Part shown: positions 1-64,000 of the stretch, one piece after another
Layout: each line of letters starts with the position of its first letter
How positions within the stretch are numbered: the stretch's first letter is position 1
DNA from: a virus
DNA: 64,000 nucleotides
Virus record (IMG/VR): IMGVR_UViG_3300035670_000172
Span: 4,403-68,402 of that record
Direction: 5' to 3' (one strand)
Translations under genes and position numbers: made by a program
Notes under the pieces: generated by a model
What the model was told of the DNA's origin: nothing
Seen by the model: the letters and a program-made list of their open reading frames with translations, nothing else
Databases searched by the model: none

Positions 1-7
1 TTAACTC

Positions 8-160
8 ATGAGTGATGAACTTAAGCGGTTACGAGAAATAGTTCGTAATTATGTAAAAGCTGAAGATGCATATCTTAGCGCACACCCAGAAACTGATACA
101 TCTCAACTGAAAAAGAAAGTTGATGAAGCGTGGAAGGCGCTAAAGAACGAGGTGTTATAA
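8..160 (+). CDS. small hypothetical protein (50 aa)
   Basis: ATG at 8 to TAA at 160 (MSDELKRLREIVRNY...), abutting the next gene; read manually, below ORF-track cutoff. Confidence 0.6.
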   Translation: MSDELKRLREIVRNYVKAEDAYLSAHPETDTSQLKKKVDEAWKALKNEVL

Positions 161-1414
161 TTGATTTTTTCAATTCATACCGATCAGCACATTAAGGATG
201 CGGAGGGTGTATTTGGCTATGCCTATGGTTACGATAATATTGTAAAGCATTTTAATCAGTTCTCTTATCGTGGTAAGAATCTTGAGGTTGTAGATAACGA
301 CCCAGCCGCTCAGATCCAGATGTTTTATATGGAACCAGAGTGGCATCACCCCGTCACAGGGCAGGACTTTAGACAGCCAGGGTTTAAGAAACATCATGAC
401 CATCAGTACAAAATTAATGGTACATATTTAGAAGCAACAAAGGTTTGGGATTGGTGGATTCCCACGATGAAAACATTTGATGAGATCTGGGTGGGTAATC
501 AATTCTCTGCAGATGCAATTGCTAATTCTGGGATAGATGTACCAACATATGTATTTGAACTTGGTATTGATGATATGTGGAAGCCATTTAAGCGAGGTGG
601 TCGGGATAAAATACGATTTCTCCATGTTGATTCTGGAAGTCAACGCAAGAGGGCAGATCTTGTTGAGAAAGCTTTCCTTAAGTTGTTTAAAAACAATAAT
701 GATGTTCAATTAACATTAAAATATCATGGCACTGGCGAGAGTGCTGGATATAGCGTCATGAATCTTTTTGAAGAAAACTACGGTTCAAATATTTTTAGAA
801 TTTTTAAAACTCTTTCACAGGAAGAAATGGTTCAATTATATTACAAACATGACATTTTGATTTACCCAACAGAGGGCGAGGGATTCGGTTTGATACCCCT
901 CCAGGCTTTAGCTACAGGCATGCCAACGATTTCAACGAGCAGATGGTGTAGCTACGAAAAGTACTTAGGCAGTAATATTATTGAATCAACACTTGGCAAA
1001 ACACAGCACTCTGGTTATCATACTGGCGATGTTATTCTTCCAGATTTTGATTCAACAGTTGAGTTGATGAAGAATGCGGTGGATAATTTTGATGCTCAAT
1101 GTGATTTTTATTATAATCAAGCGCCAGAAGTGATTAAAGAATACAATTGGCAGAAGCAATGTAACAAGATGTTGAACGGCTTAATTAAGCGTGTTGGTGT
1201 CGGGATGTTTAAACCTCTCGGCAGAGTATCTAGGAAAAAGCATATATATTTTGATCATGGAACGGGGTATGCCTTGCAATCTGGTATTAAATTTACAAAA
1301 GAACAGCGGATTCTATTGGTTTCCCAGGAAGAATATGATATGTTAATAACTAATCCTAATTTTAGAGAACCAACAGAGCAAGAACTGGAAAAATATTTTA
1401 GTGAAAAGAACTGA
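161..1414 (+). CDS. GT-B (GT4-like) glycosyltransferase with extra C-terminal domain
   Basis: RKRAD and EGFGLIPLQALATGMPTI motifs typical of GT4; last ~55 aa resemble the C-terminus of ORF 52951-53331. Confidence 0.85.
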   Translation: MIFSIHTDQHIKDAEGVFGYAYGYDNIVKHFNQFSYRGKNLEVVDNDPAAQIQMFYMEPEWHHPVTGQDFRQPGFKKHHDHQYKINGTYLEATKVWDWWIPTMKTFDEIWVGNQFSADAIANSGIDVPTYVFELGIDDMWKPFKRGGRDKIRFLHVDSGSQRKRADLVEKAFLKLFKNNNDVQLTLKYHGTGESAGYSVMNLFEENYGSNIFRIFKTLSQEEMVQLYYKHDILIYPTEGEGFGLIPLQALATGMPTISTSRWCSYEKYLGSNIIESTLGKTQHSGYHTGDVILPDFDSTVELMKNAVDNFDAQCDFYYNQAPEVIKEYNWQKQCNKMLNGLIKRVGVGMFKPLGRVSRKKHIYFDHGTGYALQSGIKFTKEQRILLVSQEEYDMLITNPNFREPTEQELEKYFSEKN

Positions 1415-1703
1415 AAAAGAAGAAATTAAAAGAGATCGGGCTAAGCCTGTAAAGAATTCTGGTCGTGGTATTAAGAAGGGCGATGCTTCTCTACATAAGT
1501 TTCTAGTTGACTATAAACATAATGAGAAAACATTTACTCTCACCCTAAAGGCTTGGATGAAAATGAGAAAGGATGCATGGAACGCTAATTACAAATACCC
1601 ATGTATTTCCGTAGTGTTTGGCGAGAATTCCGAAACCAAAGTTGCTATAATTGACTGGGAAGTGTTCCAAGATCTAATTAAAGGAAGTGAATATGAAGTT
1701 TAA
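1401..1703 (+). CDS. Hjc-like PD-(D/E)XK nuclease / putative Holliday junction resolvase
   Basis: NSGRG-x3-GD...VDYK pattern in a 100-aa protein. Confidence 0.55.
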   Translation: MKRTEKEEIKRDRAKPVKNSGRGIKKGDASLHKFLVDYKHNEKTFTLTLKAWMKMRKDAWNANYKYPCISVVFGENSETKVAIIDWEVFQDLIKGSEYEV

Positions 1704-1869
1704 ATTTTGTTGCGATAAATTATCTGGTCATAAAAGTCTTGGCATAAACCTGGATCATGATGAGTTTGCTATTGGTGTAAATCTTATATTTTGGTTTGTT
1801 GGGATTGCAAAAGTTTATCCACCATATCAATCTTTAGTTAAAACAGAAGATCTCAGAAAGGATATCTAG
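1687..1869 (+). CDS. hypothetical protein
   Basis: ORF overlapping both neighbours in operon. Confidence 0.5.
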   Translation: MNMKFKFCCDKLSGHKSLGINLDHDEFAIGVNLIFWFVGIAKVYPPYQSLVKTEDLRKDI

Positions 1870-2189
1870 TGCCCGATATTATAATTAATAAAGAAATTTT
1901 AGCCGAACAGATGGGTGATAAGGCTGATGAATTTCTGGAATGTATTAGAATAGTAGAGGACATTATTCAAAACCCAGACCATTATCTAGGCGCTCAGGCT
2001 ATTAAGTATGCTAATATATTAGCAGCGTATAGAACATTAATGATTGTTAAATCTCAAGCTTTCAAAAGAAAGTCTGCTGTTATGAATGATCAAGATAAGT
2101 TTGTTAATGATATATGGAAAACCATGTATGAAGCATTAGCGGAAAATATAAATGCACTAAAACTCGCTGCGAAAGGCGGTATTCAATGA
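1869..2189 (+). CDS. hypothetical protein
   Basis: coupled ORF in operon. Confidence 0.7.
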   Translation: MPDIIINKEILAEQMGDKADEFLECIRIVEDIIQNPDHYLGAQAIKYANILAAYRTLMIVKSQAFKRKSAVMNDQDKFVNDIWKTMYEALAENINALKLAAKGGIQ

Positions 2190-2926
2190 AATCATTAAAA
2201 GTATTAAGGAACCCAAAGCCAACGGAAGTTGTAGTGGAAGTTCCAGAGGAGAGCTTTACTACTGCTCAGTTAGTAGATAGCTTGAATAAAGCTATTGATG
2301 AAAATTTGACGGAAAGAAATAAGCCAGAATTTAAAAAAGTAAAAGGGTTTCACCCAAGCTACACCAACCAGTGCTCACGCTATTGGTACTATATGTTTGA
2401 CGGAGTTAGCGTAACTCCAGATTTCAGAGCGCAAACACTTAGAATTTTTGATAATGGTCATGCTGTTCATGACAGGCTGTACGGTTACTTTAGAGATATG
2501 GGCATCCTGGTCGCTGAGGAAATCCCAGTGACCTATTCATCACCTCCAATTGAGGGAACTGCTGATGGAATCATTAATTGGCATGGAGAGAAGTTAATTG
2601 AATTAAAGTCAATTAGCTCAGAAGGCTTTCACTACAGAAAGATGTACAACAAGCCAAAAGATGAACACTACAGACAGGCACAGATTTATATGGAATGCTT
2701 GAATTTAGATGGCGGTTTTGTTATTTATGAATGTAAGAATAATCAAGAAATTCTTCCTATTTATATTGAAAAAGACCAGCCGTTTATAGACAAGCTTTTT
2801 AAGAAATACAGAGATATTTATGGGAATTACACTAGCGGTAATATCCCTGACAGACCGTATAAGAGAACATCTAAGCATTGTTCTGATTGTAATGTGTCTT
2901 CTTTATGCTGGGGAGAAAGTGAGTAA
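2186..2926 (+). CDS. Cas4-like / RecB-family exonuclease
   Basis: N-terminal Cys, GHAVH, GTADG...IELKS, QAQIY, C-terminal CSDC...C (Fe-S ligands). Confidence 0.85.
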   Translation: MKSLKVLRNPKPTEVVVEVPEESFTTAQLVDSLNKAIDENLTERNKPEFKKVKGFHPSYTNQCSRYWYYMFDGVSVTPDFRAQTLRIFDNGHAVHDRLYGYFRDMGILVAEEIPVTYSSPPIEGTADGIINWHGEKLIELKSISSEGFHYRKMYNKPKDEHYRQAQIYMECLNLDGGFVIYECKNNQEILPIYIEKDQPFIDKLFKKYRDIYGNYTSGNIPDRPYKRTSKHCSDCNVSSLCWGESE

Positions 2927-3227
2927 TGAAGAAAGAATTTGCAAGAATTTAGATTGTAGTAAAGCATTTACCCCAAAATCTTATAACAGCATTTATTGCT
3001 CTGCTGAATGCAGGAGATTAGTAACAAATGCAAAATTATTAAATAATTATTATGAAAAAAAAGCAAATATAAATAAAAAAAGAATTTGTAAAACAAAAAA
3101 TTGTGAAACTGTTTTATCAAGATATAATAAAGAAAATATTTGTGAAAAATGTAAAAGAGAGAGGTATGTTCAAAGACTAGTTGGTTGGGGCTGGGATGAA
3201 AAAACCATCAGGGATGGTATTGAGTGA
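2919..3227 (+). CDS. Cys-rich zinc-finger protein
   Basis: C-x4-C, YCSAEC, CEKC; GTG start at 2919 after GGAG. Confidence 0.6.
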   Translation: MSNEERICKNLDCSKAFTPKSYNSIYCSAECRRLVTNAKLLNNYYEKKANINKKRICKTKNCETVLSRYNKENICEKCKRERYVQRLVGWGWDEKTIRDGIE

Positions 3228-3787
3228 ATCTAAAAAATATAGTTAACACAAGTGATAAAAGAATTTTATCAATAGATCCATCATCTCACTCCCTAGGGTG
3301 GGCTGTGATTGATTTTAATAGTGGTTTAAAATTAGTTGATTGCGGTAAAATAAAATTTACAAAAACAAATGACATATCAGTTAAATTTAATGAAATTAAT
3401 GCGGGGATTAAAGAAATTTGTAAAAAATACAGCCCTAGCATGACTATCATTGAACAATCTGTTTACATTCAAAATTTTCAAACAAGTAGGGTTATTTCTT
3501 ATATAATTGGCTACACCTGGGGAATAGTTCAAAACTATTGTTTTAAAGTTATGGATATTAACCCCATTCTTTGGAAACGAGGGATTGGTTATAAAAATAT
3601 TTCTAAATCAGATAAAATAATTTTTGATACGGAATCTAAAAAGAAAAAAGAAAGAAAAGACAGGGTTCGGGATATTGTGCTTGATTATTTTCAAATGTCT
3701 GAAGAAAATGTAAAAGATGACGACATTATTGATGCAATCGGTATTGGTCTTTGGTATTATTTAATGGTGATTTCTAATGGCTCTTGA
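3224..3787 (+). CDS. RuvC-like Holliday junction resolvase
   Basis: ILSIDPS...GWAV, IIEQ, DDIIDAIGIG acidic catalytic motifs. Confidence 0.8.
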   Translation: MNLKNIVNTSDKRILSIDPSSHSLGWAVIDFNSGLKLVDCGKIKFTKTNDISVKFNEINAGIKEICKKYSPSMTIIEQSVYIQNFQTSRVISYIIGYTWGIVQNYCFKVMDINPILWKRGIGYKNISKSDKIIFDTESKKKKERKDRVRDIVLDYFQMSEENVKDDDIIDAIGIGLWYYLMVISNGS

Positions 3788-4070
3788 ACCTTACAAAGAT
3801 AAAAGCTGGCTGTACGAGCACTATGTTAAGAAGCGTATGAATTTAACAGATATTGTTAAATTACTTAAACAAACATACAATACTGAAATAACCCCGCAGG
3901 GCTTATATAACTGGTGCAAAAAGTATGATTTATTAAAGTTTAGGGGAAAGGGTAGAAACCTTTCTGCTACATCTAAAAGACCAAAATCTCCAATGCAACA
4001 AAAAGCTGAGCAAATGAAAAGAGACAGAAGGAAATCCATGCAACAAAAAAAGAAAGGTATGGGAAGATAA
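3777..4070 (+). CDS. putative helix-turn-helix DNA-binding protein
   Basis: YKDKSWLYEHY...LYNWCKKY pattern, basic tail. Confidence 0.55.
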   Translation: MALEPYKDKSWLYEHYVKKRMNLTDIVKLLKQTYNTEITPQGLYNWCKKYDLLKFRGKGRNLSATSKRPKSPMQQKAEQMKRDRRKSMQQKKKGMGR

Positions 4071-4825
4071 TGCAAAGAAGAGTTTCGGGTGCCGATTTAG
4101 GAATATTTGCCGAACTAGACATGGTGTATAACCAGGCAAGGATGATTGAGGCAAGTCAAAATAAAACAAAATATAAATGTTTGGGGTCGGGCAATTGTTG
4201 CACGATAGGATTAACAATCCATATGACTGAGTGTGCAAATATTGCGTTCAATATCACTCAGCAGTTTTATTTGCATTTGGAAAATAAAGGTAAAGAGTAC
4301 GCAGATGAGTGGTTTGGTTCAGTAGTTAGTTCTTTAAAGGAGGCAATGTACGATGAAACATGGCAATTCGGTGGTGAGACTGAGAGAAAATGTTCTTTCT
4401 ATAAAAACGGGTGCACTATCTATGGGTTTAGACCTCTGGTGTGCAGAAGCTATGGGGCTTTTGTCGGTGTTGACGATGTTTGTCCTAGAGAAAGAAATGT
4501 TTACGGCAATGTAGAGCACTTCTCTGGTACCCCAGTTGAGGAAATGGTAAAACAGTTTCAGGGGTTGCTTAAGAGATATTCAAAGGATAAAGATTCAAAC
4601 TATGATGTAGTGGTTTATATGCCTCTCGGAGTTCTCAGTTTTCTTTTAAGCCCAGAAGAATTAGAAGATCTTGCTGATAAAACAGATGATAGGATGTGGA
4701 AAGCTGTTGAAGGCTGGTTTAATTATAGAGTTGAATATACAAAGGTTCATGGGCTACCCCTGCCAAAATTAAGAGAAGCTGCTGATGCTGCTGGGAAAAA
4801 AATTGCGTTTCAAGTAGAGCAGTAA
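4070..4825 (+). CDS. YkgJ/CxxCxxCC-family Fe-S or Zn cluster protein
   Basis: CLGSGNCC...CSFY...GCTIYGFRPLVCRSY. Confidence 0.75.
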   Translation: MQRRVSGADLGIFAELDMVYNQARMIEASQNKTKYKCLGSGNCCTIGLTIHMTECANIAFNITQQFYLHLENKGKEYADEWFGSVVSSLKEAMYDETWQFGGETERKCSFYKNGCTIYGFRPLVCRSYGAFVGVDDVCPRERNVYGNVEHFSGTPVEEMVKQFQGLLKRYSKDKDSNYDVVVYMPLGVLSFLLSPEELEDLADKTDDRMWKAVEGWFNYRVEYTKVHGLPLPKLREAADAAGKKIAFQVEQ

Positions 4826-5856
4826 TGATCACCTGGACAGATAATGGTTCGTCAAGAATTGGTGAGGGCTATGGCGATGCATCGTATCACATTACTAAGT
4901 ATTTAAAATCTAGCGGTCTAGATTTTCACAAGACCGAGCTAGAGCCGCCAGATGAGATCAGCGGTCTGCAAATCGGTTACTCAATTAAAACTAGTATTCA
5001 TGAAGGTGTTGTTATCAATCACTGCCTGCCAGAGTATTACGGTAGTCATGGTGATTATAAGATAGGTTTTTCATATTGGGAGACAACTCAATTACCTAAT
5101 CACTGGGTTGATGAGTGCAACAAGATGGATGAAATATGGACTACATCTGATTTTATGAGATCGGTATTTATCTATAGCGGCGTGACTAAGCCAGTGTATA
5201 GTTTTAAACTAGGGGTTGACCCAGAAATCTATTATCCAGTAAAAAGGAGCAGAAAAAGCCCTTTTACATTTTTAAGTATAGGCTCACCCTCAACAAGAAA
5301 AAATTCTCAAGTAGCTGTTGATGCTTTTATAAAAATGTTTGGCGGTAACGATGGGTACCGTATGATATACAAATCCAAAGGTCCTCCAGATGCTAGATCA
5401 TTTAGCAATGGAATGAAGGGGGCGCTAAACCATCCACAAATTGATATCATTGATTATGAAATTAGTACAGAAGAATTAGGGAAGCTTTATGACAAAGCAG
5501 ACTGCTTAGTTTACCCAACAAGCGGAGAAGGGTGGGGTCTTCTACCTTTCCAGGCGATAGCCAAAGGTATCCCAACGATATGCACAAATTTTACTGCATG
5601 TGCAGAGTTTGCTCATCTTTCTGTGCCGCTTGATTATTCAGTCTCAGATTACAAGATGTCTGGTATATATGAGGGTGCTGGACACTGGGCAATGCCAGAT
5701 TTCAGCGATTTGTGTGATAAAATGTTGTATGTAGTAAATAACTACGAAAGAGTCTCTAATGAGACATATTTATCCGCATTGTACATACAAGACACTATGA
5801 CATGGGAAAAGGTTTCAAAGGAGTACATAGATAGATTATGTCAGATATTGAAGTAG
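4825..5856 (+). CDS. GT4-like glycosyltransferase
   Basis: WET, DEIWTTS, RKN, GEGWGLLPFQAIAKGIPTI. Confidence 0.85.
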   Translation: MITWTDNGSSRIGEGYGDASYHITKYLKSSGLDFHKTELEPPDEISGLQIGYSIKTSIHEGVVINHCLPEYYGSHGDYKIGFSYWETTQLPNHWVDECNKMDEIWTTSDFMRSVFIYSGVTKPVYSFKLGVDPEIYYPVKRSRKSPFTFLSIGSPSTRKNSQVAVDAFIKMFGGNDGYRMIYKSKGPPDARSFSNGMKGALNHPQIDIIDYEISTEELGKLYDKADCLVYPTSGEGWGLLPFQAIAKGIPTICTNFTACAEFAHLSVPLDYSVSDYKMSGIYEGAGHWAMPDFSDLCDKMLYVVNNYERVSNETYLSALYIQDTMTWEKVSKEYIDRLCQILK

Positions 5857-6410
5857 TAAAAACAAAAAGTTTAATTGATAAAATAAAAGATGTTGAGCAA
5901 GTTGGTGTTTTACATGTAAAGGGTTATTCAATGAGAGAAATATCAACTCTCATGTCAATTCCCGTAAATGAAATAAAAGAATATATTGAAGAATACAAAT
6001 TGATTCTTAATCAAACCATTGAAGAAGACCCATTTTTTCTTGAAAAGGTTCAATTTAATACGATCAAAGCGTTAACTGAATTTGATGAATTAAGCAAAGA
6101 GGCGTGGGAAACAATAAACATTGCTACTGACAATGGTATGGTTGCAGCTAGAATACAGGCTATCAAGCTGGCTGCTGAAATTGCAACTAAAAAAGCTCAA
6201 TTACACAAATTGATGGGCGGGAATCAAACTGACGGTGAGTACATTGCAAGAATGCAAAAAGCAGAAAATGTTAATCAAATTCTGTCTAAGATTCTTAGAG
6301 ATGTTATTTCAAAGCATCCTGCTATTGCTGAAGAAGTCAGGAAAGAACTAGAAATTGCATTTGAAATTATGACAGGTAAATCTTCTAATTTGAAACAAGA
6401 GGAGTCATAA
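5838..6410 (+). CDS. putative terminase small subunit
   Basis: N-terminal HTH (GYSMREIS...), helical body, directly upstream of terminase large subunit. Confidence 0.55.
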   Translation: MSDIEVVKTKSLIDKIKDVEQVGVLHVKGYSMREISTLMSIPVNEIKEYIEEYKLILNQTIEEDPFFLEKVQFNTIKALTEFDELSKEAWETINIATDNGMVAARIQAIKLAAEIATKKAQLHKLMGGNQTDGEYIARMQKAENVNQILSKILRDVISKHPAIAEEVRKELEIAFEIMTGKSSNLKQEES

Positions 6411-6527
6411 TTTGAGAACTATATTTTTGACATTTAAGACTAAAATTCATCAGAATTTGAGAACCTGTTTTTTGCCATTTAGGTCTATTTTTGATCAGAA
6501 TTTGAGAACCCGTTTTCTCCCATTTAG
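6409..6527 (+). repeat. three direct repeats with 45-bp period
   Basis: AATTTGAGAAC at 6409, 6454, 6499, each followed by a T-tract and CATTTA. Confidence 0.85.
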
Positions 6528-6541
6528 AGAGGTATTTACAA

Positions 6542-8281
6542 ATGTCTGATTTCCTGGGTGTCAACCTTGAATTTGACGATTTTGATCGTTTATTAAGACA
6601 AGATGAACTTATGGAACAACCTGTCTCTATTGAAACTTTTGTCCAAGATAAACATTATTTAGGTTTACCCCCTCTATCTGAAATTCAGCTTGAGATTGTA
6701 AAGCATAGCACACAAATTTTCAAATTACCTACTTTACAAAAACTTTATGGTGAAGAAGCTGGACTTGAATATTATAAGAAGTATACAGACAATGAAGTGA
6801 TTTGCATGCTTGGAAAAGGATCAGGCAAGGACCATTGTGCAAGAATATCTATGGCTTACACAGTTTATTTACTACATTGTTTGAGAGACCCATTGGGCTA
6901 TTACGGTAAAGCTCATGGTGTTTATATAGACCTTTTGAACCTGGCTGTAAACGCACAGCAAGCTCAAAGAGTATTCTTTGAACCATTAAAGAACCTTTTG
7001 CTATCATCTCCTTTCTTTAATAATGTTGGATTTGAACCTAGAGTATCAGAAATATTTTTCTTTTCTCGCCCAGTTAGATTATTTTCTGGACACTCAGAAT
7101 CAGAAGGTTGGGAAGGTTATGAAGTACTAACAGTTATTCTAGACGAAATTTCTGCATTTAAAACAGACAGTGAATTAAAAGGTGATGTTAGATCAAAAGG
7201 ATCTGCATCTGCAATTTACAACATGAGTAAATTATCCGTGATGTCTCGTTTCCCAGAAATAGGAAAAGTAATTCTTTTGTCTTTCCCTCGTTATAAAGGT
7301 GACTTTATTCAGCAGCGATATTTTAATTCCAGAGAGAAGAGCGAACCAAAAACATGGTCTATTAAGGCTGCGACATGGGAAGTTAACCCTACAATTAAAA
7401 GAGAACAATTAGAATCAGAATATATTAGAAATCCAATTGAAGCAGCATCTCGTTTTGAATGTGAGCCTCCAACAATGGAGGATGCATATTTTAGAGATGA
7501 AGAAAAAGTAAGAAAAGCTTTTATGTATGCTGACGATCCTTTGGATGAAGATGGGAAATTTCATAAATGGTTTAATAATACAGATGGTCACAGAAGATAC
7601 ATTCATATAGACCTTGGACATAAAAGAGACAGAACGGCATTGTGTATGTCTCATTGTTCTGGCTTTAAAGAAGTAGTTACATCAATGGGTGTAGAAAAAC
7701 TACCAATTATTAATGTTGATTTAGTTCACTCCTGGAAGGCTTCCCCTGGAGAAGAAATTAATTTTGCATCAGTTAGGCAATTAATTGTTGATCTATGCAA
7801 AAGATTTGATGTTGCTAAAGTAACATTTGATAGATGGCAGTCAATTGAAATGATTCAAAGCTTAAGATCACAAGGTATAAATGCAGATTTTCATTCAGTT
7901 AAAAAAACTGATTATGATACACTAATGACTTCAATTTATGATACAAGATTAAGAGGTTACTGGAATCAGATCTTGGTTGAAGAAGAATTGTTAAAGTTAA
8001 GATTATTTTCAAATAATAAAATTGATCACCCCAATGCTGGGTCCAAGGACCTTGCTGATGCCGTAGCTGGTTCTGTATTTGCAGCTATTGAAAATATGTC
8101 AATGGAAACGGAAGTTGAAATAGAAATTTTAGGACTGGACTTAGATATAGAACAATATGATGGATTGGAAGATTTTGGAACAGTAACTAAGTATGATCAT
8201 AATTTGGGAGGGTTTATTCCTGGATATATAAAATCTAATATGCCAATGGAGGAGGTGGGACCGTGGATGGAAAATCTGTAG
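6542..8281 (+). CDS. terL: terminase large subunit
   Basis: Walker A GKGSGKD, Walker B VILDE, nuclease HIDLG, TFDRWQS, DLADAVA. Confidence 0.9.
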   Translation: MSDFLGVNLEFDDFDRLLRQDELMEQPVSIETFVQDKHYLGLPPLSEIQLEIVKHSTQIFKLPTLQKLYGEEAGLEYYKKYTDNEVICMLGKGSGKDHCARISMAYTVYLLHCLRDPLGYYGKAHGVYIDLLNLAVNAQQAQRVFFEPLKNLLLSSPFFNNVGFEPRVSEIFFFSRPVRLFSGHSESEGWEGYEVLTVILDEISAFKTDSELKGDVRSKGSASAIYNMSKLSVMSRFPEIGKVILLSFPRYKGDFIQQRYFNSREKSEPKTWSIKAATWEVNPTIKREQLESEYIRNPIEAASRFECEPPTMEDAYFRDEEKVRKAFMYADDPLDEDGKFHKWFNNTDGHRRYIHIDLGHKRDRTALCMSHCSGFKEVVTSMGVEKLPIINVDLVHSWKASPGEEINFASVRQLIVDLCKRFDVAKVTFDRWQSIEMIQSLRSQGINADFHSVKKTDYDTLMTSIYDTRLRGYWNQILVEEELLKLRLFSNNKIDHPNAGSKDLADAVAGSVFAAIENMSMETEVEIEILGLDLDIEQYDGLEDFGTVTKYDHNLGGFIPGYIKSNMPMEEVGPWMENL

Positions 8282-8400
8282 AAAATAATAATCAAGTTGA
8301 TGCCAGTGATGTAGTGAGAATTCTCGCTGCTAAAATAACTGAATTAATAGTTGAGAATGCGTTATTGACAGCGCAACTAAACAAGGTGGCGAACGGGTAG
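8263..8400 (+). CDS. small coiled-coil hypothetical protein (45 aa)
   Basis: GGAGGAGG RBS then GTG; ends ...ITELIVENALLTAQLNKVANG. Confidence 0.45.
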   Translation: MDGKSVENNNQVDASDVVRILAAKITELIVENALLTAQLNKVANG

Positions 8401-8513
8401 TAGAAAAATAATTTTCTAAAAAACTGGCAAAATACGCACCTACCTAGTAATCAGGTGCTAGATTACTTATCAAGCCAAAAGGCTACACAAAAAATCAAAC
8501 ATTGGAGAATAAA

Positions 8514-8867
8514 ATGGAAATTAAGCAAGCAGACAAGTTCCCAGTAATCTCACGCACTGGTCGTACATCGGCAGAATTGCAAATGATTATTGACACTCTT
8601 GTAATGTCGGGAAAAACTGGATCACCTTTCTCAATTGAAAACATTGAGGCTGGTAAGAAGTATAATTCAATGCAACAAAGAATTCGTGCGCAAGCAAAGA
8701 AGCTCGGTCTAAATGTAGAAATTCATTTTGACAAAGCGAACTCTACTCTCTATTTTCGTGTGCCAAATGCAAATGGTTCAGAATTTGAGAATACACAAAC
8801 GCCGATTACAAAGACTGTAAAGGCAAAGGACATTAAGAATGTCAGAACTGCTGCAAAAACTAAGTAA
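8514..8867 (+). CDS. small basic putative DNA-binding protein, distant relative of the cassette 1-4 proteins
   Basis: RTGR motif, then helix, then YNSMQQRIRAQAKKLGLNVEIHF; GGAG RBS. Confidence 0.6.
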   Translation: MEIKQADKFPVISRTGRTSAELQMIIDTLVMSGKTGSPFSIENIEAGKKYNSMQQRIRAQAKKLGLNVEIHFDKANSTLYFRVPNANGSEFENTQTPITKTVKAKDIKNVRTAAKTK

Positions 8868-8885
8868 TAAATAAAAAACAAAATT

Positions 8886-8917
8886 GAGGGCAGAGAGCAA
8901 TCTCTGCCCTTTTTTTT
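8886..8917 (+). terminator. intrinsic terminator
   Basis: AGGGCAGAGA/TCTCTGCCCT stem plus T-tract. Confidence 0.85.
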
Positions 8918-8932
8918 GTGTATACTATTGAG

Positions 8933-9775
8933 ATGGGACTTTTTGAAACACAAACAATAGAGATTGATAGTAAGCAATTACAAAGCTGGAATGTACTTTT
9001 TGCTATTCCTTGTTATGACCAACAGATTAGCGAACCTACAATGATGAGTCTAATTAAAACAACAATGTATTTTAGAGATCATAACATCAAGTTTGCTATT
9101 GCAACTATCACTGATTCTCTGATTAATAGAGCAAGAAATAATATGACTGCTAAGTTTATGGCGAATCCTCAATTTACTCACATGATGTTTATTGATGCAG
9201 ACATATCGTGGGAGCCAGATGCAATTATTAAATTGCTATGGCATAATCAAGATGTAATAACTGGCGCTTATCCGATTAAAAAAATTGAATGGGATAGAGT
9301 TGTTAAAAATGTAAATGAAGGTATGCCCTCTGAAGATTTAGCAGAGAATAGCGTTAGATTTGTTGTTAATCCAACTAAGAATAAAGAAACCAGTAACTTG
9401 AATGTCGTCAATGGAGCTGTTGAAATTTTTGACGCAGGCACTGGCTTTATGTTAATTAAGAGAGAAACTATTACTAGATTAATTGAATCTTACCCCGAAT
9501 TAAAATATAGTGACGATACTGGCTCACTGAATGATGAAGAAAAAAACTGGACATATGCTTTTTTTAATTCTTACATTGATAAGCATTTGAATAGATTCCT
9601 TTCTGAGGACTATGGTTTTTGCAGGTATTGGCAAGAAATTGGTGGGAAGATTTGGGTAGATCCAGGTATTACTTTAGGTCATTTAGGTCGTATGAAATAT
9701 AGTGGTACTATGATGACATTCTTAGAACAGAACGCTCGGTTTGTAGATAAAGATGAAAAACCATCTGAAGACTGA
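8933..9775 (+). CDS. GT-A (GT2-like) glycosyltransferase
   Basis: SLINRARN, FIDADI (DxD), GTGFMLIKR, LSEDYGFC. Confidence 0.8.
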   Translation: MGLFETQTIEIDSKQLQSWNVLFAIPCYDQQISEPTMMSLIKTTMYFRDHNIKFAIATITDSLINRARNNMTAKFMANPQFTHMMFIDADISWEPDAIIKLLWHNQDVITGAYPIKKIEWDRVVKNVNEGMPSEDLAENSVRFVVNPTKNKETSNLNVVNGAVEIFDAGTGFMLIKRETITRLIESYPELKYSDDTGSLNDEEKNWTYAFFNSYIDKHLNRFLSEDYGFCRYWQEIGGKIWVDPGITLGHLGRMKYSGTMMTFLEQNARFVDKDEKPSED

Positions 9776-10139
9776 AACTTATTAAAATAAGTCATACCCA
9801 GTAAAAATATATACTCAATTTCATAGAAAAAAGCAAAATAAAGCGGGTGGTTCATATGTTGAAGCTTTTAATATATGACGAGAGTGTGAGACAAACATAT
9901 ACTCAACTTTTTGCTATATTCACTTCATACCCGTTCCCGCAATAAAGTTTTTTTTATAACTTTTAATATAGGCTTCGTGCTGTCCTTAAACATACGCTAA
10001 GATAAAGCCTTTATCTTATGCCGATCAATCGCACCACTAATCGGACCATTAATGCCCCGATCAAAAAATGTGCCTTATCTCCGCAATAAAATCCATCAAA
10101 TAAACTTTTAAATAATGTACTGGACTTACTAATTGCGCT

Positions 10140-10604
10140 ATGATAGGATATGTCAATGCTTATATCAGAGATTGTACAGGAAATAACAAAAAATATATTA
10201 AAAAATATAAGAAAGGGATTAGTGTGACTAAAGTATATTCTATGACGCATGATATGATACAACATAACGCACAAGATATTGTGGAGTATAGCGATAAAGA
10301 AAAGCAATTGTTGGGCTCAGAAATAGTTGCTGGTAAAGTAAATTACGGCTTTATTGTTAGTTTCAAATATACTTATACTGGTTATGAAACAATTACAAGT
10401 GCTCTTACTGATAAAGATTACGAGTTTGATATGGAACAATTATTGTCATTTATTAGACAAATAGAATTGCGTAATGCAAACATTGCTATTGTTTATCCTG
10501 ATGGTTCTGATTATTCCAAACGCAAATTTGGTTCGCAAAGAAAAGCAAGAACTTCTGCTATTACTGGTAATTCACAAATACATCCATCTCATTATCTAAA
10601 ATAA
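10140..10604 (+). CDS. hypothetical protein
   Basis: first ORF of the + strand block; true start may be GTG near 10224. Confidence 0.55.
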   Translation: MIGYVNAYIRDCTGNNKKYIKKYKKGISVTKVYSMTHDMIQHNAQDIVEYSDKEKQLLGSEIVAGKVNYGFIVSFKYTYTGYETITSALTDKDYEFDMEQLLSFIRQIELRNANIAIVYPDGSDYSKRKFGSQRKARTSAITGNSQIHPSHYLK

Positions 10605-10618
10605 GAAAGGCAAATAAA

Positions 10619-11125
10619 GTGACAAAAGTAAACCTTAAAAATATTCAATCAAAAATTATTTCATCTGTTGATATAGATGTTGCTGTTTATACACCTATTG
10701 CTCCACGCAAAGATTGTGTAAAAGTAAATCTTAACAACATAAATAATCTTAGTCGTGCTTGGAAAAAACAAGATATTGTTCCAGCATCATTTGATATTAT
10801 TCTTGATACATATGATTCAATTGAAGAAATTGAACATATGAAGTCATTGCTAAAGATAAAAGCAATTCGCAATAATCGTACTGGTAAAGTATTTGATTTA
10901 GCAGAAGAGCGTTTATTTATGCGTCTAAAAAAGATAGAACAAATAAAAGTAGTTGTTCATATTCTTGAATCAGATATTGATGTTGTTATTGCTGGCTACG
11001 AAGAAAAAGCAATTGACACCAATATTGCCCAGCTTAAAAAACTAATTGCTAAATTAGAAATTGAACATAAGAAAAAGCAAGTACTGATAAACGATAATGT
11101 ACGCCGTATGGCACGAAGTATCTAA
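10619..11125 (+). CDS. hypothetical protein
   Basis: GAAAGG RBS, 168-aa ORF. Confidence 0.7.
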   Translation: MTKVNLKNIQSKIISSVDIDVAVYTPIAPRKDCVKVNLNNINNLSRAWKKQDIVPASFDIILDTYDSIEEIEHMKSLLKIKAIRNNRTGKVFDLAEERLFMRLKKIEQIKVVVHILESDIDVVIAGYEEKAIDTNIAQLKKLIAKLEIEHKKKQVLINDNVRRMARSI

Positions 11126-11145
11126 TAGAGAAAGGAATTATAATA

Positions 11146-11328
11146 ATGGAACATAAAGACCAATTATTAAATGAATTAGAAAATCTAACTACTGTTATGA
11201 ATATTCCAGTAGGTAGAAGAAAAGATTATTATTGGATAATGCGTAATGGTTCAATTCTAAATGAAAATAATCGCAATTTAGATAAAGTAATCAAAATTTG
11301 TAAAATATTAGCAAAAGGTGATCAATAA
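11146..11328 (+). CDS. hypothetical protein
   Basis: AAAGGA RBS. Confidence 0.65.
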   Translation: MEHKDQLLNELENLTTVMNIPVGRRKDYYWIMRNGSILNENNRNLDKVIKICKILAKGDQ

Positions 11329-11546
11329 TGACAAAATGGAATATGATTGATACAAAAGAAAATGGCAAAGTTGCTATTGAAAGTCTTAATAATATTGAGT
11401 TAGCAAAAGAGTTTGATCAAAGAACAAGTGTTCTTATGGACATTGTTGAATCAAATACCAAAACTATTAATAATCTTCAATCTCAAATTTTTGAATTGAA
11501 AGATCAAGTAGAAAGAATGATAAATGGCTCAATGCATATATTGTGA
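11328..11546 (+). CDS. hypothetical protein
   Basis: coupled ORF. Confidence 0.6.
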   Translation: MTKWNMIDTKENGKVAIESLNNIELAKEFDQRTSVLMDIVESNTKTINNLQSQIFELKDQVERMINGSMHIL

Positions 11547-11754
11547 ATCTGAATTTATTAACGAAAGATTTGAAGCGGGATATGAATATTGTTTGACTGA
11601 TAGTTGTCAAAAAATTGGATTGGATGTTTCAGAGAGAGCATTTCGTAAAGAATATACCCCAGCTTTATTACACAAAAGTAATTATTTCTGGGTAAAGAAA
11701 ACAGAGTTAAAATCTTTAAATGTACGATCAGACCTATTGCAACAAATTGATTGA
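11524..11754 (+). CDS. DksA/TraR-like Cys-finger protein
   Basis: CIYC...ERFEAGYEYC...C. Confidence 0.55.
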   Translation: MAQCIYCESEFINERFEAGYEYCLTDSCQKIGLDVSERAFRKEYTPALLHKSNYFWVKKTELKSLNVRSDLLQQID

Positions 11755-11878
11755 AAGGAATAACTATGGAAAATTACAAAGACAATACCAATTATGAGCG
11801 TGAAGCAATTTATGATTGGGAATTAGATATTGATGAAAATCCAAGCTGGAAAATATGGGAAATGGAGTTGAAATTCAA

Positions 11879-12250
11879 ATGAGTATTTTAAAAGAATTTA
11901 AAAATTCAGAAGAGGGTCAAATTTTTATTCACCTTGAGCGTCTTTGGCTTATTGAGAATGATAAAGCAAATAATGGGTTTACTCCTCGCCCAGTTCCTAA
12001 TAAATTTTTCAAATATGTCTTTATTGGCAAAGTTAAAGAATATCTTGAAACAGATTACAACATTACAAGGTATGTTGATAAAAACCAAGCAACTTTAAAT
12101 TTCGCATCTAAGTATGAATATGCAGTTCAATTGACATATCCATACATGGGTAGTGATGATAGTAAACTTGGAAAAGAAGTTATTTCTTTGTGGTTAGTAA
12201 AAAATGATCAAGAAATAATGCACTATCAAAGAATTTGGCAAGAGATTTAG
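11879..12250 (+). CDS. hypothetical protein
   Basis: GGAG RBS before ATG 11879. Confidence 0.65.
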   Translation: MSILKEFKNSEEGQIFIHLERLWLIENDKANNGFTPRPVPNKFFKYVFIGKVKEYLETDYNITRYVDKNQATLNFASKYEYAVQLTYPYMGSDDSKLGKEVISLWLVKNDQEIMHYQRIWQEI

Positions 12251-12396
12251 TATGGATGAAGAATGGTTTACTTCATTAGATGAAGATTCAAAGAATGTTA
12301 TAAGAAACACTCTTTCCAGTCTAAGAGACAATGTTGTTGAAGCAGAAGTTAACTTATTAAAATTAGACATAATGATCTACGAAATGGGGCAAAAAA

Positions 12397-12888
12397 ATGG
12401 GAAATAAAGTTATTTTGAGTAAAAAAGATTGGCGTGAATGTGATGGTTGCGGTGAAAAAATAAAGCCAGTCTATTGGAATAGAGTTTGGGATGATGAATC
12501 AAATGATATGATTGATGCTGAAGAAACTGAAGTAGATACTGATTTTATGTTTCCCAATACTCTAATTAATCAATTAGATGGCGGTTTAAGTTTTGAATTA
12601 GTAGGCGGTTATGATGAATTCTTTGATTGTATGTCAGAGAAAGATATTATTAAAGTAAATGCTTGTCATGATTGCACAGTTAAATTGTTTGCTTTATTTC
12701 CAAACAAAACAAAAAACTTAAATGGTTTACATCCTTCAAGATGTGAAGATGATTTATGTTGTGATTTTGCATGGAGTTATGATTTTGGCAAAGAACAAAT
12801 AAAATATATGTCAGCTGGAAAAATTATTTTAGAAGAACGAGAATTAACTACTTATCATAAAAACGAGGAGGGGAAATGGGAAAAGTAA
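12397..12888 (+). CDS. Cys-containing hypothetical protein
   Basis: CDGC...CHDC. Confidence 0.65.
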   Translation: MGNKVILSKKDWRECDGCGEKIKPVYWNRVWDDESNDMIDAEETEVDTDFMFPNTLINQLDGGLSFELVGGYDEFFDCMSEKDIIKVNACHDCTVKLFALFPNKTKNLNGLHPSRCEDDLCCDFAWSYDFGKEQIKYMSAGKIILEERELTTYHKNEEGKWEK

Positions 12889-13014
12889 AAGTATTGAAAT
12901 GGGTTAAGCATATTGCTGAACCTCAGTATTACTGGACTGCAAAAACAGGCTGGACTAAAAAAGATATGCCTGAAGAATATTGGAAAATAGAAGAAATCGG
13001 AGAGGTAGAAGAAA

Positions 13015-13350
13015 ATGATTGACTATCTATATTTAGGACCAACTCCTGGTGATGAAGATTGTGCTCAAGTTGGAAGTGATAATTTTCGTGAACAATGTGA
13101 TAAAGAAATGGATACTTACATTGATCAGCTTAAAAGAATGTATCCAGAAGTAGCAAATTATAAAGGTATGAGTTTTAAGAAGCATTGGCAACAACATGAC
13201 TTTGGTTCTTATGGAGAAGTTATTATTACTTATAATGATGAAGATGAAGAAGAAGAAACTTTAGCATTAAAAGTAGAATGGAATCTTCCAAGAAATTGGG
13301 ATGAAATAGCAAAAGAAAAAATATCCGAAAAAGTGAGCAAAGGAAACTAA
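13015..13350 (+). CDS. hypothetical protein
   Basis: GAGG RBS; LGPTP-x2-EDCAQVG, HDFGSY motifs. Confidence 0.75.
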   Translation: MIDYLYLGPTPGDEDCAQVGSDNFREQCDKEMDTYIDQLKRMYPEVANYKGMSFKKHWQQHDFGSYGEVIITYNDEDEEEETLALKVEWNLPRNWDEIAKEKISEKVSKGN

Positions 13351-13351
13351 A

Positions 13352-13822
13352 ATGAAAACATTAACGCAAGAGCAATTTAAGAGCGCAGTAGAAGTAATTT
13401 CAAAACAAGTACCAGTTGATTACAATTCAAGCAAAGCTTTAATGTATGGTGTTGTCTTTGATGAAAATGATCAAATCACATTTAATAAGATTTCTGAGCA
13501 TGGAGATGTTTATGAAATGCTTAATCCATTTAATGTTGTTTGGAAAATGAAAGGTTATGATTTTTTTACAATTGTAACTTGTGGTTGGGCTGCACCAATT
13601 AAAGATGATATTAGTGAAGATGAACAAGTAGCACCTTCTCAACATCCAGAAAAAAGAAGAGTTATGTTAACAGTAAACGCAACTACTGATAGCAAAATTG
13701 GAAGCATTATTACATTTCAAGACGATCCAGATAATCAAGTTTTTGATTATGGTGATGCTAGAGGTTCACTTGCAGAAGCAGTTTTAGAATTAATTAGCTG
13801 CTATAACGAAGATCAAAAATAA
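13352..13822 (+). CDS. hypothetical protein
   Basis: TCGWAAP...PSQHPEKRRV motif. Confidence 0.75.
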   Translation: MKTLTQEQFKSAVEVISKQVPVDYNSSKALMYGVVFDENDQITFNKISEHGDVYEMLNPFNVVWKMKGYDFFTIVTCGWAAPIKDDISEDEQVAPSQHPEKRRVMLTVNATTDSKIGSIITFQDDPDNQVFDYGDARGSLAEAVLELISCYNEDQK

Positions 13823-13836
13823 TAAAAAATAAATGC

Positions 13837-13868
13837 GGGGCTACTGAGAAATCAGTAGCCCCATTTTT
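13837..13868 (+). terminator. intrinsic terminator
   Basis: GGGGCTACTGA-GAAA-TCAGTAGCCCC plus T-tract. Confidence 0.85.
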
Positions 13869-13890
13869 ATATATCCGAATAGGAGATAAT

Positions 13891-14574
13891 ATGTCATATG
13901 TTGAAAACATAGAAAAATACGCTAAACAAGCTACAACTAAACCTGAGGACTTTGGTTATTGGGGAAGTGAAGATATGTTTGTTACTTGGGGTTTTACTAA
14001 TATTGATCAGAATAGAGATTCCGATATATTAGAAAAAGCAAATTTCAAATATATTACGGAAGAGTTAATGGCTATTTTCCCTGATGATTATAGAATTGAA
14101 AACTATGCTCATTGGGCTGTTGGTAGTGTTGATAGATTAGTTTGTCGTGTTTATGAAGATGATACAGATAAAAAAGTTATTGCATCTTCATTCTATTTGG
14201 CAATGGAATGGTTAGATAAGCTAGATGATTATCCAGTTGCTGATGAAGAAACATACGACAAAATGATTGATGATGACAACATTGATAGTATTGAATTTTG
14301 GAATACTATTAGTCCTGGCTATGTAGACATTGTTAATAACCCAGATTGGGCTTCTGAAGTTTATCATGAACTAGAATTCAACATGGATATTGATGTTAGA
14401 TCAGGCTTTAAAGACAATGATATCATTATGGCAATCTATAATCTTCAGTATTGGAGTGCAGAAGGTTATCAAAAATGGTTTGACTTCTGCGATGAAATTA
14501 ATTTAGAAAGACCACCGTTTTCAGTAAATGAAATATCAAAATATAATCCCAATCAATTAGAAATGGAGTTTTAA
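13891..14574 (+). CDS. hypothetical protein
   Basis: AGGAG RBS; RDSDILEKANF, HWAVG, LDDYPVADEE. Confidence 0.75.
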   Translation: MSYVENIEKYAKQATTKPEDFGYWGSEDMFVTWGFTNIDQNRDSDILEKANFKYITEELMAIFPDDYRIENYAHWAVGSVDRLVCRVYEDDTDKKVIASSFYLAMEWLDKLDDYPVADEETYDKMIDDDNIDSIEFWNTISPGYVDIVNNPDWASEVYHELEFNMDIDVRSGFKDNDIIMAIYNLQYWSAEGYQKWFDFCDEINLERPPFSVNEISKYNPNQLEMEF

Positions 14575-14575
14575 A

Positions 14576-15181
14576 ATGCCAAATCATTGCAATAACAGGT
14601 TAGGAATAACTGGTCCAACTGATGATTTAGAAAAATTTATTGCCTTTGTAAAAAATGATGGTGATGATAAAGAAGAAAATGAATACAATCTATTTGAATC
14701 ATTAATTCCAATGCCAAAAGAATTAGAAGGCACGACATCACCCTCAAAAGAAAGTAATGTAGATTTGATTGATAAATATGGTCATGATAATTGGTACGAT
14801 TGGTGCAACCATAACTGGGGAACTAAGTGGGGCGATTATAATATGGATGCTGAAAGCATTGTTTATGAGACAAAAGTTAATTATCCATACTTAGAAGATG
14901 GTGATGTTGATTTTGACAATGGTGTTACTGTATTAACAGGTAATGCAAGTATTCATTTTCAATATGATACAGCATGGGCTCCTGGTTGTGATGAATTAGC
15001 AGAAGCTATTGTTAAACAATTTCCTACATTGAATGGTTTTATTCATTATGAAGAACCAGGAATGGCTTTTGCTGGACAATTGATATTTGCCAATGGTGAA
15101 ATTAAACAACATAATCAATGGGAACATCATTATGTTCCAGATGAAGTAACAGATATTGATTTTGACCTATACGCAAACTAA
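14576..15181 (+). CDS. DUF1281/YubB-like ferredoxin-fold protein
   Basis: MPNHCNN, NWYDW-x4-WGTKW, DTAWAP, YEEPG signature. Confidence 0.75.
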   Translation: MPNHCNNRLGITGPTDDLEKFIAFVKNDGDDKEENEYNLFESLIPMPKELEGTTSPSKESNVDLIDKYGHDNWYDWCNHNWGTKWGDYNMDAESIVYETKVNYPYLEDGDVDFDNGVTVLTGNASIHFQYDTAWAPGCDELAEAIVKQFPTLNGFIHYEEPGMAFAGQLIFANGEIKQHNQWEHHYVPDEVTDIDFDLYAN

Positions 15182-15189
15182 GGAGACAG

Positions 15190-15567
15190 ATGTTTAATTT
15201 TGATGATATTAACAACCCAAGAGATTTGGGAAACAAGATTCCAGAAGGTATGACAGATGAGACTGAATTCGCAATAATAATGCAATCAATTTTAAACATA
15301 CTTAAAAGTGCAGAATATGAAGAAAGTGTTGGTAGAGAACGATTGTCAATGCAAATATTAAATATTGCTTGTGATCAAGATGGTGAGTTAAATGACGACA
15401 GAGTTGTAAGTGTTATATTGTCATTGCTTCAACATGTTGTTTATCTTCTTAACTCATTTAAGCAATTTGAAGATATTGAAATTGACAGATACTTTCAATA
15501 TTTTCAAGAATCAGTGATAACGCCTTTATTTGAAAACCCAAACATACCATACTACAAGGAGGATTAA
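15190..15567 (+). CDS. hypothetical protein
   Basis: AAGGAG RBS. Confidence 0.7.
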   Translation: MFNFDDINNPRDLGNKIPEGMTDETEFAIIMQSILNILKSAEYEESVGRERLSMQILNIACDQDGELNDDRVVSVILSLLQHVVYLLNSFKQFEDIEIDRYFQYFQESVITPLFENPNIPYYKED

Positions 15568-15885
15568 TTGGGATTGAATAATGAATTTTGGAGAGAAAAC
15601 GCTAAATGTAGAAAGATCGGACCAAGCCTTTTCTTTTCTGAAGATGAAGATGGCAATCTTTCTAGAAAAAACGATCTAGACGCAAAAAAAATGTGTAAAG
15701 ATTGCCCAGTTAAAACTGAGTGTCTTGCTTATGCATTAAATCAGCAAATTAGATTCGGTATATGGGGAGGCTTTACTTCTCGTGAAAGATCATCAATAGC
15801 TAAAAAATTCGGACTTGATGATTACACAGCGATAACCAGTGAGTTAGTAAATAAATCATTACACATGATCAAATATAAAAATTAA
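15568..15885 (+). CDS. whiB: WhiB-family Fe-S transcription factor
   Basis: W-x3-AKC...FF...AKKMCKDCPVKTECL...GIWGGFTSRER. Confidence 0.92.
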   Translation: MGLNNEFWRENAKCRKIGPSLFFSEDEDGNLSRKNDLDAKKMCKDCPVKTECLAYALNQQIRFGIWGGFTSRERSSIAKKFGLDDYTAITSELVNKSLHMIKYKN

Positions 15886-15950
15886 AAGATTTGGGGCTAG
15901 GTTAGGCTGATCACTAATCTAGCCCCATTAAGAAAAGATTGGAGAAATAT

Positions 15951-16322
15951 ATGAGTAATTATCCACCTGGAGTTACTGGCAATGAATATGAAATTGCTGG
16001 CGGTGATGAATTTGAAGAACATTTTGATTGTTCTGCAGAAATGGAATGTGTAGCGCTTACAAGAAAACAAATATACAATCTTTCTGATCACGCATTAACT
16101 CTATATAACGAATATAAGAAATATGGGGCTATTCATTCAATTAATGCTCATCTTAAACAATTAATGCATGAGCTGAATGATTACTATAATTCAGATGATC
16201 TGATTGTAAAGAATTGTGATTTTTCTGGAGTGGTATTGAAAGAAGAATATAGGGGGACAGTTTATTTTGAATGTCCTAAATGTGAAACAACATACGAAAA
16301 AGATAGATGGGATAGGTACTAA
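15951..16322 (+). CDS. hypothetical protein
   Basis: SNYPPGVTG start, CPKC near C-terminus. Confidence 0.65.
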   Translation: MSNYPPGVTGNEYEIAGGDEFEEHFDCSAEMECVALTRKQIYNLSDHALTLYNEYKKYGAIHSINAHLKQLMHELNDYYNSDDLIVKNCDFSGVVLKEEYRGTVYFECPKCETTYEKDRWDRY

Positions 16323-16324
16323 TT

Positions 16325-16813
16325 ATGTCTATGATTAAAAATATATACTCAGATAACAGAGATATTGAATTCTATAAGAAAGAAAGGGTTCAGTATAATT
16401 GGTCAAGTATTGATCCAAATAAAGATATTCATGATGGTCGCTTGGCTATTAATATTAAAATGCATCATCTGAATTTCAACCCTCTGAATTCAGATGAAAC
16501 AAATGAAACTATTTACGAAGCGGTGCAATATTATTTCTTTGATAAAGCAATGAATATTGCAGTTGCTTATGGTTATTCTGGGTTTTCTACTAGTGGTAGG
16601 AGTAATGGTTGGCTACAACCATTTACAAAGCATGATGCTGATAAATTTTTATATAAAACACATGCTGATACATTTGAAGAGTATCTTGAAATAGAAAAGT
16701 TTTTGTCTTTCAAAGACAAAATTAAATGTTTGCTTGAATTCATCAGGCTGACAATTCAATATCCAACAAAAGAAACATATCACGATTATATTCAATATAT
16801 AGAGGAGATGTAA
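16325..16813 (+). CDS. hypothetical protein
   Basis: GRSNGWL motif. Confidence 0.65.
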   Translation: MSMIKNIYSDNRDIEFYKKERVQYNWSSIDPNKDIHDGRLAINIKMHHLNFNPLNSDETNETIYEAVQYYFFDKAMNIAVAYGYSGFSTSGRSNGWLQPFTKHDADKFLYKTHADTFEEYLEIEKFLSFKDKIKCLLEFIRLTIQYPTKETYHDYIQYIEEM

Positions 16814-17208
16814 TGTCAAATACAAAACAAAAAACATGTCAAGAGCGTATTGAGGAAGAATATCGTAGAACTGATGATTATCTTGAACTTATGTTTAGGG
16901 TATTAGATGATGATCTTGATGAAGATAATGAGGATGATAAAGAAATCCTTAAACAAATTGAAGATGAAGAAATTGATGAACAATCTATTTATGAATATGC
17001 AGCTGGTTCAAATATGAAAAAGTTATTGACAATTGAATTAAGCGGTGGTGGTCCTTCTTCACATATTGAAGCAATTATTAATGAAGATAATGTTGTTGAA
17101 TCAGCACAATATGTTTTCTTAGATTGGTTTGATGGTGCAAGAAGGAAGATCAATGAAGATTCAGCAATGTTTAGATATGTTGAATGGGAAGCGGAAAGGT
17201 ATTTCTAA
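16813..17208 (+). CDS. hypothetical acidic protein
   Basis: LSGGGPS...FLDWFDGA. Confidence 0.7.
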   Translation: MSNTKQKTCQERIEEEYRRTDDYLELMFRVLDDDLDEDNEDDKEILKQIEDEEIDEQSIYEYAAGSNMKKLLTIELSGGGPSSHIEAIINEDNVVESAQYVFLDWFDGARRKINEDSAMFRYVEWEAERYF

Positions 17209-17858
17209 TGGAATATTTAGAGAGAACAGAAACAGCAGGAAATTATATAAATACACCGATTGGAGAAATTAAAATGGAAGCAGTAAAAGCAAAAGATGTC
17301 GTAGCAACAATGACATTTCCATCAGAACAGTTAATTGAAATGTTTAAAGACTATACAATGACTGGCGATCAAGTTGAGGAATTGATTGCAGGTTATGATT
17401 TTGACGATGTAATTTCATCATCAATTGATGATATTGACTGGAATGATAAGGTTACGGATGTCCTTAATGATATCAATGTTGAGGATTATTTGGATGAAGA
17501 TAGAATTGCAAATAATGTAGTAGAAAATCTTGACTATAGCGATATTGCTCGTGAAGTAAAAGATTATTTGGATCCACCTGATGCTTTAGCATTAGCTGAA
17601 GAATTGCTTACATCTTTTAATTATGATGGTCCTTGCCATACTGGTAGTCTATATATCAAATCAGTAGAAGCGATTATTGAAGGCTATATGAAAAAGCAAA
17701 CGGAAGGTATTGTTCAGCCAACTGTTATTGAAGAAAATAAAGAAGCCATTATTACATACACAGTTAAAGAAATTAATGAAGTTCTAGAATCGCTTCAGTA
17801 TACTGAGTATAATAAAAGCCGTATCCTTACAGCGCTATCATTAAAAGAAAGAGGTTAA
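17208..17858 (+). CDS. hypothetical acidic protein
   Basis: quasi-repeats such as IDDIDWND / VENLDYSDIA; alternative start 17274. Confidence 0.65.
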   Translation: MEYLERTETAGNYINTPIGEIKMEAVKAKDVVATMTFPSEQLIEMFKDYTMTGDQVEELIAGYDFDDVISSSIDDIDWNDKVTDVLNDINVEDYLDEDRIANNVVENLDYSDIAREVKDYLDPPDALALAEELLTSFNYDGPCHTGSLYIKSVEAIIEGYMKKQTEGIVQPTVIEENKEAIITYTVKEINEVLESLQYTEYNKSRILTALSLKERG

Positions 17859-17861
17859 TGA

Positions 17862-19511
17862 ATGTCCTATATTAAAATAACAAACTATGCTGATTCAGTT
17901 AACAGACTAAGCTTGGAAAAGCTTGGTTTGTCAACTAAAAGGGATAATCCAGAAACAATTGGTCAGTTTGGTTCAGGCATTAAGTATGCTCCAATTGCAG
18001 CCCTAAGAATGGGTTTGGAATGGATCTTTACTGGTAACGACAGTGAAGGTAATTACATTCTAAAGTACAAATCAATTGATGAGAATGGCATCAATTCAAT
18101 CTATTACGATTATTGCAATGGATTTGTAAAGCCATCTTCATTTACATTGGAAGCTGGAATTATGAGTTGGGAAGATGAATTCCAAATATATCGTGAGGCT
18201 GTTTCTAATGCTAAAGATAGTGGGGAATGGAAGCGAGAGATTGTTGAATCAATTGATAAAGCCGAACCTGGTGAATTCAGTGTTTATATTACTGCATCCC
18301 CAGGTATTATGGAAGTATATAATAACCATAATTTCTTCTTCTGTGATGATCACAAAGTAATTTCTGTTTATGGAAACAAGCCAAATCAAACCTCAATGCT
18401 TGAAGCAATAGAAGGACCATTGCGTATTTATTGTAAATCAGTAATGGTTCATGAAGGCGATGAACGAAACAATATGTATAACTATGAGATCAATAATGCG
18501 GTATTGAATGAGGATAGGCAGATCAAAAGCATATACAGCGCTTCATACGAAATTGCAAAAGTTATTGCAAGACTTGACGATGAAGATGAAATCAAGAAGA
18601 TTTTTAAACTTGTTATTGATAAACAAAAACAAGTTTGGGAGTTTGATACCATCTCGGAATCAACATATTCCTATGTTAGTCCTTCTCATCAATGGAAGTC
18701 TATGTTCAATAAAATCTATGGCGATAATGCAGTATTGCTTAGTCCGACTGAATCATTAATTCCAGGAATTGATTCCTTTATTAAGAACAAAGGCAAGAAC
18801 CCAGTTAAGTGTTTATCTGAAGGCTTTTATAATCTTCTAAAAGAAATAAAAGTTGATTTAGCTGGCGAGCTCATAAGTGAAGAATTTACTTATGAAATTG
18901 ATCTTGATATTGATAAGTTTCCTAAGCTTATTAAAGCTTTGAAAATTGCTGAAGCATATGAGCCAGGTCTTTTGAAAATGAATAAGCCAATCGGCGTGTT
19001 CAAATCAAAATCAAATGATGCGCTTGGTTATACTTTTAATGTTGGGAAAGATATCAGTGAGCGTCAAATTGTTATTGAACACAGTCATGCTAGCAATTCT
19101 AACATTTATGAAATTGTAGCTACAATTATTCATGAGTATGACCATTATTCAACTGGGATTACTGATATTATGTACCGAGAATTTAGAAATCTCGCAGATA
19201 ATCGGATCGGAAGATTGATTGTTGATGCATATGAAAACAATATCCTTAATGTAAACGAAGCTGGCTTCTGGGTTAATATTGAAGACCTTGGTGAATTTGG
19301 TGGTTTGAACTATCAGATTTACGAAACAGAAATTGGTGGACTAATCATGCAGATCGGCAAAAAGAAGTTCTTTGTTACAAACGAAGATGAAAATGTATCC
19401 GTAATAGCTGATAAAATGTCTGGTCAACTGATACCATCAAGTGACGGTAAATCAATGGGAATTAGCTTTTCTATTGATGATCCCGAGCTTCTAGTTATTA
19501 ACAAATTGTAG
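17862..19511 (+). CDS. GHKL-type ATPase domain plus C-terminal HEXXH zincin-like motif
   Basis: LGLSTKR...IGQFGSGIKYA, REAVSNAKD, IIHEYDH. Confidence 0.65.
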   Translation: MSYIKITNYADSVNRLSLEKLGLSTKRDNPETIGQFGSGIKYAPIAALRMGLEWIFTGNDSEGNYILKYKSIDENGINSIYYDYCNGFVKPSSFTLEAGIMSWEDEFQIYREAVSNAKDSGEWKREIVESIDKAEPGEFSVYITASPGIMEVYNNHNFFFCDDHKVISVYGNKPNQTSMLEAIEGPLRIYCKSVMVHEGDERNNMYNYEINNAVLNEDRQIKSIYSASYEIAKVIARLDDEDEIKKIFKLVIDKQKQVWEFDTISESTYSYVSPSHQWKSMFNKIYGDNAVLLSPTESLIPGIDSFIKNKGKNPVKCLSEGFYNLLKEIKVDLAGELISEEFTYEIDLDIDKFPKLIKALKIAEAYEPGLLKMNKPIGVFKSKSNDALGYTFNVGKDISERQIVIEHSHASNSNIYEIVATIIHEYDHYSTGITDIMYREFRNLADNRIGRLIVDAYENNILNVNEAGFWVNIEDLGEFGGLNYQIYETEIGGLIMQIGKKKFFVTNEDENVSVIADKMSGQLIPSSDGKSMGISFSIDDPELLVINKL

Positions 19512-19646
19512 GAGAAATATGTCAGAACACACAATGTGGATTATATTTTGGTCAATAATTGGGATTGGAACATTGCTAATGTTTTCTTCGTTGATATTGC
19601 TAATACCGTTGGCGATAACAATATTGGCTATTGGAAGTAAATTGTA

Positions 19647-19988
19647 ATGCCTAAGTTTGATAACTACTATATTGTTGAATTCAGAATACCTATTAGGGTG
19701 GATGATGTTGATAATGTTATGTCAGCTGTATCTATTGCAAATAGAATATGCGAAAGACAACATGGGTTTAAACCTGATAATTGGTATGCTAGAGTGTTTG
19801 AATATTCTGTTGGAGAAAAAGTTATTGGTCATGTAAAAGAATATTTTTACAATCCAAACTCTGCTTCCTCTAGAGAGATTACAAAAAACATTGGGCATCA
19901 TAATGATTTGGTTTCTCGTGGTGAAGTCCCTGCAGATATCATTGAGTTAAACAAGAAAATGATTGAGGAAGAACAAGGAATTGACTAA
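19647..19988 (+). CDS. hypothetical protein
   Basis: 113-aa ORF. Confidence 0.65.
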   Translation: MPKFDNYYIVEFRIPIRVDDVDNVMSAVSIANRICERQHGFKPDNWYARVFEYSVGEKVIGHVKEYFYNPNSASSREITKNIGHHNDLVSRGEVPADIIELNKKMIEEEQGID

Positions 19989-20036
19989 TTATCCAATTAA
20001 TGGTAAGATATATACTCAAATCCTGAAAGGAACAGT

Positions 20037-20378
20037 ATGAACGATAATCAAGAATACTTATATACAGATTACGCAGTACAAATAATTTCTGCGTTTCTAA
20101 ATAAAGAAAGATCCAGTGTAGCTAGTTTGTTAGAAACATTTGATGATGAACTAGAGGATCCAGCATTTATTCCTGGGATTTTGTTTGGTTTTTTAATTCA
20201 CATAGAGACACTTTTTAATACTGTTGCGGATGTAAGCAATACATCAGTTGCTGATGCATTTCAGAAATACGCATTGTATTACGATAGTATAAGAGAAGAG
20301 CTAAAAGAAATTGCTCCTCTTAGCCCAACATTTGCAAAGCAAGCGTTGAAGGAATTAAGGGAAGAATTGGGTTTTTAG
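20037..20378 (+). CDS. hypothetical protein
   Basis: AAAGGA RBS. Confidence 0.7.
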   Translation: MNDNQEYLYTDYAVQIISAFLNKERSSVASLLETFDDELEDPAFIPGILFGFLIHIETLFNTVADVSNTSVADAFQKYALYYDSIREELKEIAPLSPTFAKQALKELREELGF

Positions 20379-20535
20379 AAACCACCCTTATAATCATTAT
20401 TAACTATACATTTGGAGGTATTTTTATTATATAAAACCAAAGGAAGCGGAGGTAAAGTTGTATGATTTACTTGCGTCTTTCTTCTAAAGCTATGCTAATG
20501 CGAACTAATCGCAAAACCTAAACTCTGGAGGAAAC

Positions 20536-21102
20536 ATGAGAATAAAATCTTCACCATTGCTTTACGCAATAGGTATTATATATGCATCATTAATATTTGG
20601 AATTAGTCATATCAATTCTGACGGTTCAGAAACAAAATACATTGATGCAACCCCTTACATAATTAATTCAACAGTTACTACACTAAGCGTAATTGAATCG
20701 TTTGCTGCTGTAGAAACAACTACAACTACTACAACAGTTTCATTACCTAAAGAAGTGCCAAGTGATCTTGATAAAAGATGCCCTGCATTTGAACATAAAT
20801 TTGCTGAGTATAATTTACCAGTAGAAACATTTTCATACATTGCTTGGCGAGAAAGTAGATGTAACCCTAAAGCTGTTAATGCAAAATGGGATGCAAAAGG
20901 TAATGTTATTTGGACATTAAATAAGAATGGTTCAATTGATAGAGGCTTGGTACAAATCAATAGTAGCTGGAAAACAGTGACTAAAAATGTTTGTGGAACA
21001 AAACTAAGCGGTCTGTTTAATATTGATTGCAATCTTAAGGTTGCAAAATATATTATGGACAATTCACAAGGTAAGTTATTAAACTGGAAAATAAGTAACT
21101 AG
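20536..21102 (+). CDS. membrane-anchored/secreted SLT-like lytic transglycosylase
   Basis: N-terminal hydrophobic segment, Thr linker, AWRESRC, DRGLVQIN, CNLKVA. Confidence 0.75.
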   Translation: MRIKSSPLLYAIGIIYASLIFGISHINSDGSETKYIDATPYIINSTVTTLSVIESFAAVETTTTTTTVSLPKEVPSDLDKRCPAFEHKFAEYNLPVETFSYIAWRESRCNPKAVNAKWDAKGNVIWTLNKNGSIDRGLVQINSSWKTVTKNVCGTKLSGLFNIDCNLKVAKYIMDNSQGKLLNWKISN

Positions 21103-21118
21103 AAGAAAGGAGTATCCG

Positions 21119-21592
21119 ATGGGATACTACACAAGAATAACAGAAGCAGATATCTTTGTATCAAAAGATGATTTTGAATATTGCTATGAAGCAATGTGCA
21201 AACTTAATGATAGAGATGACCTAAAAATTGGTGGTAGTTGGGGCGGTGGTAATAGTATATCCGCAGATAGCCCAAGACCTGAAGGAATGACTTATCATCC
21301 AGCTAAATGGTTTAGTTGGCTAGATGCTAATTATCCAGAAAAATGCAAAACTATGCAAGATATTCTTTTTGAGCTTGGTTTTGAAGATATCAAATTGGAT
21401 GAAGATGGTAATCTAATTAGTCTTTGGTATGACAATAAAACTGGCAGTGAAGATTTGTTTTTACAAGTAATTGCCCCGTATGTAAAAGCAGGTGGTTATA
21501 TTAATTGGCAAGGTGAAGATGGAAGTCATTACCAATATTCATTTAATGGTAAAGAAATGATAATGAAATCAGGAGTTATATCATGGGAGTAG
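21119..21592 (+). CDS. hypothetical protein
   Basis: MGYY start, WQGEDG motif; AAGGAG RBS. Confidence 0.75.
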   Translation: MGYYTRITEADIFVSKDDFEYCYEAMCKLNDRDDLKIGGSWGGGNSISADSPRPEGMTYHPAKWFSWLDANYPEKCKTMQDILFELGFEDIKLDEDGNLISLWYDNKTGSEDLFLQVIAPYVKAGGYINWQGEDGSHYQYSFNGKEMIMKSGVISWE

Positions 21593-21895
21593 ATACAGAA
21601 ATAACAGAAGCCGAGAGAAATCAAGGTTATGTTGATCATATCAATAGCAATCAAAAAGCTAAGTTCACATATGAACAGCTTAAAAGTATGGGTCTCCCAA
21701 CTTATATAAATGAAAAAGGTTATATAACCTGGGAGTAAAGTTTTAATACCAGAAGATACTTGGTTTTTTTGGTCATTAATTAAGTATTTGTGTGTTGTTC
21801 ATAAATACTCTGGTATTAAAAACAGGTTTGGTTAAAGCCTGGAAAATTCTATTTGTCTAGCATATGCAAAAGGCGAGTTTAACCAATATGCCTAT

Positions 21896-21969
21896 GTATC
21901 CGTAGCTCAATTGGATAGAGCAAAACACTTCTAATGTTTAGGTTATAGGTTCAAGTCCTATCGGATACG
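21896..21969 (+). tRNA. tRNA-Arg(UCU)
   Basis: GTATCCG/CGGATAC acceptor, TAGCTCAATTGGATAGAGC D-arm, AAACA-CTTCTAA-TGTTT anticodon arm, GGTTCAAGTCC T-arm. Confidence 0.92.
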
Positions 21970-21998
21970 CTAAGTTCTATAAAATATAGTGCTTAATT

Positions 21999-22162
21999 AA
22001 AAGTGGTATACAAGAGAATTAGGCTAAGGCTAACCCTTTCAGTCTAAGAGAAATATGCGATGTACTAATTTTTTAAGGTTTATTAGTAATCGTCAAAGTG
22101 TCGTGAAATTCATAGATAGCCGACTTAATGTTTCTTGCCTAATTCTCTTGTATACCACTTTT
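21999..22162 (+). ncRNA. candidate structured RNA closed by a perfect 26-bp inverted repeat
   Basis: AAAAGTGGTATACAAGAGAATTAGGC (21999-22024) pairs perfectly with 22137-22162; internal stems present; strand inferred from context. Confidence 0.5.
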
Positions 22163-22193
22163 TCTATATACAAAACAACGAAAGGAATAATAT

Positions 22194-22556
22194 ATGAGAT
22201 ATGCAATAATCACAGAAGAAAATACAATTGTAAGGCAAGATACCAAAGAAGAATTAACACTAGATAAACTGCAATATATGGTGGGAGGCTATATTGAGCG
22301 TGTAACTGTCAGTAAAGAAAACAGATTAGCTTTTTATATTAATGAAGAAGGTAAGTTCACACAAAGCAGTAATCTTATTGCAACTCAATTCTGGCTTGAT
22401 TGTCTAAAGAAAGATGGCTATGAATTGAAATCTTTTAATGATTATATTTCTGGTCCAGCTGTCCTTGTTAAGGAAGATAGGTATGGTAATCAAATTGATT
22501 TAACCGATGAAGATAATGAAGCCCTAATGTTAACTATGATTGGAATGATTAAATGA
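22194..22556 (+). CDS. DUF3846-like protein
   Basis: LQYMVGGYIE...NEEGK...N-x2-AT...ISGPAVL. Confidence 0.75.
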   Translation: MRYAIITEENTIVRQDTKEELTLDKLQYMVGGYIERVTVSKENRLAFYINEEGKFTQSSNLIATQFWLDCLKKDGYELKSFNDYISGPAVLVKEDRYGNQIDLTDEDNEALMLTMIGMIK

Positions 22557-22744
22557 ATCAAAAAAATGACTATGCAATTATACTTACAAAAGATGACAAC
22601 ATTGTGCAGATAAGAACATTGTATTCAACAATGGAAAAAGCCATTGAAGAAGCAAAGATTGTAAAAAATGTTGAATCAAATAAATTTGATGATGTAATGG
22701 TTTACAAAACAGTATCACACTACACACAGAAAGCAGGAAAATAA
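22553..22744 (+). CDS. hypothetical protein
   Basis: coupled ORF. Confidence 0.55.
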   Translation: MNQKNDYAIILTKDDNIVQIRTLYSTMEKAIEEAKIVKNVESNKFDDVMVYKTVSHYTQKAGK

Positions 22745-22745
22745 A

Positions 22746-23195
22746 ATGCCATTAAATTACGATATATCAGATATTGCAATGTACAAAGATAACTTTGACG
22801 AAGCTTATACAGAATACAAGCAGTTTGGTGATACTTATAAGGATGTAAAGCCATTCCTTAAAGGTTTGATTTTTGCTGGAGGTATGGTTGCACTTGGTTC
22901 AATCAATTACAAAAATGTAAGTGAATGGTATGCAAGATTGAAATTATGTGAAGAAATGTACAGCACATATCTTACAACTGAATATGTTGAAGAAGAAGAT
23001 ACTTACAAAGAAAAGCCATTGGATGCAAAAGAATTGGTTAAGTATATTGGTTTGCATACAAATCATTCAACCATTACTAGAGGTCAATGGATTAAGAATG
23101 TACAGCGTAATCAGTCAGTTAAGTTTACAGCTACACAAATGCAATATCGTTTGAAGAAACTAGAAGAGCAATTTTTGAAAGAGGTATTCGCATGA
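22746..23195 (+). CDS. hypothetical protein
   Basis: AGGA RBS. Confidence 0.7.
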   Translation: MPLNYDISDIAMYKDNFDEAYTEYKQFGDTYKDVKPFLKGLIFAGGMVALGSINYKNVSEWYARLKLCEEMYSTYLTTEYVEEEDTYKEKPLDAKELVKYIGLHTNHSTITRGQWIKNVQRNQSVKFTATQMQYRLKKLEEQFLKEVFA

Positions 23196-23509
23196 GTATC
23201 AAACCAAGTCAAGCAATTATGTATCCAAGAGTTTCTAATTGGTATGAAACAAATGTTGTTGAATACCGAGAGAATACACCTTTTGATAAATGGTACATTG
23301 AAGTTGTTTATTTTGAAGCAGATGCGGAGTATTCATATGGTTCAGATAAAAAACAAATCATGGGTGGTGGATATCAAAGAGTTGAAATTACTGACAAACT
23401 AAATGGTAATTTCTGGGAAGAAGCATTTCTTGGAGAAACTGCTATAAGTGATGCTGAAAGATGGGCTAATGATATTGTTACAAAAATCAAATATGGAAAG
23501 GTTAAGTGA
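23192..23509 (+). CDS. hypothetical protein
   Basis: GAGGT RBS, ATGA overlap. Confidence 0.7.
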   Translation: MSIKPSQAIMYPRVSNWYETNVVEYRENTPFDKWYIEVVYFEADAEYSYGSDKKQIMGGGYQRVEITDKLNGNFWEEAFLGETAISDAERWANDIVTKIKYGKVK

Positions 23510-23895
23510 TGGTACTTCTAAACTTAGAAACAGACTATGATGTATTTAACTATGTTAAAGAACATCTTTTAAAACAGAATGAGAAATCATTAGACCCTTG
23601 GTCATTATCTTGTTATTATCGTTCGCAAAAAGAAGACGGTAAAGTATTGATGTGTGCTGTTGGTTGTCTAATGGATGATAGATTCTATTTAGAAGAATTT
23701 GAAAATAGTTCACCAAGTGATGCAAGAGTTAGACAAGCAATTGAAAGTTCAATTAATAATTGGACTTACAATGTAAGTTTACTTAGCGAATTGCAAAATA
23801 TTCATGATGAGTATGAGCCAGATAATTGGTCTTTGAAATTAGAATACCTTGAAAGTTATTTCAATGAAGACAATGAATATATACAGGCAGGTTAA
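23506..23895 (+). CDS. hypothetical protein, paralog of 27161-27748
   Basis: CYYR...CAVGCLM...LQNIHD. Confidence 0.7.
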   Translation: MMVLLNLETDYDVFNYVKEHLLKQNEKSLDPWSLSCYYRSQKEDGKVLMCAVGCLMDDRFYLEEFENSSPSDARVRQAIESSINNWTYNVSLLSELQNIHDEYEPDNWSLKLEYLESYFNEDNEYIQAG

Positions 23896-23897
23896 TT

Positions 23898-24200
23898 ATG
23901 GGATTAATATATAACTATATCCTGGGTTATGATACAGAAGATAATACATGGTTTCATAATGTTGATGCTGAATCTGATTTTATGGAAGGTAAAACAGTAT
24001 TCAATAACAAGTATGAAGAATATATATCTGAATATCAAGGTGATGGAATCTATCTAACAGATGCTGAAAGATTGATTGAATCATTCAATGAAGCTGTAGA
24101 AACTCTAAACAAAAAAGAAGTGGAAGCAGTTGCGAAAAAACTGATTGCATTTCATGAAGCGGTTGAAAGGATACATAGTGAGCGCAATAACGACATTTGA
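23898..24200 (+). CDS. hypothetical protein
   Basis: ORF in block. Confidence 0.65.
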   Translation: MGLIYNYILGYDTEDNTWFHNVDAESDFMEGKTVFNNKYEEYISEYQGDGIYLTDAERLIESFNEAVETLNKKEVEAVAKKLIAFHEAVERIHSERNNDI

Positions 24201-24621
24201 AACAAAGTTTGACTTTACAGAAGATACATCTTCACCTGAATTTTATTGTTTAGGTAAAACATCAAACCTAGTAATGACTGTTAGCAATGTTGATCTTAAA
24301 GATAAATTCATTGCTATCTATTGTGATGGGGATATGTTACTTGAATATAATGGTGAAACAATAAGAGATTGCTATGAATTGGTAGACAGCGGTATTACTA
24401 ATGATAGTGATCTATCAGAAATCTTTGATGGGACTGAACCTGGTTCACAAGTAATTATGAATCCTTGGTTTGATCTTTATGATCAAGATGGTGAGCATTT
24501 AGATATGATTTTTCATGATATCTATCTTGCTATGGAAGAAGCAAAGACTATTCTTTTTAAAATGCAAAGAGAAGAATATGATAGATTACACAACACAACA
24601 AAGGAGTTGGGCAATGACTAG
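24178..24621 (+). CDS. hypothetical protein
   Basis: AAAGGA RBS before GTG 24178. Confidence 0.65.
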   Translation: MSAITTFETKFDFTEDTSSPEFYCLGKTSNLVMTVSNVDLKDKFIAIYCDGDMLLEYNGETIRDCYELVDSGITNDSDLSEIFDGTEPGSQVIMNPWFDLYDQDGEHLDMIFHDIYLAMEEAKTILFKMQREEYDRLHNTTKELGND

Positions 24622-24850
24622 AACTAGATTTAGTTATAATGATGTAAACCTATCTTGGGAAACTAAGTTAGAAAACTATGGTGATTACAAAGATCTATCT
24701 CTTATTCATGCTCGTCATGCAAAAGAATTAATGATCAGTGTTGAATTTGATCCTAAATTAATTCCTACAATTACTGACCCAGCATTGACTGAAGCATTAA
24801 TTCATGCACAATTATCAACAACATATGCGATATTAAATGAAGGAAAGTGA
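24614..24850 (+). CDS. hypothetical protein
   Basis: AAGGAG RBS before ATG 24614. Confidence 0.65.
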   Translation: MTRTRFSYNDVNLSWETKLENYGDYKDLSLIHARHAKELMISVEFDPKLIPTITDPALTEALIHAQLSTTYAILNEGK

Positions 24851-25056
24851 TGAATGAATATACAGCAATAATCGTATTTCCTTTTCATAGTGTTTCAATT
24901 AACCGTTGGAGAACTGAAGCGGTAGGTATTGAAGCACTTGAAGAAGAAGCAATAGAGAAAATGTTTGAATTAATTCCAGACATTTCACAATATCAAAAAG
25001 ATCTTTTAGTAGGTCAAATTATAGATATATCGGTAGAGCTATATGAGGAATACTAA
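24847..25056 (+). CDS. hypothetical protein
   Basis: coupled ORF. Confidence 0.6.
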   Translation: MMNEYTAIIVFPFHSVSINRWRTEAVGIEALEEEAIEKMFELIPDISQYQKDLLVGQIIDISVELYEEY

Positions 25057-25309
25057 TATGGGCGGAAACATTAGACACGGAGATATCCACAGAAAAGAAC
25101 ATCACTTTATTGTAAAGGGATGGATTGATAAAGAAGACAAGATTAACTTTGATTTAGATCTTGAAAATGTTGAAGTGTTTTATCCAACCCCAGTTTTTAA
25201 TATGGGAACTGGTGAATGGATAAAGCTAGAAGATGGCAAAATTATGGAAGAAGATACAAAGATATTACAAAATCTACAAGAAAGGTTGAGTATCAATAAT
25301 GGCAAGTAA
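25043..25309 (+). CDS. hypothetical protein
   Basis: ORF in block. Confidence 0.6.
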   Translation: MRNTNMGGNIRHGDIHRKEHHFIVKGWIDKEDKINFDLDLENVEVFYPTPVFNMGTGEWIKLEDGKIMEEDTKILQNLQERLSINNGK

Positions 25310-25616
25310 AAAAATAGCAAGAACAGATAAGCGCTCAGATAAAGAAATTGCAATTCAAGGAGCTATGAATTCTAATTATAGTCTTTTGATGCCTTGTGTG
25401 GATCAAAAGTTTGTCTATGTTAGAAACCCATTAACAAATGAAACAAAACATTTTCAAACAGACAAACCAGAATTTGTTGCTTACATTAAAGAGCTAGCAG
25501 AGCTTGGTTTGAATGACAAATTAGAAAGTGATTTCCTTGATTTGGGTGCCAATAATAATGAAGGTTGGTTAAAGGTGCTTGATTTCTTAAGAGTAGAGAA
25601 AGCTTTGATGTTTTAA
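25299..25616 (+). CDS. hypothetical protein
   Basis: ORF in block. Confidence 0.65.
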   Translation: MASKKIARTDKRSDKEIAIQGAMNSNYSLLMPCVDQKFVYVRNPLTNETKHFQTDKPEFVAYIKELAELGLNDKLESDFLDLGANNNEGWLKVLDFLRVEKALMF

Positions 25617-25617
25617 T

Positions 25618-25860
25618 ATGACAACAGTAAAACAAGCAATAAGAATGCTCAATGATTATTTAGACCAAGATGAAGAAATTTGTATTGCATGGTGGGCTAA
25701 GGAATTATTTGAAGGCGCATATGACAAAGATATAAAAGAAGAAGTTTGGAAAACTGTTGTATCAGATTTTGATGATATGACTGTACATCACCAAGCTTTA
25801 ATATATAACCAAATAGTACAAGAAATAACTGAAAACAAAGGATGGGTGGGTAATGAATAA
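25618..25860 (+). CDS. hypothetical protein
   Basis: ORF in block. Confidence 0.65.
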   Translation: MTTVKQAIRMLNDYLDQDEEICIAWWAKELFEGAYDKDIKEEVWKTVVSDFDDMTVHHQALIYNQIVQEITENKGWVGNE

Positions 25861-26476
25861 AGAAAATATGCAAAAGTTAATTGATGCCATTAAGTTTGAC
25901 GGACAAAAGAAGTTTAATATGTCCGCTTTCATTGGTAAACTTAATCAAGATATACATGAACAATGGGTATTTGAAGATGAAGAATTAGCAAGTAAGTATC
26001 CAGCATCAAGAGTTCTTCGTATTGAAGAAGGTACGGATATTTTCAATTGTACATCAATGGGTTGTATTGCAGGATTTGCTACAGCATTAGCAAATAATTG
26101 GAAAGCACCTAGTTGGTTAGCAGTAGATAATCATAGTGTGCAAGTTTCAAATTTTGAAGATACATCAAATGAATTTTTAGGCTTTACATATGAAGAAGGA
26201 AGAAATCTTTATTTTGGTGATGGTAAAAGCATCTGGAAATGGCTAATGGAAAATGAGCCTGAAAGATATGAATTGGAAGTGGAAGATTACGGCTCAATGG
26301 ATAATGCCAATGAAGAAGGTATTGCATGGTGGGAAGATGAACTTACAATTGATTTTACTACCATTGATTATCTAACAGCAATTGATGTATTGACAAGAAT
26401 TATGAACGGTGAAATTGGATTAGCTGGTATTGATAATGAGCCATACTATATTAAAAAGGAAGAAGTAGTATCATGA
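25853..26476 (+). CDS. hypothetical protein
   Basis: FNMS...CTSMGCIAGFA motif. Confidence 0.7.
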   Translation: MNKENMQKLIDAIKFDGQKKFNMSAFIGKLNQDIHEQWVFEDEELASKYPASRVLRIEEGTDIFNCTSMGCIAGFATALANNWKAPSWLAVDNHSVQVSNFEDTSNEFLGFTYEEGRNLYFGDGKSIWKWLMENEPERYELEVEDYGSMDNANEEGIAWWEDELTIDFTTIDYLTAIDVLTRIMNGEIGLAGIDNEPYYIKKEEVVS

Positions 26477-26676
26477 AAAATAAATACCCAGCATATTGGA
26501 GAAATATGGTAAAGGATGCACTTGGATGTGATGATGATTATGCTGAAATTCTTTTAGATTTTCAACATACTGTATCTAACGGCATAGATTCATCTGAAGC
26601 TACAAATGCAGAATTAAAGAAATACTGGAGATATATCCATCAAGAATATCAATCCAGAGAAAAAGAGGGAGAATGA
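26473..26676 (+). CDS. hypothetical protein
   Basis: coupled ORF. Confidence 0.6.
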   Translation: MKNKYPAYWRNMVKDALGCDDDYAEILLDFQHTVSNGIDSSEATNAELKKYWRYIHQEYQSREKEGE

Positions 26677-26786
26677 CATGGGATTGGATAATTTATTTAT
26701 CACTATTTACACTGTAGGAATTACCTTTATTGTTGTAATTAATTACAAAATTAGAAAAGCCCAAAAAAGAAAAGGAGTTTGGAGAA

Positions 26787-27119
26787 ATGACTGAAGTAAA
26801 AAAGAAAGCTGTTAATCGTGAGTGGTCAAAAGCAAAAAGCAGCCCAGAACTTACAAAAGCTTATAACCAAAAGAGGAGGGAAAGGCAGAAAGCTCGTGTG
26901 ACCGTTGCTCTTGATGAAATTGGTATTGATCATAATAAAATTGGTACAAACATTTGTGCAAGTAAAACTTGCACCACTGTATTGAGTAGATATAACCCAA
27001 ACTATCTATGTGCCAAGCACGAAGGAAAAGTCAATACCTCTGGTATTGAAGATTATCTAAGAAAGAACCATTCAGTTTCTATTCTTAATAAGCAACTGCC
27101 AAAGCTAGAACTAGTTTAA
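26787..27119 (+). CDS. zinc-finger protein related to the C-terminus of 2919-3227
   Basis: CASKTCTTVLSRYNPNYLCAKH. Confidence 0.65.
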   Translation: MTEVKKKAVNREWSKAKSSPELTKAYNQKRRERQKARVTVALDEIGIDHNKIGTNICASKTCTTVLSRYNPNYLCAKHEGKVNTSGIEDYLRKNHSVSILNKQLPKLELV

Positions 27120-27160
27120 AAACGATTACAGACCCTTACAAAGCCAAATGGAGGCTAATT

Positions 27161-27748
27161 ATGGTAACAGATAAAGATATCCTTTTGAAGATTAAAGAAA
27201 AGCTGATCGCACAAGGTAAGCCTGCTTATAGGATGTACCAAAGCGAATGGACAGATGAATTAGAAGAAGAAATAGGAAGCTGTGCATATTTTAATCAGGC
27301 TGGTGATAGATGTGCAGTAGGTCACATTATTGATCCCGCTTATTATGATTATGGACTTGAAGATAGACCAGTTACTAACAGTGAAATTATTGATGTTGTT
27401 GCCCAGTCTAATCCTGATTGGAAAATGGATGTAAAAAGTGTTTTGATGCTAGGTATAGCACAAAAAGTCCATGATGCTAATTTTGATTACCTGGCTGAAA
27501 TATTCACAGTAATGGAAAAATACTTTGATGAGAACGGTAGTTTTGACCTTATTGAATACAAGCAAGAATACGGTAACTGGTTCATAAAAGAAGAACTTTG
27601 TCCAAAACTTGAAGAGTTACAGTCAAATGTAATGAAAGACTTTTTAACTAATATGGATGTAAGAGCTGCATTGAGAGAAGAAAGTAATCACTTTATTGCA
27701 GGTGATTACTATAACTCATTTATCAAAATAATGGAAGCTTTAGTATAA
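27161..27748 (+). CDS. hypothetical protein, paralog of 23506-23895
   Basis: CAYF...RCAVGHII...QKVHD. Confidence 0.7.
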   Translation: MVTDKDILLKIKEKLIAQGKPAYRMYQSEWTDELEEEIGSCAYFNQAGDRCAVGHIIDPAYYDYGLEDRPVTNSEIIDVVAQSNPDWKMDVKSVLMLGIAQKVHDANFDYLAEIFTVMEKYFDENGSFDLIEYKQEYGNWFIKEELCPKLEELQSNVMKDFLTNMDVRAALREESNHFIAGDYYNSFIKIMEALV

Positions 27749-28199
27749 TTAATAGACCTAATATAAACCACAAATAATACTAAGGATAAAAACATGAAAT
27801 ATCAAGAGAATGCACACAGAATGGCAAAAGTTAAAATTGATGCAGTCAAGGCATTACAGGATCCTGAAACAGGTAAATTGTTTTATGATATTTGCTTTGA
27901 ATGTGACAAAATGTTAGATGAAGAAGAGTTTGCTTATGGACATGATTGTGAGGGATAGATGGTTCTATTTATAATTTTAGCGCTTGGGATTGGACTAGCC
28001 GTAAACCTTTATGCAAAGAAATCGGTTGATAAATACGATCAGCATAAAGGATACGGTGCCCAATGGGATCAGGAAAGGTATTGGAATAAGTAATGTACCA
28101 AACATTAATAGTGGGTTGGACTATTGTTTATAGCCTTTTCTTTGGCATTGGATTAGCCCTTTATATTTATAATAAAAAGCGGGAAGGTGACGAAAAATA

Positions 28200-28406
28200 A
28201 TGACTAACCAGATAGATGAAATGCAAAAGGAATTGACTCTTCTAGCCTTAGAGATACAAGAAATTGAATTTAAAATGGAAGAGCTATCTAAAGATTACGG
28301 GCAAAATAAAGGAATGCTCGCTTTCTTTGATGAAGTGGCAAATAGGAAAACAAAGAGGTTTTTAGACCTCAAGATTAAGATAGAGAGGATGGGGAGTAAT
28401 GTCTAA
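28200..28406 (+). CDS. hypothetical coiled-coil protein
   Basis: ORF in block. Confidence 0.6.
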   Translation: MTNQIDEMQKELTLLALEIQEIEFKMEELSKDYGQNKGMLAFFDEVANRKTKRFLDLKIKIERMGSNV

Positions 28407-28830
28407 CGAAAACAATGATCATGAAGATGACTTTAATGATTCTTGGATGGAGGTGTTTGCTTTAAGAATAGGCACAGACAATATCCTAGACTTCTTAGAG
28501 AGAATAAAGCCTGAGTTTGATGATATCAATAGGATAGCTGAAATAGAAATGTCTCTGATCTCCCTAAAGCAAATGAAGGGCTATTTTAAAAGAAAGGCGG
28601 ATGAGATTGATAATATCTTAGATAATCATCCAGCCTGGGGAAATAGTATAAAAGCGGGGGATAAGGAAGAATATCCTACAGGGTTCAATATGCCTATAGA
28701 TATGCATTCAGGATATCCTCATACACATAGTACAGCAGAATGGAAACCAGATCTTGATTTGGTAACTAATGAATCAGATATGATTAAAGATAATATCATT
28801 CCATTTAGATTTAAAGATAATAATAACTAA
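28399..28830 (+). CDS. hypothetical protein
   Basis: last ORF of the + strand block. Confidence 0.65.
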   Translation: MSNENNDHEDDFNDSWMEVFALRIGTDNILDFLERIKPEFDDINRIAEIEMSLISLKQMKGYFKRKADEIDNILDNHPAWGNSIKAGDKEEYPTGFNMPIDMHSGYPHTHSTAEWKPDLDLVTNESDMIKDNIIPFRFKDNNN

Positions 28831-29350
28831 TTTGAATTGATAGAAGAAATAGGCAAAAAACTGCTAGCGTGTGAGTGGAGTGAGCTCTAATATATCTCTA
28901 ATATATTCAATAAGACTCCAGTTCATATCATGGTCATATCATGTATATATTAATAATATGTAATTGATATATCACATACAGGCAAAGGAAAAGCTCGGAA
29001 ATAGGCATAAATATAGCTTATTTTCGGGCTTTTTTTTGTCTAAAAACAGGTAATAAAAGCAAAAAAATAAGCAAAAACATAGCTAAATGCTACTAAAACA
29101 GTCAAGAATTGGGTAAAAAAAGCTCAGAATTTGAGAACGCATATATACCCCTATAGTAAATACCTATATATCTTCCTCTAGAGGATATTAGATACATAAA
29201 TATAAATTAACATCCCCCTTTTTATAGGGCTTTATGTAGATTCTAATATCGTTCCATTAATCGTAGAAATTGAGTGTGCATTTCTGGCGGCTTAAACAGT
29301 TTGATATATGCACTAGTAGATGTATTGATTACATCGGTGTAATTCCCCAG

Positions 29351-29393
29351 CTTTGATACAACCTTTGATGCAGGCTTTGATCGCCCCTATGAT
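29351..29393. repeat. 12-bp-period array CTTTGAT x3 + CTATGAT
   Basis: copies at 29351, 29363, 29375, 29387. Confidence 0.6.
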
Positions 29394-29641
29394 CCGCCTA
29401 AAAAAATTTGTCCTCGGTGCAAAGATAAAAGAAAAAGCAAAACAAAATACAATTTAGGAACTAATTGTATAAAGTAACATCATAATTTGAGAATGTATTA
29501 AAAGCAAAAGAAAAATTAAAAGAAAAACGGCGGGTGTACAAATGAATGTTCCACATTGATTTGGAACACCCGCCCGATATAAGAATTTGAGTTGTGATTA
29601 GAAATGTATATTAAATTAGAATAAGGAAGGATACAAGCATA

Positions 29642-29682
29642 GCTGGTGCTCACGGTGCGCCTAGCACTAAGTGAGCACCAGC
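29642..29682 (+). repeat. bulged hairpin element, opposite orientation (F1)
   Basis: GCTGGTGCTCAC-GGTGC-GCCTA-GCACT-AA-GTGAGCACCAGC. Confidence 0.85.
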
Positions 29683-29686
29683 GAAT

Positions 29687-29715
29687 AAAAGCCCCCAGCG
29701 AGTGCTGGGGGCTTT
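29687..29715 (-). terminator. cassette 1 terminator
   Basis: GCCCCCAGC/GCTGGGGGC stem with A-tract on the left. Confidence 0.8.
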
Positions 29716-29735
29716 CGTACTCAATGCGTATGCAA

Positions 29736-30044
29736 TTACTTGCGATTACGCTTTTTCTTTTGCACCTTTAATGCAACAAGCATTTCACCATCCTCTGTCC
29801 AAAAAATTGACACATCACGCTGTGCAATTTCTGCGCATTTGGCGACACGATTACGCCATGTGTTCTTGTGGTTCACATAGTCATCATCGGATGGTGTGCC
29901 CTGTGCCTTGTCAATTCTCACAGCGTCACCATCAATGCTTGCATCAAGCGACAGGATATCGGCAACAATTTCATCATCATGAAACGCCTCACGCCCACGC
30001 TTGACCAAATTGGTCACTTGATTAAGGTTTATCTTTTGGCTCAT
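29736..30044 (-). CDS. cassette 1: KRGR-motif basic protein, paralog A (102 aa)
   Basis: GAGGG RBS, MSQKINLNQVTNLVKRGRE...KKKRNRK. Confidence 0.85.
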   Translation of the reverse strand: MSQKINLNQVTNLVKRGREAFHDDEIVADILSLDASIDGDAVRIDKAQGTPSDDDYVNHKNTWRNRVAKCAEIAQRDVSIFWTEDGEMLVALKVQKKKRNRK

Positions 30045-30092
30045 TGTTATTCCCTCTGTCAAGGTGGTTAGGAATTGTCCTTGACATCAATT

Positions 30093-30195
30093 ACTTTATC
30101 ATATGCGGAGAATATGTGTATTCAATTTAAGAGAGACCTGATCCCCTTATGGCGGTTGTGCAACTTGATGCTAAGCGCACCGTTGCACCACCGCC
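30093..30195 (-). promoter_or_regulatory. cassette 1 promoter + upstream hairpin
   Basis: TGCGCTTAGCA-N43-TTGAAT-N21-TAAAGT. Confidence 0.8.
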
Positions 30196-30250
30196 GACCA
30201 TGTGAGTTGAGAATGTGTATTAAAAACATCTATACCTGGACTCCCAAAAA

Positions 30251-30291
30251 GCTGGCGTTCACGGTGCGACTAGCACCAAGTGAACGCCAGC
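30251..30291 (+). repeat. bulged hairpin element, opposite orientation (F2)
   Basis: GCTGGCGTTCAC-GGTGC-GACTA-GCACC-AA-GTGAACGCCAGC. Confidence 0.85.
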
Positions 30292-30295
30292 AAAC

Positions 30296-30322
30296 AAAAG
30301 CCCCCAGCGGGTGCTGGGGGCT
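30296..30322 (-). terminator. cassette 2 terminator
   Basis: GCCCCCAGC/GCTGGGGGC stem with A-tract. Confidence 0.8.
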
Positions 30323-30343
30323 ATTGCCAACGCTGATTAGGCG

Positions 30344-30652
30344 TTACTTGCGCTTGCGCTTAGCCTTGACAGGCTTGAGTGAGACGATCATCTCGCCTTC
30401 GGTAGTCCAATGAATGGACACTTCACGATCAGCCTGCTCGGCAGACTTCGCAACTCGGTTACGCCAAGTGTTTTTGTGGTTGAGATATTCATCATCGCTC
30501 GGGTCTCCCGTTGCGGTTGGAAAGATGAACGCATCGCCTTCAATGCTCGCATCTAATGCGAGAATATCAGCAACCAACTCGGGGTCGTTATATCCTTCAC
30601 GACCACGCTTGACTAGGTTTGTAACTTCATTCAGGTTTATTTTCATTGCCAT
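30344..30652 (-). CDS. cassette 2: KRGR-motif basic protein, paralog B
   Basis: MAMKINLNEVTNLVKRGREG...KRKRK; AAGGGA RBS. Confidence 0.85.
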   Translation of the reverse strand: MAMKINLNEVTNLVKRGREGYNDPELVADILALDASIEGDAFIFPTATGDPSDDEYLNHKNTWRNRVAKSAEQADREVSIHWTTEGEMIVSLKPVKAKRKRK

Positions 30653-30705
30653 AGGTATATCCCTTATCGGCAGGGGTCTAGGTTTGTTTTCCTACCGACA
30701 AATAC

Positions 30706-30807
30706 ACAATATCATATGCGATGAGAATGTGTATTCAATATAATATGTAACTCATACCCAGCCAGCGGTTGTGCAACTTGATGCTAGGCGCACCGTTGCA
30801 CCACCGC
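30706..30807 (-). promoter_or_regulatory. cassette 2 promoter + upstream hairpin
   Basis: TGCGCCTAGCA-N43-TTGAAT-N21-TATTGT. Confidence 0.8.
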
Positions 30808-30865
30808 CTGCGGGTGAGGATTGAGAATTTGTACTAAACATGTGAATGTATGTAGCTCTATACGA

Positions 30866-30904
30866 CAGGTGTTCACGGTGCGAATAGCACAAAGTGAACA
30901 CCTG
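30866..30904 (+). repeat. bulged hairpin element, opposite orientation (F3)
   Basis: CAGGTGTTCAC-GGTGC-GAATA-GCACA-AA-GTGAACACCTG. Confidence 0.85.
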
Positions 30905-30909
30905 CGAAG

Positions 30910-30938
30910 AAAAGCCCCCATGCCGAAGCATGGGGGCT
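30910..30938 (-). terminator. cassette 3 terminator
   Basis: AGCCCCCATGC/GCATGGGGGCT stem, UUCG loop on minus strand, A-tract. Confidence 0.8.
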
Positions 30939-30988
30939 CTCTCCGTTGCAGGGATAACCCTGCGCCACACTGCCGAAGCGAGTGTAGA

Positions 30989-31297
30989 TTACTTGCGTGT
31001 GCGCTTCTTCTTCACTGGCTTGAGCGAGACAATCATTTGACCGTCTTCAGTCCAGTGAATTGAGCATTCACGGTCTGCCTGTTCTGCAGACTTCGCAACA
31101 CGATTGCGCCAAGTGTTCTTGTGATTGACGAACTCTTCGTCACTTGGATCACCTGTTGCACTCTCGTAAATGAATGCGTCACCGTCAATGGAAGCGTCAA
31201 GCGACAGAATGTCTGCCACTAGTTCAGGGTCATTGTAACCCTCACGCCCACGCTTGACGAGGTTCGTGACCTCATTCAGATTGATTTTCTGTGCCAT
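30989..31297 (-). CDS. cassette 3: KRGR-motif basic protein, paralog C
   Basis: MAQKINLNEVTNLVKRGREG...KKRTRK; GGGAG RBS. Confidence 0.85.
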   Translation of the reverse strand: MAQKINLNEVTNLVKRGREGYNDPELVADILSLDASIDGDAFIYESATGDPSDEEFVNHKNTWRNRVAKSAEQADRECSIHWTEDGQMIVSLKPVKKKRTRK

Positions 31298-31370
31298 TAT
31301 ATTTCTCCCTGTTCATGAACTACCCCACCCAAAGGGTATGGGTGGTATTAGGTGTTCACCAACACTTCAT

Positions 31371-31472
31371 ACAATACCCAATGGTATGAGAATATCTATT
31401 CAATATATGAGATCATTTATCACCAGTTAGCGGTTGTGCAACTTTCTGCTAATCGCACCGTAGCCCCACCGC
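31371..31472 (-). promoter_or_regulatory. cassette 3 promoter + upstream hairpin
   Basis: TGCGATTAGCA-N43-TTGAAT-N21-TATTGT. Confidence 0.8.
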
Positions 31473-31547
31473 CAAATCGTCTTGTGAGCATGTGAATATA
31501 TATTAAATATTGAAATGGTTACGATACGATTGGGTCGGAGTTCAGGC

Positions 31548-31590
31548 AAAAAAAAACCCCCCAAGCCTCGGGGGTGAGGCTTGAGGGGTT
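31548..31590 (-). terminator. cassette 4 terminator
   Basis: CAAGCCTC/GAGGCTTG stem extended by C/G runs, A9 tract. Confidence 0.75.
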
Positions 31591-31606
31591 CGCTGGAGAA
31601 GCGACC

Positions 31607-31870
31607 TTATTGCTTGGTAATGACTGGCACTGCTATCTTACCGTTTTCCAGTGTGTACCATAACACACTGACTTTCTTATCTCCTGCGAGGCTGATAATG
31701 CGAGCACGAACACGGTTTTTGTTGGGTAGTGTGTTCGGCACTGCTCGGCGTGAGGCAACGACATCATAGACACTGCTCACCTCATCTACACACTTGGCAA
31801 GGTAAGCGTCATAGTAACGCTTGCGCCCACGCTTGGCAGTCTGTATTGAGCCTCTCTGTACTTTACGCAT
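31607..31870 (-). CDS. cassette 4: divergent KRGR-family protein (87 aa)
   Basis: AAGGAG RBS then ATG 31870; AKRGRKRYYD...NKNRVRARI...KVSVLW aligns with paralogs A-C. Confidence 0.75.
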   Translation of the reverse strand: MRKVQRGSIQTAKRGRKRYYDAYLAKCVDEVSSVYDVVASRRAVPNTLPNKNRVRARIISLAGDKKVSVLWYTLENGKIAVPVITKQ

Positions 31871-31917
31871 TTGCTTTCTCCTTGTCAGCGGGGTTAGGGT
31901 AATCGCTGACAGACATA

Positions 31918-32018
31918 ACCTTACAATATGGTATGAGAATATGTATTCAATGTGAACGCACCATGACACCCTGTCAACTGGTGTGCAATTTGTTGCTAGC
32001 CGCATCATCGCCCTCCAG
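31918..32018 (-). promoter_or_regulatory. cassette 4 promoter + upstream hairpin
   Basis: TGCGGCTAGCA-N43-TTGAAT-N21-TAAGGT. Confidence 0.8.
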
Positions 32019-32084
32019 CGAAATGTGATGAGAATTTTGTATGTATTAAATATCCAGAGATGTTCAGCTCAGTTCGGTGGGAGT

Positions 32085-32116
32085 TTCCCCCTCGCACCCG
32101 TAGGCACGAGGGGGAA
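32085..32116 (-). terminator. cassette 5 terminator-like hairpin
   Basis: TTCCCCCTCG/CGAGGGGGAA; weak U-tail. Confidence 0.6.
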
Positions 32117-32119
32117 GTT

Positions 32120-32305
32120 TCACTTGGATAGGTTGAGAGCGTGGCTGTGGACACGCCTGATTTGCTTGCGGACAATACCCCGCAGGCTCTCCCTGCAATT
32201 AGGGCAACACTTGGTCAATATGTATGTCTCCGCCTGAACAGGGACACTGGATGTTCTGCCATTGGCATAAATACCATTGACCATACGGATATGTGTGGGG
32301 TTCAT
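32120..32305 (-). CDS. cassette 5 gene 2: small Cys-containing protein
   Basis: ATGA overlap with upstream gene; CCPNC. Confidence 0.6.
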   Translation of the reverse strand: MNPTHIRMVNGIYANGRTSSVPVQAETYILTKCCPNCRESLRGIVRKQIRRVHSHALNLSK

Positions 32306-32523
32306 TCTGCACCGCCGAACATGCTATCCCAGCACTTGTCGTGGAAGCCGTTGATGAGTTGCTCACGCTGGGCTGGGGTAAGGGTAGGGAAGCAATTCTG
32401 AATGAGTTCGCCTGCCCACATGCGGGTCTTGCCGATCTCCCAGTCGTTGAAGTCTATGGTGATCTCACCATAACACTTGCACTCGGGGCAGAGCGGGGTT
32501 GGAACGGTTATCATAGTTTTCAC
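32302..32523 (-). CDS. cassette 5 gene 1: Zn-binding hypothetical protein
   Basis: CPEC...IQNCFPTLTPAQREQLINGFHDKCWD; GGAG RBS before GTG 32523 (alternative ATG 32514). Confidence 0.75.
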   Translation of the reverse strand: MKTMITVPTPLCPECKCYGEITIDFNDWEIGKTRMWAGELIQNCFPTLTPAQREQLINGFHDKCWDSMFGGAE

Positions 32524-32567
32524 TGCAATCTCCAATCTGTGCCAACGGGATTGTTGGCAACGACATA

Positions 32568-32670
32568 ACCTTAGCGTATGGCTTGAGAATGTGTATTCAA
32601 TGTTTGACCTGGCTGTATCCCTTTCCGCTGTCGTTCAATTTATTGCTAGACGCATCATCGCACGCCAGCG
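32568..32670 (-). promoter_or_regulatory. cassette 5 promoter + upstream hairpin
   Basis: TGCGTCTAGCA-N43-TTGAAT-N21-TAAGGT. Confidence 0.8.
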
Positions 32671-32735
32671 AAATGCGATGAGATCGTGAATGTGTATTAA
32701 ACATTGTGACAATCTCATCGCAGTACGCTTGGGGT

Positions 32736-32763
32736 TCTCCCCCCGCCCGAAGGCGGGGGGAGA
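32736..32763 (-). terminator. cassette 6 terminator-like hairpin
   Basis: TCTCCCCCCGCC-CGAA-GGCGGGGGGAGA (C-UUCG-G on minus strand). Confidence 0.7.
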
Positions 32764-32775
32764 GGGGATTGATTG

Positions 32776-33039
32776 TCATTGTGTGACGAAGGAAAGGTAA
32801 TCCATTTCCTCAATTGAACCCTGAACATCTGTGAACAGTTGTTCAATGTCGCTCAACTTGTCCTGAACTTCACCAATGAACTCTTGGCGCAGGGCAATCT
32901 TCATGTCAACCACAATGCTGAGCATCTGTGCGCTCATATCCATTGGGCTGATCAAGCCAGCTTCTAGTTGCCTAGCAACTTTGACTGCAGCCTCATGAGC
33001 AAGTGTGAGTGCCCTTGGGTGATCGGGTAAGTGTGTCAT
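32776..33039 (-). CDS. cassette 6: helical hypothetical protein
   Basis: AAGGAG RBS, 87 aa. Confidence 0.8.
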   Translation of the reverse strand: MTHLPDHPRALTLAHEAAVKVARQLEAGLISPMDMSAQMLSIVVDMKIALRQEFIGEVQDKLSDIEQLFTDVQGSIEEMDYLSFVTQ

Positions 33040-33085
33040 TGCTATCTCCTTGTCAAGGGGGTATGGAATGTCCTTGACAACTTCT

Positions 33086-33186
33086 ACATTACCCGATGAG
33101 GTGAGAATGTGTATTCAATCTGTAATGTCCTTCCCTTCCATTGAACTGGTGTGCAACTTGTTGCTAGACGCATCGCCGCCCTCCAG
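33086..33186 (-). promoter_or_regulatory. cassette 6 promoter + upstream hairpin
   Basis: TGCGTCTAGCA-N43-TTGAAT-N21-TAATGT. Confidence 0.8.
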
Positions 33187-33260
33187 CGATTGTAATGAGA
33201 AAATGTGAATGTATTAAAAATTGAAACTGTCTAAGCACAATCGGATCGGAGTTCAGGCAC

Positions 33261-33293
33261 AAAAAAATCCCCCAAGCCCGAAGGCTTGGGGGA
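33261..33293 (-). terminator. cassette 7 terminator
   Basis: TCCCCCAAGCC-CGAA-GGCTTGGGGGA plus A7. Confidence 0.85.
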
Positions 33294-33312
33294 CTGGGGG
33301 ACTGACTATGAG

Positions 33313-33492
33313 TTATTGCTGAGCGTTGCGCTCGGCAATTGTTTTCTCATACGAGCGAAGCAACATTGCCAAGCCTTGGATTGCTTGAGTGTTGCCCGTC
33401 TGGGTTGCTCGGTTGAGCGCACCCGACACAACGAGGAATTGTTCCTCAAGTGTCATTGGCTTTCGTGGAGCAATATCGTTCTGCTTTTTCAT
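33313..33492 (-). CDS. cassette 7: hypothetical protein (59 aa, absent from ORF track)
   Basis: AAGGAG RBS; MKKQNDIAPRKPMTLEEQFLVVSGALNRATQTGNTQAIQGLAMLLRSYEKTIAERNAQQ. Confidence 0.8.
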   Translation of the reverse strand: MKKQNDIAPRKPMTLEEQFLVVSGALNRATQTGNTQAIQGLAMLLRSYEKTIAERNAQQ

Positions 33493-33536
33493 TGCTTCTC
33501 CTTGTCGGTGGGGTTAGGAGTATCACCGACACTCAT

Positions 33537-33637
33537 ACCTTACCCAATGGCTTGAGAATGTGTATTCAATGTAAGAGTGTCATCATATGCAGTAAACTGG
33601 TGTGCAACTTACTGCTATTCGCAACGCCGCACTCCAG
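33537..33637 (-). promoter_or_regulatory. cassette 7 promoter + upstream hairpin
   Basis: TGCGAATAGCA-N43-TTGAAT-N21-TAAGGT. Confidence 0.8.
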
Positions 33638-33650
33638 CTCTTCTGTAATT

Positions 33651-33680
33651 AAAAACCCCCAAGCCCGAAGGCTTGGGGGT
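33651..33680 (-). terminator. cassette 8 terminator
   Basis: CCCCCAAGCC-CGAA-GGCTTGGGGG plus A5. Confidence 0.85.
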
Positions 33681-33700
33681 CTGTGTGAATGAATTGTCAA

Positions 33701-33913
33701 TCACTTGTTCTTTTTCAACTCAAACAATTCCATTCGCAACGCTTGAACACTCTTTACTGCATTGTCATAGTCGTTCTCTATCCTGCTGGTGACATCATAG
33801 AGTGCGGTGAATGCTTGCCTGTGATCATCGTTGTTCATGTCTAGTAAGATGTAGATTGCATCTAGTGCGGGTCCAAAGTAACTTCTCCACACTCCGTCAT
33901 GATCCTTGTACAT
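33701..33913 (-). CDS. cassette 8: hypothetical protein (70 aa)
   Basis: AAGGAG RBS, ATG 33913 (MYKDHDGVW...). Confidence 0.8.
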   Translation of the reverse strand: MYKDHDGVWRSYFGPALDAIYILLDMNNDDHRQAFTALYDVTSRIENDYDNAVKSVQALRMELFELKKNK

Positions 33914-33957
33914 TGCCTCTCCTTGTCTGTGCCAGCGGGTTGCTTGGCACATCTCTT

Positions 33958-34059
33958 ACATTATCCAATCGGGTGTGAATGTGTATTCAAGGTAAGAACC
34001 TCATGCCCTCCTTATTGCTGGTGTACAAGTTATTGCTATTCGCATCCTCGCACCCCAGC
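33958..34059 (-). promoter_or_regulatory. cassette 8 promoter + upstream hairpin
   Basis: TGCGAATAGCA-N43-TTGAAT-N21-TAATGT. Confidence 0.8.
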
Positions 34060-34126
34060 GCTTATGCCATGAGACTCAGAATGTGTATTAAACATCAAGA
34101 GAATCATGGCACAAGCAGATTGGGGT

Positions 34127-34154
34127 TCTCCCCCCACCCGAAGGTGAGGGGAGA
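34127..34154 (-). terminator. cassette 9 terminator-like hairpin
   Basis: TCTCCCCCCACC-CGAA-GGTGAGGGGAGA. Confidence 0.65.
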
Positions 34155-34159
34155 TCGTA

Positions 34160-34429
34160 TCAGTCGTAGATACGGTACCTGTCTTGTTGCTTCTCCAAGA
34201 CATGAGCCTGACGATACTTGTCAAACATCTCGCACCAAATCTTTGCGAGTGTCAATGACCCTGCAACGAAGCGCTCTACTTCATGTTGCATCTTGCCAGT
34301 CTCATCAGTGACATAGCACCAAGCAATATAGTTTGGTGTGTCGTCATGAGCCTTGTAGATCTCGTACATATGCCAATATGTCCAAGCGTACTCGGCTCTA
34401 CCGATACTTACCCACTTCATATCACTCAT
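34160..34429 (-). CDS. cassette 9: hypothetical protein
   Basis: GAAAGGA RBS; SLTLAKIWCE motif. Confidence 0.8.
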   Translation of the reverse strand: MSDMKWVSIGRAEYAWTYWHMYEIYKAHDDTPNYIAWCYVTDETGKMQHEVERFVAGSLTLAKIWCEMFDKYRQAHVLEKQQDRYRIYD

Positions 34430-34474
34430 GGGATATTCCTTTCTATCGGGGCTAGGTTTGTTCCGACAAGAGAT

Positions 34475-34578
34475 ACCTTAGCAAGTGAGACCCAAATGTG
34501 TATTCAATCTGAGAGCTCCTTCTACGCCTTGCTGCTGGTGTACAACTTGTTGCTAATCGCACCGTTGCCCACCACCGC
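34475..34578 (-). promoter_or_regulatory. cassette 9 promoter + upstream hairpin
   Basis: TGCGATTAGCA-N43-TTGAAT-N21-TAAGGT. Confidence 0.8.
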
Positions 34579-34661
34579 AGGCATGTCGTTCTTTTGGTGA
34601 GTGAAGTAAATATGTATTCAACTTAAGAATGATCTGCCTGCGAATGGGTGGGTGTTGGCAC

Positions 34662-34709
34662 AAAAAAAGAACCCCGAACGCTTCAGGGGGTGAGAAGCGT
34701 TCGGGGTTC
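34662..34709 (-). terminator. cassette 10 terminator
   Basis: GAACCCCGAACGCTTC/GAAGCGTTCGGGGTTC plus A7. Confidence 0.85.
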
Positions 34710-34712
34710 GGG

Positions 34713-34799
34713 TCAGAATGCTAGACGAAGTGCGCCTGACAAGATACTGAATATCAAGCAAGCGTACACTATGCCAGCGCCAATTTGTCCGAGTGTCAT
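34713..34799 (-). CDS. cassette 10 gene 2: 28-aa single-TM peptide
   Basis: ATGA overlap; MTLGQIGAGIVYACLIFSILSGALRLAF, ending at the terminator. Confidence 0.6.
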   Translation of the reverse strand: MTLGQIGAGIVYACLIFSILSGALRLAF

Positions 34800-35023
34800 T
34801 GGGATACCTTGCGATACTCAAGCACCTCGTAGTGATTGCCTGCGGGGTGGAATTGGGCACTTACGGTAATCTCAACTACACCGCCGTCAAGTTTGAACCT
34901 GAATACTTGGTATTCCCAAGTCTCATCAACCTCAACGGGGATAGTGTTGGATAGGATAAGGTTCAGTGCACGCTTGCCGAGCAAGGCACGCTGAACGGTT
35001 TCGCTTGTGTCTATGGTGGACAT
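34796..35023 (-). CDS. cassette 10 gene 1: hypothetical protein
   Basis: GAAAGGGA RBS, ATG 35023 (MSTIDTSET...). Confidence 0.8.
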   Translation of the reverse strand: MSTIDTSETVQRALLGKRALNLILSNTIPVEVDETWEYQVFRFKLDGGVVEITVSAQFHPAGNHYEVLEYRKVSQ

Positions 35024-35064
35024 AGTTCCCTTTCTGTCTCGGCGGGATTGCCTTGACAACCATT

Positions 35065-35166
35065 ACCTTACCAAGTGAGTACCGAATGTGTATTCAATGT
35101 CCGATCACCCTTGCCCCCTGTTGAGTGGTGTTCCACTTTCTGCTACTCGCATCGTAGACCAACACC
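35065..35166 (-). promoter_or_regulatory. cassette 10 promoter + upstream hairpin
   Basis: TGCGAGTAGCA-N43-TTGAAT-N21-TAAGGT. Confidence 0.8.
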
Positions 35167-35272
35167 GAAACGGGATTTGTGAATTGCGCTTTGCGCTTTG
35201 TGTCGTGTCTTGTTTGTTGTGAATGTACTCAATGAGTGCAAGTGCCTGGTGCATATGGGTGGGAGGAAGCAC

Positions 35273-35306
35273 AAAAAAAAGGGGGAGGAGCCGAAGCCCC
35301 TCCCCC
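35273..35306 (-). terminator. cassette 11 terminator
   Basis: GGGGGAGG/CCTCCCCC stem plus A8. Confidence 0.8.
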
Positions 35307-35327
35307 ACTTGATTGCCCTGACGGGTC

Positions 35328-35585
35328 TTACATCAAGTCCTTTGCCATCTGGCTGACAGCCTCTGCACGAGCCTTGAGGTTCACCAACAAGATTGTCGCC
35401 TCGTTGATTGCAGTGGTCAAGTCTTGCTTGATGGTCTCCATGCGGAGTACATCTGCGATCTGGTCAAGACCGATTGCATTGGACATGTCAGTGCCTTCGC
35501 TCATGGCAACTTCAGCGACCCGTGTGAGCCAACTGAAGCACTGAACGGATGTAGCCTGCACTGGTTCTGCATGCTTCTTACTCAT
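35328..35585 (-). CDS. cassette 11: helical hypothetical protein
   Basis: AGGAG RBS, ATG 35585 (MSKKHAEPV...). Confidence 0.8.
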   Translation of the reverse strand: MSKKHAEPVQATSVQCFSWLTRVAEVAMSEGTDMSNAIGLDQIADVLRMETIKQDLTTAINEATILLVNLKARAEAVSQMAKDLM

Positions 35586-35630
35586 GATTGTTCTCCTGTC
35601 AGGATGTCTGGGCATCTCGTTGACAAATAC

Positions 35631-35732
35631 ACTGTATCAAATCACTTGCGAATGTGTATTCAATTCACTTGCATCCTCTTCCCCATTTTGCGGGTGTACA
35701 ACTCTGTGCTAGACGCACCGTTGCACGCCCGC
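35631..35732 (-). promoter_or_regulatory. cassette 11 promoter + upstream hairpin
   Basis: TGCGTCTAGCA-N43-TTGAAT-N21-TACAGT. Confidence 0.8.
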
Positions 35733-35861
35733 ATTGACCCTCCCCGACACAGGGTCCGCAGAACACAAAAAAACATAAAGTAACACTCATAAAATATATA
35801 CTCAAATTTTGGATGGGATGGTGCAGTGCGGGTATAGGAGTATAAAAGTTTGGGGGAGAAT

Positions 35862-35952
35862 AAAAAAGACCGCTAGAGATGCACATGCCCCTGGGGTTGA
35901 GCCCAGAGGCATCTGCACCTATAACGGTCCTAAGGTTAGCTTTCGCTGCCTT
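35862..35952 (-). ncRNA. candidate ~90-nt small RNA
   Basis: TGTG-TATACT extended -10 at 35957-35966, GAAA-loop hairpin, long hairpin ending in a U6 tract. Confidence 0.55.
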
Positions 35953-36210
35953 TATCAGTATACACAGATACTAATTTGCGGGGTAGTAATAATGATTGGG
36001 TGTATTACCGAGAGTTCCGATAGAAGCCATGACCTTTGAAGTTGATTCCTGGCGGGGAGAATATTTGTTTAATTGGAAGGTCGCACTCAGGACAAGTATC
36101 TCTTACTTGCTCTTCAGACATCTTTCTTCTTTCTTCGTACAGATGCTGGTTAGGACAACGGTAGTGATAGATAGCCATATGTTATATAGTATACATGTTA
36201 TACTTGGTAA

Positions 36211-36612
36211 ATGTACGAATATAATGTTAAGAAGGTAACAAAAGTAGTAGATGGTGACACGATTGATGTGGACATTGATCTGGGTTTCAACATCTCCTAC
36301 ACACAGCGTGTTCGCTTGGCTGGAATTGACACCCCCGAGTCACGCACCAAAGACCTCCGAGAGAAGGCTCTGGGGCTTGAGGTTAAAAATAAAGTCAAGA
36401 ATGCGATAGATAATGCCAAAACAATTATTATAAAAACAGAGCTCCCCGATAGCACCGAGAAATACGGGCGCATTCTGGGCTGGGTGTATCTGGATAACTC
36501 TCTCAAGTCATTAAACGAACAACTCATTGACGAGGGCTATGCTTGGGGATACATGGGCGCAACCAAAGTCAAAGACTTTGACGCACTGCTCGCAAAGCGG
36601 GTGGGTAAATGA
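36211..36612 (+). CDS. thermonuclease (SNase-family)
   Basis: VVDGDTIDV, RVRLAGIDTPE, EKYGRILG. Confidence 0.9.
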   Translation: MYEYNVKKVTKVVDGDTIDVDIDLGFNISYTQRVRLAGIDTPESRTKDLREKALGLEVKNKVKNAIDNAKTIIIKTELPDSTEKYGRILGWVYLDNSLKSLNEQLIDEGYAWGYMGATKVKDFDALLAKRVGK

Positions 36613-36854
36613 GAGTATGGATTGACCAAGACCTATGTACTGGAGATGGTCTGTGCGCCGAGATAGCCCCCGATGTTTTCACCATGCTGGAGGATGGATT
36701 AGCCTATGTCCAAGAGAACGGCAAGATTTACTCCAAGCTCCGAGGAAACCCCGAAGGCGCAGAAGGCATGGCATCTTTCGCTGACGCAAGACTTGATGAT
36801 GTGATTGAAGCGGCAACCGAATGCCCTGGCGAATGCATTTTCATTGAGCCATAA
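36609..36854 (+). CDS. ferredoxin (actinobacterial Fer4_13/15-type)
   Basis: VWIDQDLCTGDGLCAEIAPDVF...ECPGECI. Confidence 0.9.
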   Translation: MRVWIDQDLCTGDGLCAEIAPDVFTMLEDGLAYVQENGKIYSKLRGNPEGAEGMASFADARLDDVIEAATECPGECIFIEP

Positions 36855-36924
36855 AGACCACAACAGCCACAAGCAAGCAAACTTTTTTTAGTTAGTATTT
36901 ACCCGTTTTTCGCCACCGCTAAAA

Positions 36925-37221
36925 TTATTCCAAATCTTTAAATTCGGGGAAGTACTTCTCAATAGCTTTATCCCGACTGATTCCATAATTGACGCACCAT
37001 TCCTGGAGGAGACCGTTGGCAATATCCCGCCATCTATCTCGTTCCGCCTCTAACAGCTTCATCTCGTTAAAAGTATCCATATCCATTTTGAGCATTTTAC
37101 TCTTATCCATAAAATCAACCTCCGATCCGCAATCTCCAGTTCCTTCAAAGGAACACTGTGACTTCCAAGGTGTCATGTCGTAAACATCACACCACTTTAC
37201 GCCGCATGGTAGTACGCCCAT
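36925..37221 (-). CDS. hypothetical protein
   Basis: coupled to upstream gene. Confidence 0.55.
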   Translation of the reverse strand: MGVLPCGVKWCDVYDMTPWKSQCSFEGTGDCGSEVDFMDKSKMLKMDMDTFNEMKLLEAERDRWRDIANGLLQEWCVNYGISRDKAIEKYFPEFKDLE

Positions 37222-37778
37222 TACAGAACCTTGAAGTCTACATTAAGTATAAACCTAAATGGATTCTTAACAGGGTTTGAAGCTGCGTGAATCTGACTGC
37301 CATCAAAAATTACAGCACGACCTTTTTTGGGATAAACCGTGTCGGTTAGCTCTTTTTTATTGTTAAAAAAATAAGTTGGTCCATCTGTATCATTGATATA
37401 GTAAAGAAGCACCTTGTGTTCAACTGCAGTGCCATCATCGTACTGAAGATCAATGTGAGGAGTCTGATGCTCGTAATTCATCATTGGGGGATATGGGGAT
37501 GTTACATTTACCTTAGCCCGCAAAAGTCTGATGTTGCCGACCACACCTGCCAGATTTGCAACAAGCTTACTAATGGCGGGAAGATGTTTGGATGCAATAT
37601 CTGATTCAGATTCATAAAGGTGATGTGACATCTGCATTGGTGCATGATTCCATTTCCTATCTTCGTGGTAGATATGGCTGCGGTAGAAACGATAAGTAAC
37701 CTGAGGGTCAGTGAAGTATCCATATAGATACCCCTGATCCTCTATAGATATGTAATTATCTATGATTTGCATTTGCAA
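37221..37778 (-). CDS. 2OG-Fe(II) oxygenase
   Basis: PHID, LYYINDTDGPT, PKKGRAVIFDG-x2-HA, R-x3-N. Confidence 0.85.
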   Translation of the reverse strand: MQMQIIDNYISIEDQGYLYGYFTDPQVTYRFYRSHIYHEDRKWNHAPMQMSHHLYESESDIASKHLPAISKLVANLAGVVGNIRLLRAKVNVTSPYPPMMNYEHQTPHIDLQYDDGTAVEHKVLLYYINDTDGPTYFFNNKKELTDTVYPKKGRAVIFDGSQIHAASNPVKNPFRFILNVDFKVL

Positions 37779-38434
37779 TTTTTACAACCTTTTTTACATC
37801 CATCGTTACTATTAACATGAATTAGCGTTCCATACGGAACTGGAGCCCCCATTGTTCCCTTAAAGAAGCTATTTATAGAGATTGCAACTCGTGTTACATC
37901 TTCAGTGACTGTTGGAACGAAGTGAAGAAGCTCTGACGGAAATAAGATGATATCCCCAGGCTTAGCCATCATAGCAAATGTGTCTGAATTGTAATAATTT
38001 TCTTCATTTGAATTAAAACTCCATCTTTTTACACCTGGTCTATAAAACATTGTCCCGTCTAGCTCTTGCAAGGAAACATATACAACTCCAGAAACAATAC
38101 TGTTTTGATGAGCATGAGCAGTGTGATAATCACCTTTATCCAACCTTGTCACCCAAGAAGAGGTTAGTGCAAGACCTACATCATCCGATGTGTTATATAT
38201 ATTTTTAAAATAATTATCAAGATTTACTTGTATTCTATATTTAAGATCAGAAAGAATTTCGTTTTCAAGAATCTCTCTGTCATTAGTAACCCAAACGCCA
38301 TCAAACCTATCAGCACCGTGAGCTTGCTCAAAAAGAAATTTTATTTCTTCCTGTGTGAAATCTCTGCCTATTGATGATTTATAAATAGGCGTTGCAAATG
38401 CGTTATATATTGTTGCTTCCATGTTTTGTTCCAT
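37760..38434 (-). CDS. 2OG-Fe(II) oxygenase (TIGR02466/2OG-FeII_Oxy_5-like)
   Basis: SSW...HAHQNSIVSGVVY...GDIILFPSELLH...RVAISIN. Confidence 0.85.
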   Translation of the reverse strand: MEQNMEATIYNAFATPIYKSSIGRDFTQEEIKFLFEQAHGADRFDGVWVTNDREILENEILSDLKYRIQVNLDNYFKNIYNTSDDVGLALTSSWVTRLDKGDYHTAHAHQNSIVSGVVYVSLQELDGTMFYRPGVKRWSFNSNEENYYNSDTFAMMAKPGDIILFPSELLHFVPTVTEDVTRVAISINSFFKGTMGAPVPYGTLIHVNSNDGCKKGCKNCKCKS

Positions 38435-38452
38435 ATTTCCTCCGTTTTATAG

Positions 38453-38525
38453 CTGGCGAGGTAGGGCTTGAACCTACGACCCAGGGATTAACAGTCCCTT
38501 GCTCTGCCAACTGAGCTACTCGCCA
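38453..38525 (-). tRNA. tRNA-Asn(GUU)
   Basis: cloverleaf; AGGGA-CTGTTAA-TCCCT anticodon arm, GGTTCAAGCCC T-arm. Confidence 0.92.
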
Positions 38526-38530
38526 TTGTA

Positions 38531-38611
38531 TTACTTAATCAACAGTATAGCAATTGTAATTGCATGCAGTGTGAAATACACTGCATGTGTAATCTTATCT
38601 TGTTTTGACAT
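38531..38611 (-). CDS. 26-aa hydrophobic peptide between tRNAs
   Basis: GGAGG RBS; MSKQDKITHAVYFTLHAITIAILLIK. Confidence 0.5.
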   Translation of the reverse strand: MSKQDKITHAVYFTLHAITIAILLIK

Positions 38612-38623
38612 ATTTCCTCCTAG

Positions 38624-38695
38624 AGCCCCCTCTCGGACTTGAACCGAGGACCGCTTCATTACAAGTGAAGTGCTCTACCACTGAGCTAAAGGGGC
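38624..38695 (-). tRNA. tRNA-Thr(UGU)
   Basis: cloverleaf; CTTCA-CTTGTAA-TGAAG anticodon arm, GGTTCAAGTCC T-arm. Confidence 0.92.
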
Positions 38696-38699
38696 GGTG

Positions 38700-39341
38700 T
38701 TAATCTTCTTTAGAGACAACATCATAATCATACCTATCATCATCCGATGTTGTCCATTTATCTCCATCTTCCACATCCCAAACTTTTGTATTGATCAATC
38801 TTTCAATCAACCTTTCGTCTTTCTTTGTTGTGTAGGAAGGATCCCATAGACGAACTCTGTTGTTTGGCTGAATGGCAAAGTTACCATCTTTTCTATTTAT
38901 CACATGACCACACTTGTGTTGACCTGGATTAACTGAATATCCTGTATTTACAATATTTGAATCAGGGGTATGCCAGTCTAGTGTAAACATGTATTTACCA
39001 TCAACTTTATTCTTACGCCTGTCAAGGTAGGTCATAGACATACCACGCATGTGTTCAAAAGTTGTTACTGTGATATGAGAAGAAAAGCTGTTCCACATAA
39101 CCAAGTCATGCAAATCAACCTCTGGACTGTCTGGTGAAGAACAGAAAGCGTTTATTGGAGCCCTCCACCACACACCGCCATCTTCCATCAAAAAATGAAA
39201 TACAGGTGCTCTATCTGGAATTGATGCTACTCCAAAAATTACGCATGGAAATTTAACATCATGGCTATCAACCTGATTGCGTAAAAAGTTACCACGAACA
39301 TAACACTCAATTGGCGGGATGTTTGCATTTAATTCTGGCAT
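38700..39341 (-). CDS. conserved phage hypothetical protein
   Basis: LNANIPPIECYVR, GKYMFTLDW, HKCGH, QPNNR motifs. Confidence 0.75.
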   Translation of the reverse strand: MPELNANIPPIECYVRGNFLRNQVDSHDVKFPCVIFGVASIPDRAPVFHFLMEDGGVWWRAPINAFCSSPDSPEVDLHDLVMWNSFSSHITVTTFEHMRGMSMTYLDRRKNKVDGKYMFTLDWHTPDSNIVNTGYSVNPGQHKCGHVINRKDGNFAIQPNNRVRLWDPSYTTKKDERLIERLINTKVWDVEDGDKWTTSDDDRYDYDVVSKED

Positions 39342-39364
39342 GTTGTTTATTCCTTTATAAAAAA

Positions 39365-39964
39365 TTAAACATATTTAATTGCACTAGAAAGTGCATATTT
39401 AACAATACCATAATTAGCAGTAGCAATATCTGCTGCAACAAGTGTATAGTCGTATAATATATTATCAATCCTTCTTCTGTTATACGCTGAATGATACTCA
39501 ATCAAATAAATATCTGGCTTAATAACCATGTTTTCTAGTATTTCAATCTCAGCACCTTCGGTATCAATTTTCACAATATCTGCTTTTGGCAGCAAACTTG
39601 CTGCTACAACAGAAACATCCTCACCCTCTTCAACCTGCTCAGCGCCATGTTGAAAACTGCATTCACCAACATTGTGAGCTCCATAATACATTCTTCTTTG
39701 CTCTGTCTTTGAACCTATTGCAAGATTCATAACCATAATGTTATCAAGATCTTTTGTATTTGATTTTAAAAACTCAAAATTTTTCTTAATTGGTTCATAT
39801 GAATAAATTTTTGAATTCTTCCATCTCTGATTAGCCCATAAACAAAATCCACCAACATTACCACCGATGTCTAGAATTACTGGATTTTCTTTTTCATATG
39901 GAATGTCGTACTCCCCTTTGAATATTTTTTCAATATGGGAAATCATGTTGTTTGGAGCTTTCAT
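39365..39964 (-). CDS. FkbM-family methyltransferase
   Basis: LDIGGNVG, YEP, VKIDTEGAE, IEYH. Confidence 0.85.
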   Translation of the reverse strand: MKAPNNMISHIEKIFKGEYDIPYEKENPVILDIGGNVGGFCLWANQRWKNSKIYSYEPIKKNFEFLKSNTKDLDNIMVMNLAIGSKTEQRRMYYGAHNVGECSFQHGAEQVEEGEDVSVVAASLLPKADIVKIDTEGAEIEILENMVIKPDIYLIEYHSAYNRRRIDNILYDYTLVAADIATANYGIVKYALSSAIKYV

Positions 39965-39965
39965 G

Positions 39966-40460
39966 TTATATTTTTCTTTTTACTTGTTTTTTAACAATCT
40001 TCTTTGCCGCTTTCTTTTTAGCTCTTGGTTTTGGCATATCGGGCGTGGGCATCCACTTACCCATTGATTCAGCAAGAGCATCAATAATTCTTTCACATTC
40101 ATAATCAATTAGCGATGTCACCATCTTGTTAACAGTGTTGTCCTTATTGGAGCTATCAGGGTCTGGCTTTAACACTTCACTCACAGCTTCTGAAATTATA
40201 GCCATGTGACAATGAAGGAGTTCATGAACAATTGTTGCACGAAGATCTTCTGGCTTATCTTTTCTAAAATCCTTGTGTAAATACATTTTTGCAAGATGTT
40301 GCCCGTGAATAACTTCCGTTTCACCGAGCGCATCTGGATGACATGGCTTTGTCTGCATCATAATTACCCAATGAGATAGCCCCATCATGTTCTTAAGTTT
40401 ATTTACATAGCGAACAACCCACGGGTCCATTGCTTCTATTTTTACAGGTGCCTTAGCCAT
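39966..40460 (-). CDS. zincin-like HEXXH protein
   Basis: TIVHELLHCH. Confidence 0.65.
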   Translation of the reverse strand: MAKAPVKIEAMDPWVVRYVNKLKNMMGLSHWVIMMQTKPCHPDALGETEVIHGQHLAKMYLHKDFRKDKPEDLRATIVHELLHCHMAIISEAVSEVLKPDPDSSNKDNTVNKMVTSLIDYECERIIDALAESMGKWMPTPDMPKPRAKKKAAKKIVKKQVKRKI

Positions 40461-40716
40461 AATGCGGACCCATGTTTTCTATTACGGCAAGTCTTTCTTC
40501 TTCACTGGAGAATAACCTGACTGCATATACGCATGGATCTCCACCGTCTTCCCAGTCAAGATCCTCTTCCCTTGTGCTTGGGATTCCGTCATGAACGGAA
40601 CAAACTGGTTTACTTACCCAACCATTTTGAATTCCCAATAACAACCAATCGTCAAAACTTTTTTCAACAGACCAAGGGTTGTAATTTTTTTCTGGGTCAT
40701 AAAAATTATCTGTCAT
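40453..40716 (-). CDS. hypothetical protein
   Basis: WVSKPVCSVHDG...GGDPC. Confidence 0.7.
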   Translation of the reverse strand: MTDNFYDPEKNYNPWSVEKSFDDWLLLGIQNGWVSKPVCSVHDGIPSTREEDLDWEDGGDPCVYAVRLFSSEEERLAVIENMGPHYG

Positions 40717-40936
40717 TTTTTCTCCATGTTAATGCATTTTTTAAATAAACTATACCATAGGCAAGTGAACCAAGTATAAAACCATACTGCTTAGTGATAA
40801 TTGCATAGTATGTCCAAAAACACTCTACACAAATCATCCACAGAAAAGCTTCCCACTTTTTCTTGCCAATAAAGAACATACCAACAATGCCCATTGATGC
40901 TAATAGCCATGACCATTGTTGGTTGCTCATAAACAA
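40706..40936 (-). CDS. small 3-TM membrane protein
   Basis: hydrophobic helices, QYGFI. Confidence 0.65.
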   Translation of the reverse strand: MFMSNQQWSWLLASMGIVGMFFIGKKKWEAFLWMICVECFWTYYAIITKQYGFILGSLAYGIVYLKNALTWRKNDR

Positions 40937-40938
40937 TA

Positions 40939-41394
40939 TTAGCTGTTTGCTCTTTCCACTTCTGGATTTACAATTTCAAAATGCCCACGCTTTACTTTCT
41001 TAAAGTACGAACGATTTGCGTTGTAGAAGTTGTAAAATGTTGGGAGGGAAACTTCAGTTCCTGTTGCTACCTGAACTGGTGTTACTACTTTACCAACATT
41101 TACTTTCAAAAAATTAACAATATTGTCTTGCTTAGACTTTCTTCCAGCCATTTCTTTTACCATCCTTTGTTTGAAGTTAAATATTTCTGAATAATGATTG
41201 TATTCCTCAATAGAAATTCCATAGTACTTGCATGTCTTTTGAACACCCCAATCTCTGTAGTGACCATAAATAACAGACGAAGCTGCTCTGTGGTCATTGA
41301 CTGGGATTTTAGAAATTAGATGTTGATAAACTTTGTCAAACTCAGCAGTGCTGGTAAAACTGGTTTCCTCTTCATTTACAATCTCTTCTGACAT
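40939..41394 (-). CDS. putative winged-helix DNA-binding protein
   Basis: VSLPTFYNF...FKKVKRGHFEI. Confidence 0.6.
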   Translation of the reverse strand: MSEEIVNEEETSFTSTAEFDKVYQHLISKIPVNDHRAASSVIYGHYRDWGVQKTCKYYGISIEEYNHYSEIFNFKQRMVKEMAGRKSKQDNIVNFLKVNVGKVVTPVQVATGTEVSLPTFYNFYNANRSYFKKVKRGHFEIVNPEVERANS

Positions 41395-41537
41395 TTTGTG
41401 TCCTTTCTATTAGAGAGTGAAAGTTTACCATTTCTAAAAAAGAAAATCAACTAGTTTTATAAAAATAAATAACGGGCGCTTCCCACACCTGTAATAACCT
41501 TTCAGAATACTACAAGCCAAGAAACGCCCGTTAAAAT

Positions 41538-41729
41538 TTATTTTTTAGTTAAATGCCAATCAATGTGTTTATCAAGTTTATTTTCAACTTTTACAACATC
41601 CTTATGAAGATCCTGTAGAAGCGAAGCGACTACGCCGTGATCGTTTTTGTTTTCTTCTCTACTTTTTTGCACCAGTGCTGCGAGTATTCCACCCACAGCA
41701 GCAATAGCCGCAACAATCACAGCTTCCAT
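41538..41729 (-). CDS. small TM + coiled-coil protein (holin/antiholin-like)
   Basis: N-terminal TM, KLDKHIDWH tail. Confidence 0.55.
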   Translation of the reverse strand: MEAVIVAAIAAVGGILAALVQKSREENKNDHGVVASLLQDLHKDVVKVENKLDKHIDWHLTKK

Positions 41730-41738
41730 TGTGCAACA

Positions 41739-42122
41739 TTACTCTGCCAGTAAGAAGCTTGCAATATCTTCTACCGACATATCAAACTTTCCAAACTGCT
41801 CTTCGTGCTGGGAAAGGATTTCAACAAGATCGCCCTTCTTAACCGTTTTGGGGTCAAGAGGAATTTCTTTTGTTGGCGATGTCTTACCAGAGCCAGATGT
41901 TGGGGCTGATGCTGATCCACCTGTTGGAACACCACTAACCTTCTTTTCTGGATCAAGCGGGACTTCGTTGATCATTCCCTTGATAATATTAACCTGTGAG
42001 TCGTGCCAAGCGGCAGCCTTAATGTGATCTTGCATCTGCTCAGCTGCTGATTTTGCAGCAGTTTCATGCCAAGACTTCATTGCGTTATGGTCAGAAACCA
42101 TCTTTTTCATATTGTCTTTCAT
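41739..42122 (-). CDS. hypothetical protein
   Basis: AAGGAG RBS; repeated EVPLDP/EIPLDP. Confidence 0.7.
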   Translation of the reverse strand: MKDNMKKMVSDHNAMKSWHETAAKSAAEQMQDHIKAAAWHDSQVNIIKGMINEVPLDPEKKVSGVPTGGSASAPTSGSGKTSPTKEIPLDPKTVKKGDLVEILSQHEEQFGKFDMSVEDIASFLLAE

Positions 42123-42182
42123 AACTCTCCTTATATCAAAGATATGCTTAATAGCATATCATATTTACCATTCAATGGTATA

Positions 42183-42962
42183 TTACTCACCCATCCTATC
42201 GTTTTCTTTATCTTCTACCTCAACAACTCCGTCAGGAATAATAGCAAACCTGCACATGCCTTCGTCCTCAACTTTTTGAGCGATAATCATACACACTCCG
42301 TTTTTTTCATATAAAACACAGTTTGCACATTTTACACCAATGTCCTTGACATCGTTTTCTTCGGCACTTTCGTAACCAGCCCAAATGCCAGTTTCATCTT
42401 CATTAAACTTTCCAAACTTCCTAGCGATTGTTACTAGAGCATCAGCAAGCGCCGCCTCTTCTTCCGCCAGGTCCTCGGCAATTTTTGAAATATCAAATGC
42501 TTTATTCACTGTTCTATAACCTCCACCTCTTTTTTTATATTCACGAACCAGCCATGCATTTGCATAGGCAGATGGATATACATCAAACTTAGCTTTTGCT
42601 TCAGCTTTAACCCTTGCATACAGAGCTGGGTTGGTTGGGACATTTCTTGTTGCTTTTTCAACATCTGTTGAAACATTAATCGGTTTTTTATCCTCTCTAC
42701 TTTGAGTGGACTCCGCCCTGCGCTTTCTTTGAACAGCAGAACGAATTTGTTCTGGTGTCATTTGTGCGGCACGAGCAGCTGGGACACACTTTGGGTATTT
42801 GCCAGACTCAGCATCTGCTCTCCCACAGGGCTCAAAACCACCACCAGCTTTCGGTCTTGAAATATCAACCCATTTTTCCTTAAACCAATCTTTTAAAGAT
42901 TTAATTGCATATTCAACATCTTCCTCTGTCAGGCTGTTTTGAGGTTCTTGATTCGTTGACAT
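42183..42962 (-). CDS. multi-module hypothetical protein with C-terminal CxxC Fe-S/Zn-like module
   Basis: WFKEKWVDI...YPKCVP; VKAEAKAKFDVYPSAYA; CANC...C...C. Confidence 0.7.
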   Translation of the reverse strand: MSTNQEPQNSLTEEDVEYAIKSLKDWFKEKWVDISRPKAGGGFEPCGRADAESGKYPKCVPAARAAQMTPEQIRSAVQRKRRAESTQSREDKKPINVSTDVEKATRNVPTNPALYARVKAEAKAKFDVYPSAYANAWLVREYKKRGGGYRTVNKAFDISKIAEDLAEEEAALADALVTIARKFGKFNEDETGIWAGYESAEENDVKDIGVKCANCVLYEKNGVCMIIAQKVEDEGMCRFAIIPDGVVEVEDKENDRMGE

Positions 42963-42981
42963 AATCTATAATTTTATCACA

Positions 42982-43269
42982 TTATTGGTAAATTGAATAA
43001 AGCTCTTCCTTGGTCCACCTTTGGACTGGCATTTGTATATCTTTAAAATAAAAAAATGCATCTTCCGATGTATAGTATATGCGAGCATAGGCTTGTAGTG
43101 CACCTTCGTCATACGCAGGACAGTTAGGGTTTTTATCTAAATATAAAGCTTTGTATTGATACACATCCTCACCCCAATGAATAGCATTAACTGGCACAAG
43201 CTTCCAGTTGCAGTATGGGCATAATTTTTCTGGATATGGGAAATCTTTTTTTATACCACCTAATATCAT
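42982..43269 (-). CDS. hypothetical protein
   Basis: CPYC. Confidence 0.65.
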   Translation of the reverse strand: MILGGIKKDFPYPEKLCPYCNWKLVPVNAIHWGEDVYQYKALYLDKNPNCPAYDEGALQAYARIYYTSEDAFFYFKDIQMPVQRWTKEELYSIYQ

Positions 43270-43535
43270 TAAAAACCATCTTCTTTTTCGTTGTCATCTT
43301 TATCAAATGTTCTTTGAAGTAAGAATGCAATTATGTGATCAACACTTTTATGAGCTATTTCTACTCCATCCATTAGACAGTTTAACTCATCAAGAGACAT
43401 TGGATAATCTTCCTCTGGGCTTTGAATAAAGAATGCAGGGACAAAGCTGTTTTCAAAAGGAACTGCTTTAATTACTATAGACAGGCTCTCAATGTCTTCT
43501 AGGTTTTCCTCACCGTTGTAAGGTATAATTCTCAT
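43269..43535 (-). CDS. hypothetical protein
   Basis: coupled ORF. Confidence 0.65.
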   Translation of the reverse strand: MRIIPYNGEENLEDIESLSIVIKAVPFENSFVPAFFIQSPEEDYPMSLDELNCLMDGVEIAHKSVDHIIAFLLQRTFDKDDNEKEDGF

Positions 43536-43917
43536 CGCAATCTATTCCTTTTTCTGTAACAATTGTAATATTTTTGTAAGACAATATCATACTTTTCAAA
43601 AGCTTACGCAGCAAACTTCCTTCTTCATTTTTTTCTTTACCAAAAAAAAGAACTATTTCATAATCATCAATTTCTTTTTTAAAAAACATTTTGTAATGTT
43701 TATCTTTAATAATATTTACTTTTTTATTTAATTGCATTTTAACCCACAACTGAACAAATCTAGAAGTTGTTGCTGGGCATATATATATATAAACCTGGGA
43801 TTCGGACAGTTTAGAAATAAATTGTGTTATGTATGGATATGGAAAACCAGTGTCACTTAGTATTAAAACTTTTTTTTGTTTTAAAAATGAAAAATCAATT
43901 TCATCTATTTGAAACAT
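43510..43917 (-). CDS. hypothetical protein
   Basis: CAGGA RBS before ATG 43917. Confidence 0.6.
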   Translation of the reverse strand: MFQIDEIDFSFLKQKKVLILSDTGFPYPYITQFISKLSESQVYIYICPATTSRFVQLWVKMQLNKKVNIIKDKHYKMFFKKEIDDYEIVLFFGKEKNEEGSLLRKLLKSMILSYKNITIVTEKGIDCDENYTLQR

Positions 43918-44092
43918 TGTTATTTGTATTCCTGTACTTATGAAGTACAACAAACATACTAGATACTAACGAAAACAATAAGGCTGACCCCCAGCCAATG
44001 TTATGATCAAAACCCCAATCAATAGCTGTTTTAATACAGAGGGCGTTTAAAAACATATAAGTCATATACAATAAAAAAGCAGCAAACATCAT
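43901..44092 (-). CDS. small 2-TM protein
   Basis: two hydrophobic segments. Confidence 0.55.
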   Translation of the reverse strand: MMFAAFLLYMTYMFLNALCIKTAIDWGFDHNIGWGSALLFSLVSSMFVVLHKYRNTNNNVSNR

Positions 44093-44305
44093 GGTTACAT
44101 CATCTCACATTTTTTAAGAAAAATCTCGTCTTTCAAAAAAAAGTAGAAACTATTGAATTCCCCAGAATTTTTTGATATGCTTCGCATGCAAAGCGAGCGA
44201 TAGTACTTGGTATACAAAGCATACTGCTTATACTTATACACAATAAGTATATTGGTATACTTAGCATACAGGTTGCAATAATAGCGAAAGTGATATAATT
44301 ACACT

Positions 44306-44551
44306 ATGAAAATTATCGGTATTGTTGAATCTGATGACTATAGCGGTGCGGCGATAATTGACGCAGATTACATCTCGGTAATCCAAATGAACGGTTATTG
44401 GATGGCGGCTTCAAAATGCATGTTTAGTCACATGCCAGTTACTTGTGAAATTTCTAAAGAAGCGGCTGATAAGTTTGTAGAAAATGGTGTAAAATATTTA
44501 GACTTTGATGCCAATACAAATCCTACAAAAAAAACTAAAAAAAGCAAGTAA
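44306..44551 (+). CDS. hypothetical protein
   Basis: TTGCAA...TATAAT just upstream (probably leaderless). Confidence 0.7.
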   Translation: MKIIGIVESDDYSGAAIIDADYISVIQMNGYWMAASKCMFSHMPVTCEISKEAADKFVENGVKYLDFDANTNPTKKTKKSK

Positions 44552-44557
44552 CATTTT

Positions 44558-45571
44558 ATGAAAAAAATAAGCTGGTTTAGCCCTGGTAGTGTTGATGTAA
44601 GCGGTATGCCTTGGTATAGTCAAGGCTACAGTAATGCTGCTTTAAATGTCATTAACTCATTAATGCAAAAAGATATTGGTGTCTTCTACAATAGAAATGA
44701 AATTCCATTTCATATTAATTTTTGCCAGCCTCATTATTATCAAATGCAGAATCTATATAAGGTTGGTTACACACCTTGGGAGTCAACAAAGATTCCAGTA
44801 GGTTGGTATCACAACATGCAGAAGATGGATGAGATATGGGCAACATCAAATTTTGTAAAAGATGTGTATGTTAAAAACAATGTTCATCACAATATTCATG
44901 TAATACCTCACGGCATCTCGGATGACTTTAAAATAGTAGATAGAGAAGTTACAAAAACATTTAATTTCCTTCATGTTGGCGGAGATTCAAAAAGAAAAAA
45001 TGCGCAGATGGTGGTTGATGCTTTTCTTGAACTATATGAAGACAATATGGACTTTAAGCTTGTATTAAAATACAATGGTTTTTGCCAAGCTGAAGTTTAC
45101 ATTGATAATAATTTGGTACCAGCAACTCAACATCCTCAGATAGTTGGGATACCAGAAAACTTAAGCACAGAAGACCTAGTTAAGCTTTATCATAAATGTC
45201 ACTGCCTTGTTTACCCAACAAGTGGTGAAGGTTTTGGAATGATTCCATTTGAAGCAATCTGTACAGGTATGCCGACAATTGTAACAGATGCAACTGGCTG
45301 TAGTGATTTTGCAAAATATTCAATACCTTTGTCATGTAGGATGGATAATGCTGAGTGGAATAATCACCAATATGGTGAAGACACTGGCATGTGGGCATAT
45401 CCAGATATGGACCAGCTTATGGATCTTATGACTCATGTTGTTTCTGAATACGATGAGTTTAAGAAATATACGATGCAGTCTGCAAGGATATTGCATAATG
45501 AGCATTCTTGGTCAAACATTGCAGACAAAATTATTGAAAGAATTTCTTTTTACGAAAATAATTTTTCTTAG
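44558..45571 (+). CDS. GT4-like glycosyltransferase
   Basis: PWES, DEIWATS, RKN, GEGFGMIPFEAICTGMPTI. Confidence 0.85.
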   Translation: MKKISWFSPGSVDVSGMPWYSQGYSNAALNVINSLMQKDIGVFYNRNEIPFHINFCQPHYYQMQNLYKVGYTPWESTKIPVGWYHNMQKMDEIWATSNFVKDVYVKNNVHHNIHVIPHGISDDFKIVDREVTKTFNFLHVGGDSKRKNAQMVVDAFLELYEDNMDFKLVLKYNGFCQAEVYIDNNLVPATQHPQIVGIPENLSTEDLVKLYHKCHCLVYPTSGEGFGMIPFEAICTGMPTIVTDATGCSDFAKYSIPLSCRMDNAEWNNHQYGEDTGMWAYPDMDQLMDLMTHVVSEYDEFKKYTMQSARILHNEHSWSNIADKIIERISFYENNFS

Positions 45572-45645
45572 ACCTAAGTATCTTTAGTTGCTACGACTAG
45601 ATCCACAGGGTAAGATGGTTCTTCTTACTTTCGGAGGTATGTCAA

Positions 45646-47574
45646 ATGTCAGTTTTAACATCAGATTTTATTAATAGCTATAGTTCAAAAACACCACCTT
45701 GGGGTTTTGGAGGTCTTGGCGAAGTTGTTTATTTAAGAACATATAGTAGAAAAATTGATGGAACTGATAAATCAGAAACTTGGGTTGAAACTATTAAAAG
45801 AATTATTGATGGAGCAGTTGAAATTGGAGTTCCATTTAGTCAAGCAGAAGCGGAATCTTTGTTTGACCACATGTTTAATCTCAGATGCTCAGTCTCAGGC
45901 AGAGCCCTTTGGCAGCTTGGTACGCCTCTTGTAAAGAAGTTTTCAGGAACTTCTCTTAACAATTGTTTTTTTACAAACATTGAGAAAATTGAAGACTTTG
46001 AGCTTTTGTTTGATTATCTAATGCTTGGTGGTGGAGTTGGCTTCTCTGTTGAGCGTTCAAAGATTCATGATCTACCAAAAGTCAAAAAAGTAGATCACAT
46101 TACCGCTGAAAAAACAAACGATGCTGATTTCATCGTTCCTGATTCAAGACAGGGTTGGAGAGAATTGCTTCATAAAGTGCTTGAGTCTTACTTTGTAACT
46201 GGTAAATCTTTTACATACTCAACTTTGTTGATTCGTGAGTTTGGAACACCACTTAAGACATTTGGTGGTACAGCTTCTGGATCTGGCGCACTCGTAGATG
46301 GCATTGCAGACATATCTAAAGTTTTAGATCAAAGAGTTGGGAAGAAACTTCGTTCAATTGATGTTCTTGATATTTGCAACATTATTGGTAGAATTGTTGT
46401 ATCTGGTTCATCACGCAGATCTGCGCAAATTGCAATCGGAGATCCTGACGACATGTTGTTTATCAGAGCCAAGAATTGGGGTAGTGGTAATATTCCCGCT
46501 TGGCGAGCAAACTCAAACAACTCTATCTATGCCGACTCTTACGATGAGATTGTCTCGGAATTCTGGAAGGGATATGACGGAACTGGCGAGCCATACGGTT
46601 TGTTAAACAGAAAACTTGCCAGAACACACGGAAGGCTCGGTGAGAAATCCCCAGATCCAACCATTGAAGGATTCAATCCTTGCGCAGAGATTGCGCTCGC
46701 TGATGGTGAATCATGTAACCTTGCAACAATTTTTTTACCAAACATTGAGTCACTAGCACAACTATTAGAAATTTCAAGACTTCTTTATATGGTGCAAAAA
46801 CAAATTACAAGGCTTTCATATCCATACGAGAAGACAAATACTATTGTTCACAAGAATGGTCGCCTTGGTCAATCTGTGACTGGGATCTTGCAGTGCTCAG
46901 ATGTGCAAATTGGTTGGTTAAAAACGGCTTACGAATATTTGAAAGAATACGATAAGAGCTACAGTGAAGAGCATGGCTGGAACCCATCGGTAAGGCTTAC
47001 AACTGTTCAACCTTCTGGGACACTATCTCTGCTCCCAGGAGTAACACCTGGAATTCACCCAGCTTTTGCTCAGTACTATATTCGCAGAGTTCGCTTTAGC
47101 TCAGTTGACCCACTTGTTGACGCATGCAGAAAGCGTGGTTATAAAGTCACTTGGGATATGGGGTTGGATGGCAGAGAGGATCACAGCAGATATGTCGTTG
47201 AGTTCCCATGTAAATCCCCAGAGGGTGCTGTGTTGGCAGCAAACATGACTGCTATTGAACAGCTTGAGTGGGTTAAGAAAATGCAAACTGAATGGGCAGA
47301 CAATGCTGTGTCCGTAACAGTGTATTATCGCAAAGAAGAGCTCCCTGCAATTCAGGAATGGCTGGCAAAGAATTATGACAAGAGCGTTAAGTCTGTATCA
47401 TTTCTTCTACATGTAGACCACAACTTTCCTTTGCCCCCTTACGAGGAAATTACAAAAGATGAATATGACAAAACACTGTCAAAACTCAACCTTTCTGTAC
47501 CTCTGCAGCAAATTTCAACCGACTTGTCTATTGAAATGGATGATTGCGCTACTGGCGCATGCCCAGTCCGCTAA
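45646..47574 (+). CDS. nrdJ: class II (adenosylcobalamin) ribonucleotide reductase
   Basis: YLRTYSR, GRALW, LNNC, GGGVGFS, NPCAEI, SCNL, TTVQPSGT, C-terminal CATGACP. Confidence 0.92.
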   Translation: MSVLTSDFINSYSSKTPPWGFGGLGEVVYLRTYSRKIDGTDKSETWVETIKRIIDGAVEIGVPFSQAEAESLFDHMFNLRCSVSGRALWQLGTPLVKKFSGTSLNNCFFTNIEKIEDFELLFDYLMLGGGVGFSVERSKIHDLPKVKKVDHITAEKTNDADFIVPDSRQGWRELLHKVLESYFVTGKSFTYSTLLIREFGTPLKTFGGTASGSGALVDGIADISKVLDQRVGKKLRSIDVLDICNIIGRIVVSGSSRRSAQIAIGDPDDMLFIRAKNWGSGNIPAWRANSNNSIYADSYDEIVSEFWKGYDGTGEPYGLLNRKLARTHGRLGEKSPDPTIEGFNPCAEIALADGESCNLATIFLPNIESLAQLLEISRLLYMVQKQITRLSYPYEKTNTIVHKNGRLGQSVTGILQCSDVQIGWLKTAYEYLKEYDKSYSEEHGWNPSVRLTTVQPSGTLSLLPGVTPGIHPAFAQYYIRRVRFSSVDPLVDACRKRGYKVTWDMGLDGREDHSRYVVEFPCKSPEGAVLAANMTAIEQLEWVKKMQTEWADNAVSVTVYYRKEELPAIQEWLAKNYDKSVKSVSFLLHVDHNFPLPPYEEITKDEYDKTLSKLNLSVPLQQISTDLSIEMDDCATGACPVR

Positions 47575-47627
47575 TATCTGAACCATCTGTGTTAGTTTTA
47601 TAACAAAACTAGTGTATAATTGAACAC

Positions 47628-47975
47628 ATGTCGTCAAATATTGTTAAGGATAAAAACCTTTGGGTCCCTGAGCGTGCTTATGGTGTATGTGTTTATTTTA
47701 CTTCAAAAGATGAAGCTTTGTTAGATAGCGATGGCGGTGTTTTGTGCGCTGAAGGTTATATGCACGATTTAGATATTGAAAAAAGAGTTCTTGAAGCTGG
47801 TCGCTATTGGTCTGGAGATGCAGACGGTATTGTTAAATGGATAGCTGGAGCCAGAAAGGTTTCATCGTCAGAAAGAGATGATCAACAAGAAAGGTTGAAT
47901 GATGGATTAGTTGCTGATCCATTTGAAGACATGTATGACGATCACTTTTCAAATAGGAGTAACAATGGAAAATAA
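47628..47975 (+). CDS. hypothetical protein
   Basis: ORF upstream of portal. Confidence 0.75.
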   Translation: MSSNIVKDKNLWVPERAYGVCVYFTSKDEALLDSDGGVLCAEGYMHDLDIEKRVLEAGRYWSGDADGIVKWIAGARKVSSSERDDQQERLNDGLVADPFEDMYDDHFSNRSNNGK

Positions 47976-49626
47976 AACAGAATTGGTTGAGGAAAGAATT
48001 CTTCTAGATGAAGAGATAGATGATATATCGTACATGGGGTTTACAACCAAAGTTGAGGCAACGGATCCTTTTAACCTGGTAAAGATAGATAGCCTTTCTC
48101 CAAAAATGAAAAGAAAGGCAATGCGCCTTCAGAAAAAACATGAAGGTGAAGATGGAACCGCATCTAAGTATGTTGACCCAGAAGTTGTAAGTGGTTATTC
48201 GCTTTATGACATTGTAAACCCACCATACGATCTTGACACCTTGGCTGGTCTTTATGATCAAAGCGCAATTCATTACGCAGCAATTAATGCAAGAGTTATG
48301 AACACCGTTGGTCTTGGCTATGAGTTCACTGAAACGCTAAAAGCAAAAAGAAGGATTGAAAAATCTCAGGGTAGTGAAGATAAATTAATTAGGCTGCGTC
48401 AGCAGTATCAAGATTTGAAAGAAGGTCTTGATGAAACATTTGAAAATTTAAATATTGAAGAAACACTTATTGAAACATTAGTTCGTGTTTGGCAAGATGT
48501 TTTAACAGTAGGTAATGGGTATCTAGAGGTTGGTAGAAACAATTCTGGAAAAATTGGTTACATTGGTCATGTACCAGCAACACTTGTTCGTGTAAGAAGG
48601 AAGCGAGATGGTTATGTTCAGATTGCAAAAACAAATAAAATTCAAGCTGTGTTCTTTAGGCAGTTTCAAGACACAGAAACTCAGGATCCAATTAATAGCG
48701 ATCCAAAACCAAATGAACTAATTCATTTCAAAATCTATTCACCAAATAACACATACTATGGAATCCCATCAGCTGTGTCAGCAGCTGCTGCAATTGTTGG
48801 TGATAAATTTGCAAAAGAATATAATATTGATTATTTTGAAAATAAAGCAATTCCTCGTTATGCAATTATTCTTAAAGGTGCAAAGCTTAGTAATAAATCA
48901 AAACAAGAACTTATTAATTATTTTAGAAACGAAGTAAAAGGAAGGAATCACGGCACGCTCGTTATTCCAATTCCAGCGAGTCTTGGAACTGATACCGACA
49001 TTAAGTTTGAAAAGCTTGAGGCTGGAATTCAGGATTCATCGTTTGATAAGTACAGAAAATCAAACAGAGATGAAATTCTTGTTGCCAATAGAGTTCCTGC
49101 TCCAAAAGTTGGTGTGTACGATAATGCCAACTTAGCTGTCTCACGAGACGCAGACAAATCATTTAAGATGCAAGTGATTGGACCAGATCAGGCTGTTATA
49201 GAAAAAAAATTAAACAGGATTGTTTCTGAGTTTACTGATCTAATGCAAATCAAACTTAAGAAAATTGACTTGGTTGATGAGGACATTCAATCAAGAATCA
49301 ACGATAGATATCTTCGTACAGAAGTTCTTACGCCAAACGAAGTTAGAGGTCAAATTGGACTTCCAGAAAGGTTTGATGGAGATGAAGTTTTGCCCTTCCC
49401 AACAAATGTTAAGAAAGAACAGAATGCAGCTGGTAAGCCTGGTCCAGGTGCTCCAGTTGGTAATTCTAATAACGCAGCATTTGAGCCGCCAAAATCACCA
49501 ACTGGTGATGGAGCAACTAGTGATCCAGTGGCAGATGGTGCTCAAGCCGAAAGAGGCGAAAATCAAGATTCTGGAGTGAACAACGATTCAACCAGTAAAT
49601 TTATTCAAGGAGAATACAATGAGTGA
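47965..49626 (+). CDS. portal protein (PBSX-like)
   Basis: GNGYLEVGRN, ELIHFKIYSP..YYGIP, YFENKAIP, LTPNEVR. Confidence 0.9.
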   Translation: MENKTELVEERILLDEEIDDISYMGFTTKVEATDPFNLVKIDSLSPKMKRKAMRLQKKHEGEDGTASKYVDPEVVSGYSLYDIVNPPYDLDTLAGLYDQSAIHYAAINARVMNTVGLGYEFTETLKAKRRIEKSQGSEDKLIRLRQQYQDLKEGLDETFENLNIEETLIETLVRVWQDVLTVGNGYLEVGRNNSGKIGYIGHVPATLVRVRRKRDGYVQIAKTNKIQAVFFRQFQDTETQDPINSDPKPNELIHFKIYSPNNTYYGIPSAVSAAAAIVGDKFAKEYNIDYFENKAIPRYAIILKGAKLSNKSKQELINYFRNEVKGRNHGTLVIPIPASLGTDTDIKFEKLEAGIQDSSFDKYRKSNRDEILVANRVPAPKVGVYDNANLAVSRDADKSFKMQVIGPDQAVIEKKLNRIVSEFTDLMQIKLKKIDLVDEDIQSRINDRYLRTEVLTPNEVRGQIGLPERFDGDEVLPFPTNVKKEQNAAGKPGPGAPVGNSNNAAFEPPKSPTGDGATSDPVADGAQAERGENQDSGVNNDSTSKFIQGEYNE

Positions 49627-49870
49627 AAGTAGTTTGGTATATTCAAATAAAAATTTAGTGACAGCTGATGGTGCTGTAAACATTGGACAGCATACAAGCG
49701 AATTGTATGTTTATAACAAAGGTGCCAGTGATGTTGATATTAAACTGAATGGGCAATATACAATTTTGCTACCAGCAGAATCTACAGAGTATATTGAAAT
49801 TGATGGTGATTATACAACAATTGAGGTGCTTACAGCAGCTTCGGCGGTTGCTGTGTTCGCATTAGGCTGA
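49619..49870 (+). CDS. small putative virion protein
   Basis: beta-rich, between portal and protease. Confidence 0.65.
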   Translation: MSESSLVYSNKNLVTADGAVNIGQHTSELYVYNKGASDVDIKLNGQYTILLPAESTEYIEIDGDYTTIEVLTAASAVAVFALG

Positions 49871-49919
49871 TTTGCAGTATTGAGAAAAACAATATATGCT
49901 AGTAGGTCACGAGGCGTAA

Positions 49920-51758
49920 ATGTCAGATTTTAATATTTCATTCCCAATTGATATGATTAAGAGGGAGCAAAGGATAGTGGTTGGCATTGCTACCGCAGAC
50001 AATGTTGATAAAGCTGGCGATATTGTTGACTTTGAGGCTTCCAAAGAGGCTTTTGCAAACTGGGGTGGGAACATCAGAGAGATGCACGCCCCTGTTGCTG
50101 TAGGCAAGGCTGTAAGTTATGAGCCAATCATTATTGATGGTCCAGACGGTGAAAAATATAATGCTTTTAAAGTAGAAGCTTATATTTCAAAGGGAGCCGA
50201 AAACACATGGCAAAAAATCCTTGACGGAACTCTTCGCTCTTTTTCAATCGGCGGTAAAGTTATTCAAAAGGCAGAGTCCACGGAAAAGATGTTCAGAGGC
50301 AAGCCAGTAAATATTATTAAGAAATATGTGCTTGGAGAGCTTAGTCTCGTAGACAACCCAGCAAACGCTTTGGCTGTTATTGATATTGTAAAAATGGATC
50401 AAGACGGAGCAATGCAGTATGCCCTTGATTGCGATCTTGACTGTCAGCTCGCTAAGGCAAAGCAACCATTGAAAGATCCAAAAGGTGGGCTTACCGCTGC
50501 GGGTAGAAGGCATTTTAAGCAAACAGAGGGCGCTAATCTAAAGCCAGGTGTTAGGGGTGCCGCAAATACTCCAGAAAAATTGCGCCGCAAAGGTTCTTTC
50601 TTAACAAGATTTTTTACCAATCCCTCTGGTCCTATGAAGAAACCAAATGGTGAACCAACAAGGCTTGCACTTTCCGCTGCTGCTTGGGGCGAGCCAATCC
50701 CTCAAGATAGAGCTGATGCCGCAAGGCTCGCTGCGAAAGGTCGCAGGATGCTTGAGCGATATGCTAATTCAAAAAAGAAAGGTTTCTTTGATGATGATTT
50801 TAATGAAGATCTATTAAATACGGTTTTAAAATTGATGGATGATAAAAATTGCGAGTGCGGTTGCAATACTTGCGAAGATGTTGAAAAACAAACATCTGTA
50901 ACCACAGAAAACGCTGAGTCTAAATATCCATCTAGAAATGGGATTAAGTCCCCAACAGTTCCGCCATTCCCCTCTGGTTCGCCAAAGTTTAAGCCAAAAA
51001 AAGATGGTTCATGCGGGGATGGCTATCACCAAGAAGGTGAAAAAAAAGGCAAGGATGGAAATATGGTACCAAACTGTGTTCCAAATAATCCTGCTAAAAA
51101 AGTAACAAAAAGCAATATCTCTGAACAAGATATGCAATATTTTGATACAATTAAGGAGATGATTAATAAAATGGAAACAGATATTGATAATGGCGTTGGT
51201 TCAGAAGTAAATAATACTAATGATTCCGAATTGCAATTAAATGATACTTATGATAAGATCTCTGACATGAATGAACAAGAAATTAGTAAGCTTAGTCTAT
51301 TGAAAAAGTTTATTGGATGGCTTGTTCCCGATGTCGCAGAAGAAATAACTTCAACTTCCGTTGAAGTAAGTGGAGACACACAGGAGGAAGAAATGGACAT
51401 TAATGTTCTTAAAGATGCTCTGAGTGCTGTTGTTGATGAAAAACTGGCTAGTTTTGCTACTTCAATCAAGGAAGAAGTTGAAGCCTCTGTTCAGGAAAAA
51501 ATTGAAGCAGTCGCAAAGGGTTTTGAAGTTCAGGGTGCTGAACTTCAGCAGAAGCTGGAAACAGCAGAGTTGGCTCTCGCTGAGCAAACAGAAAAGGTTG
51601 AGGCATTTGCCGCAGCTGGCGCTGTAAAGAAGAGCGTTGACCCAGAAGATGATGAAGAAACAGCAGAAGAGGCAATTGCCAAGTCTGCACCTACTTCATT
51701 CTGGAGAAATACATATCTGCCGCAGGAGTTAATTAACTCCCTAGGTTACAGGTCATAA
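49920..51758 (+). CDS. prohead protease with inserted domain and C-terminal scaffold
   Basis: IREMH, FSIGG, ELSLVDNPAN; acidic coiled-coil C-terminus. Confidence 0.85.
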   Translation: MSDFNISFPIDMIKREQRIVVGIATADNVDKAGDIVDFEASKEAFANWGGNIREMHAPVAVGKAVSYEPIIIDGPDGEKYNAFKVEAYISKGAENTWQKILDGTLRSFSIGGKVIQKAESTEKMFRGKPVNIIKKYVLGELSLVDNPANALAVIDIVKMDQDGAMQYALDCDLDCQLAKAKQPLKDPKGGLTAAGRRHFKQTEGANLKPGVRGAANTPEKLRRKGSFLTRFFTNPSGPMKKPNGEPTRLALSAAAWGEPIPQDRADAARLAAKGRRMLERYANSKKKGFFDDDFNEDLLNTVLKLMDDKNCECGCNTCEDVEKQTSVTTENAESKYPSRNGIKSPTVPPFPSGSPKFKPKKDGSCGDGYHQEGEKKGKDGNMVPNCVPNNPAKKVTKSNISEQDMQYFDTIKEMINKMETDIDNGVGSEVNNTNDSELQLNDTYDKISDMNEQEISKLSLLKKFIGWLVPDVAEEITSTSVEVSGDTQEEEMDINVLKDALSAVVDEKLASFATSIKEEVEASVQEKIEAVAKGFEVQGAELQQKLETAELALAEQTEKVEAFAAAGAVKKSVDPEDDEETAEEAIAKSAPTSFWRNTYLPQELINSLGYRS

Positions 51759-51778
51759 GGTAAGGAGGAATAACTACT

Positions 51779-52825
51779 ATGGCATCACAAGAAGAAATTT
51801 TAGCAAAAGCTAACGAAGTCACCACAGCGGTGGTTTCAAACAGCAGCCCAGTCAGCGGTGGTGGTGGTCTTCTCTACCCAGAGCAAGCCAACCGCTTCCT
51901 TGACTTCGTTGTTGATCAATCAGTTTTGATGAAGAACGCACGAGTAATTCGTATGCGTACTCCACAGATGGACATTGATAAGGTATCTGTTGGTACCCGC
52001 TTGCTTGCAAAGGCAACAGAAGCAACAGATGATGGCACAAACGCAGCTGTCACATTCAGCAAGGTATCGCTTTCAACAGTAAAGCTCCGTCTTGACTGGA
52101 ACATTTCAACAGAATCGTTGGAAGACAACATTGAGGGAGCTTCACTGGAAGACCATATCGCACAGATCATGGCTCGCCAGACAGCAAACGACCTTGATGA
52201 CTTGTTTATCAACGGTAACACATCGTCAAACAACGCCCTTCTTAAGGCTCTTGACGGCTTTACCAAGCTTGCAAAGGCATCTGGAACAACTGTAGACTTT
52301 GGCGGAAACAATGTTTCTCGTTCGGTCTATGACAAGATTCTACGCAACATGCCAACCAAGTACTTGCAGCGCCGTAATGAACTGAGGTTCTTCTCGGGTC
52401 CAGGTGTTGTACAAGACTCAATTTATAGCTTGGGAAATCCAAACTCGGCAACTGAGGCAACAGCAGGCGCACCTGCTCCAATGTCAACAGCTGGTGAAAT
52501 GGCATTCTTGCAAGGTGCAATGAGAGCTAATGGTGGTCCAGGTGCAACTGGTCTTTCGCCATTCGGTATTCCATTGATTGAAGTACCTTTGATGCCAGAA
52601 ACCCTTGCGGGTGACTACTCTGGAACAGCTGGATCACATGGTCATGTGGAACTCACATTCCCTAACAACCGTGTAATTGGTATTCACCGTGACATCACAG
52701 TGTATCGCCAGTTCAAGCCAAAGACTGACACAATTGAGTACACGCAGTACATGAGAGTTGCAAGTAACATTGAAAATGCTGAGTCGTATGTAATCGGCAA
52801 GAATGTTAAGTTGCGTTCACTCTAA
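51779..52825 (+). CDS. major capsid protein (HK97 fold)
   Basis: GGLLYPEQANRFLD, ISTESLEDNIEG, DLDDLFINGN; position after protease; strong RBS. Confidence 0.9.
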   Translation: MASQEEILAKANEVTTAVVSNSSPVSGGGGLLYPEQANRFLDFVVDQSVLMKNARVIRMRTPQMDIDKVSVGTRLLAKATEATDDGTNAAVTFSKVSLSTVKLRLDWNISTESLEDNIEGASLEDHIAQIMARQTANDLDDLFINGNTSSNNALLKALDGFTKLAKASGTTVDFGGNNVSRSVYDKILRNMPTKYLQRRNELRFFSGPGVVQDSIYSLGNPNSATEATAGAPAPMSTAGEMAFLQGAMRANGGPGATGLSPFGIPLIEVPLMPETLAGDYSGTAGSHGHVELTFPNNRVIGIHRDITVYRQFKPKTDTIEYTQYMRVASNIENAESYVIGKNVKLRSL

Positions 52826-52849
52826 TCTAAACAATTAAAGTAGATAACG

Positions 52850-52878
52850 GGCGGGGCATTTAACATGCCCCGCCTTTT
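52850..52878 (+). terminator. intrinsic terminator after capsid gene
   Basis: GGCGGGGCAT/ATGCCCCGCC plus TTTT. Confidence 0.85.
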
Positions 52879-52950
52879 ATCTATATTTTTAAAATATTAT
52901 CCATAGGAAGTCAATTGATTTAAATGGGTATTGATGATAGGATTGATGTT

Positions 52951-53331
52951 ATGAATGTAGAAAAAAATAGTGTAACAACAGATGAAATTAACAAGCCAAA
53001 AAAAGCCGCAGCTAAAAAGGCTGTAGCAAAGAAAGTTGCAAAGAAAGTTGAATTTAAAGAAGATGCAATTGACGCTGATGGTGATGGAATGGTTCAGGAT
53101 GGAACTGAACATGAAAGACCAGTTCAAGAAGTTGTTTCTAACAACGAAAATTTACTGATTCTTTTTGAAAGTGGAGCTGGATATGCAACTAGCTCTGGAT
53201 TTCGCTTTTCTCAAACAAACAAAATGGCAGAAGTTCCAGCTGAAGAAGCCAGACTACTGCTGTCACTAGATAATTTTAGATTGCCTAGTGATGAAGAAAA
53301 GGAAATGTATTATAATAATCTGGAGGATTAA
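52951..53331 (+). CDS. putative head-associated protein
   Basis: KKAAAKK linker, DADGDGMVQDGT, C-terminal domain shared with GT 161-1414. Confidence 0.7.
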   Translation: MNVEKNSVTTDEINKPKKAAAKKAVAKKVAKKVEFKEDAIDADGDGMVQDGTEHERPVQEVVSNNENLLILFESGAGYATSSGFRFSQTNKMAEVPAEEARLLLSLDNFRLPSDEEKEMYYNNLED

Positions 53332-53333
53332 TA

Positions 53334-53717
53334 ATGGCAGGCAATCTTACAAACTATCTTGAGAACAAACTTATTGATCACTTCCTTGGAACCACCTCAT
53401 ACACAATGCCAGCCGCTGTGTATATTGGTTTATTTACAGTAGCTCCAACTGACGCTGGTGGTGGAACAGAAGTAACTGGCGGCTCGTATGCTCGCCAGGC
53501 AGCAACTTTCAGCGCAGCATCAAGTGGTGCAACATCAAACGATACAAATATTGACTTTACTGGAATGCCATCTGCTACAACGGTAGCAATTGGTATTTTT
53601 GATGCTTCAACGAGTGGAAACATGTTGTTGTATGGAACACTTACAACAAACAAAACAACAGATGCTGGGGATACTCTAAGAATCGCAACAGGCGATCTTG
53701 ATATCAGTATTGACTAA
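53334..53717 (+). CDS. virion structural protein (tail-fibre-associated)
   Basis: YLENKLIDH, EVTGGSYARQ, FDASTSGNML. Confidence 0.75.
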   Translation: MAGNLTNYLENKLIDHFLGTTSYTMPAAVYIGLFTVAPTDAGGGTEVTGGSYARQAATFSAASSGATSNDTNIDFTGMPSATTVAIGIFDASTSGNMLLYGTLTTNKTTDAGDTLRIATGDLDISID

Positions 53718-53726
53718 GGAGGAGGT

Positions 53727-54071
53727 GTGGTGTTAAGAAGAGAATTTACTGGAGCAGCTCTAAGAACTAACTTAAGCGCTAATATTTCAAACAGTGCTTC
53801 TTCTTTTTCCGTAACCGATGCAGTAGGTTTTCCTTCTGGATCAAATCCTTTCGCTATTGTTATTGACAGAGGCACGAGTGATGAAGAAAAGATGTTGATT
53901 TCATCAAGATCTGGAACGACATTCACAGTTCAAACTCGTGGTTATGATGGAACAATCGCAAAACCACACGGCTCTGGAGCGTTTGTTGACCACATTCTTG
54001 ATGCGGCAACAATCCAGGATATGAATACTACGACATACGATAATGAAATTTTAATGTGGATGGGGGTATAA
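53727..54071 (+). CDS. virion structural protein
   Basis: TRGYDGTIAKPHGSGA motif. Confidence 0.7.
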   Translation: MVLRREFTGAALRTNLSANISNSASSFSVTDAVGFPSGSNPFAIVIDRGTSDEEKMLISSRSGTTFTVQTRGYDGTIAKPHGSGAFVDHILDAATIQDMNTTTYDNEILMWMGV

Positions 54072-54403
54072 TGGCAAATTTAGTTCCAAAATCTTTTTAT
54101 CTAGGAAACTCAACTGGATCAAATGTTTATACTGTTGCTAATACGGCAGGTAATTATTCAATTATTAAATCAATTAATATCTGCAACACTAGTGACACAG
54201 CTAATGCTACAGCTGACATTCATATTCTTGTAGCTGGCGCTTCCCCTGCAAATAATAATAAAATAATTAGCAATGCTAATATTATTAAGAGCGATGTCCT
54301 GTATTACAATACATCAATTGTAGTCCCAGCAAATAGCAATGTTTATGTAGCTTCAAGCAACAGCACTGTAACATTTAATATTAGCGGGGTAGAATATGCC
54401 TAA
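54071..54403 (+). CDS. virion structural protein
   Basis: IKSINICN...FNISGVE. Confidence 0.7.
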   Translation: MANLVPKSFYLGNSTGSNVYTVANTAGNYSIIKSINICNTSDTANATADIHILVAGASPANNNKIISNANIIKSDVLYYNTSIVVPANSNVYVASSNSTVTFNISGVEYA

Positions 54404-54764
54404 TCTTGTAAATAGTGGATCTAGCATTGGTGGTTCTGGTGCATCTGCCATAGTCACATGGGATCCTACAAAAGAAGAGTTTAAGATTGGTGACAAGTTC
54501 TACGGTTTTCAGTATTACCCTGCAAATGCAAAATTGATCGTTCAGGAGATACTTGAGCCAAGTACTATAACTAATGAGTACGATACTGGTGTAAATGTAG
54601 TCTCAATTCCAAAGCATAGGCTTGGGGACACATTCACTCCAGATAATGAATATTATGATCCTTCAAATCATGATATATATAAAAACTGGTTAACCAGCCA
54701 AGCTGAATTAACATTTTCTTGGTATACTGGTTATGAAAAGAATTTAATAGTGGAGGTTGCATAA
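54396..54764 (+). CDS. virion structural protein
   Basis: position in tail module. Confidence 0.6.
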   Translation: MPNLVNSGSSIGGSGASAIVTWDPTKEEFKIGDKFYGFQYYPANAKLIVQEILEPSTITNEYDTGVNVVSIPKHRLGDTFTPDNEYYDPSNHDIYKNWLTSQAELTFSWYTGYEKNLIVEVA

Positions 54765-56741
54765 ATGGCTGCAATAGATCTTGGTAGACTAAGGTTCTAT
54801 CATCAGGGTGCATATAGTGGTGCTACCACATATGAAATTAACGATGTTGTGTCGTATGGTGGAAAATCGTATGTATATATCAATACGACAAATGCTGCTG
54901 GCAACCTCCCAACAGACACCACATACTGGCGTGTAATGTCAGAAGGGCAGGACTACAAGGGTGCATGGTCAACGGCTAGCGCTTATATCGTAGATGACAT
55001 TGTGCAAAGAGGCGGCTCAACATATATTTGTTTAGTAGCCCACACATCAGATACATTTTCAACAGACCTTGCGGCGAATAAATGGGAATCATTTGTTCGT
55101 GGTCTTAGAAATCGTGGTTCATGGGCATCAAATACGGCTTATTTGAAAGACGATGTTGTTTATAATGGCATTGACTACTCAATTGCAACAACTGATTTTA
55201 CATCAAACTCCCCTGGGTTTGTTGATGAGACTCCTGGTAATTGGGAGACTATCGTTAACGGCGCAGACCCAATTCCAGCTCAAACTGGAAATACGGGGAA
55301 GTTGCTTACAACTGATGGAACGGATGCGTCTTGGACAAACTCTCCGTCTATTTCAAGCCTAGCAGTTTCTGGTAACACTTTTGTTGGAGCAAATGCTGGA
55401 ACATTTGCAACAACTCTTACCAACCCAACTCTTGTTATCCAGTCAAACACAACAGATTATTCACAAGTTGCATTTAGAAATCTTGGAACAAACGCAAATA
55501 GCTCAACAGACTTTATTGCGTATGCAGATGAAGGTGATGATGATACTGGCTGGATTGACATGGGTATTACATCAACAAACTTCTCGGATCCAAGTTTTAC
55601 CGTTACTGGACCTCATGACGGATATGTATTCGTAGAAGCACCAGCAAACAGTTCTGGACATGGAAACTTAATTCTTGCTACTGGTGGTAATGGTACACAA
55701 AACAAGATTATCTTTGCAGCTGGCGGTCTTCAGAGTAGCAATACTCAGATGATTATTACCCCAGATACATCTGTAAACATCAACATCGCTACTAATGCAA
55801 CAAGCTCTACAACTGGAGCTCTTGTTGTTGCAGGCGGTCTTGGTGTTGGTGGTAATGTTTACATTCAGGGTAATACCAGTATTCAAGGAACTATCACTGT
55901 AGGTGGTGGTGCATTTGAATCAAATAACCTTACTGTATCAGACCCAATTGTGTTCATGGGTAATACGAACACTGGTGATACTTTTGACCTTGGCTTTGCT
56001 GGTAAGTTTGACGATGGTACTGTCAAGTACGCAGGTCTTTTAAGAGATGCAAGTGATGGTAAGTTTAAACTATTTACTGATCTTACATCTGCTCCAACCA
56101 CAACTGCAAACTTTGCAGCGGGATCAAATGCATCCTTGGTTGTTGCAAACTTTGAAGCAAGCGGTAACGCTGCTGTGACAGGAAATGTCACTGTAACAAC
56201 AGACCTTACAGTAACAGGTAATACCACAGCATCAACAAACTTAACTGTAACAGGAAATGCTACTGTGACAACCGATTTGGCAGTAACAGGAAACACTACT
56301 CTGTCAACAGATCTTGCTGTAACTGGTAACACAACACTGACTGGTGGTTTGACAGTTTCTGGTCCATTAACGGCTGCTGAAATGTCTGAAATCGCAATAG
56401 CTGGCTCGCTGGTAGGAGCTCAAGTCAATGAGCTTACGCTGAACTGGACAGCTACAAACATTGTTTTTGTAGCTGACCCAGGCAACAACATTACACTAGA
56501 TATTACAAATGTTCCAACTACAAACAACAGAGCATTATCTGTGTCTGTGATGGTCTTCCAAAGTGCATTCCAGGCTTTTATTCCTAATGTATTGAGTATT
56601 GATGGTTCTGCTCAAACAATTAGATGGTCAGGCGGGTCTGCTCCTGCAGGTACTCTAGATAAGATTGACATCTTTAGCTTCGTGTTGCTAAGGCAATCAA
56701 ACTCTTGGATAGTCTTTGGTAGTTCAAGCTTGAACTTTTAA
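54765..56741 (+). CDS. tail fibre / receptor-binding protein
   Basis: GAW-x4-Y-x2-DDIV repeats, GALVVAGGLGVGG, 12-aa LxVTGNTT repeats, KIDIFSF C-terminal module. Confidence 0.8.
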   Translation: MAAIDLGRLRFYHQGAYSGATTYEINDVVSYGGKSYVYINTTNAAGNLPTDTTYWRVMSEGQDYKGAWSTASAYIVDDIVQRGGSTYICLVAHTSDTFSTDLAANKWESFVRGLRNRGSWASNTAYLKDDVVYNGIDYSIATTDFTSNSPGFVDETPGNWETIVNGADPIPAQTGNTGKLLTTDGTDASWTNSPSISSLAVSGNTFVGANAGTFATTLTNPTLVIQSNTTDYSQVAFRNLGTNANSSTDFIAYADEGDDDTGWIDMGITSTNFSDPSFTVTGPHDGYVFVEAPANSSGHGNLILATGGNGTQNKIIFAAGGLQSSNTQMIITPDTSVNINIATNATSSTTGALVVAGGLGVGGNVYIQGNTSIQGTITVGGGAFESNNLTVSDPIVFMGNTNTGDTFDLGFAGKFDDGTVKYAGLLRDASDGKFKLFTDLTSAPTTTANFAAGSNASLVVANFEASGNAAVTGNVTVTTDLTVTGNTTASTNLTVTGNATVTTDLAVTGNTTLSTDLAVTGNTTLTGGLTVSGPLTAAEMSEIAIAGSLVGAQVNELTLNWTATNIVFVADPGNNITLDITNVPTTNNRALSVSVMVFQSAFQAFIPNVLSIDGSAQTIRWSGGSAPAGTLDKIDIFSFVLLRQSNSWIVFGSSSLNF

Positions 56742-56753
56742 TGGAGGTATATT

Positions 56754-57668
56754 ATGGGTTTTCTTTTTAAAGCATCAAAAACTTTTGGACCATTAAGCCC
56801 AAGACAGCTTCTGGCTAGACTGGCAAGGTTTACTGACACATTTACTACTGCAAATAGCACAACCACATTGCCAGTATCAGTGGCAACACCGTGGGAAGCA
56901 ACTCGTGGAGTATGGGGGGTTGTCAGCAATAAAGCCTACTCAGTAAGCGCTCCAGGCAGTTACGCAGTCGCTGTTGTTGATACAAAAGGAGAAAACGCCT
57001 CGGTTAAATCAACAACTGATAACACTCATGCTGGAGTAGGTGTTTCTTTTTGGGTAACTGATTCCAATAATTGGTGGGGAGCTCATAGTAAAAAAGTATC
57101 TACAACTGGAACTCCGTACACCTGTCCATCAGGCGGGACATTAAGCGGCTCCACATGTAGCTATACATATGGAGCAACTGCTTATGGAAGCGTATACTAC
57201 TACTGCCCAGGTGGTTATTTTTATCACGGGATCTGCTGTCAATTAAATGGTCATGAATGGGTTGGGTGTATTGGACCAAACCACGCCCCTGGTCCAACAA
57301 CATACGGATGCCCAAGTGGTGGTTCTTTGAGCGGTACAACTTGTTATGTATCCTATGCAGCAAGCTTAACAACATACTATGTTCATACGCTTGAGACAGT
57401 TAAAAACACTGCTGGGTCAATTTCAACAGTAAACTCAACTACAGTTGCCAACACAACAAACAATAGCGATTATGTTGGTTTTGTTAGAGCTAATACTGGT
57501 TCATCAAGTGCAACCATAACAGCTCAAATGACATCTGGTGGTGCTGTTGCATCATACACAGCCTCTTCTGGAACTCCAGCAAAAGCTAAAAAACATGGTA
57601 TGCTTACTGGTCCGAGTACTTTGAATGTTGGAACAACAATTGCAACATTTGACTACGATCCACTTTAA
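56754..57668 (+). CDS. Ser/Thr-rich virion protein with Cys-rich insert
   Basis: YTCPSGGTLSGSTC / YGCPSGGSLSGTTC repeats. Confidence 0.7.
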   Translation: MGFLFKASKTFGPLSPRQLLARLARFTDTFTTANSTTTLPVSVATPWEATRGVWGVVSNKAYSVSAPGSYAVAVVDTKGENASVKSTTDNTHAGVGVSFWVTDSNNWWGAHSKKVSTTGTPYTCPSGGTLSGSTCSYTYGATAYGSVYYYCPGGYFYHGICCQLNGHEWVGCIGPNHAPGPTTYGCPSGGSLSGTTCYVSYAASLTTYYVHTLETVKNTAGSISTVNSTTVANTTNNSDYVGFVRANTGSSSATITAQMTSGGAVASYTASSGTPAKAKKHGMLTGPSTLNVGTTIATFDYDPL

Positions 57669-57685
57669 TCTAGATAGGAATCTTC

Positions 57686-57844
57686 ATGGAAGAATATAGC
57701 AAAAGCAAGGCTCAAGAGCGTCTTGATATTTGTAAACAGTGCCCCCGTCTATTTAAACCAACTATGACATGCAAAGAGTGCGGTTGTTTTATGAAAGTTA
57801 AAACTCATTTAATAAACGCTACTTGCCCATTAAATAAGTGGTAG
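57686..57844 (+). CDS. small Cys-rich protein (52 aa)
   Basis: ERLDICKQC...CKECGCFMKVKT...CPLNKW; AGGA RBS. Confidence 0.75.
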   Translation: MEEYSKSKAQERLDICKQCPRLFKPTMTCKECGCFMKVKTHLINATCPLNKW

Positions 57845-57854
57845 TATTATTGGT

Positions 57855-58250
57855 ATGAAAAAATACGAAATAAAAAAAACAACTATGGGACCAGCTGTCC
57901 TTTATGAAAACGAGATTCTTTTCTTGGATCAAACAATAAGTTTTTTTGACATCATTGACGAAGACCCAGAGTTTTTGTGGGACATCACAGATGCAGTAAT
58001 TGCTCATTATGACGAGCAAGTTAGTTCTTTTAGGTCAGCGCTTACAGATCGTCATACCGCAAGTGCTGGTCCAATTCATACAACCGTAGCTATTATAAAT
58101 AGCTATTGGGAATTGATATTTGATAAATATCCATCGTACAGCCAATCAGTCTTGAAAGCTCAAGGCGAAGATGCCGTTTGGGATATGTCTGATCCAAAAA
58201 AAGCTTTAATTCATCGTTTTTATTCAAAGGCTGATCTTAATGATAATTAA
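57855..58250 (+). CDS. hypothetical protein
   Basis: 131-aa ORF. Confidence 0.65.
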   Translation: MKKYEIKKTTMGPAVLYENEILFLDQTISFFDIIDEDPEFLWDITDAVIAHYDEQVSSFRSALTDRHTASAGPIHTTVAIINSYWELIFDKYPSYSQSVLKAQGEDAVWDMSDPKKALIHRFYSKADLNDN

Positions 58251-58848
58251 CCCTAATTTTCACTATAGCACAACTCATCCTTTTATTGCACTAAGCGGAG
58301 TGTTTACTAGTGACGAGTGTGATTTGATTAGCGATATTGGTAGCAGTTTGCCGATGATGGATTCTGTTGTTGGCGGAGAGCAATCTATTTATAGCAATCA
58401 TCGTCAATCAAAAAATTCTTTCATGAACCCAGTCGCTGAGACAGATTGGATTTTTAATAGACTTATTGAGGCATCCACCTTTGTCAACGACAAGTATTTT
58501 CAATATGATTTATATGGTTTTTCTTATATTCAATACACTGAATACGGGAGCGATTTAGATCACTACAACTGGCATATGGACATTGATCCAGTTAAAGATG
58601 TTCAGATTGGTAATATCGCTACAACAAGAAAATTGTCTTTAAGCGTGATTTTAACAGACCAAGGTGATTTTGAAGGTGGAGATTTTGAAATATATATGAA
58701 TCCTGATGCAACAGCAGAGCATGTTGTTAATCAAGAAAAAGGAAGTGTTATATTTTTCCCATCTTACGCAATGCATCGTGTTACGCCAGTATCTGACGGA
58801 ACAAGAAAAAGTTTAGTTGTTTGGATAGAGGGTCCGAAGTTTAAATGA
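58240..58848 (+). CDS. 2OG-Fe(II) prolyl-hydroxylase-like oxygenase
   Basis: YNWHMD, RKLSLSV, FEGGDF, FFPSY-x2-HRVTPV-x3-TRKSLVVW. Confidence 0.9.
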   Translation: MIINPNFHYSTTHPFIALSGVFTSDECDLISDIGSSLPMMDSVVGGEQSIYSNHRQSKNSFMNPVAETDWIFNRLIEASTFVNDKYFQYDLYGFSYIQYTEYGSDLDHYNWHMDIDPVKDVQIGNIATTRKLSLSVILTDQGDFEGGDFEIYMNPDATAEHVVNQEKGSVIFFPSYAMHRVTPVSDGTRKSLVVWIEGPKFK

Positions 58849-59579
58849 CATTAGATATTCGTTTTGTCCCAATAGGGAAGATCGCAGCCACCGCAACACA
58901 ACATCCAAAACCATCTAAATTTTATGTCCCAGAATGGTGGAGAAAAATTGATTCTTTTATTGGAGGCAAGGCTGACTATCTATCCGACTCCAGCTTGAAC
59001 ACTTCTGTAAAGCATTGCATGCCGTACATAGATGCTTTGACAGGTGGATATATTCAAGAGCTGTCAACCGATATATATATAGAAATCAGCAAAAATAATA
59101 ATAATGAGTTTGTTGTAAAAATCAATCATTCATTACAAATACCAGGACTTGTCCCTGTAAGATACCGCACATACCCAAAGAATTCAAACATTCAAAAATT
59201 TCCAGAAGGGTATTATCCAATTGAATTTACATGGTCTGAGAACTGGGTTGCAGACACACCAGTTGGCTGGTCAATGCTATATACTCATCCAATGAATAGA
59301 TATGATCTACCATTTATAACACTGTCTGGCATAGTTGACACAGATCGTGGTCATGTTAATATTGATGGTTCAATACCTTTTTACATCAAAGAGGGGTTCT
59401 CTGGTGTAATCCCAGCAGGAACCCCTATTTATCAAATGATTCCTGTAAAGAGAGAATCTTGGAAATCTGATATTGAGGAGTATAGTGAGTATAGATATTT
59501 TAGAGACCTTCCTAAATTAAAAAAATATTTTACTGGCGGTTATGTAAAAAGCATTTGGCACAAAAAGAGGTATGACTGA
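58845..59579 (+). CDS. conserved phage protein (DUF6065-like)
   Basis: VKHCMPYIDALTGGY, HPMNR, SGIVDTD, GTPIYQMIP. Confidence 0.7.
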   Translation: MTLDIRFVPIGKIAATATQHPKPSKFYVPEWWRKIDSFIGGKADYLSDSSLNTSVKHCMPYIDALTGGYIQELSTDIYIEISKNNNNEFVVKINHSLQIPGLVPVRYRTYPKNSNIQKFPEGYYPIEFTWSENWVADTPVGWSMLYTHPMNRYDLPFITLSGIVDTDRGHVNIDGSIPFYIKEGFSGVIPAGTPIYQMIPVKRESWKSDIEEYSEYRYFRDLPKLKKYFTGGYVKSIWHKKRYD

Positions 59580-60331
59580 TGAAAGAAAAGAATTCTAATG
59601 AAATCATTGTTTACTGGTCCCCCTGGTGGGCTCCAGAGCCTGGGGTTAATCTAGATATCATATATCACGATCCTGTAAATGTTTTTAAAGACTTTATATC
59701 AAGAGCAGACCCAGATAGGCTTTATCCTAATTACATTAACTGCCCAGCCGTTTCTGAAAAATTTAAAAGAACCTTTATGGTAAAAAATGTTGCAGAAACA
59801 GCTTTGAGATGTTCATTTAATGAAAAAAAAGAGCTGGATATTACTTATTTAAATTCAAAAACAACAAATAATGCTGCTGGCATTACTCACAAACCAACTC
59901 TTAAAGATAATTATCTTTTTGAATACCATATGGCTTACGCTCTTTTTGCAGAAGAAAGTTTGACATTGGCTACAAGCTCTCCTTACTTTCATAAAGCACC
60001 ACATCTGCAGTACGGAGCAATAGTCCCAGGCTCTTTTGATATTGGTCGCTGGTATAGACCGATTATCTCAGAATTTAATTTATGGGAGGGAAATGATTAT
60101 TTCCATATTCAACCAGATGAGCCATTAATGTACTGGGAGTTCTTTACCGATAAGAAAATTATTTTAAAGAGATATGAAAGAACACAGAAGCTATATGACA
60201 TTACAAGTTCTGTTATTAATTTTAAATTAGTAAAGAGAGGGTCAAATTTGTTGTCAAGATACAGAAAGTTTGACGATTCAGCGCTAAGAGCAGTTATTCT
60301 TAAAGAAATTAAGAATAACTTATTGGAGTAG
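59579..60331 (+). CDS. conserved phage hypothetical protein
   Basis: CPAV, PGSFDIGRWYRP, DEPLMY. Confidence 0.7.
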   Translation: MKEKNSNEIIVYWSPWWAPEPGVNLDIIYHDPVNVFKDFISRADPDRLYPNYINCPAVSEKFKRTFMVKNVAETALRCSFNEKKELDITYLNSKTTNNAAGITHKPTLKDNYLFEYHMAYALFAEESLTLATSSPYFHKAPHLQYGAIVPGSFDIGRWYRPIISEFNLWEGNDYFHIQPDEPLMYWEFFTDKKIILKRYERTQKLYDITSSVINFKLVKRGSNLLSRYRKFDDSALRAVILKEIKNNLLE

Positions 60332-60332
60332 T

Positions 60333-61805
60333 ATGAATGTTGTAGTGGTAGGCTCAGGCACTGCGGGTTTAATATCTGCTATATATTTAAAACAATCTTT
60401 CCCTAAATATAATATTAAAGTTATTTCATCATCATCAATTGGCATTATTGGTGTTGGTGAGGGTTCAACTGAGCACTGGAGGCAATTCCAGGATTACTGT
60501 GGAATTGATCCTCTTGATATGATCATAAACACAGATGCAACTTATAAACTAGGAATTCGTTTTGAAGGCTGGACAAAACACACTCAGGATTACTTTCATA
60601 GCATTAACTCAGCTGGCGCTCTTCATAAGGGAAATTTCATACCAAGCTATGCGGATGCTGTATTGGAAAATGAACTGCTGACAAATCGGTTCTCTTCTCT
60701 CGGGATTAAAAGAGATGAGATTGATAATATCAAAGATCATCCTCGCTATGCAAATCAATTTCATTTTGATACATTTAAAACAAATGAGTATTTTATAAAT
60801 ATAGCAAAAAAAAGAGGGATTGTTTTTATTGATGACGAAATCACGAATGTTAATATAGATTCTGAATCTGGATTTATTAATAGCGTTAGTTTAAAAAATA
60901 ATAAAGATATTAAAGGTGATTTTTTTATTGATGCTAGTGGTTTTAAAAGAGTGCTAATGAGTAAACTTCCTAACCAGGATTTTGTCTCATACAGAGACTA
61001 TCTTTCGTGCGACTCAGCGATAGCTTTTCCAACAGAAAGTGATCCATCTGGAACGATCAAGCCGTATACAAGGGCAATCGCTATGAAAAACGGGTGGAGA
61101 TGGGAAATTCCAACTCAAAAAAGAAGAGGGAATGGCTATGTGTTCTCTTCAAAATACGCTACTGAGACAGAAATAGTTGATGAGCTATCAGAAACATTTT
61201 CTAGAGAAATCATTCCTGCAAGATCTTTTAGGTTTGAACCTGGTTACTATAAAAAAACATGGCAGTTTAATTGTGTTGCTATTGGTTTATCTGCAGCATT
61301 TGTTGAACCATTGGAGGCAACTTCAATCAGCACAGCAATACAGCAAGTAATAATTCTTTCATCCCATCTATCTACTTTCAATAGAAATACTAGATTTGGA
61401 ATTGAAGAATACCACAGGCAAGTTGATTCACTTATGGAAAATATTCTTGCCATGATCTCTATGCATTACATTACTGATAGAGATGATACTGTTATGTGGA
61501 GAGAGCAAAGAAATATGAAAAAACCAGATCTAGTTCAGAGGCTGCTTGGGTTATGGCAAGAAAGACTTCCAGAGCCTCAAGATATACCAAGGGCTGGCTT
61601 TGAATTATTTCATGTTTATCATTTTTATCATGTAGCACAGGGTCAAGGTCTAATAAATAAAGATAATGCAAAAATTCAACTTGATTCCTATGACTCAAAT
61701 TCTTTTATTAAAAATTGGTATAATACATATAGTAATGCAAGAAATCTAAAACCACTTATAGACCATGCAAGAGCGCTGAGGAATTTGTATGGTAGAAATA
61801 GATAA
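60333..61805 (+). CDS. tryptophan-halogenase-family flavoprotein
   Basis: VVGSGTAG, IGVGEGST, ATYKLGI, FIDASGF, GWRWEIP, FVEPLEATSI. Confidence 0.9.
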   Translation: MNVVVVGSGTAGLISAIYLKQSFPKYNIKVISSSSIGIIGVGEGSTEHWRQFQDYCGIDPLDMIINTDATYKLGIRFEGWTKHTQDYFHSINSAGALHKGNFIPSYADAVLENELLTNRFSSLGIKRDEIDNIKDHPRYANQFHFDTFKTNEYFINIAKKRGIVFIDDEITNVNIDSESGFINSVSLKNNKDIKGDFFIDASGFKRVLMSKLPNQDFVSYRDYLSCDSAIAFPTESDPSGTIKPYTRAIAMKNGWRWEIPTQKRRGNGYVFSSKYATETEIVDELSETFSREIIPARSFRFEPGYYKKTWQFNCVAIGLSAAFVEPLEATSISTAIQQVIILSSHLSTFNRNTRFGIEEYHRQVDSLMENILAMISMHYITDRDDTVMWREQRNMKKPDLVQRLLGLWQERLPEPQDIPRAGFELFHVYHFYHVAQGQGLINKDNAKIQLDSYDSNSFIKNWYNTYSNARNLKPLIDHARALRNLYGRNR

Positions 61806-62361
61806 TTTCATTCCGCAGTTCTATCAAGATTCAATACTTAATACCTTGTTGGAAAATAACATTGATTGGCGTTATGTTGACGGTGTTGCTGGGGCAACAA
61901 CAAATGTAAAGACTCCTGGGGTTAAAATGTCAAAAGATCAGACTGCGTTTTACCATGTTGCCTTTAGAGATGGTAAGCCCGAGTCTCATTTATTTTATGC
62001 ATTAAGACCTATGATTTATGCATTAGAAGATTATTTAGAAAAACCTCTGTCTGACCTATCAAGGATTAGAATCGGCTTAACAAAACCATCGTGGTTTTCA
62101 GGCTATCATGCACCGCATGTTGATTTCTATGCAAGGCATAAAACTTTGCTATACTATGTAAACGATAGTGATGGAGATACTGTGTTTTATAATGAAAAAT
62201 TTCAAGGCGACACTAGCCTAAGTAAATTTACAGTGCAAAAGAAAGTAAGTCCAAAAAAAGGGAAGGCTGTTATTTTTGACGGTGATCACTACCATAGCTC
62301 TGGTATTCCAAAAAATACTTTAAGAAGAGTTGTTATTAATATTAATTACAGGGTGGACTGA
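61789..62361 (+). CDS. 2OG-Fe(II) oxygenase
   Basis: PHVD, LYYVNDSDGDT, PKKGKAVIFDG-x2-YHS, RVVININ. Confidence 0.85.
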   Translation: MVEIDNFIPQFYQDSILNTLLENNIDWRYVDGVAGATTNVKTPGVKMSKDQTAFYHVAFRDGKPESHLFYALRPMIYALEDYLEKPLSDLSRIRIGLTKPSWFSGYHAPHVDFYARHKTLLYYVNDSDGDTVFYNEKFQGDTSLSKFTVQKKVSPKKGKAVIFDGDHYHSSGIPKNTLRRVVININYRVD

Positions 62362-62927
62362 TGATTGTTGTAGATGATTTTTTACCAAAATTTTATCAAA
62401 GATCTATTCACGACAGCATTGTTTTTGAGCAGACACCTTGGACAATTATTGATGGCGTGAGCGGTACAAGCTCAGATGTATCTATACCTGGGGTAAACAT
62501 ATTAAAAACACAAACTGGTTTTTATCATGTTTGTTACGGCGATAATCAAGTTTATTCTAATTTATTTTACACTCTTAGACCAATTATTGATGCAATTAGT
62601 CACTACCAGCAGGAGCCTGTAAAAACTCTTCTCCGAATTAAAGTTGGGATGTTTATTAAATCACCAGAGGCTGGATCCAACTCGCCTCATGTTGATTTTT
62701 CTGATAATCACAAGACTTTCTTATACTATGTAAACGATAGTGATGGAGATACTGTGTTTTACAATGAAAGTTATAGAAAAGGATTTAGTAATAATAAGTT
62801 TACAGTGAAGGATCGCATAGAGCCAGTGATGGGTCGTGCAGTGTTTTTTAATGGTCTACAACACCATAGCTCATCACCCCCTTTTGTCAATGACAGAAGG
62901 ATTGTAATTAATGTAAACTATTTGTGA
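62361..62927 (+). CDS. 2OG-Fe(II) oxygenase
   Basis: PHVD, LYYVNDSDGDT, HHSS, RIVINVN. Confidence 0.85.
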   Translation: MIVVDDFLPKFYQRSIHDSIVFEQTPWTIIDGVSGTSSDVSIPGVNILKTQTGFYHVCYGDNQVYSNLFYTLRPIIDAISHYQQEPVKTLLRIKVGMFIKSPEAGSNSPHVDFSDNHKTFLYYVNDSDGDTVFYNESYRKGFSNNKFTVKDRIEPVMGRAVFFNGLQHHSSSPPFVNDRRIVINVNYL

Positions 62928-62933
62928 GATTTT

Positions 62934-63563
62934 ATGTTTAAAATTATAGATAATTCAATACCATTCCATTTTCAAGAATCTCTTAAAGCAATAGTTTTAA
63001 GCCCCGATTTTCCGTGGTCATACACTGACATTTTTACTTCTGACGGTAGATCTGATATTACAAAAAGAACGAAATTTACATCTAATGGTATTAATTTTGA
63101 TAGAGGGTATGGTTTTAATCATCACCTGTATTTTTTTCAAAACGGGGTGGAGGGGGAAAGATCACCATTCTTTGATAAGTTCTATCCAGTTGTGTACTCA
63201 TGGATGAATGAGGTTGACATTGTTCAAATTATAAGAATGAATCTCAGGCTTACAACTAAGATATCTAGCAATGCAGTTTTTGATGAGCCTCATACCGATT
63301 ACACAGACAAGGGTATAAAAACAGTTGTTTATTATCTTTTTGACACCGATGGCGATACTTTGTTATTTAATAGAAAATTTCAAAACGGCGATCTTGATCG
63401 CAGCGAAATTCACCTAGATGTATCTCAATCCGTAACTCCTAAGCAAGGTCGGGCGATATTTTTTGATTCTGATACATATCATGCAGGAGCTCACCCAGGT
63501 ATTACAAATAACAGGATAACGCTCAATGTGCAATACTTAGATTCAACATTTAGAACAAGATAA
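62934..63563 (+). CDS. 2OG-Fe(II) oxygenase
   Basis: PHTD, YYLFDTDGDT, PKQGRAIFFD-x3-YHAG, RITLN. Confidence 0.85.
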   Translation: MFKIIDNSIPFHFQESLKAIVLSPDFPWSYTDIFTSDGRSDITKRTKFTSNGINFDRGYGFNHHLYFFQNGVEGERSPFFDKFYPVVYSWMNEVDIVQIIRMNLRLTTKISSNAVFDEPHTDYTDKGIKTVVYYLFDTDGDTLLFNRKFQNGDLDRSEIHLDVSQSVTPKQGRAIFFDSDTYHAGAHPGITNNRITLNVQYLDSTFRTR

Positions 63564-63653
63564 TGTGTCCATTTAGCTTTGTATTTGTATTTGTTTTATT
63601 AAATAGATTTAAGGATTTTGTCAAATTAATACTTTCTAAGTTATAATCTTTAT

Positions 63654-64000
63654 GTGAAAATTAACTTTCGTAAAGGTTCTTGGATAATACTGCCTGCGTT
63701 AATTCTCTCTATTGCATCTATATTTGTATCATCATCATACGCAGGTGCAACATCTGTTTCTATCCCCGATGCTGGGTTTGAAGATAACACCTTTACTGGT
63801 TGGTCAATAGGTTCACAGACAGGAAACCTGGGTGCTTCAATTAATGGGAACGGAACTGGCGTAACCATATTTAATGGCTCACGAACCTTTACTCATGGTG
63901 CAAATGGAGCAATGGGAAGTCCTACTTTGTCAGACGGTAGCCCAAACCCATATTACGCTTCTGCGGTAGCGGCTGGAAGTTGGACATTTTCACCAAAGGG
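63654..64000 (+). CDS. secreted/surface protein, partial (runs off window)
   Basis: GTG 63654; MKINFRKGSWIILPALILSIASIFVSSSYA signal-like, then SIPDAGFEDNTFTGW. Confidence 0.65.
   Translation, partial: MKINFRKGSWIILPALILSIASIFVSSSYAGATSVSIPDAGFEDNTFTGWSIGSQTGNLGASINGNGTGVTIFNGSRTFTHGANGAMGSPTLSDGSPNPYYASAVAAGSWTFSPK

Follow-up and report, generated by a model that had tools for sequence, protein, structure and literature searches.

The window analysed here, a 64-kb stretch of viral DNA, carries on its minus strand (30087-35737) 11 units that align without gaps across 113 nt, from a hairpin through a -10 hexamer (anchor TGAATACA). Each scaffold runs in the order 43-nt bulged hairpin, 27-nt spacer, box ATTGAATACACATTC, 13 nt and TAnnGT; downstream of it, a leader hairpin and a ribosome-binding site precede one or two small genes, and a GC-rich hairpin closes the unit (Table 1). 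A repeat search of the window returned a 99-nt direct repeat in 11 copies spaced 421-665 nt apart, 37 of the 113 columns of the scaffold alignment are invariant, and the covariance model R1 recognized the 11 copies with 97-110 bits (E 1e-20 to 1e-23). The gapless register and these scores confirmed the initial annotation, which had described 11 consecutive minus-strand units on a shared scaffold, an upstream hairpin at a fixed distance (27 nt from the box in all 11) and, twice, two genes in one cassette: c7 has 73-aa and 61-aa ORFs, and c2 a 75-aa ORF with an overlapping 28-aa micro-ORF. A second degenerate box between terminator and hairpin, also reported there, did not prove universal; in distant relatives the hairpin directly follows the T-run of the terminator. 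The array is, as had been claimed, more GC-rich than its flanks (48.4% versus 35.6% for the remaining window), with the same pattern in 8 of 8 loci examined (arrays 43-54%, flanks 32-39%), and this GC-rich island has its own codon usage.

Table 1. Features of the array in window coordinates, listed 5' to 3' along the minus strand
Feature	Description	Position (strand)	Basis
P0	promoter-like: TTGAGT, 17 nt (TGT before hexamer), TACTTT	35777..35805 (-)	by inspection
Scaffold 1	-10 = TACAGT	35625..35737 (-)	R1, 103.4 bits
c1	cargo, 85 aa, family C	35328..35585 (-)	
c1 terminator	11-bp stem, UUCG loop, T8	35281..35306 (-)	terminator scan
Scaffold 2		35059..35171 (-)	R1, 97.1 bits
c2	cargo, 75 aa	34796..35023 (-)	
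c2b	28-aa hydrophobic micro-ORF, overlaps c2 stop codon (ATGA)	34713..34799 (-)	
c2 terminator		34672..34688 (-)	terminator scan
Scaffold 3		34469..34581 (-)	R1, 99.1 bits
c3	cargo, 89 aa, family D	34160..34429 (-)	
Hairpin after c3	GC-rich, UUCG, no T-run	34127..34154 (-)	by inspection
Scaffold 4		33952..34064 (-)	R1, 104.7 bits
c4	cargo, 70 aa	33701..33913 (-)	
c4 terminator		33651..33679 (-)	by inspection
Scaffold 5		33531..33643 (-)	R1, 108.2 bits
c5	cargo, 59 aa, family E	33313..33492 (-)	
c5 terminator		33266..33295 (-)	terminator scan
Scaffold 6		33080..33192 (-)	R1, 107.4 bits
c6	cargo, 87 aa, family F	32776..33039 (-)	
Hairpin after c6	GC-rich, UUCG, no T-run	32736..32763 (-)	by inspection
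Scaffold 7		32562..32674 (-)	R1, 97.4 bits
c7a	cargo, 73 aa, Cys-rich, family B	32302..32523 (-)	
c7b	cargo, 61 aa	32120..32305 (-)	
Hairpin after c7b	GC-rich, no T-run	32085..32116 (-)	by inspection
Scaffold 8		31912..32024 (-)	R1, 106.4 bits
c8	cargo, 87 aa, distant KRGR-family member, 28% identity to c9	31607..31870 (-)	
c8 terminator		31554..31591 (-)	terminator scan
Scaffold 9		31365..31477 (-)	R1, 104 bits
c9	cargo, 102-aa KRGR paralog	30989..31297 (-)	
c9 terminator	then reversed hairpin copy	30866..30940 (-)	repeat search, R1, terminator scan
Scaffold 10		30700..30812 (-)	R1, 109.6 bits
c10	cargo, KRGR paralog	30344..30652 (-)	
c10 terminator	then reversed hairpin (30251-30296), then T5	30251..30322 (-)	R1, terminator scan
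Scaffold 11		30087..30199 (-)	R1, 109.5 bits
c11	cargo, KRGR paralog	29736..30044 (-)	
c11 terminator	then reversed hairpin (29642-29687)	29642..29715 (-)	
Array end	degenerate box (29602-29616), then 48-nt hairpin with T-run (29527-29574)	29527..29616 (-)	

The major capsid protein is 55% identical to that of Streptomyces phages (BE-cluster-like; Stanwilliamsviridae-like capsid), and a WhiB gene is present. These two features suggest that the phages, an uncultured aquatic lineage represented here by a freshwater phage, probably infect actinobacteria.

The cargo genes are real genes (dN/dS 0-0.58). Their proteins matched no Pfam family, and comparison with PHROG gave a single weak match, c7a to phrog_20898, to which no function is assigned there. 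The seven non-paralogous genes have no similarity to each other at E 1e-3, in line with the earlier view of the cargo of seven cassettes as mutually unrelated. The c1 gene occupies the first cassette in four genomes, and its protein is identical in the relative L010 at dS 0.31. The comparison of cargo families among loci took in ORFs other than c2, for which a look-alike in L010 (s2a) was picked out by eye; downstream of s2a lies a 30-aa ORF similar to c2b. KRGR genes stand last in the array in every compared locus and co-occurred with the scaffold in 9 of 9 loci fetched by the KRGR profile (seven scanned for this co-occurrence, the other two contigs scanned earlier). The element at the array end is kept in seven lineages.

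Promoter-like elements, leaders and terminators

The four defined bases of TAnnGT never vary, and a G two positions 5' of the hexamer is at least 90% conserved. The box, allowing up to three mismatches, had 20 matches in the 64-kb window versus 5.55 +/- 2.43 in shuffles; 18 of them lie within 29602-35664, on the minus strand throughout. It contains the dyad GAAT-N4-ATTC, and the distance from TTGAAT to TAnnGT is 20-21 nt. Because about 21 nt is too far for a normal -35 element, the box, a dyad at the -35 place but with the wrong spacing, looks more like a regulator site, and promoter strength without a factor is doubtful. Since it is, in addition, nearly exclusive to the array, the box is probably the site of a common regulator. 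The promoters were called from a short motif, and among the 11 in the scaffolds, a scan with the E. coli consensus picked up those of c10 and c11 alone, through a different hexamer. The same scan missed P0, the motif of which is kept upstream of scaffold 1 in six lineages. From its place 5' of the first scaffold, P0 would transcribe hairpin 1. The box resembles the -35 region of P0.

Leader hairpins start 6-8 nt 3' of the -10 hexamer and finish just short of the ribosome-binding site; eight of the 11 have an energy z-score no higher than -1.8, and those of c1, c3 and c7 are weak. A stem with a T-run follows eight of the 11 cassettes, and c3, c6 and c7 are followed by a GC-rich hairpin of the C-UUCG-G type that has no T-run. 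There were 15 terminator-like sites, versus 6.7 +/- 2.8 in shuffles. As far as sequence features can tell, the units are self-contained as first described: the gene in every one comes with its own promoter-like element, leader, ribosome-binding site and terminator.

The upstream hairpin

Pairing of the upstream hairpin on the gene-sense strand is under selection. All 11 window copies fold, with energy z-scores of -0.03 to -3.8 that are weak for some. Covariation was detected at 7 of 17 pairs in the window copies alone; across 65 copies from eight loci, 14 of 17 pairs showed compensatory changes, as many as in none of 500 shuffles, and 87.9% of cells were paired, compared with 25-47% when partners were slid, in an alignment (A3) that had been fitted to the covariance model. 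G.T outnumbered A.C by 64 to 4 in 62 forward copies, which indicates folding on the gene-sense strand, although copies within a genome share descent and both this count and that of covarying cells comprise non-independent events. The GNNUA loop and the AA bulge are conserved. Lacking a T-run, the hairpin is not a terminator, and an Rfam search with the scaffold and hairpin gave no match.

The hairpin-box spacing is constant across relatives (26-27 nt) while the spacer sequence varies freely, and reversed copies of the hairpin likewise precede a box-like element by about 27 nt, so that orientation seems irrelevant. Both observations are left unexplained by a hairpin acting at the RNA level and count against it; they fit a DNA-level role better. 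Hairpin and box might accordingly act as DNA, through cruciform or hairpin extrusion or duplex binding, as a platform on which a phage regulator (candidates are the KRGR protein, which is always present, the product of c1 and WhiB) times all cassettes; a parallel would be Streptomyces phage phiC31, with repressor sites close to its repeated early promoters. The array-specific dyad box (18 of 20 matches) and the constant company of KRGR genes (9 of 9 loci) also speak for such a platform, but reading of the duplex gives no cause for compensatory changes at variable stem positions, and the 64:4 ratio shows that the fold of one strand is kept. We consider this explanation unlikely.

It is also conceivable, if doubtful, that the array is a single operon read from P0, with the 113-nt scaffold as an intergenic RNA module without internal promoters. 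Hairpin and linear box would then play the part of nut or put sites, or that of RNase III sites in the early region of T7, so that polymerase passes the terminators, or the RNA is cut into stable monocistronic mRNAs with leader hairpins as the new 5' ends. The conserved P0 reading into hairpin 1 in six lineages, the sense-strand fold with G.U intermediates and almost no A.C, a loop and bulge conserved as in protein-bound RNA hairpins, a constant spacing as in composite RNA sites and the poor placement of TTGAAT for a -35 element all speak for an operon. However, the invariant TAnnGT, the G at -14 and the 5'-terminal stem 6-8 nt on look like a promoter and start site, and the likeness of the box to the -35 region of P0 suggests a promoter element. 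The hairpin, moreover, sits after each terminator and so cannot help polymerase past that terminator, and eight canonical terminators would be wasteful within an 11-gene operon.

Cassette exchange and a model of the array

Searching related phage contigs with R1, a check proposed in the initial annotation, revealed 7-12 scaffold copies apiece in about 10 IMG/VR contigs of one lineage (G001-G003, L016-L022). Streptomyces phage Jay2Jay, among the cultured phages with the best capsid match, had no R1 copy. The hairpin loop, spacer length, box and -10 are retained even where the KRGR protein is just 43-50% identical. Repeats can yield chimeric joins in metagenomes, and some contig joints may be of this kind; but the same architecture recurs with other cargo in about 10 independently assembled contigs, contigs from the runs of other studies, at least 95% alike, cover much of the window's array, and model E-values are around 1e-20. 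Chance similarity or an assembly artefact of the repeats is refuted by these independent contigs and the other-study coverage.

As had been claimed, the scaffold is conserved while the cargo varies. L010 is without the entire c4 cassette (421 nt), and its lone scaffold at that site is a hybrid of scaffolds 4 and 5 of the window. The switch falls in the hairpin-box spacer, about 10 nt 3' of the hairpin, within ordinary homologous sequence. Further breakpoints map to the start or the interior of ORFs. In relatives, the place of c7b is taken by an unrelated gene of 78-81 aa (family G), and the bodies of c3 and c6 cannot be aligned as DNA between the window and a relative, yet their scaffolds are 83% and 93% identical, respectively. 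Amino-acid identity between the window and L010 is mosaic (families C 100%, B 64%, E 58%, D 39%, F 38%), and in family F the window is closer to L018 (64%) than to L010. Cargo sets and order deviate in L014, L020, L021 and L022; order is largely collinear among close relatives and differs in a distant clade. The proposed swapping thus stands for a whole-cassette indel, cargo replacement and distant-clade order, but not for free shuffling, since the collinear close relatives point to indel and replacement. These comparisons show that homologous recombination at the repeated scaffolds has led to the gain, loss and exchange of cassettes among relatives.

The array had also been called integron-like in its logic, with no integrase in the window; indeed, no tyrosine recombinase (Phage_integrase domain) was found across the 68-kb record, which is about 66% complete. 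Under an integron-like scheme, the hairpins would be folded single-strand sites, analogous to attC, at which a structure-specific recombinase moves cassettes. The strand-specific fold, the conserved bulge, a single hairpin per cassette in nearly uniform orientation and the varying cargo would suit it. Nevertheless, the 43-nt hairpin is shorter than known attC sites, and every cassette, in contrast to those of integrons, is equipped with a promoter-like element and a terminator. The breakpoints, both the mapped crossover and those at the start of or within ORFs, match homologous exchange, not integron-type recombination. With no tyrosine recombinase found and the crossover where ordinary homologous exchange is expected to place it, the integron-like claim is unsupported, and we regard the scheme as very improbable.

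We favor, with a probability of roughly 0.6, a hyperplastic array of the PeSL kind in an actinophage lineage, made up of autonomous cassettes with promoter and terminator and undergoing homologous exchange at the scaffolds. The composite unit would comprise the terminator of the previous unit, the 43-nt hairpin, a 26-27-nt spacer, the dyad box, 13 nt, an extended -10-type promoter ((T)GnTAnnGT), the leader hairpin and a free Shine-Dalgarno. Host sigma-A RNA polymerase would start about 7 nt after TAnnGT; the 5'-terminal leader hairpin, which begins at this expected +1, probably shields the mRNA 5' end. The box is probably the site of one regulator that would switch all cassettes jointly. The upstream hairpin most likely serves as a signal at the RNA level, on transcripts started at P0 or continuing past the preceding terminator, and may be an insulator, a processing site or a protein-recognised (anti)termination site. 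Of the initial interpretation, the self-contained cassettes, the plasticity and the PeSL precedent held up; the integron-like logic did not. Immediate-early timing and a host-takeover or anti-defence role remain conjectural for a cargo that has no Pfam family and one weak PHROG match of unknown function.

Comparison with known phage systems

The scaffold matches no described element family in Rfam or in the literature searched. Lambda nut (boxA-boxB), HK022 put and the T7 early RNase III sites are conserved hairpins of early transcripts whose defined loop or bulge is read by a protein or by polymerase, those of T7 being repeated between genes. Here, in contrast, the hairpin stands after a terminator and before a promoter-like element, in 11-14 repeats and with no Rfam sequence match.

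In the host-takeover module of Bacillus phage SPO1, small early genes are distributed over many short transcription units. Our array resembles it in its clustered small genes and in a promoter and terminator for each unit, early timing being a property of SPO1. No homology to SPO1 genes was detected for the cargo, c7a alone having its one weak PHROG match, and to our knowledge SPO1 early promoters are canonical sigma-A promoters with no shared upstream hairpin.

Cluster O mycobacteriophages have 17-bp palindromic repeats, with invariant 7-bp inverted repeats, scattered over the genome, and one gene indel flanked by direct repeat copies (PMC4351075). Both systems thus place a repeated dyad motif in actinophage intergenic regions. 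The Cluster O repeats, as described there, have no fixed link to a -10, hairpin, leader or terminator, whereas our box is restricted to a single array, as one element of a 113-nt module.

The closest precedent, as first suggested, is the PeSL (promoter-early stem-loop) cassettes of T4-type phages (Arbiol et al. 2010, PMC2839356; Comeau et al. 2014, PMC4122927). There, as here, repeated composite terminator and promoter motifs cluster in a hyperplastic region, the motif lies immediately 5' of a small gene without known function, and indels or replacements between relatives end inside the motifs. By analogy, exchange of cassettes at the scaffolds is the counterpart of that in T4-type phages. The array described here differs in belonging to another phage lineage, with a Streptomyces BE-cluster-like capsid and WhiB, and in its extended -10 promoter, whose dyad box stands in the -35 region but at the wrong spacing. 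Its unit includes the leader hairpin and is about 250 nt long, whereas PeSLs are described as short intergenic motifs. It has an additional covarying 43-nt hairpin, with conserved loop and bulge, 26-27 nt from the box, and the entire array forms an island of high GC content and distinct codon usage.

Architecture of the cassettes and their putative promoters

The initial annotation described 11 consecutive minus-strand cassettes (c1–c11), each with one or two small genes in a repeated regulatory frame; this observation was confirmed, and the array is a real, lineage-wide feature. A repeat search of the window returned a 99-nt repeat in 11 copies spaced 421–665 nt apart, and the 11 units, anchored on a box present in every one (ATTGAATACACATTC), aligned without gaps over 113 nt. 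In each scaffold, a 43-nt hairpin (GNNTA loop of 5 nt, AA bulge on the 3' side) is followed by a 27-nt spacer, the box, 13 nt and the hexamer TAnnGT. Downstream, a leader stem-loop starts 6–8 nt past this -10 hexamer and stops just short of an AAGGAG-type ribosome-binding site. Every gene is followed by a GC-rich stem-loop, often with a UUCG loop, and a T-run is present in 8 of 11 (none in c3, c6 and c7). The cassettes hold 13 ORFs, including two in c7 and, in c2, an overlapping hydrophobic micro-ORF of 28 aa. Coding sequence makes up 49% of the 6.1-kb array and regulatory scaffold the other half. When up to three mismatches were allowed, the window had 20 box matches (5.6 expected), 18 of them inside the array.

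Two further elements were less constant. A second, degenerate box before the hairpin, also claimed earlier, held for the window's own subclade and failed elsewhere, being absent from the related loci L020 and L022 and from some L014 copies; it was rejected as a promoter for the hairpin on this ground and for lack of a -10-like hexamer. The hairpin of L020, of L022 and of some L014 copies lies ∼8 nt past the terminator T-run, and a promoter between terminator and hairpin is thus excluded there. A mini-ORF was rejected as a conserved feature: among the 11 window spacers, 7 contain an ATG or GTG that shares its reading frame with the box TGA, and an in-frame ATG is present in only 21 of 62 copies overall, the distant clade offering one 2-codon case (L022). 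The leader hairpins have C-rich loops (CCTAACCCC-like), often with CUCC or UUCC, which may pair with the following Shine-Dalgarno sequence as a translational control element.

TAnnGT is conserved and the G two bases upstream of it (-14) is nearly invariant, as in extended -10 promoters. TTGAAT sits 21 nt from TAnnGT (20 in the distant clade), too far to be a -35, and there is no -35 at 16–18 nt. The box contains a dyad, GAAT-N4-ATTC, centred near -31. We propose that each scaffold carries an extended -10 promoter and that its upstream box would be bound by one array-specific factor. An E. coli-type consensus scan picked c10 and c11 alone among the 11 scaffold promoters, via another hexamer. 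The best indirect support for the predicted internal starts is the leader stem at the expected +1.

Upstream of scaffold 1 lies a promoter-like element, P0 (TTGAGT, 17 nt with TGT, TACTTT), which is better spaced and is common to all six lineages with sequence upstream of that scaffold; this putative promoter would transcribe hairpin 1. Directly upstream of P0 is an ORF-free unit (TGTGTATACT, extended -10-like, then ∼90 nt, a long hairpin and T6) that resembles a gene for a small RNA. Just upstream of the array, two plus-strand ORFs, one thermonuclease-like and one small and ferredoxin-like as judged from translations only, interrupt the minus-strand gene block. The array ends in the same way in 7 of 7 lineages examined: the last gene of KRGR (the basic protein family of the distal cassettes), a terminator, a reversed hairpin, ∼27 nt, a degenerate box, and a long hairpin with a T-run. 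This 48-nt end hairpin, whose 3' arm matches that of the scaffold hairpin, may terminate the whole array, or a twelfth scaffold without a gene may express it as a small RNA.

Features of the array and its surroundings, in window coordinates
Feature	Position	Strand	Remark
WhiB-family gene	∼15589-15795	+	80 bits, above the Pfam cut-off
Array-end element	29527-29616	-	Degenerate box, then conserved 48-nt hairpin and T-run; also in L014, L016, L018, L020, L021, L022
Cassette array	29640-35740	-	GC-rich block
Three KRGR paralogs	29736-31297		
C-rich leader loops (examples)	33505-33525, 33060-33080, 31885-31905		
Segment replaced in X19 record 3	31611-31875		Apparently replaced by 284 letters
Segment replaced in X7 record 16	31478-32298		Apparently replaced by 337 letters
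P0	35805-35777	-	
ORF-free unit	35862-35966	-	
Thermonuclease-like and ferredoxin-like ORFs	36211-36854	+	

Distribution of the scaffold, host and GC island

A pattern of hairpin core plus box recovered three more IMG/VR contigs, in each of which R1, a covariance model of the scaffold built from the 11 window units, found 7–8 full copies. A KRGR profile recovered seven further contigs (43–66% identity), all with 10–12 R1 matches directly upstream of KRGR genes. With a looser pattern, multi-copy loci appeared only in the same contig set; in bacterial genome contigs it gave at least 120 single matches in unrelated taxa, with no multi-copy locus among the matches listed, and we took these as chance and as no clue to the host. 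R1 had no match in Streptomyces phage Jay2Jay at E up to 1. An Rfam cmscan of 28000-40000, also at E up to 1, matched no hairpin or scaffold above threshold and two tRNAs above it; within the array, Pseudomon-1 (31.9 bits; cut-off 50) and MIR1886 appeared below threshold and were dismissed as chance. Neither megablast of the array nor tblastn of a KRGR paralog found a match among 50,697 phage records. Because multi-copy loci are confined to one contig set, with none in Jay2Jay or Rfam, we conclude that the scaffold marks a small lineage of uncultured phages. Kept across this lineage are the hairpin with a GC[GNNTA]GC tip, the spacer length (26–27 nt, with varying sequence), and TTGA(A/G)TACAC followed after ∼13 nt by TAnnGT with G at -14. 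The literature searched, which did not extend to subscription journals, yielded no description of such a scaffold.

The source record is a 68.4-kb IMG/VR virus, 66% complete by CheckV, of which the window is 64 kb. The window encodes terminase, portal, protease, major capsid protein, ribonucleotide reductase, 2OG-Fe(II) oxygenases and a tryptophan halogenase, as well as tRNAs for Arg, Asn and Thr; a search of the record for Sigma70_r4 found nothing. The major capsid protein shares 55% identity with that of Streptomyces BE-cluster siphoviruses such as Jay2Jay (Stanwilliamsviridae). A WhiB-family gene is the best host clue, and its product may regulate promoters that have an AT-rich box upstream. 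The capsid similarity and the WhiB gene together make an actinobacterial host likely. Among sequencing runs found to contain the stretch, none was listed as RNA (X19 and X20, labelled RNA-Seq, were rated probably DNA); the DNA runs carry the labels subsurface, freshwater, lake and aquatic metagenome. The contigs are linear fragments without end repeats; SPO1-type host-takeover modules are expressed early and lie in the terminal redundancy.

At all 8 loci examined (the window and seven related arrays), the array has 43–54% GC against 32–39% in the flanks. GC3 is 54% in cargo genes compared with 29% in other window genes, and the non-coding parts are equally GC-rich. The high GC is a maintained property of the module and not a sign of recent import. 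Its cause is a matter of speculation: the earliest-expressed genes might use codons as the host does, or AT-directed silencing might be avoided. Why a phage of 33% GC retains one block at ∼50% throughout a lineage is a testable question.

Pairing in the hairpin and its possible roles

Eight loci gave an alignment of 65 copies, in which 87.9% of cells are paired, compared with 25–47% when the partners are slid; 14 of 17 pairs have changes on both sides, and none of 500 shuffles reached the observed values, figures to be read with the alignment having been fitted to R1 and the copies sharing descent, so that covarying cells are not independent events. By its 14 covarying pairs, GNNTA loop and AA bulge, the hairpin is a selected, well-supported structured motif, one that could join RNA family libraries. 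Among the non-Watson-Crick cells of 62 forward copies, G.T outnumbers A.C by 64 to 4, and since GC skew in the array is near zero, mutation bias is an unlikely cause of this excess. The gene-sense strand is the one whose fold has been preserved, suggesting that the hairpin acts as RNA or as that strand of DNA in single-stranded form.

We put at roughly even the chance that the hairpin serves as an RNA signal, in transcripts that start at P0 or that read through from upstream. A pure RNA role sits poorly with the constant distance from hairpin to downstream box, and with the reversed copies, which likewise stand ∼27 nt before a box-like element. A platform for a regulator at the DNA level is possible and clearly less probable. 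Some function of another kind seems improbable.

A more speculative reading, to which we give roughly one chance in eight, is that hairpin, 27 nt and box form a new cis-element coupling neighbouring transcription units, as a relay or insulator. The sense-strand hairpin, recognised by a protein, would detect or halt polymerase coming from an upstream unit, thereby setting the activity of the next, factor-dependent promoter. The KRGR protein, present in several copies and always at the array end, would read the hairpin. The GC-rich island, as an adaptation for first expression, would match the genes to the codons of the host until the phage tRNAs come into play, or would spare them the silencing directed at AT-rich DNA. 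In a bolder variant, the hairpins would be recombination sites, folded from single strands, of an integron-like system that has no integrase.

KRGR is encoded by paralogs in the four distal cassettes. Three of these are 72–85% identical as proteins and 67–73% as DNA, with saturated synonymous sites; they are old duplicates kept apart and not homogenised by gene conversion, despite near-identical flanking scaffolds. An AlphaFold2 model (mean pLDDT 80.1) had no Foldseek match in the PDB at E 0.001 or better, and its best VIA-align score (Z 5.5 to RepE, rmsd 4.6 over 74 residues) is below that tool's meaningful level. ESM Atlas searches for c9 and c1 returned unnamed clusters only.

Cassette turnover and comparison with known systems

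We mapped cassette order by protein family in eight loci. Among close relatives the arrays are collinear apart from indels and replacements; distant loci have few families in common, in another order, and KRGR always comes last.

Cassette order in the window and related loci (A–N, cargo families, with A and A' for the distal cassettes; x, cargo without a relative in the set; c2 placed by eye)
Locus	Order
Window	C-c2-D-c4-E-F-B(+c7b)-A'-A-A-A
L010	C-c2-D-E-F-B+G, cut by contig end
L016	C-x-D-E-B+G-A'-A-A-A
L018	C-x-D-E-F-B+G-A'-A-A
L020	x-I-J-K-B-x-A-A-A
L022	J-I-K-M-x-x-x-N-A-A-A
L021	H-x-M-N-x-x-x-A-A-A
L014	x-x-x-H-x-A-A

L010 lacks the c4 cassette. In a three-way alignment, its single scaffold at this position is like window scaffold 4 in the hairpin and at the start of the spacer, and like scaffold 5 from there on, a switch that we interpret as the footprint of homologous exchange between scaffolds. 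That the hairpin itself is the recombination site is improbable; this one mapped crossover lies outside it. Between the window and L010, syntenic scaffolds are 73–96% identical, and some ORF bodies are too different for DNA alignment. Divergence is mosaic (amino-acid identity 100% for C, 64% for B, 58% for E, 39% for D and 38% for F), and family F of the window is closer to L018 than to L010. Some breakpoints lie outside scaffolds, at ORF starts or inside ORFs. Contigs of X4, X7, X9 and X19 contain joints weakly consistent with cargo replacement (aligned at 88% likeness); these were not counted, some having low depth or short sides, and repeats can mislead assemblers.

None of 10 cargo proteins scored above a Pfam cut-off, 9 of the 10 had no match in PHROGs and one had a weak match of unassigned function, and no SPO1-type host-takeover homologs were found among them. 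Cargo dN/dS values of 0 to 0.58 indicate purifying selection, and the c1 protein is identical in L010 although dS is 0.31. The more than 40 small, selected genes are candidates for early host manipulation, and the array offers a compact natural expression platform (putative promoter, 5' stabiliser, ribosome-binding site and terminator) for low-GC actinobacteria.

The initial annotation had also interpreted the array as cassettes swapped between scaffolds, PeSL-like and integron-like in logic. This interpretation was partly supported: scaffolds are conserved and cargo varies, and the integron likeness gained no support. No PF00589 tyrosine recombinase was found in the 68-kb record, which is ∼66% complete, with positive controls, and integron arrays without an integrase are known. 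An attC site is an imperfect palindrome of ∼55–140 nt with R and L boxes, recombining at a fixed point; the scaffold hairpin is 43 nt long, and the one mapped crossover lies outside it. Integron cassettes are promoterless and read from one common promoter; each cassette here has its own putative -10-like element and terminator. By the features tested, the array is not an integron.

Among actinophages, Cluster O mycobacteriophages have repeated dyad motifs, with one indel flanked by them, but no module like the present scaffold (PMC4351075). The literature found on PeSL-type mobile regulatory cassettes concerns T4-type phages or cites that work. PeSLs (promoter-early stem-loop cassettes) combine a sigma-70-like early promoter with a terminator/attenuator stem-loop; copies of this composite form clusters in hyperplastic regions, ahead of ORFans, and indels arise when they recombine with one another (PMC2839356). 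Neighbouring PeSL motifs also yield mini-circles by recombination. Our array is similar in the GC-rich stem-loop after every gene, a predicted terminator/attenuator joined to a promoter-like element; in its hyperplastic setting, with cargo directly downstream of the motif that lacks Pfam families and differs between relatives; and in the c4 indel, with its crossover inside a scaffold, and scaffolds conserved beside replaced ORF bodies. It differs in its phage, which is not a T4-like myovirus and has a major capsid protein related to that of Stanwilliamsviridae siphoviruses, and, in a comparison made by description and not by sequence, in having four additions: the covarying hairpin set at a constant distance, the leader hairpin, a dyad box whose spacing is wrong for a -35, and the island of distinct composition. 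The array works like PeSLs but is not a member of the PeSL set: it is the same evolutionary device in an unrelated, probably actinobacteria-infecting lineage, and far more regular.

What the first reader, a model, noticed from the sequence alone, without database searches (positions are those of the whole stretch)
29642..35732. 14 copies of a covarying bulged hairpin (GNNTA pentaloop, AA bulge) in both orientations
Seen: an outer stem of up to 11-13 bp with compensatory changes (GCTGGTGCTCAC/GTGAGCACCAGC; GCTGGCGTTCAC/GTGAACGCCAGC; CAGGTGTTCAC/GTGAACACCTG; GGCGGT-GTGCAAC/GTTGCAC-ACCGCC), a 2-nt bulge (usually AA), an inner TGC/GCA stem and a GNNTA loop. Outer pairing is weaker in units 4-8 and 10. 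Eleven copies face one way upstream of promoters. Three (29642, 30251, 30866) have the inner part flipped and lie just past the terminators of cassettes 1-3. Each flipped copy sits 41 nt after a non-promoter twin of the AT box (TATTAAA/TACTAAA ending 29615, 30224, 30838). Twins also recur ~100 nt after the promoter box in units 3-6 and 8. Inference: structure as well as sequence is selected, yet the element lies outside the predicted transcripts, suggesting an ssDNA/cruciform recognition site. Analogies: N4 hairpin promoters, REP/IS200 HUH hairpins, integron attC with extrahelical bases. It could also be a recombination site or act during DNA injection.
Basis: partly seen in the sequence, partly recalled or inferred. 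Interest (0 to 1): 0.75.

Follow-up and report, generated by a model that had tools for sequence, protein, structure and literature searches.

The report
Conserved hairpin before phage cassette promoters
A group of uncultured phages carries a row of small self-contained genes, and the same foldable hairpin sits a fixed 25 bases before each gene's promoter box; no such control element has been described and how it works is still open.

Summary
The window has 14 copies of the bulged hairpin, 11 on the minus strand and 3 on the plus strand, against 0.29 expected by chance. A 15th variant copy lies at 29527-29576. The hairpins lie in a GC-rich island (47-50% GC against 29-34% in the 19 kb to its left) of promoter-ORF-terminator cassettes in an incomplete phage record.

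The same array occurs in 5 other viral contigs and in most of 47 metagenome stretches. Across 89 distinct copies, 83% of cells pair, against 26-46% when partners are slid.

New points:
- The hairpin base lies 25 nt from a 17-nt promoter box in nearly all copies, though the spacer sequence varies.
- Flipped copies keep the same core, have almost perfect stems, and always follow one gene family at the downstream end of the array.
- Normal copies fold better on the gene-sense strand.
- ORFs, not hairpin-bounded units, are swapped between relatives.

I read the array as a promoter/stem-loop scaffold like the PeSLs of T4-type phages, with an extra structured element tied to the promoter box. DNA-level recognition is my best guess (0.35). 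An RNA role is a serious rival (0.25). An integron-like or HUH-type recombination site is disfavoured. No expression data could be had.

The parts
29638..29685 (+). hairpin copy 1, flipped (core on + strand), directly after the terminator of cassette 1
   Evidence: 47.6 bits
30149..30197 (-). hairpin copy 2, normal, 25 nt upstream of the box of cassette 1
   Evidence: (62.1 bits)
30248..30294 (+). hairpin copy 3, flipped, after the terminator of cassette 2
   Evidence: (54.1 bits)
30762..30810 (-). hairpin copy 4, normal
30861..30908 (+). hairpin copy 5, flipped, after the terminator of cassette 3
   Evidence: 53.2 bits
31427..31475 (-). hairpin copy 6, normal
31974..32022 (-). hairpin copy 7, normal, weak outer stem
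   Evidence: RNA z -1.79
32624..32672 (-). hairpin copy 8, normal
33142..33190 (-). hairpin copy 9, normal, weak outer stem
   Evidence: no consensus fold as ssDNA; consensus fold as RNA with z -1.36
33593..33641 (-). hairpin copy 10, normal; the only unit without a twin box upstream
34014..34062 (-). hairpin copy 11, normal
34531..34579 (-). hairpin copy 12, normal
35121..35169 (-). hairpin copy 13, normal
35687..35735 (-). hairpin copy 14, normal, first unit of the array
29527..29576 (-). variant 15th hairpin at the downstream end of the array: similar outer arms, AT-rich inner part instead of the conserved core; also present in relatives
   Evidence: (15.2 bits, E 0.12)
30112..30125 (-). 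promoter box P1 of cassette 1 (TTGAATACACAT.., 2 mismatches)
30725..30738 (-). promoter box P1 of cassette 2
31390..31403 (-). promoter box P1 of cassette 3
31937..31950 (-). promoter box P1 of cassette 4
32587..32600 (-). promoter box P1 of cassette 5 (two ORFs)
33105..33118 (-). promoter box P1 of cassette 6
33556..33569 (-). promoter box P1 of cassette 7
33977..33990 (-). promoter box P1 of cassette 8
34494..34507 (-). promoter box P1 of cassette 9
35084..35097 (-). promoter box P1 of cassette 10
35650..35663 (-). promoter box P1 of cassette 11
29603..29616 (-). twin box (no -10-like element) 25-26 nt downstream, in the gene sense, of flipped copy 1
   Evidence: (D5)
30211..30224 (-). twin box between flipped copy 3 and normal copy 2
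30825..30838 (-). twin box between flipped copy 5 and normal copy 4
   Evidence: (D3)
31495..31508 (-). twin box upstream of copy 6, no flipped hairpin
   Evidence: (D5)
32036..32050 (-). twin box upstream of copy 7
   Evidence: (D15)
32688..32701 (-). twin box upstream of copy 8
33204..33218 (-). twin box upstream of copy 9
   Evidence: (D15)
34079..34092 (-). twin box upstream of copy 11
34608..34621 (-). twin box upstream of copy 12
35218..35232 (-). diverged twin box upstream of copy 13
   Evidence: (D15)
29488..35915 (-). whole cassette array, a GC-rich island with 12 small ORFs on the minus strand; each unit runs terminator, twin box, hairpin, 25 nt, box, -10-like TAnnGT, leader hairpin, AAGGAG, ORF

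Best explanation
The hairpin is the upstream half of a two-part control element, hairpin then 25 nt then a 17-nt box. This element sits in front of every gene of an early-gene cassette array in an uncultured phage lineage. The array works like the promoter/stem-loop regulatory cassettes (PeSLs) of T4-type phages. A conserved intergenic scaffold gives each small ORFan its own promoter, leader, ribosome site and terminator, and ORFs are swapped between relatives by recombination in the scaffold.

I propose that the extra hairpin acts on DNA, not as part of a message. A factor, phage-made or host, reads the conserved G..TA loop, the closing TGC/GCA stem and the AA bulge on one strand of a stem-loop. 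That stem-loop is extruded or held open from negatively supercoiled DNA just upstream of a strong promoter. From the foot of the stem the factor reaches the box or the polymerase bound there, and so sets the strength or timing of the cassette promoters.

Shown: the anatomy, the maintained pairing, the fixed spacing, the two orientations, and the spread among relatives.

Inferred: that the box is the promoter, that the hairpin folds in DNA, that a protein reads it, and what that does to transcription.
For: 1. Coupling to a DNA element.
- Among 131 distinct copies from the window and 52 related loci, the hairpin lies 24-25 nt before the next box in 105 of 106 normal copies. By the same measure, 23 of 25 flipped copies lie 23-24 nt before it.
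- The spacer has almost no sequence conservation.
- In the window the spacer is 25 nt in 11 of 11 units.
- The conserved spacer positions are GG at -21/-20 and a purine at -14 and at -3, about one helical turn apart.

2. What is kept is the distance from the stem base.
- The core end lies 43 nt from the box in 104 of 115 normal copies and 42 nt in 11.
- Nine of those 11 have a bulge 1 nt shorter, so the loss is not made up in the spacer.
- Flipped copies, with the bulge on the other side, have 40 nt in 26 of 28.

3. The same strand-specific core is kept in both orientations across diverged relatives. An RNA read in one direction would not give this.

4. Pairing is maintained.
- 83.3% of cells pair, against 25.8-46.2% when partners are slid. 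The covariation score is 0.298 against 0.135 in shuffles, with 0 of 500 shuffles as high (89 distinct rows).
- The 25 distinct flipped copies have 17 different arm pairs. The inner 11 bp are fully Watson-Crick in 15 of the 17.
- Inner-stem changes are compensated.

5. By prediction the hairpins are not transcribed. Terminator-like sites lie upstream of them (16 found against 6.3 expected). In one unit the terminator abuts the hairpin, leaving no room for a promoter.

6. Nearly every TTGAAT-type box has a hairpin: 142 of 156 have a normal one, 1 a flipped one and 13 none by my core pattern. At least three of those 13 have a hairpin with a compensated variant core. The box occurs nowhere else in the window: 15 of 15 matches lie in the array.

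7. Precedent. In phage N4, stem bases may vary as long as pairing is kept, while the loop-closing pair and the loop's 5' G and 3' A are needed for extrusion (PMC4496689, passages).
Against: - Most normal copies have poor stems for a cruciform: 8-10 of 12 Watson-Crick pairs in 86 of 106. The copy at 33142-33190 does not take the consensus fold as ssDNA (z -0.71).
- Normal copies fold better on the gene-sense strand than on its complement in 90 of 106, with mean RNA energies of -20.7 against -16.8 kcal/mol.
- G-U type cells outnumber A-C cells 54 to 23.
- As RNA, 10 of 10 tested normal copies give the consensus shape as the best fold. These are marks of an RNA element.
- No candidate reader is known. 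No sigma factor or T7-type polymerase was found in five incomplete records, and the PF00940 control matched in none of its 14 control genomes. The model of the linked gene family matched no fold.
- The box is not a textbook -35. It lies 21 nt from the conserved TAnnGT, and the sigma-70 scan flagged only 2 of the 11 P1 sites.
- The copies are related by descent, so counts overstate the number of independent events. One measure, pairs with a change on both sides, was not above shuffles: 11 against 10.0, reached by 113 of 500 shuffles.
- The alignments were fitted to the model's structure.
- Flipped copies sit by a box without a -10-like element, so a hairpin can be kept without an active promoter beside it.
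Confidence: 0.35

Rival explanations
1. RNA element. The hairpin acts in RNA made by polymerases that enter a cassette from outside. Normal copies would act on sense read-through from the cassette upstream. Flipped copies would act on antisense RNA from the converging genes to the left of the array. With a bound factor, the hairpin would stop, process or modify such transcripts, so that each cassette promoter is shielded. It would be an insulator, a processing site or an antitermination site.
For: - The sense strand is the more stable in 90 of 106 normal copies, and G-U cells outnumber A-C cells 54 to 23.
- As RNA, 10 of 10 normal copies take the consensus shape. A weak copy fails as ssDNA.
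- Purine-purine mismatches are kept at fixed stem positions.
- Flipped copies occur only at the downstream end of arrays, facing the converging genes. The copy order ends in FNF in 11 of 12 arrays listed.
- From general knowledge: most covarying hairpins in phage intergenic DNA are RNA signals.
Against: - The hairpins lie after strong terminator-like sites and before the promoter box. RNA would arise only by read-through.
- A fixed distance to a promoter box has no clear reason in RNA.
- There is no U-run after the hairpin.
- No Rfam family matches.
- The flipped copies are explained equally well by descent with one gene family: 24 of 24 follow it.
Confidence: 0.25
2. Plain duplex operator or upstream activating site. 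A protein binds the roughly 45-bp quasi-palindrome as ordinary double-stranded DNA and touches the polymerase or a protein on the box. The matching of the arms would reflect dyad symmetry plus self-correction of quasi-palindromes during replication, not a folded form.
For: - Fixed spacing to the box and purines about one helical turn apart in the spacer.
- It works in either orientation.
- The 3' arm and core are conserved as sequence beyond what pairing needs, and the imperfect stems of normal copies are no problem for duplex binding.
Against: - Both arms change together between sub-types and among 17 flipped variants. A dimer reading fixed half-sites would not need this.
- Inner-stem changes are compensated.
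- The 2-nt against 4-nt asymmetry around the centre is kept in nearly all copies, which is odd for a symmetric dimer.
- A 1-nt loss in the bulge is not made up in the spacer.
Confidence: 0.2
3. Recombination element. The hairpin is a preferred crossover or cleavage point that drives cassette shuffling. This could be a hot spot for general or structure-specific recombination, as proposed for the PeSLs of T4-type phages, or a site for a dedicated enzyme of the integron, IS200/IS605 or REP kind.
For: - ORFs are replaced between relatives while the intergenic scaffold stays. For example, 31876-32122 is 94% identical in three loci whose neighbouring ORFs differ.
- Contigs of runs X1 and X2 replace the 265 nt between 31610 and 31876 with 284 other letters, and X1-X3 vary the copy number of cassettes 1-3.
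- The core and the box are the longest identical stretches in the scaffold.
Against: - Homology blocks end at ORF starts and stops, not at hairpins.
- No tyrosine recombinase, Y1 transposase or serine recombinase was found in five records, all incomplete.
- My change-point test was confounded by conservation.
- A recombination role does not explain the conserved loop, the bulge or the fixed spacing.
Confidence: 0.12
4. Selfish palindromic repeat of the REP or MITE kind that spread with the scaffold and has no use for the phage.
For: - Many copies in both orientations in intergenic DNA.
- The twin boxes look like slipped or decayed duplicates.
Against: - Copies occur only inside the array.
- They always lie at one distance from the box.
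- The core is conserved while the spacer next to it is saturated with changes.
- Flipped copies keep near-perfect pairing across 17 arm variants.
Confidence: 0.05

Closest known systems
PeSLs (promoter-early stem-loops), the mobile regulatory cassettes of T4-type phages (PMC2839356 and PMC4122927; abstracts and passages read)
   Same: - A repeated intergenic scaffold of about 100 bp or more, holding a stem-loop terminator, an early promoter, a ribosome site and the start codon.
- It flanks small ORFans, and ORFs are swapped between close relatives.
- Decayed copies keep a -35 region, with or without a stem-loop, but no -10. The twin boxes here look like that.
   Different: - Here a second, non-terminator hairpin with a conserved loop and bulge sits at a fixed 25 nt from the promoter box, separate from the terminator.
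- The promoter is not a near-consensus sigma-70 site.
- The phage is not T4-like: its portal is nearest to those of Streptomyces phages at 44-46% identity.
- The array is a GC-rich island.
Hairpin promoters of phage N4 virion RNA polymerase (PMC4496689, passages read)
   Same: - A DNA stem whose bases may vary if pairing is kept.
- A loop with a 5' G and a 3' A on a G:C closing pair.
- One strand's hairpin is the functional one.
- Located at early genes.
   Different: - As recalled, the passages giving only a 7-bp stem, N4 hairpins are small (5-7 bp stem, 3-nt loop). By the passages they are centred 11 nt before the start site and read by a giant virion polymerase.
- Here the hairpin is about 45 nt, lies 25 nt before a separate box and roughly 130 nt before the ORF, occurs in both orientations, and no such polymerase gene is in the held 68 kb.
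Integron attC sites (recalled from general knowledge)
   Same: - Arrays of gene cassettes.
- Imperfect hairpins with unpaired bases, conserved in shape more than in sequence, read on one strand.
   Different: - Cassettes here carry their own promoter and terminator.
- The swapped unit is the ORF, not a hairpin-bounded cassette.
- No integrase was found.
- Loop and inner stem are conserved in sequence.
Host-takeover gene cluster of Bacillus phage SPO1 (search listing only; details recalled)
   Same: A block of many small early genes, each group with its own strong promoter and terminator.
   Different: I know of no shared structured element at a fixed distance upstream of the SPO1 promoters. 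That statement is recalled, not checked.
RNA hairpin signals of phages: nut/boxB, put, T7 RNase III sites (recalled)
   Same: Covarying hairpins with internal loops or bulges and conserved loops between genes, more stable on the sense strand.
   Different: - Those lie inside transcripts downstream of promoters.
- These lie after terminators, at a fixed distance before a promoter box, and in both orientations.
- No Rfam match.
REP sequences with RAYT, and IS200/IS605 ends (recalled)
   Same: Imperfect palindromes with unpaired bases read on one strand, sometimes in inverted pairs, with a fixed distance from the hairpin foot to a second short site.
   Different: - No Y1 transposase was found.
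- Copies are confined to one array and tied to a promoter box.

Membership tests
PeSL-type regulatory cassettes | Repeated intergenic composite of stem-loop terminator plus promoter plus ribosome site, flanking small ORFans | tested here: met
   Scaffold read in 11 of 11 units. Terminator-like sites: 16 found against 6.3 expected. Cassette proteins lack Pfam matches and 9 of the 10 scanned lack a PHROG match.
PeSL-type regulatory cassettes | ORF replacement between close relatives with the scaffold kept | tested here: met
   Scaffold 31876-32122 is 94% identical in L158, L177 and L199 beside differing ORFs. Joints at ORF ends in the contigs of runs X1 and X2 (at likeness under 95, so weak).
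PeSL-type regulatory cassettes | Strong sigma-70-like promoter (-35, 17 nt, -10) | tested here: inconclusive
   The scan flags 2 of 11 P1 sites. The conserved TAnnGT lies 21 nt from TTGAAT. The host and its promoter type are unknown.
PeSL-type regulatory cassettes | Found in hyperplastic regions of T4-like myoviruses | tested here: not met
   The portal's best matches are Streptomyces phages at 44-46% identity. No cultured phage holds the scaffold.
PeSL-type regulatory cassettes | Mini-circles formed by recombination between flanking elements | not testable with these tools
   Needs inverse PCR on infected cells.
N4-type DNA hairpin promoter | Small hairpin centred about 11 nt before the start site | tested here: not met
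   The hairpin is about 45 nt and lies 25 nt before the box, far from the ORF.
N4-type DNA hairpin promoter | Stem free to vary if paired; conserved loop ends and closing pair | tested here: met
   The loop is G..TA in 14 of 14 window copies.
N4-type DNA hairpin promoter | Virion-packed giant RNA polymerase gene | tested here: inconclusive
   The largest ORF in the window is 658 aa. The record is 66% complete. PF00940 was not found, but its control matched in none of the 14 control genomes.
Integron attC | Tyrosine recombinase (IntI) beside the array | tested here: inconclusive
   PF00589 is absent from 5 of 5 records, all fragments of 24-66%.
Integron attC | Cassette boundaries inside the hairpin site; promoterless cassettes | tested here: not met
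   Homology ends at ORF ends. Each cassette has its own box and terminator.
REP/RAYT or IS200/IS605 | Y1 HUH transposase in the genome | tested here: inconclusive
   PF01797 is absent from 5 of 5 incomplete records.
Intrinsic terminator | G+C-rich stem followed by a T-run | tested here: not met
   None of the 16 terminator-like sites is a bulged hairpin. The consensus after the hairpin is purine-rich.
Any Rfam RNA family, CRISPR repeat families included | Match to a curated covariance model | tested here: not met
   Three sub-threshold matches at E up to 1, none on a hairpin.

The most novel reading that the evidence does not exclude
A phage lineature unrelated to N4 uses supercoil-extruded DNA stem-loops as upstream parts of otherwise ordinary promoters. 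A structure-specific factor at the foot of a bulged hairpin, a fixed 25 bp from the promoter box, would switch a whole bank of early host-takeover or anti-defence cassettes on or off according to the topology of the freshly injected DNA. DNA-structure-dependent promoter control would then be a wider phage strategy than the single N4 case.
Probability: 0.2. Interest if true: 0.85.

Novelty: new variant of a known kind. Interest (0 to 1): 0.6.

Why it matters
If the hairpin is read as folded DNA, it would be a second, independent case of structure-dependent promoter control in phages. It would also be far more modular than N4: one element per gene, in dozens of related environmental phages. If instead it is an RNA signal, it would be a new insulator or processing signal that keeps tandem strong promoters independent.

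Either way, the scaffold is a natural, compact and highly regular expression unit: terminator, hairpin, box, leader, ribosome site. It carries interchangeable ORFans of unknown function, most likely early host-takeover or anti-defence genes. It also marks where to look for such genes in metagenomes.

Tried and rejected
- **Mini-ORF in the 25-nt spacer.** I tested for one ending at the TGA inside TTGAAT. 63 of 109 distinct spacers have no in-frame start, so it is rejected.
- **Twin box as a second promoter** starting at the hairpin. There is no conserved -10-like element after it. I treat it as a decayed or slipped copy.
- **Plus-strand promoter before the flipped copies.** The hexamers I read are not at consistent spacing. 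Rejected.
- **Sigma-54, IHF and MotA-box readings.** Considered by eye only and dropped for lack of the motifs.
- **CRISPR-repeat mimic (RNA anti-CRISPR).** The inner stem and pentaloop recalled such repeats to me, but Rfam gave no CRISPR family match. Not pursued.
- **Expression.** No RNA holder was listed for the stretch. The three runs laid are contigs labelled 'RNA? probably DNA', so they say nothing on transcription.
- **Host.** The genome-contig scan gave one stretch (L207) with no hairpin by the covariance model, taken as chance. No cultured phage holds the scaffold or the family-1 protein.
- **Reader protein.** The family-1 (KRGR) protein model has pLDDT 79. It has no Foldseek match at E 0.001 or better, and its best VIA Z is 5.9, within noise. 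Neighbouring genes gave only a nuclease, oxygenases, a methyltransferase and DUFs.
- **Change-point test** for crossovers in the hairpin. 128 of 6903 pairs show a switch, 49 of them at the stem foot. The test is confounded, because the hairpin is conserved and the spacer is not, and there is an edge effect at +18. It is not used as evidence.
- **Literature.** Searches found no description of this element. The library lacks many subscription papers, and supplements are closed.
- **Rows dropped.** My scan left out copies within about 20 nt of a locus end and copies with fewer than 7 of 12 arm matches. Alignment A5 holds the best 150 of 221 matches.
- **Not run.** R-scape is not installed, so it was not run.

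Full report
**What the window is.** It is 64 kb of a 68.4-kb IMG/VR virus record judged 66% complete. It encodes a terminase, a portal, a head protease, ribonucleotide reductase, glycosyltransferases and a tryptophan halogenase. The portal is nearest to those of large Streptomyces phages, at 44-46% identity. GC is 29-34% in the 19 kb to the left of the array (window 10-29 kb) and at most 45% anywhere else in the window, but 30-36 kb has 47-50%. That island holds 12 small ORFs on the minus strand. The ten ORFs scanned against Pfam and the ten against PHROGs gave no Pfam match and one weak PHROG match. Two of them, searched against 5.8 billion proteins, have relatives only in this phage group.

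**The observation.**
- The core motif occurs 14 times, 3 on plus and 11 on minus, against 0.29 expected. It occurs nowhere else in the record.
- On the core strand every copy reads: outer arm, two bases, TGC, G..TA, GCA, a 4-nt bulge ending in AA (13 of 14), outer arm.
- The repeat finder recovers the 11 direct units of hairpin plus box, the 3 inverted units of hairpin plus terminator, and the inverted relation between them.
- A weak 15th copy at 29527-29576 has similar outer arms around an AT-rich inner palindrome. It recurs at the array end in relatives.

**Anatomy on the gene-sense (minus) strand.** Each unit reads, in order:
- the terminator of the upstream cassette;
- usually a 'twin' box without a -10-like element;
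- the hairpin of about 45 nt;
- a spacer of exactly 25 nt in 11 of 11 window units;
- the 17-nt box TTGAATACACATTCTCA, then CAT and a conserved TAnnGT;
- a leader hairpin, AAGGAG and the ORF.

The box occurs only in the array: 15 of 15 matches, against 1.4 expected. In cassettes 1-3 the terminator is followed at once by a flipped hairpin, 25-27 nt, a twin box, and then the normal hairpin. The unit 'hairpin, about 25 nt, box' is therefore present twice in tandem there.

**Relatives.**
- Pattern scans found the array in five other viral contigs and in 47 metagenome stretches. The single genome contigs match was chance. No cultured phage has it.
- In all five viral relatives the array is again a GC-rich island in AT-rich DNA.
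- A covariance model built from the 14 copies finds 61 copies in the window plus five loci, and 221 in 45 sources.

**Is pairing maintained?**
- On 42 distinct rows, 81.3% of cells pair against 26-44% when partners are slid. 13 of 19 pairs have changes on both sides, and 0 of 500 shuffles reach the observed score.
- On 89 distinct rows, 83.3% pair against 26-46% slid. The covariation score is 0.298 against 0.135 (0 of 500), and 154 cells have double changes against 58. The number of pairs with a double change (11) is not above shuffles, being reached by 113 of 500.
- The rows are related by descent and were aligned to the model, so these figures lean towards the structure.
- The clearest evidence is in the flipped copies. 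The 25 distinct copies carry 17 different arm pairs, and the inner 11 bp are fully complementary in 15 of the 17.
- The 3-bp inner stem, almost invariant, is compensated where it does change: T-A to C-G, and a TGC/GCA to TAT/ATA variant.
- Some stem positions of normal copies are regularly unpaired, mostly as G opposite A.

**New regularities.** Among 131 distinct copies (263 found; copies at locus ends or with under 7 of 12 arm matches left out), 106 are normal and 25 flipped.
- The hairpin lies 24-25 nt before the next box in 105 of 106 normal copies. By the same measure 23 of 25 flipped copies lie 23-24 nt before it. The spacer is otherwise almost free of conservation.
- The conserved spacer positions are GG at -21/-20 (84 and 100 of 109) and a purine at -14 (105 of 109) and -3 (104 of 109).
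- The core end lies 43 nt from the box in 104 of 115 normal copies and 42 nt in 11. Nine of those 11 have a bulge 1 nt shorter, so the distance kept is the one from the stem foot. Flipped copies have 40 nt in 26 of 28.
- Flipped copies always follow a gene of one family, a 102-aa basic protein with a KRGR motif: 24 of 24, against 13 of 102 normal copies. They sit only at the downstream end of arrays, in an F-N-F-N-F order.

**DNA or RNA?**
- For DNA: the fixed distance to a promoter element, the helical spacing of conserved spacer bases, conservation of one strand's core in both orientations, and the position after terminator-like sites.
- For RNA: normal copies fold better on the sense strand in 90 of 106, and G-U cells outnumber A-C cells 54 to 23. 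Ten of ten normal copies take the consensus shape as RNA (z -1.4 to -5.4), while one weak copy does not fold as ssDNA.
- No RNA data could be had. No RNA holder was listed, and the runs laid are contigs that are probably DNA.
- Weighing these, I put a DNA-level, structure-reading mechanism first (0.35). An RNA role is at 0.25 and a plain duplex site at 0.20.

**Recombination.**
- Between relatives, homology runs through the scaffolds and stops at ORF starts and stops. Contigs of runs X1 and X2 replace an ORF between kept scaffolds, and X1-X3 vary the number of family-1 cassettes (likeness under 95, so weak).
- This is the behaviour described for the PeSLs of T4-type phages, including decayed copies that keep a -35 region without a -10 (PMC4122927 and PMC2839356, abstracts and passages).
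- It is not what hairpin-bounded cassettes would give. No tyrosine recombinase, Y1 transposase or serine recombinase is in the five records, all incomplete.

**Comparison with the known.**
- The array is best filed as a new variant of the PeSL kind of mobile regulatory scaffold, in an unrelated phage lineage.
- The bulged hairpin has no counterpart in the PeSL papers I read, no Rfam family and no hit in five literature searches.
- It shares design rules with N4 hairpin promoters (PMC4496689, passages) but fails their defining geometry.

The family-1 protein is a candidate only by position. Its model (pLDDT 79) matches no solved fold above noise.

**Limits.** All related sequences are metagenomic fragments. 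Supplements of papers were not available.

Noticed in passing
window 29736-31870 and 8502-8867: Three tandem paralogues (69-85% identical) of a 102-aa basic protein with a KRGR motif and a KRKRK tail, plus a 30%-identical fourth cassette gene and a 25%-identical ORF far away at 8502-8867. The family is known only from this phage group (20 clusters, all 'hypothetical'). The model has pLDDT 79 and no fold match.
   Followed up: partly
window 34656-34767 (-): ORF-free tail of a cassette with a sub-threshold Rfam match to the Pseudomon-1/ErsA small RNA (31.9 bits, gathering 50, E 0.0029), ending in a terminator. It may be a small RNA or a long 3' UTR.
   Followed up: no
window 30000-36000; L155-L159: The array is a GC-rich island (45-52%) in AT-rich phage DNA (26-35%) in the window and in all five viral relatives. 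The cassettes therefore form a separate compositional compartment.
   Followed up: partly
G002, G003, G004 (loci L157, L158, L159): Three of five related contigs end within about 300-850 bases of their last core match. This may be an assembly break at the repeats or a real genome end. It was not resolved.
   Followed up: no
window 29575-30326, runs X1-X3: Contigs of wastewater runs join 29713 to 30324 (skips 610) and 30326 back to 29731 (goes back 596). Relatives thus differ in the number of family-1 cassettes.
   Followed up: partly
L165 around 1153-1200 and other loci: Many twin boxes carry a 6-nt slipped repeat (ACATTC twice, once three boxes in a row). This looks like replication or recombination slippage in the box.
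   Followed up: no
window 36211-36612 (+): A staphylococcal-nuclease homologue (PF00565, E 2.6e-14) lies just upstream of the array on the opposite strand. 2OG-Fe(II) oxygenases and an FkbM methyltransferase follow.
   Followed up: no
window 21896-21970, 38452-38525, 38623-38695: Three tRNA genes (Arg-tct, Asn-gtt, Thr-tgt).
   Followed up: no
window 35862-35930 (-): A long hairpin followed by a T-run just upstream of the first unit of the array. It is terminator-like and closes off transcription coming from the right.
   Followed up: no

Follow-up and report, generated by a model that had tools for sequence, protein, structure and literature searches.

The window, that is, the whole 64,000-nt stretch of DNA analysed here, derives from an uncultured lake phage, whose host is probably an actinobacterium, and contains on its minus strand (29600–35740) an array of 11 monocistronic small-gene cassettes, in which every one of the 11 small genes follows a unit composed of a hairpin and a predicted promoter. 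The G+C content of the array is 47–50%, against about 33% for the whole genome. The order within a module is hairpin, linker of about 25 nt, conserved box, spacer of 20–21 nt, –10 element and 5'UTR hairpin.

Starting from the first cassette of the array, module 11 (35631–35733; TTGAAT 35658–35663; –10 TACAGT) precedes an ORFan of 85 aa (cargo 11, 35328–35585; start predicted), which is also the first cassette in two relatives, L027 and L030. ORFans likewise follow module 10 (35065–35167; TTGAAT 35092–35097; TAAGGT; cargo 34796–35023, 75 aa, start predicted), module 9 (34475–34577; TTGAAT 34502–34507; TAAGGT; cargo 34160–34429, 89 aa), module 8 (33958–34060; TTGAAT 33985–33990; TAATGT; cargo 33701–33913, 70 aa, start predicted), module 7 (33537–33639; TTGAAT 33564–33569; TAAGGT; cargo 33313–33492, 59 aa) and module 6 (33086–33188; TTGAAT 33113–33118; TAATGT; cargo 32776–33039, 87 aa). 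Module 5 (32568–32670; TTGAAT 32595–32600; TAAGGT) is followed by a small protein gene of uncertain start (32302–32535) that weakly matches a PHROG whose function is unknown, and module 4 (31918–32020; TTGAAT 31945–31950; TAAGGT) by a gene for a basic protein of 87 aa that contains a KRGRK stretch (31607–31870), whose start is predicted from its ribosome-binding site. The remaining cassettes encode KRGR-family proteins of 102 aa: module 3 (31371–31473; TTGAAT 31398–31403; TATTGT) with cargo 3 (30989–31297), module 2 (30706–30808; TTGAAT 30733–30738; TATTGT at 30706–30711) with cargo 2 (30344–30652) and module 1 (30093–30195; 69 bits), consisting of a hairpin at 30151–30195 with its tip at 30169–30179, TTGAAT at 30120–30125 and TAAAGT at 30093–30098, with cargo 1 (29736–30044; no Pfam or PHROG family). 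The small, basic KRGR proteins have tails rich in Arg and Lys, and a structural model (pLDDT 80.8) has no convincing relative (best Z 5.5; no Foldseek match at E ≤ 0.001). Outside the array, on the plus strand, lies a WhiB-family gene (15589–15795, from G000:C1:19991-20197; E 8.5e-24, above the Pfam cut-off); a complete relative of 108.8 kb encodes two WhiB proteins and no sigma factor. Neither in the window nor in this complete relative do box or hairpin motifs occur outside the array, and the phage's own 68.4-kb record contains no further copy.

Geometry and spacing of the module

The three-part geometry from which this study started is present in the window without exception. ATTCAA-N43-TGCTANNCGCA has 11 plus-strand matches, exactly where they had been placed, against 0 in 100 shuffles, and the minus-strand pattern TGCG..TAGCA-N43-TTGAAT-N21-TA...T is found in 11/11 units and in no shuffle; the hexamers at its end are TAAGGT (five), TATTGT and TAATGT (two each), TAAAGT and TACAGT (one each), as originally tallied. 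By itself, TGCTANNCGCA has 14 matches, against 0.28 expected, the three surplus ones (29656, 30265 and 30879) being reverse-oriented copies.

The –10 is a good actinobacterial-type TANNNT, mostly with G at –14, and the box upstream of it reads TTGAATACA(C/T)AT and contains TTGAAT. Housekeeping sigma factors span spacers of 16–19 nt, so that a box lying 20–21 nt from the –10 is too distant for ordinary –35 contact, in agreement with the original prediction that TTGAAT is not a canonical –35. Some 76 nt separate the hairpin from the sigma-type –10 downstream of it, the whole element extends to about –110, and the linker between hairpin and box, which is exactly 25 nt long in the window, carries a conserved GG at about –60, 4–6 nt past the hairpin.

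The spacing is under selection, as follows from three observations. Firstly, the intervening bases have diverged without indels, as had been claimed: the mean pairwise identity of the 25-nt linkers is 46% (range 28–60%) and that of the final 10 spacer nucleotides 52% among units, both at unchanged length. Secondly, indels are compensated, since +AT/–AT in the spacer of module 1 and +2/–2 in unit 5058 of L027 both leave the spacer at 21. Thirdly, two neighbouring control segments vary in length by 32–43 nt among the window units, namely the distance from the –10 to the start codon (41–73 nt) and that between each box and a partial box copy upstream of it (99–142 nt).

The architecture recurs in 74 distinct modules from 10 sources, all related phage contigs, the distant relatives among them having been collected via KRGR itself. 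The invariance of the spacing, which holds within the window, does not extend to these relatives, in which the core sequence differs too: hairpin core and box are separated by 42 instead of 43 nt in 8/9 units of L027, where both values are present, and in 9/9 units of L084, and the spacer is 21 nt in every scored module of W, L021, L027, L030 and L035 but 20 nt in every module of L084 and L090–L093. From the centre of the tip to the box there are 46.5–49.5 nt, a distance which is mostly constant inside one phage and differs by 1–2 nt in L092 and L093. This variation, together with the 42/43 alternation in L027, indicates that the position of the tip is not read to single-nucleotide precision.

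The hairpin and its reverse copies

The conserved core had been taken for a linear box at about –88; instead, it forms the tip of a 45-nt folded hairpin, as is evident from its covarying stem and from the different loop of distant relatives. The sequence of the stem is free to vary, while pairing and tip are kept. In the window the tip comprises a GNNTA loop closed by 3 bp and, on the 3' side, an AA bulge, atop the covarying stem, and in distant relatives it is TTYA. The covariation score is 0.290, compared with 0.131 in shuffles (0/500 shuffles reach the observed value), 9 of the 18 stem pairs differ on both sides between units, and in L021 even the tip stem covaries (TGC/GCA, TAT/ATA, CGC/GCG). 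In the forward hairpins 85.7% of the stem cells are paired, the other 14% or so being unpaired, and there are an internal loop and a bulge in addition; with such imperfections, spontaneous cruciform extrusion from duplex DNA would be costly. G.U cells number 46 on the sense strand versus 9 on the antisense, and the sense-strand hairpin is the more stable one in 67 of the 74 modules, by a mean difference of 4.2 kcal/mol. Folding, as judged from these predictions, is strand-specific and favours the sense (non-template) strand, and all promoter-linked copies share one orientation (74/74). Rfam contains no family matching the hairpin. With 35 units folded together, the consensus is empty, so that no RNA structure joins linker and promoter, which argues that the spacing constraint acts on DNA.

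The reverse-oriented (R-type) hairpins of the window lie on the plus strand behind the terminators of KRGR genes 1 (29635–29689, with a GNNTA tip; 42.4 bits), 2 (30244–30298; 46.7 bits) and 3 (30858–30912; 35.7 bits). R-type hairpins are near-perfect 12+5-bp palindromes, and their tips co-evolve with the forward ones: behind KRGR genes, the loop type is that of the phage's own forward hairpins, on the opposite strand, in 12/12 cases. A match of this kind on opposite strands suggests a single recognition system that reads DNA, and a loop differing between phages points to a reader encoded by the phage. Since the KRGR genes are themselves carried as cargo of the array, this may be all that their association with the hairpin reflects.

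Candidate mechanisms and known systems

The explanation which best fits these data, with a probability of roughly 45%, is an over-spaced promoter of the host RNA polymerase coupled to a strand-specific hairpin that is read by a candidate phage-encoded factor. The host polymerase would read one composite promoter module per cassette, and the hairpin would fold on the gene-sense (non-template) DNA strand and be bound by a small phage-encoded protein, with the KRGR family as leading candidate; the rigid linker would keep the bound protein in register with the polymerase. There are precedents for promoters whose –10 has its –35 contact in the wrong place, or none at all, and is made to work by a factor. 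MerR-family promoters have an over-long spacer regulated by DNA distortion, with operator dyads inside the spacer, and at the A3 promoter of phi29 the protein p4 occupies an inverted repeat with its centre near –82. The p4 protein, however, reads duplex half-sites of fixed sequence, whereas in the array the stem sequence is free and pairing and tip are kept.

WhiB could act as the bridge to sigma-A region 4. In Streptomyces, the sepX promoter, whose –35 is non-canonical, is activated by a WhiA/WhiB complex on sigma-A RNA polymerase, in which WhiB binds region 4 of sigma-A and connects it to a factor bound upstream (PMC10243135). The array resembles that case in its actinobacterial-type non-canonical –35, with WhiB encoded here by the phage, and differs from what is described there in that the element recognised by WhiA is a GACAC motif in duplex DNA and no hairpin, and in the reach of the array element. 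The phage WhiB is a candidate partner only. Of the bridging-factor promoter originally proposed, the coupling of three elements, the selected spacing and the presence of a phage WhiB have held, but no search result names the factor. Searches of the phage's own record for a sigma factor, a T7-type polymerase or an integrase found none (the T7-type search was silent in control genomes too), and sigma region 4 did not turn up in the records of five relatives, one of them CheckV-rated 100% complete.

A serious, if unlikely, alternative is that the hairpin acts as RNA, being transcribed by read-through past the upstream terminator and bound by a protein or the polymerase, with roles in antitermination, processing, 3'-end protection or insulation, like nut/put or RNase III sites. 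The sense-strand G.U asymmetry would be equally expected from a sense RNA element, and the greater stability of the sense strand points the same way, as do the small tip stem, pentaloop, bulge and asymmetric internal loop, which make up a typical protein-binding RNA shape, and the small basic KRGR proteins with their Arg/Lys-rich tails. Moreover, the upstream terminators of several cassettes are G+C-rich hairpins without a T run, which makes read-through RNA across the hairpin possible. On the other hand, the hairpin sits after an intrinsic terminator and before the promoter of its own gene, the reverse copies present the loop of the forward hairpins on the opposite strand alone and would show its complement in sense RNA, and the lack of an Rfam match offers no support; in addition, an RNA role leaves unexplained a distance to box and –10 conserved to the nucleotide, with no RNA pairing to join them.

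Rather less probable is that the module serves mainly as a recombination scaffold for cassette swapping via homology or a folded site, in which case the fixed geometry would reflect ordinary promoter constraints and repeated copying of one scaffold. Among relatives the cargo changes and the scaffold stays: the promoter, UTR and gene of module 6 are orthologous to L027 and L030 units behind different hairpins, and near-identical hairpins of L027 precede segments orthologous to window units that lie behind different ones, a mosaic that implies recombination joints near the box. The partial box copy that precedes every box by 98–142 nt fits as well, and metagenome contigs (85% likeness) with cassette replacements and a 1.9-kb deletion give weak hints. 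The nearest parallel is found in the promoter-early stem-loop (PeSL) cassettes of T4-type phages (PMC2839356, PMC4122927). There, repeated units of a strong promoter and a stem-loop likewise lie on either side of small ORFan genes within a genome region of high plasticity, the genes are transcriptionally self-contained, and units are kept while genes are swapped among relatives. The PeSL stem-loop as described is, however, a terminator and its promoter a standard sigma-70 one, whereas the array, from a phage that is not T4-like, has an over-spaced promoter, a 5'UTR hairpin and, beside its terminators, an extra hairpin whose loop is conserved and whose orientation and distance to the promoter are fixed. 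Homology shuffling requires no covarying stem, conserved loop or fixed 25-nt diverged linker, and copying would homogenise the linkers, yet these are only 46% identical.

As for a folded site, the integron attC site forms when one strand folds into a stem of variable sequence, with strand-marking extrahelical bases and conserved AAC/GTT triplets, and the strand-specific hairpin, with its extrahelical AA and conserved CAAC...GTTG, recalls it, as does the arrangement of cassettes in arrays. However, the attC tip is variable and here it is conserved, integron cassettes are promoterless and these contain promoters, and attC requires the IntI tyrosine recombinase, no tyrosine integrase being found in the phage's own record or those of five relatives, one complete.

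It is improbable that the module works by topology alone, with no protein, as a device in which a cruciform-prone repeat and an over-long spacer would make expression depend on local supercoiling and insulate tandem, strongly transcribed cassettes from one another. Spacers of 20–21 nt need untwisting to align box and –10, the inverted repeat stands where negative supercoils of the downstream unit and positive ones of the upstream unit meet, and the reverse copies are near-perfect palindromes; but the imperfect forward hairpins are biased to one strand, and the phage-specific loop, fixed orientation, AA bulge and linker GG would all be superfluous.

In coliphage N4, early promoters carry a strand-specific DNA hairpin of 5–7 bp with a 3-nt loop, whose defined loop bases are the recognition determinant, on the template strand, inside the promoter and beside the start site; a giant RNA polymerase from the virion recognises it together with host SSB. 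That the hairpin here is a second promoter of each gene besides the host-type one, used by a virion-delivered polymerase of this kind starting at the downstream GG, is scarcely credible, as the conserved GG, the strand-specific hairpin limited to an apparently early array and a 4376-aa protein of the complete relative are outweighed by the position of the hairpin far upstream of a sigma-type –10, by its better folding on the non-template strand, by a fixed spacing to box and –10 for which a hairpin promoter has no need, by the resemblance of the large protein to a tape-measure or tail protein (Pfam, PHROGs, language-model features; no PDB sequence match) and by the failure of searches to support the virion-delivered polymerase named in the original prediction.

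The over-spaced promoter with its hairpin-bound factor would have a simple consequence, in that the whole array would be switched on or off together through the bound protein. As far as its sequence tells, related phages have kept the design of the module, for which known promoter types offer no explanation.

Organization of the repeated cassettes

The 11 small genes of the minus strand lie within 29.6-35.8 kb of the window, where the G+C content, about 33% elsewhere, rises to 47-50%; the array region (29600-36000) stands out from its genome, and in the complete relative, too, the genomic G+C maximum coincides with the array. The phage record (68.4 kb, rated 66% complete by CheckV) encodes a portal and a capsid of the HK97 type as well as a WhiB protein, and its plus-strand genes at window positions 60333-61805, 36609-36854 and 161-5856 include a tryptophan-halogenase-family protein (E 1.7e-104), two family-4 glycosyltransferases and, by eye, a small ferredoxin-like protein. 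A megablast search of positions 30000-36000 against the phage collection gave zero matches. Among sequencing runs, none of RNA is listed as containing this region; two labelled RNA-Seq are flagged as probable DNA and consist of contigs. In metagenome contigs from other samples that align to 29600-36000 with 85% likeness, single cassettes are swapped for unrelated sequence of similar length, and one contig omits 1898 nt between two terminator regions of the array; these differences hint, weakly, that cassettes are being replaced in nature.

Each cassette of the array (29600-35740, minus strand) is equipped with a separate promoter-like module. In the 5' to 3' direction of the minus strand, a unit opens with the preceding gene's terminator and continues with an incomplete promoter box (TTTAATACAC...CTCA..CA) that lacks a –10, a hairpin of 45 nt, a linker of 25 nt (a figure taken from ungapped alignments) with a nearly invariant GG 19 nt ahead of the box, the box TTGAATACA(C/T)AT, a spacer ending in G-N-TANNNT, and a second hairpin (TGTC...GACA) that begins about 7 nt past the –10 and ends at the ribosome-binding site. 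The pattern ATTCAA-N43-TGCTANNCGCA of the original prediction is exact, with 11 occurrences in the window, and the tripartite arrangement TGCG..TAGCA-N43-TTGAAT-N21-TA...T is found 11 times on the minus strand and 0 times in dinucleotide-preserving shuffles. Outside the array, a search of the 64-kb window for the box and the hairpin core gave nothing beyond chance-level matches with 3 mismatches.

Related arrays were reached in two ways. A pattern scan of virus contigs returned 70 stretches, nearly all of them lone chance matches, with arrays in the contigs L021, L027/L077, L030 and L035/L062, and a search with the KRGR cargo proteins (the 102-aa basic products of the first three cargo genes) led to the more distant phages L084 (= L085), L088-L090, L091, L092 and L093, of which L088-L090 are the record G001, 108,840 bp long and rated 100% complete. 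The order of the parts is common to all relatives, which together with the window supply 74 distinct modules; L092 and L093 have the box TTGAGCATAC.

The –10 hexamers listed in the original prediction were correct: TANNNT is present in 11/11 window units (and in 74/74 modules, there by construction of the search), preceded by a G at –14 in 10/11 window units, as judged by reading. The view that TTGAAT is not a canonical –35 also stands, the distance to the –10 being 21 nt in the window, L021, L027, L030 and L035 and 20 nt in all modules of L084 and L090-L093, outside the 16-19 nt of housekeeping sigma-70/SigA promoters. By reading, the canonical –35 slot holds AATACA or ATACAC, with at most 3 positions in agreement with TTGACA. 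The second hairpin, located between the –10 and the start codon (30050-35628, minus strand), covaries and often has a CCTAACCCC loop; the distance of its 5' arm from the –10 is also fixed, and it would open every cassette transcript. Three further readings were rejected, namely a second promoter at the incomplete upstream box (by reading, it lacks a TANNNT at a constant distance downstream), the hairpin tip as a sigma-54-type GG-N10-GC element (by eye, the spacing does not fit) and the box as a dimeric operator GAAT-N4-ATTC (by eye, unit 1 has no such dyad, its ATTC half standing 2 nt out of place).

After the last cassette, about 800 nt of the minus strand (28830-29630) are devoid of ORFs and contain a twelfth element resembling the box (TTTAATACATTCTCA...), a hairpin at about 29530-29575 with the usual outer stem and a different tip, and an AT-rich region with weak Rfam matches only.

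Folding and spacing of the upstream hairpin

The conserved core is the apex of a folded hairpin, formed by a TGC/GCA stem of 3 bp, a GNNTA loop and a 3' AA bulge. Across the 32 distinct forward copies compared, drawn from four related contigs and the window, 85.7% of the cells are paired, and the covariation score is 0.290 compared with 0.131 in shuffles (0/500 reach the observed value); when the partner columns are slid by 1-3 positions, pairing drops to only 24-46%. Changes on both sides occur in 9 of the 18 hairpin pairs, and the tip stem of L021 covaries as TGC/GCA, TAT/ATA and CGC/GCG. In the window, a covariance model of the hairpin recovers the 11 forward copies, the three reverse ones and, at these positions, weaker echoes on the opposite strand, while in the complete 108.8-kb relative it matches only inside the array, at 57.97-62.56 kb. 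The hairpin does not belong to a known RNA family, as no match exceeds the Rfam 15 gathering score: the four matches in window positions 28500-37000 are all weak and under it, and none falls on a hairpin.

Folding favours the gene-sense strand. G.U cells number 46 on this strand versus 9 on the complement, and pairing is 85.7% versus 79.2%; the gene-sense hairpin is the more stable one in 67/74 modules, by a mean of 4.2 kcal/mol, and with DNA parameters the sense strand is favoured in 63/79, a set in which a few hairpins do not belong to promoter modules.

Selection acts on the spacing of the module. Mean identity is 46% among the window linkers (range 28-60%) and 52% for the variable spacer half, and both keep a constant length, whereas control intervals vary, from 41 to 73 nt between the –10 and the start codon and from 99 to 142 nt between the upstream box copy and the box. 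Window unit 1 has gained two bases after ACACAT and lost two further on, so that its spacer still measures 21 nt, and unit 5058 of L027 shows the reverse pair of indels. Among relatives, the distance from the core to TTGAAT is 43 nt in the window, L021, L030 and L035, 42 nt in 8/9 units of L027 (one loop-side base is absent; the remaining unit has 43) and 42 nt in 9/9 units of L084. The tips themselves differ: L084 has TGCG..TAGCT, and L090-L093 have a tetraloop (TTCA, TTTA or TTAA) on (T)GC/GC(A). The distance from the tip centre to the box ranges from 46.5 to 49.5 nt across phages and is mostly constant within one phage.

Coding does not account for the indel-free stretch, since the plus-strand frames differ among units, ATTCAA is directly followed by a stop codon in unit 2, and both spacers show single-nucleotide differences among relatives. 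A mini-ORF running from the linker into the TGA of TTGAAT was likewise rejected as a conserved feature, because an open ATG/GTG..TGA frame exists in only 24/74 modules, with 0/8 in L090 and 0/7 in L093; as a separate observation, the ATGs in the 74 distinct linkers (window and L021-L093) show a strong frame bias, 29 of the 40 being in the frame of that TGA. RNA pairing between linker and promoter was dismissed as well, the consensus fold of these two parts in 35 units being empty. The empty fold and the lack of a conserved reading frame place the constraint on DNA geometry.

Reverse hairpins and candidate factors

Three copies of the core in the window, at 29656, 30265 and 30879, are in reverse orientation. 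A near-perfect hairpin is found just past the terminator of every KRGR-family gene examined, and on the opposite strand it has the shape of the forward hairpin and the forward loop type of the same phage in 12/12 cases, GNNTA in the window and L084 and TTYA in G001, L091, L092 and L093. Forward and reverse copies thus co-evolve, which argues for a single reader of the tip that can work on either DNA strand. Given that tips vary from phage to phage, this reader is probably phage-encoded.

The KRGR family is small: of 1.84 billion proteins, 30 representatives reach E <= 0.001. It carries no Pfam or PHROG name: of 10 cargo proteins scanned, none passed the Pfam cut-off and one matched a PHROG family, of unknown function, while a language-model atlas placed KRGR in unnamed clusters only. 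The predicted fold is confident (pLDDT 80.8), and two fold searches gave no convincing structural relatives. A distant member forms the middle of P0020, a 380-aa protein that starts with an RNase_T-type exonuclease domain and ends in pentapeptide repeats, a fusion that hints that the family's function has to do with nucleic acids. WhiB, present in the record of the window phage, occurs in two copies in each of two matching relatives' records, one of them complete. The WhiA/WhiB complex of Streptomyces illustrates how WhiB can connect region 4 of sigma-A to a factor bound upstream, at a promoter whose –35 is poor (PMC10243135). Neither sigma-70 region 2 nor a T7-type polymerase was found in the phage's own record, the polymerase family matching no control genome either, and five relatives' records (one complete) have no sigma region 4.

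A putative composite promoter and its alternatives

Taken together, the sequence comparisons best support a putative composite promoter module, in which a good –10 and a box 20-21 nt away would be joined by an upstream hairpin fixed in register; a phage factor would read the hairpin and work with the host polymerase. We give this reading a probability of roughly 0.45, because the forward hairpins are imperfect and would make poor cruciforms, and the strand asymmetry of folding fits an RNA element equally well. A role of the hairpin at the RNA level, to which that asymmetry lends itself, is judged unlikely beside a spacing constraint that acts on DNA.

Somewhat less probable still is that the module serves as a recombination scaffold. 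The window, L027 and L030 have scaffolds in common with cargo and hairpins re-assorted, the contig joints being weak. In L027, seven hairpins and linker starts are nearly identical to one another, and the segments behind them (promoter, UTR and gene) have their orthologues in window units with different hairpins, a pattern suggestive of concerted evolution, or of an exchange whose joint lies close to the box. The integron attC site is partnered by the tyrosine recombinase IntI, and PF00589 is absent from the phage's own record, in which no tyrosine integrase was found, and from five relatives' records (one 100% complete), none with an integrase, while controls matched in 14/14 genomes; moreover, integron cassettes are promoterless, with attC at their 3' end, whereas each window cassette has a promoter-like module. 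A protein-free supercoiling device is improbable. An N4-like hairpin promoter is very improbable indeed, as the N4-type hairpin is small, on the template strand and directly upstream of the start site, whereas the window hairpin spans 45 nt, folds better on the non-template strand and has its 3' base 25 nt ahead of the box; a virion RNA polymerase finds no support, the 4376-aa protein of the complete relative G001 (4815-17942 of its stretch L094, minus strand) matching tape-measure families over its first ~1200 residues and no named family over the remaining ~3100, and Pfam RNA_pol matching no control genome either.

The composite promoter could be extended to a new class of phage early promoter, defined by a strand-specific DNA hairpin, its tip particular to each phage, in fixed register with an over-spaced box and –10, although this fuller proposal is speculative and, as a whole, unlikely. 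The reader would be a small protein of the KRGR family, which might contact sigma-A region 4 by way of WhiB; hairpin-dependent activation would then license the host RNA polymerase without a dedicated phage polymerase, and the reverse hairpins behind the reader's own genes might provide feedback.

Considered as a whole, the array most resembles, among described systems, the PeSL cassettes of T4-type phages (PMC2839356, PMC4122927), in which repeated promoter and stem-loop units similarly flank small ORFan genes. The PeSL stem-loop is a terminator, whereas the conserved hairpin of the window is separate from the terminators; the PeSL promoter is of the canonical sigma-70 early type, in contrast to the 20-21 nt spacer found here; and the hosts of PeSLs are T4-type myoviruses, not a phage with HK97-type portal and capsid and WhiB. 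New here are a hairpin that is folded and strand-specific, its tie to the promoter by a selected spacing that shifts in concert between phages, and the co-evolving reverse copies that mirror it behind KRGR genes. No description of such a module was found in the papers searched on PeSLs and phage promoter stem-loops, on freshwater actinophages and whiB, or on intergenic repeats of actinobacteriophages. The PeSL idea is thereby refined, the scaffold having here an extra, selected part beyond what shuffling alone explains.

To our knowledge, transcription in the freshwater Actinobacteria that are the probable hosts is almost unstudied. The module is compact (~105 bp) and exists in dozens of natural variants with compensated changes, and therefore offers a ready-made mutational series. 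If the coupling is functional, the phage would control a whole block of host-takeover genes through a nucleic-acid structure, not a linear operator.
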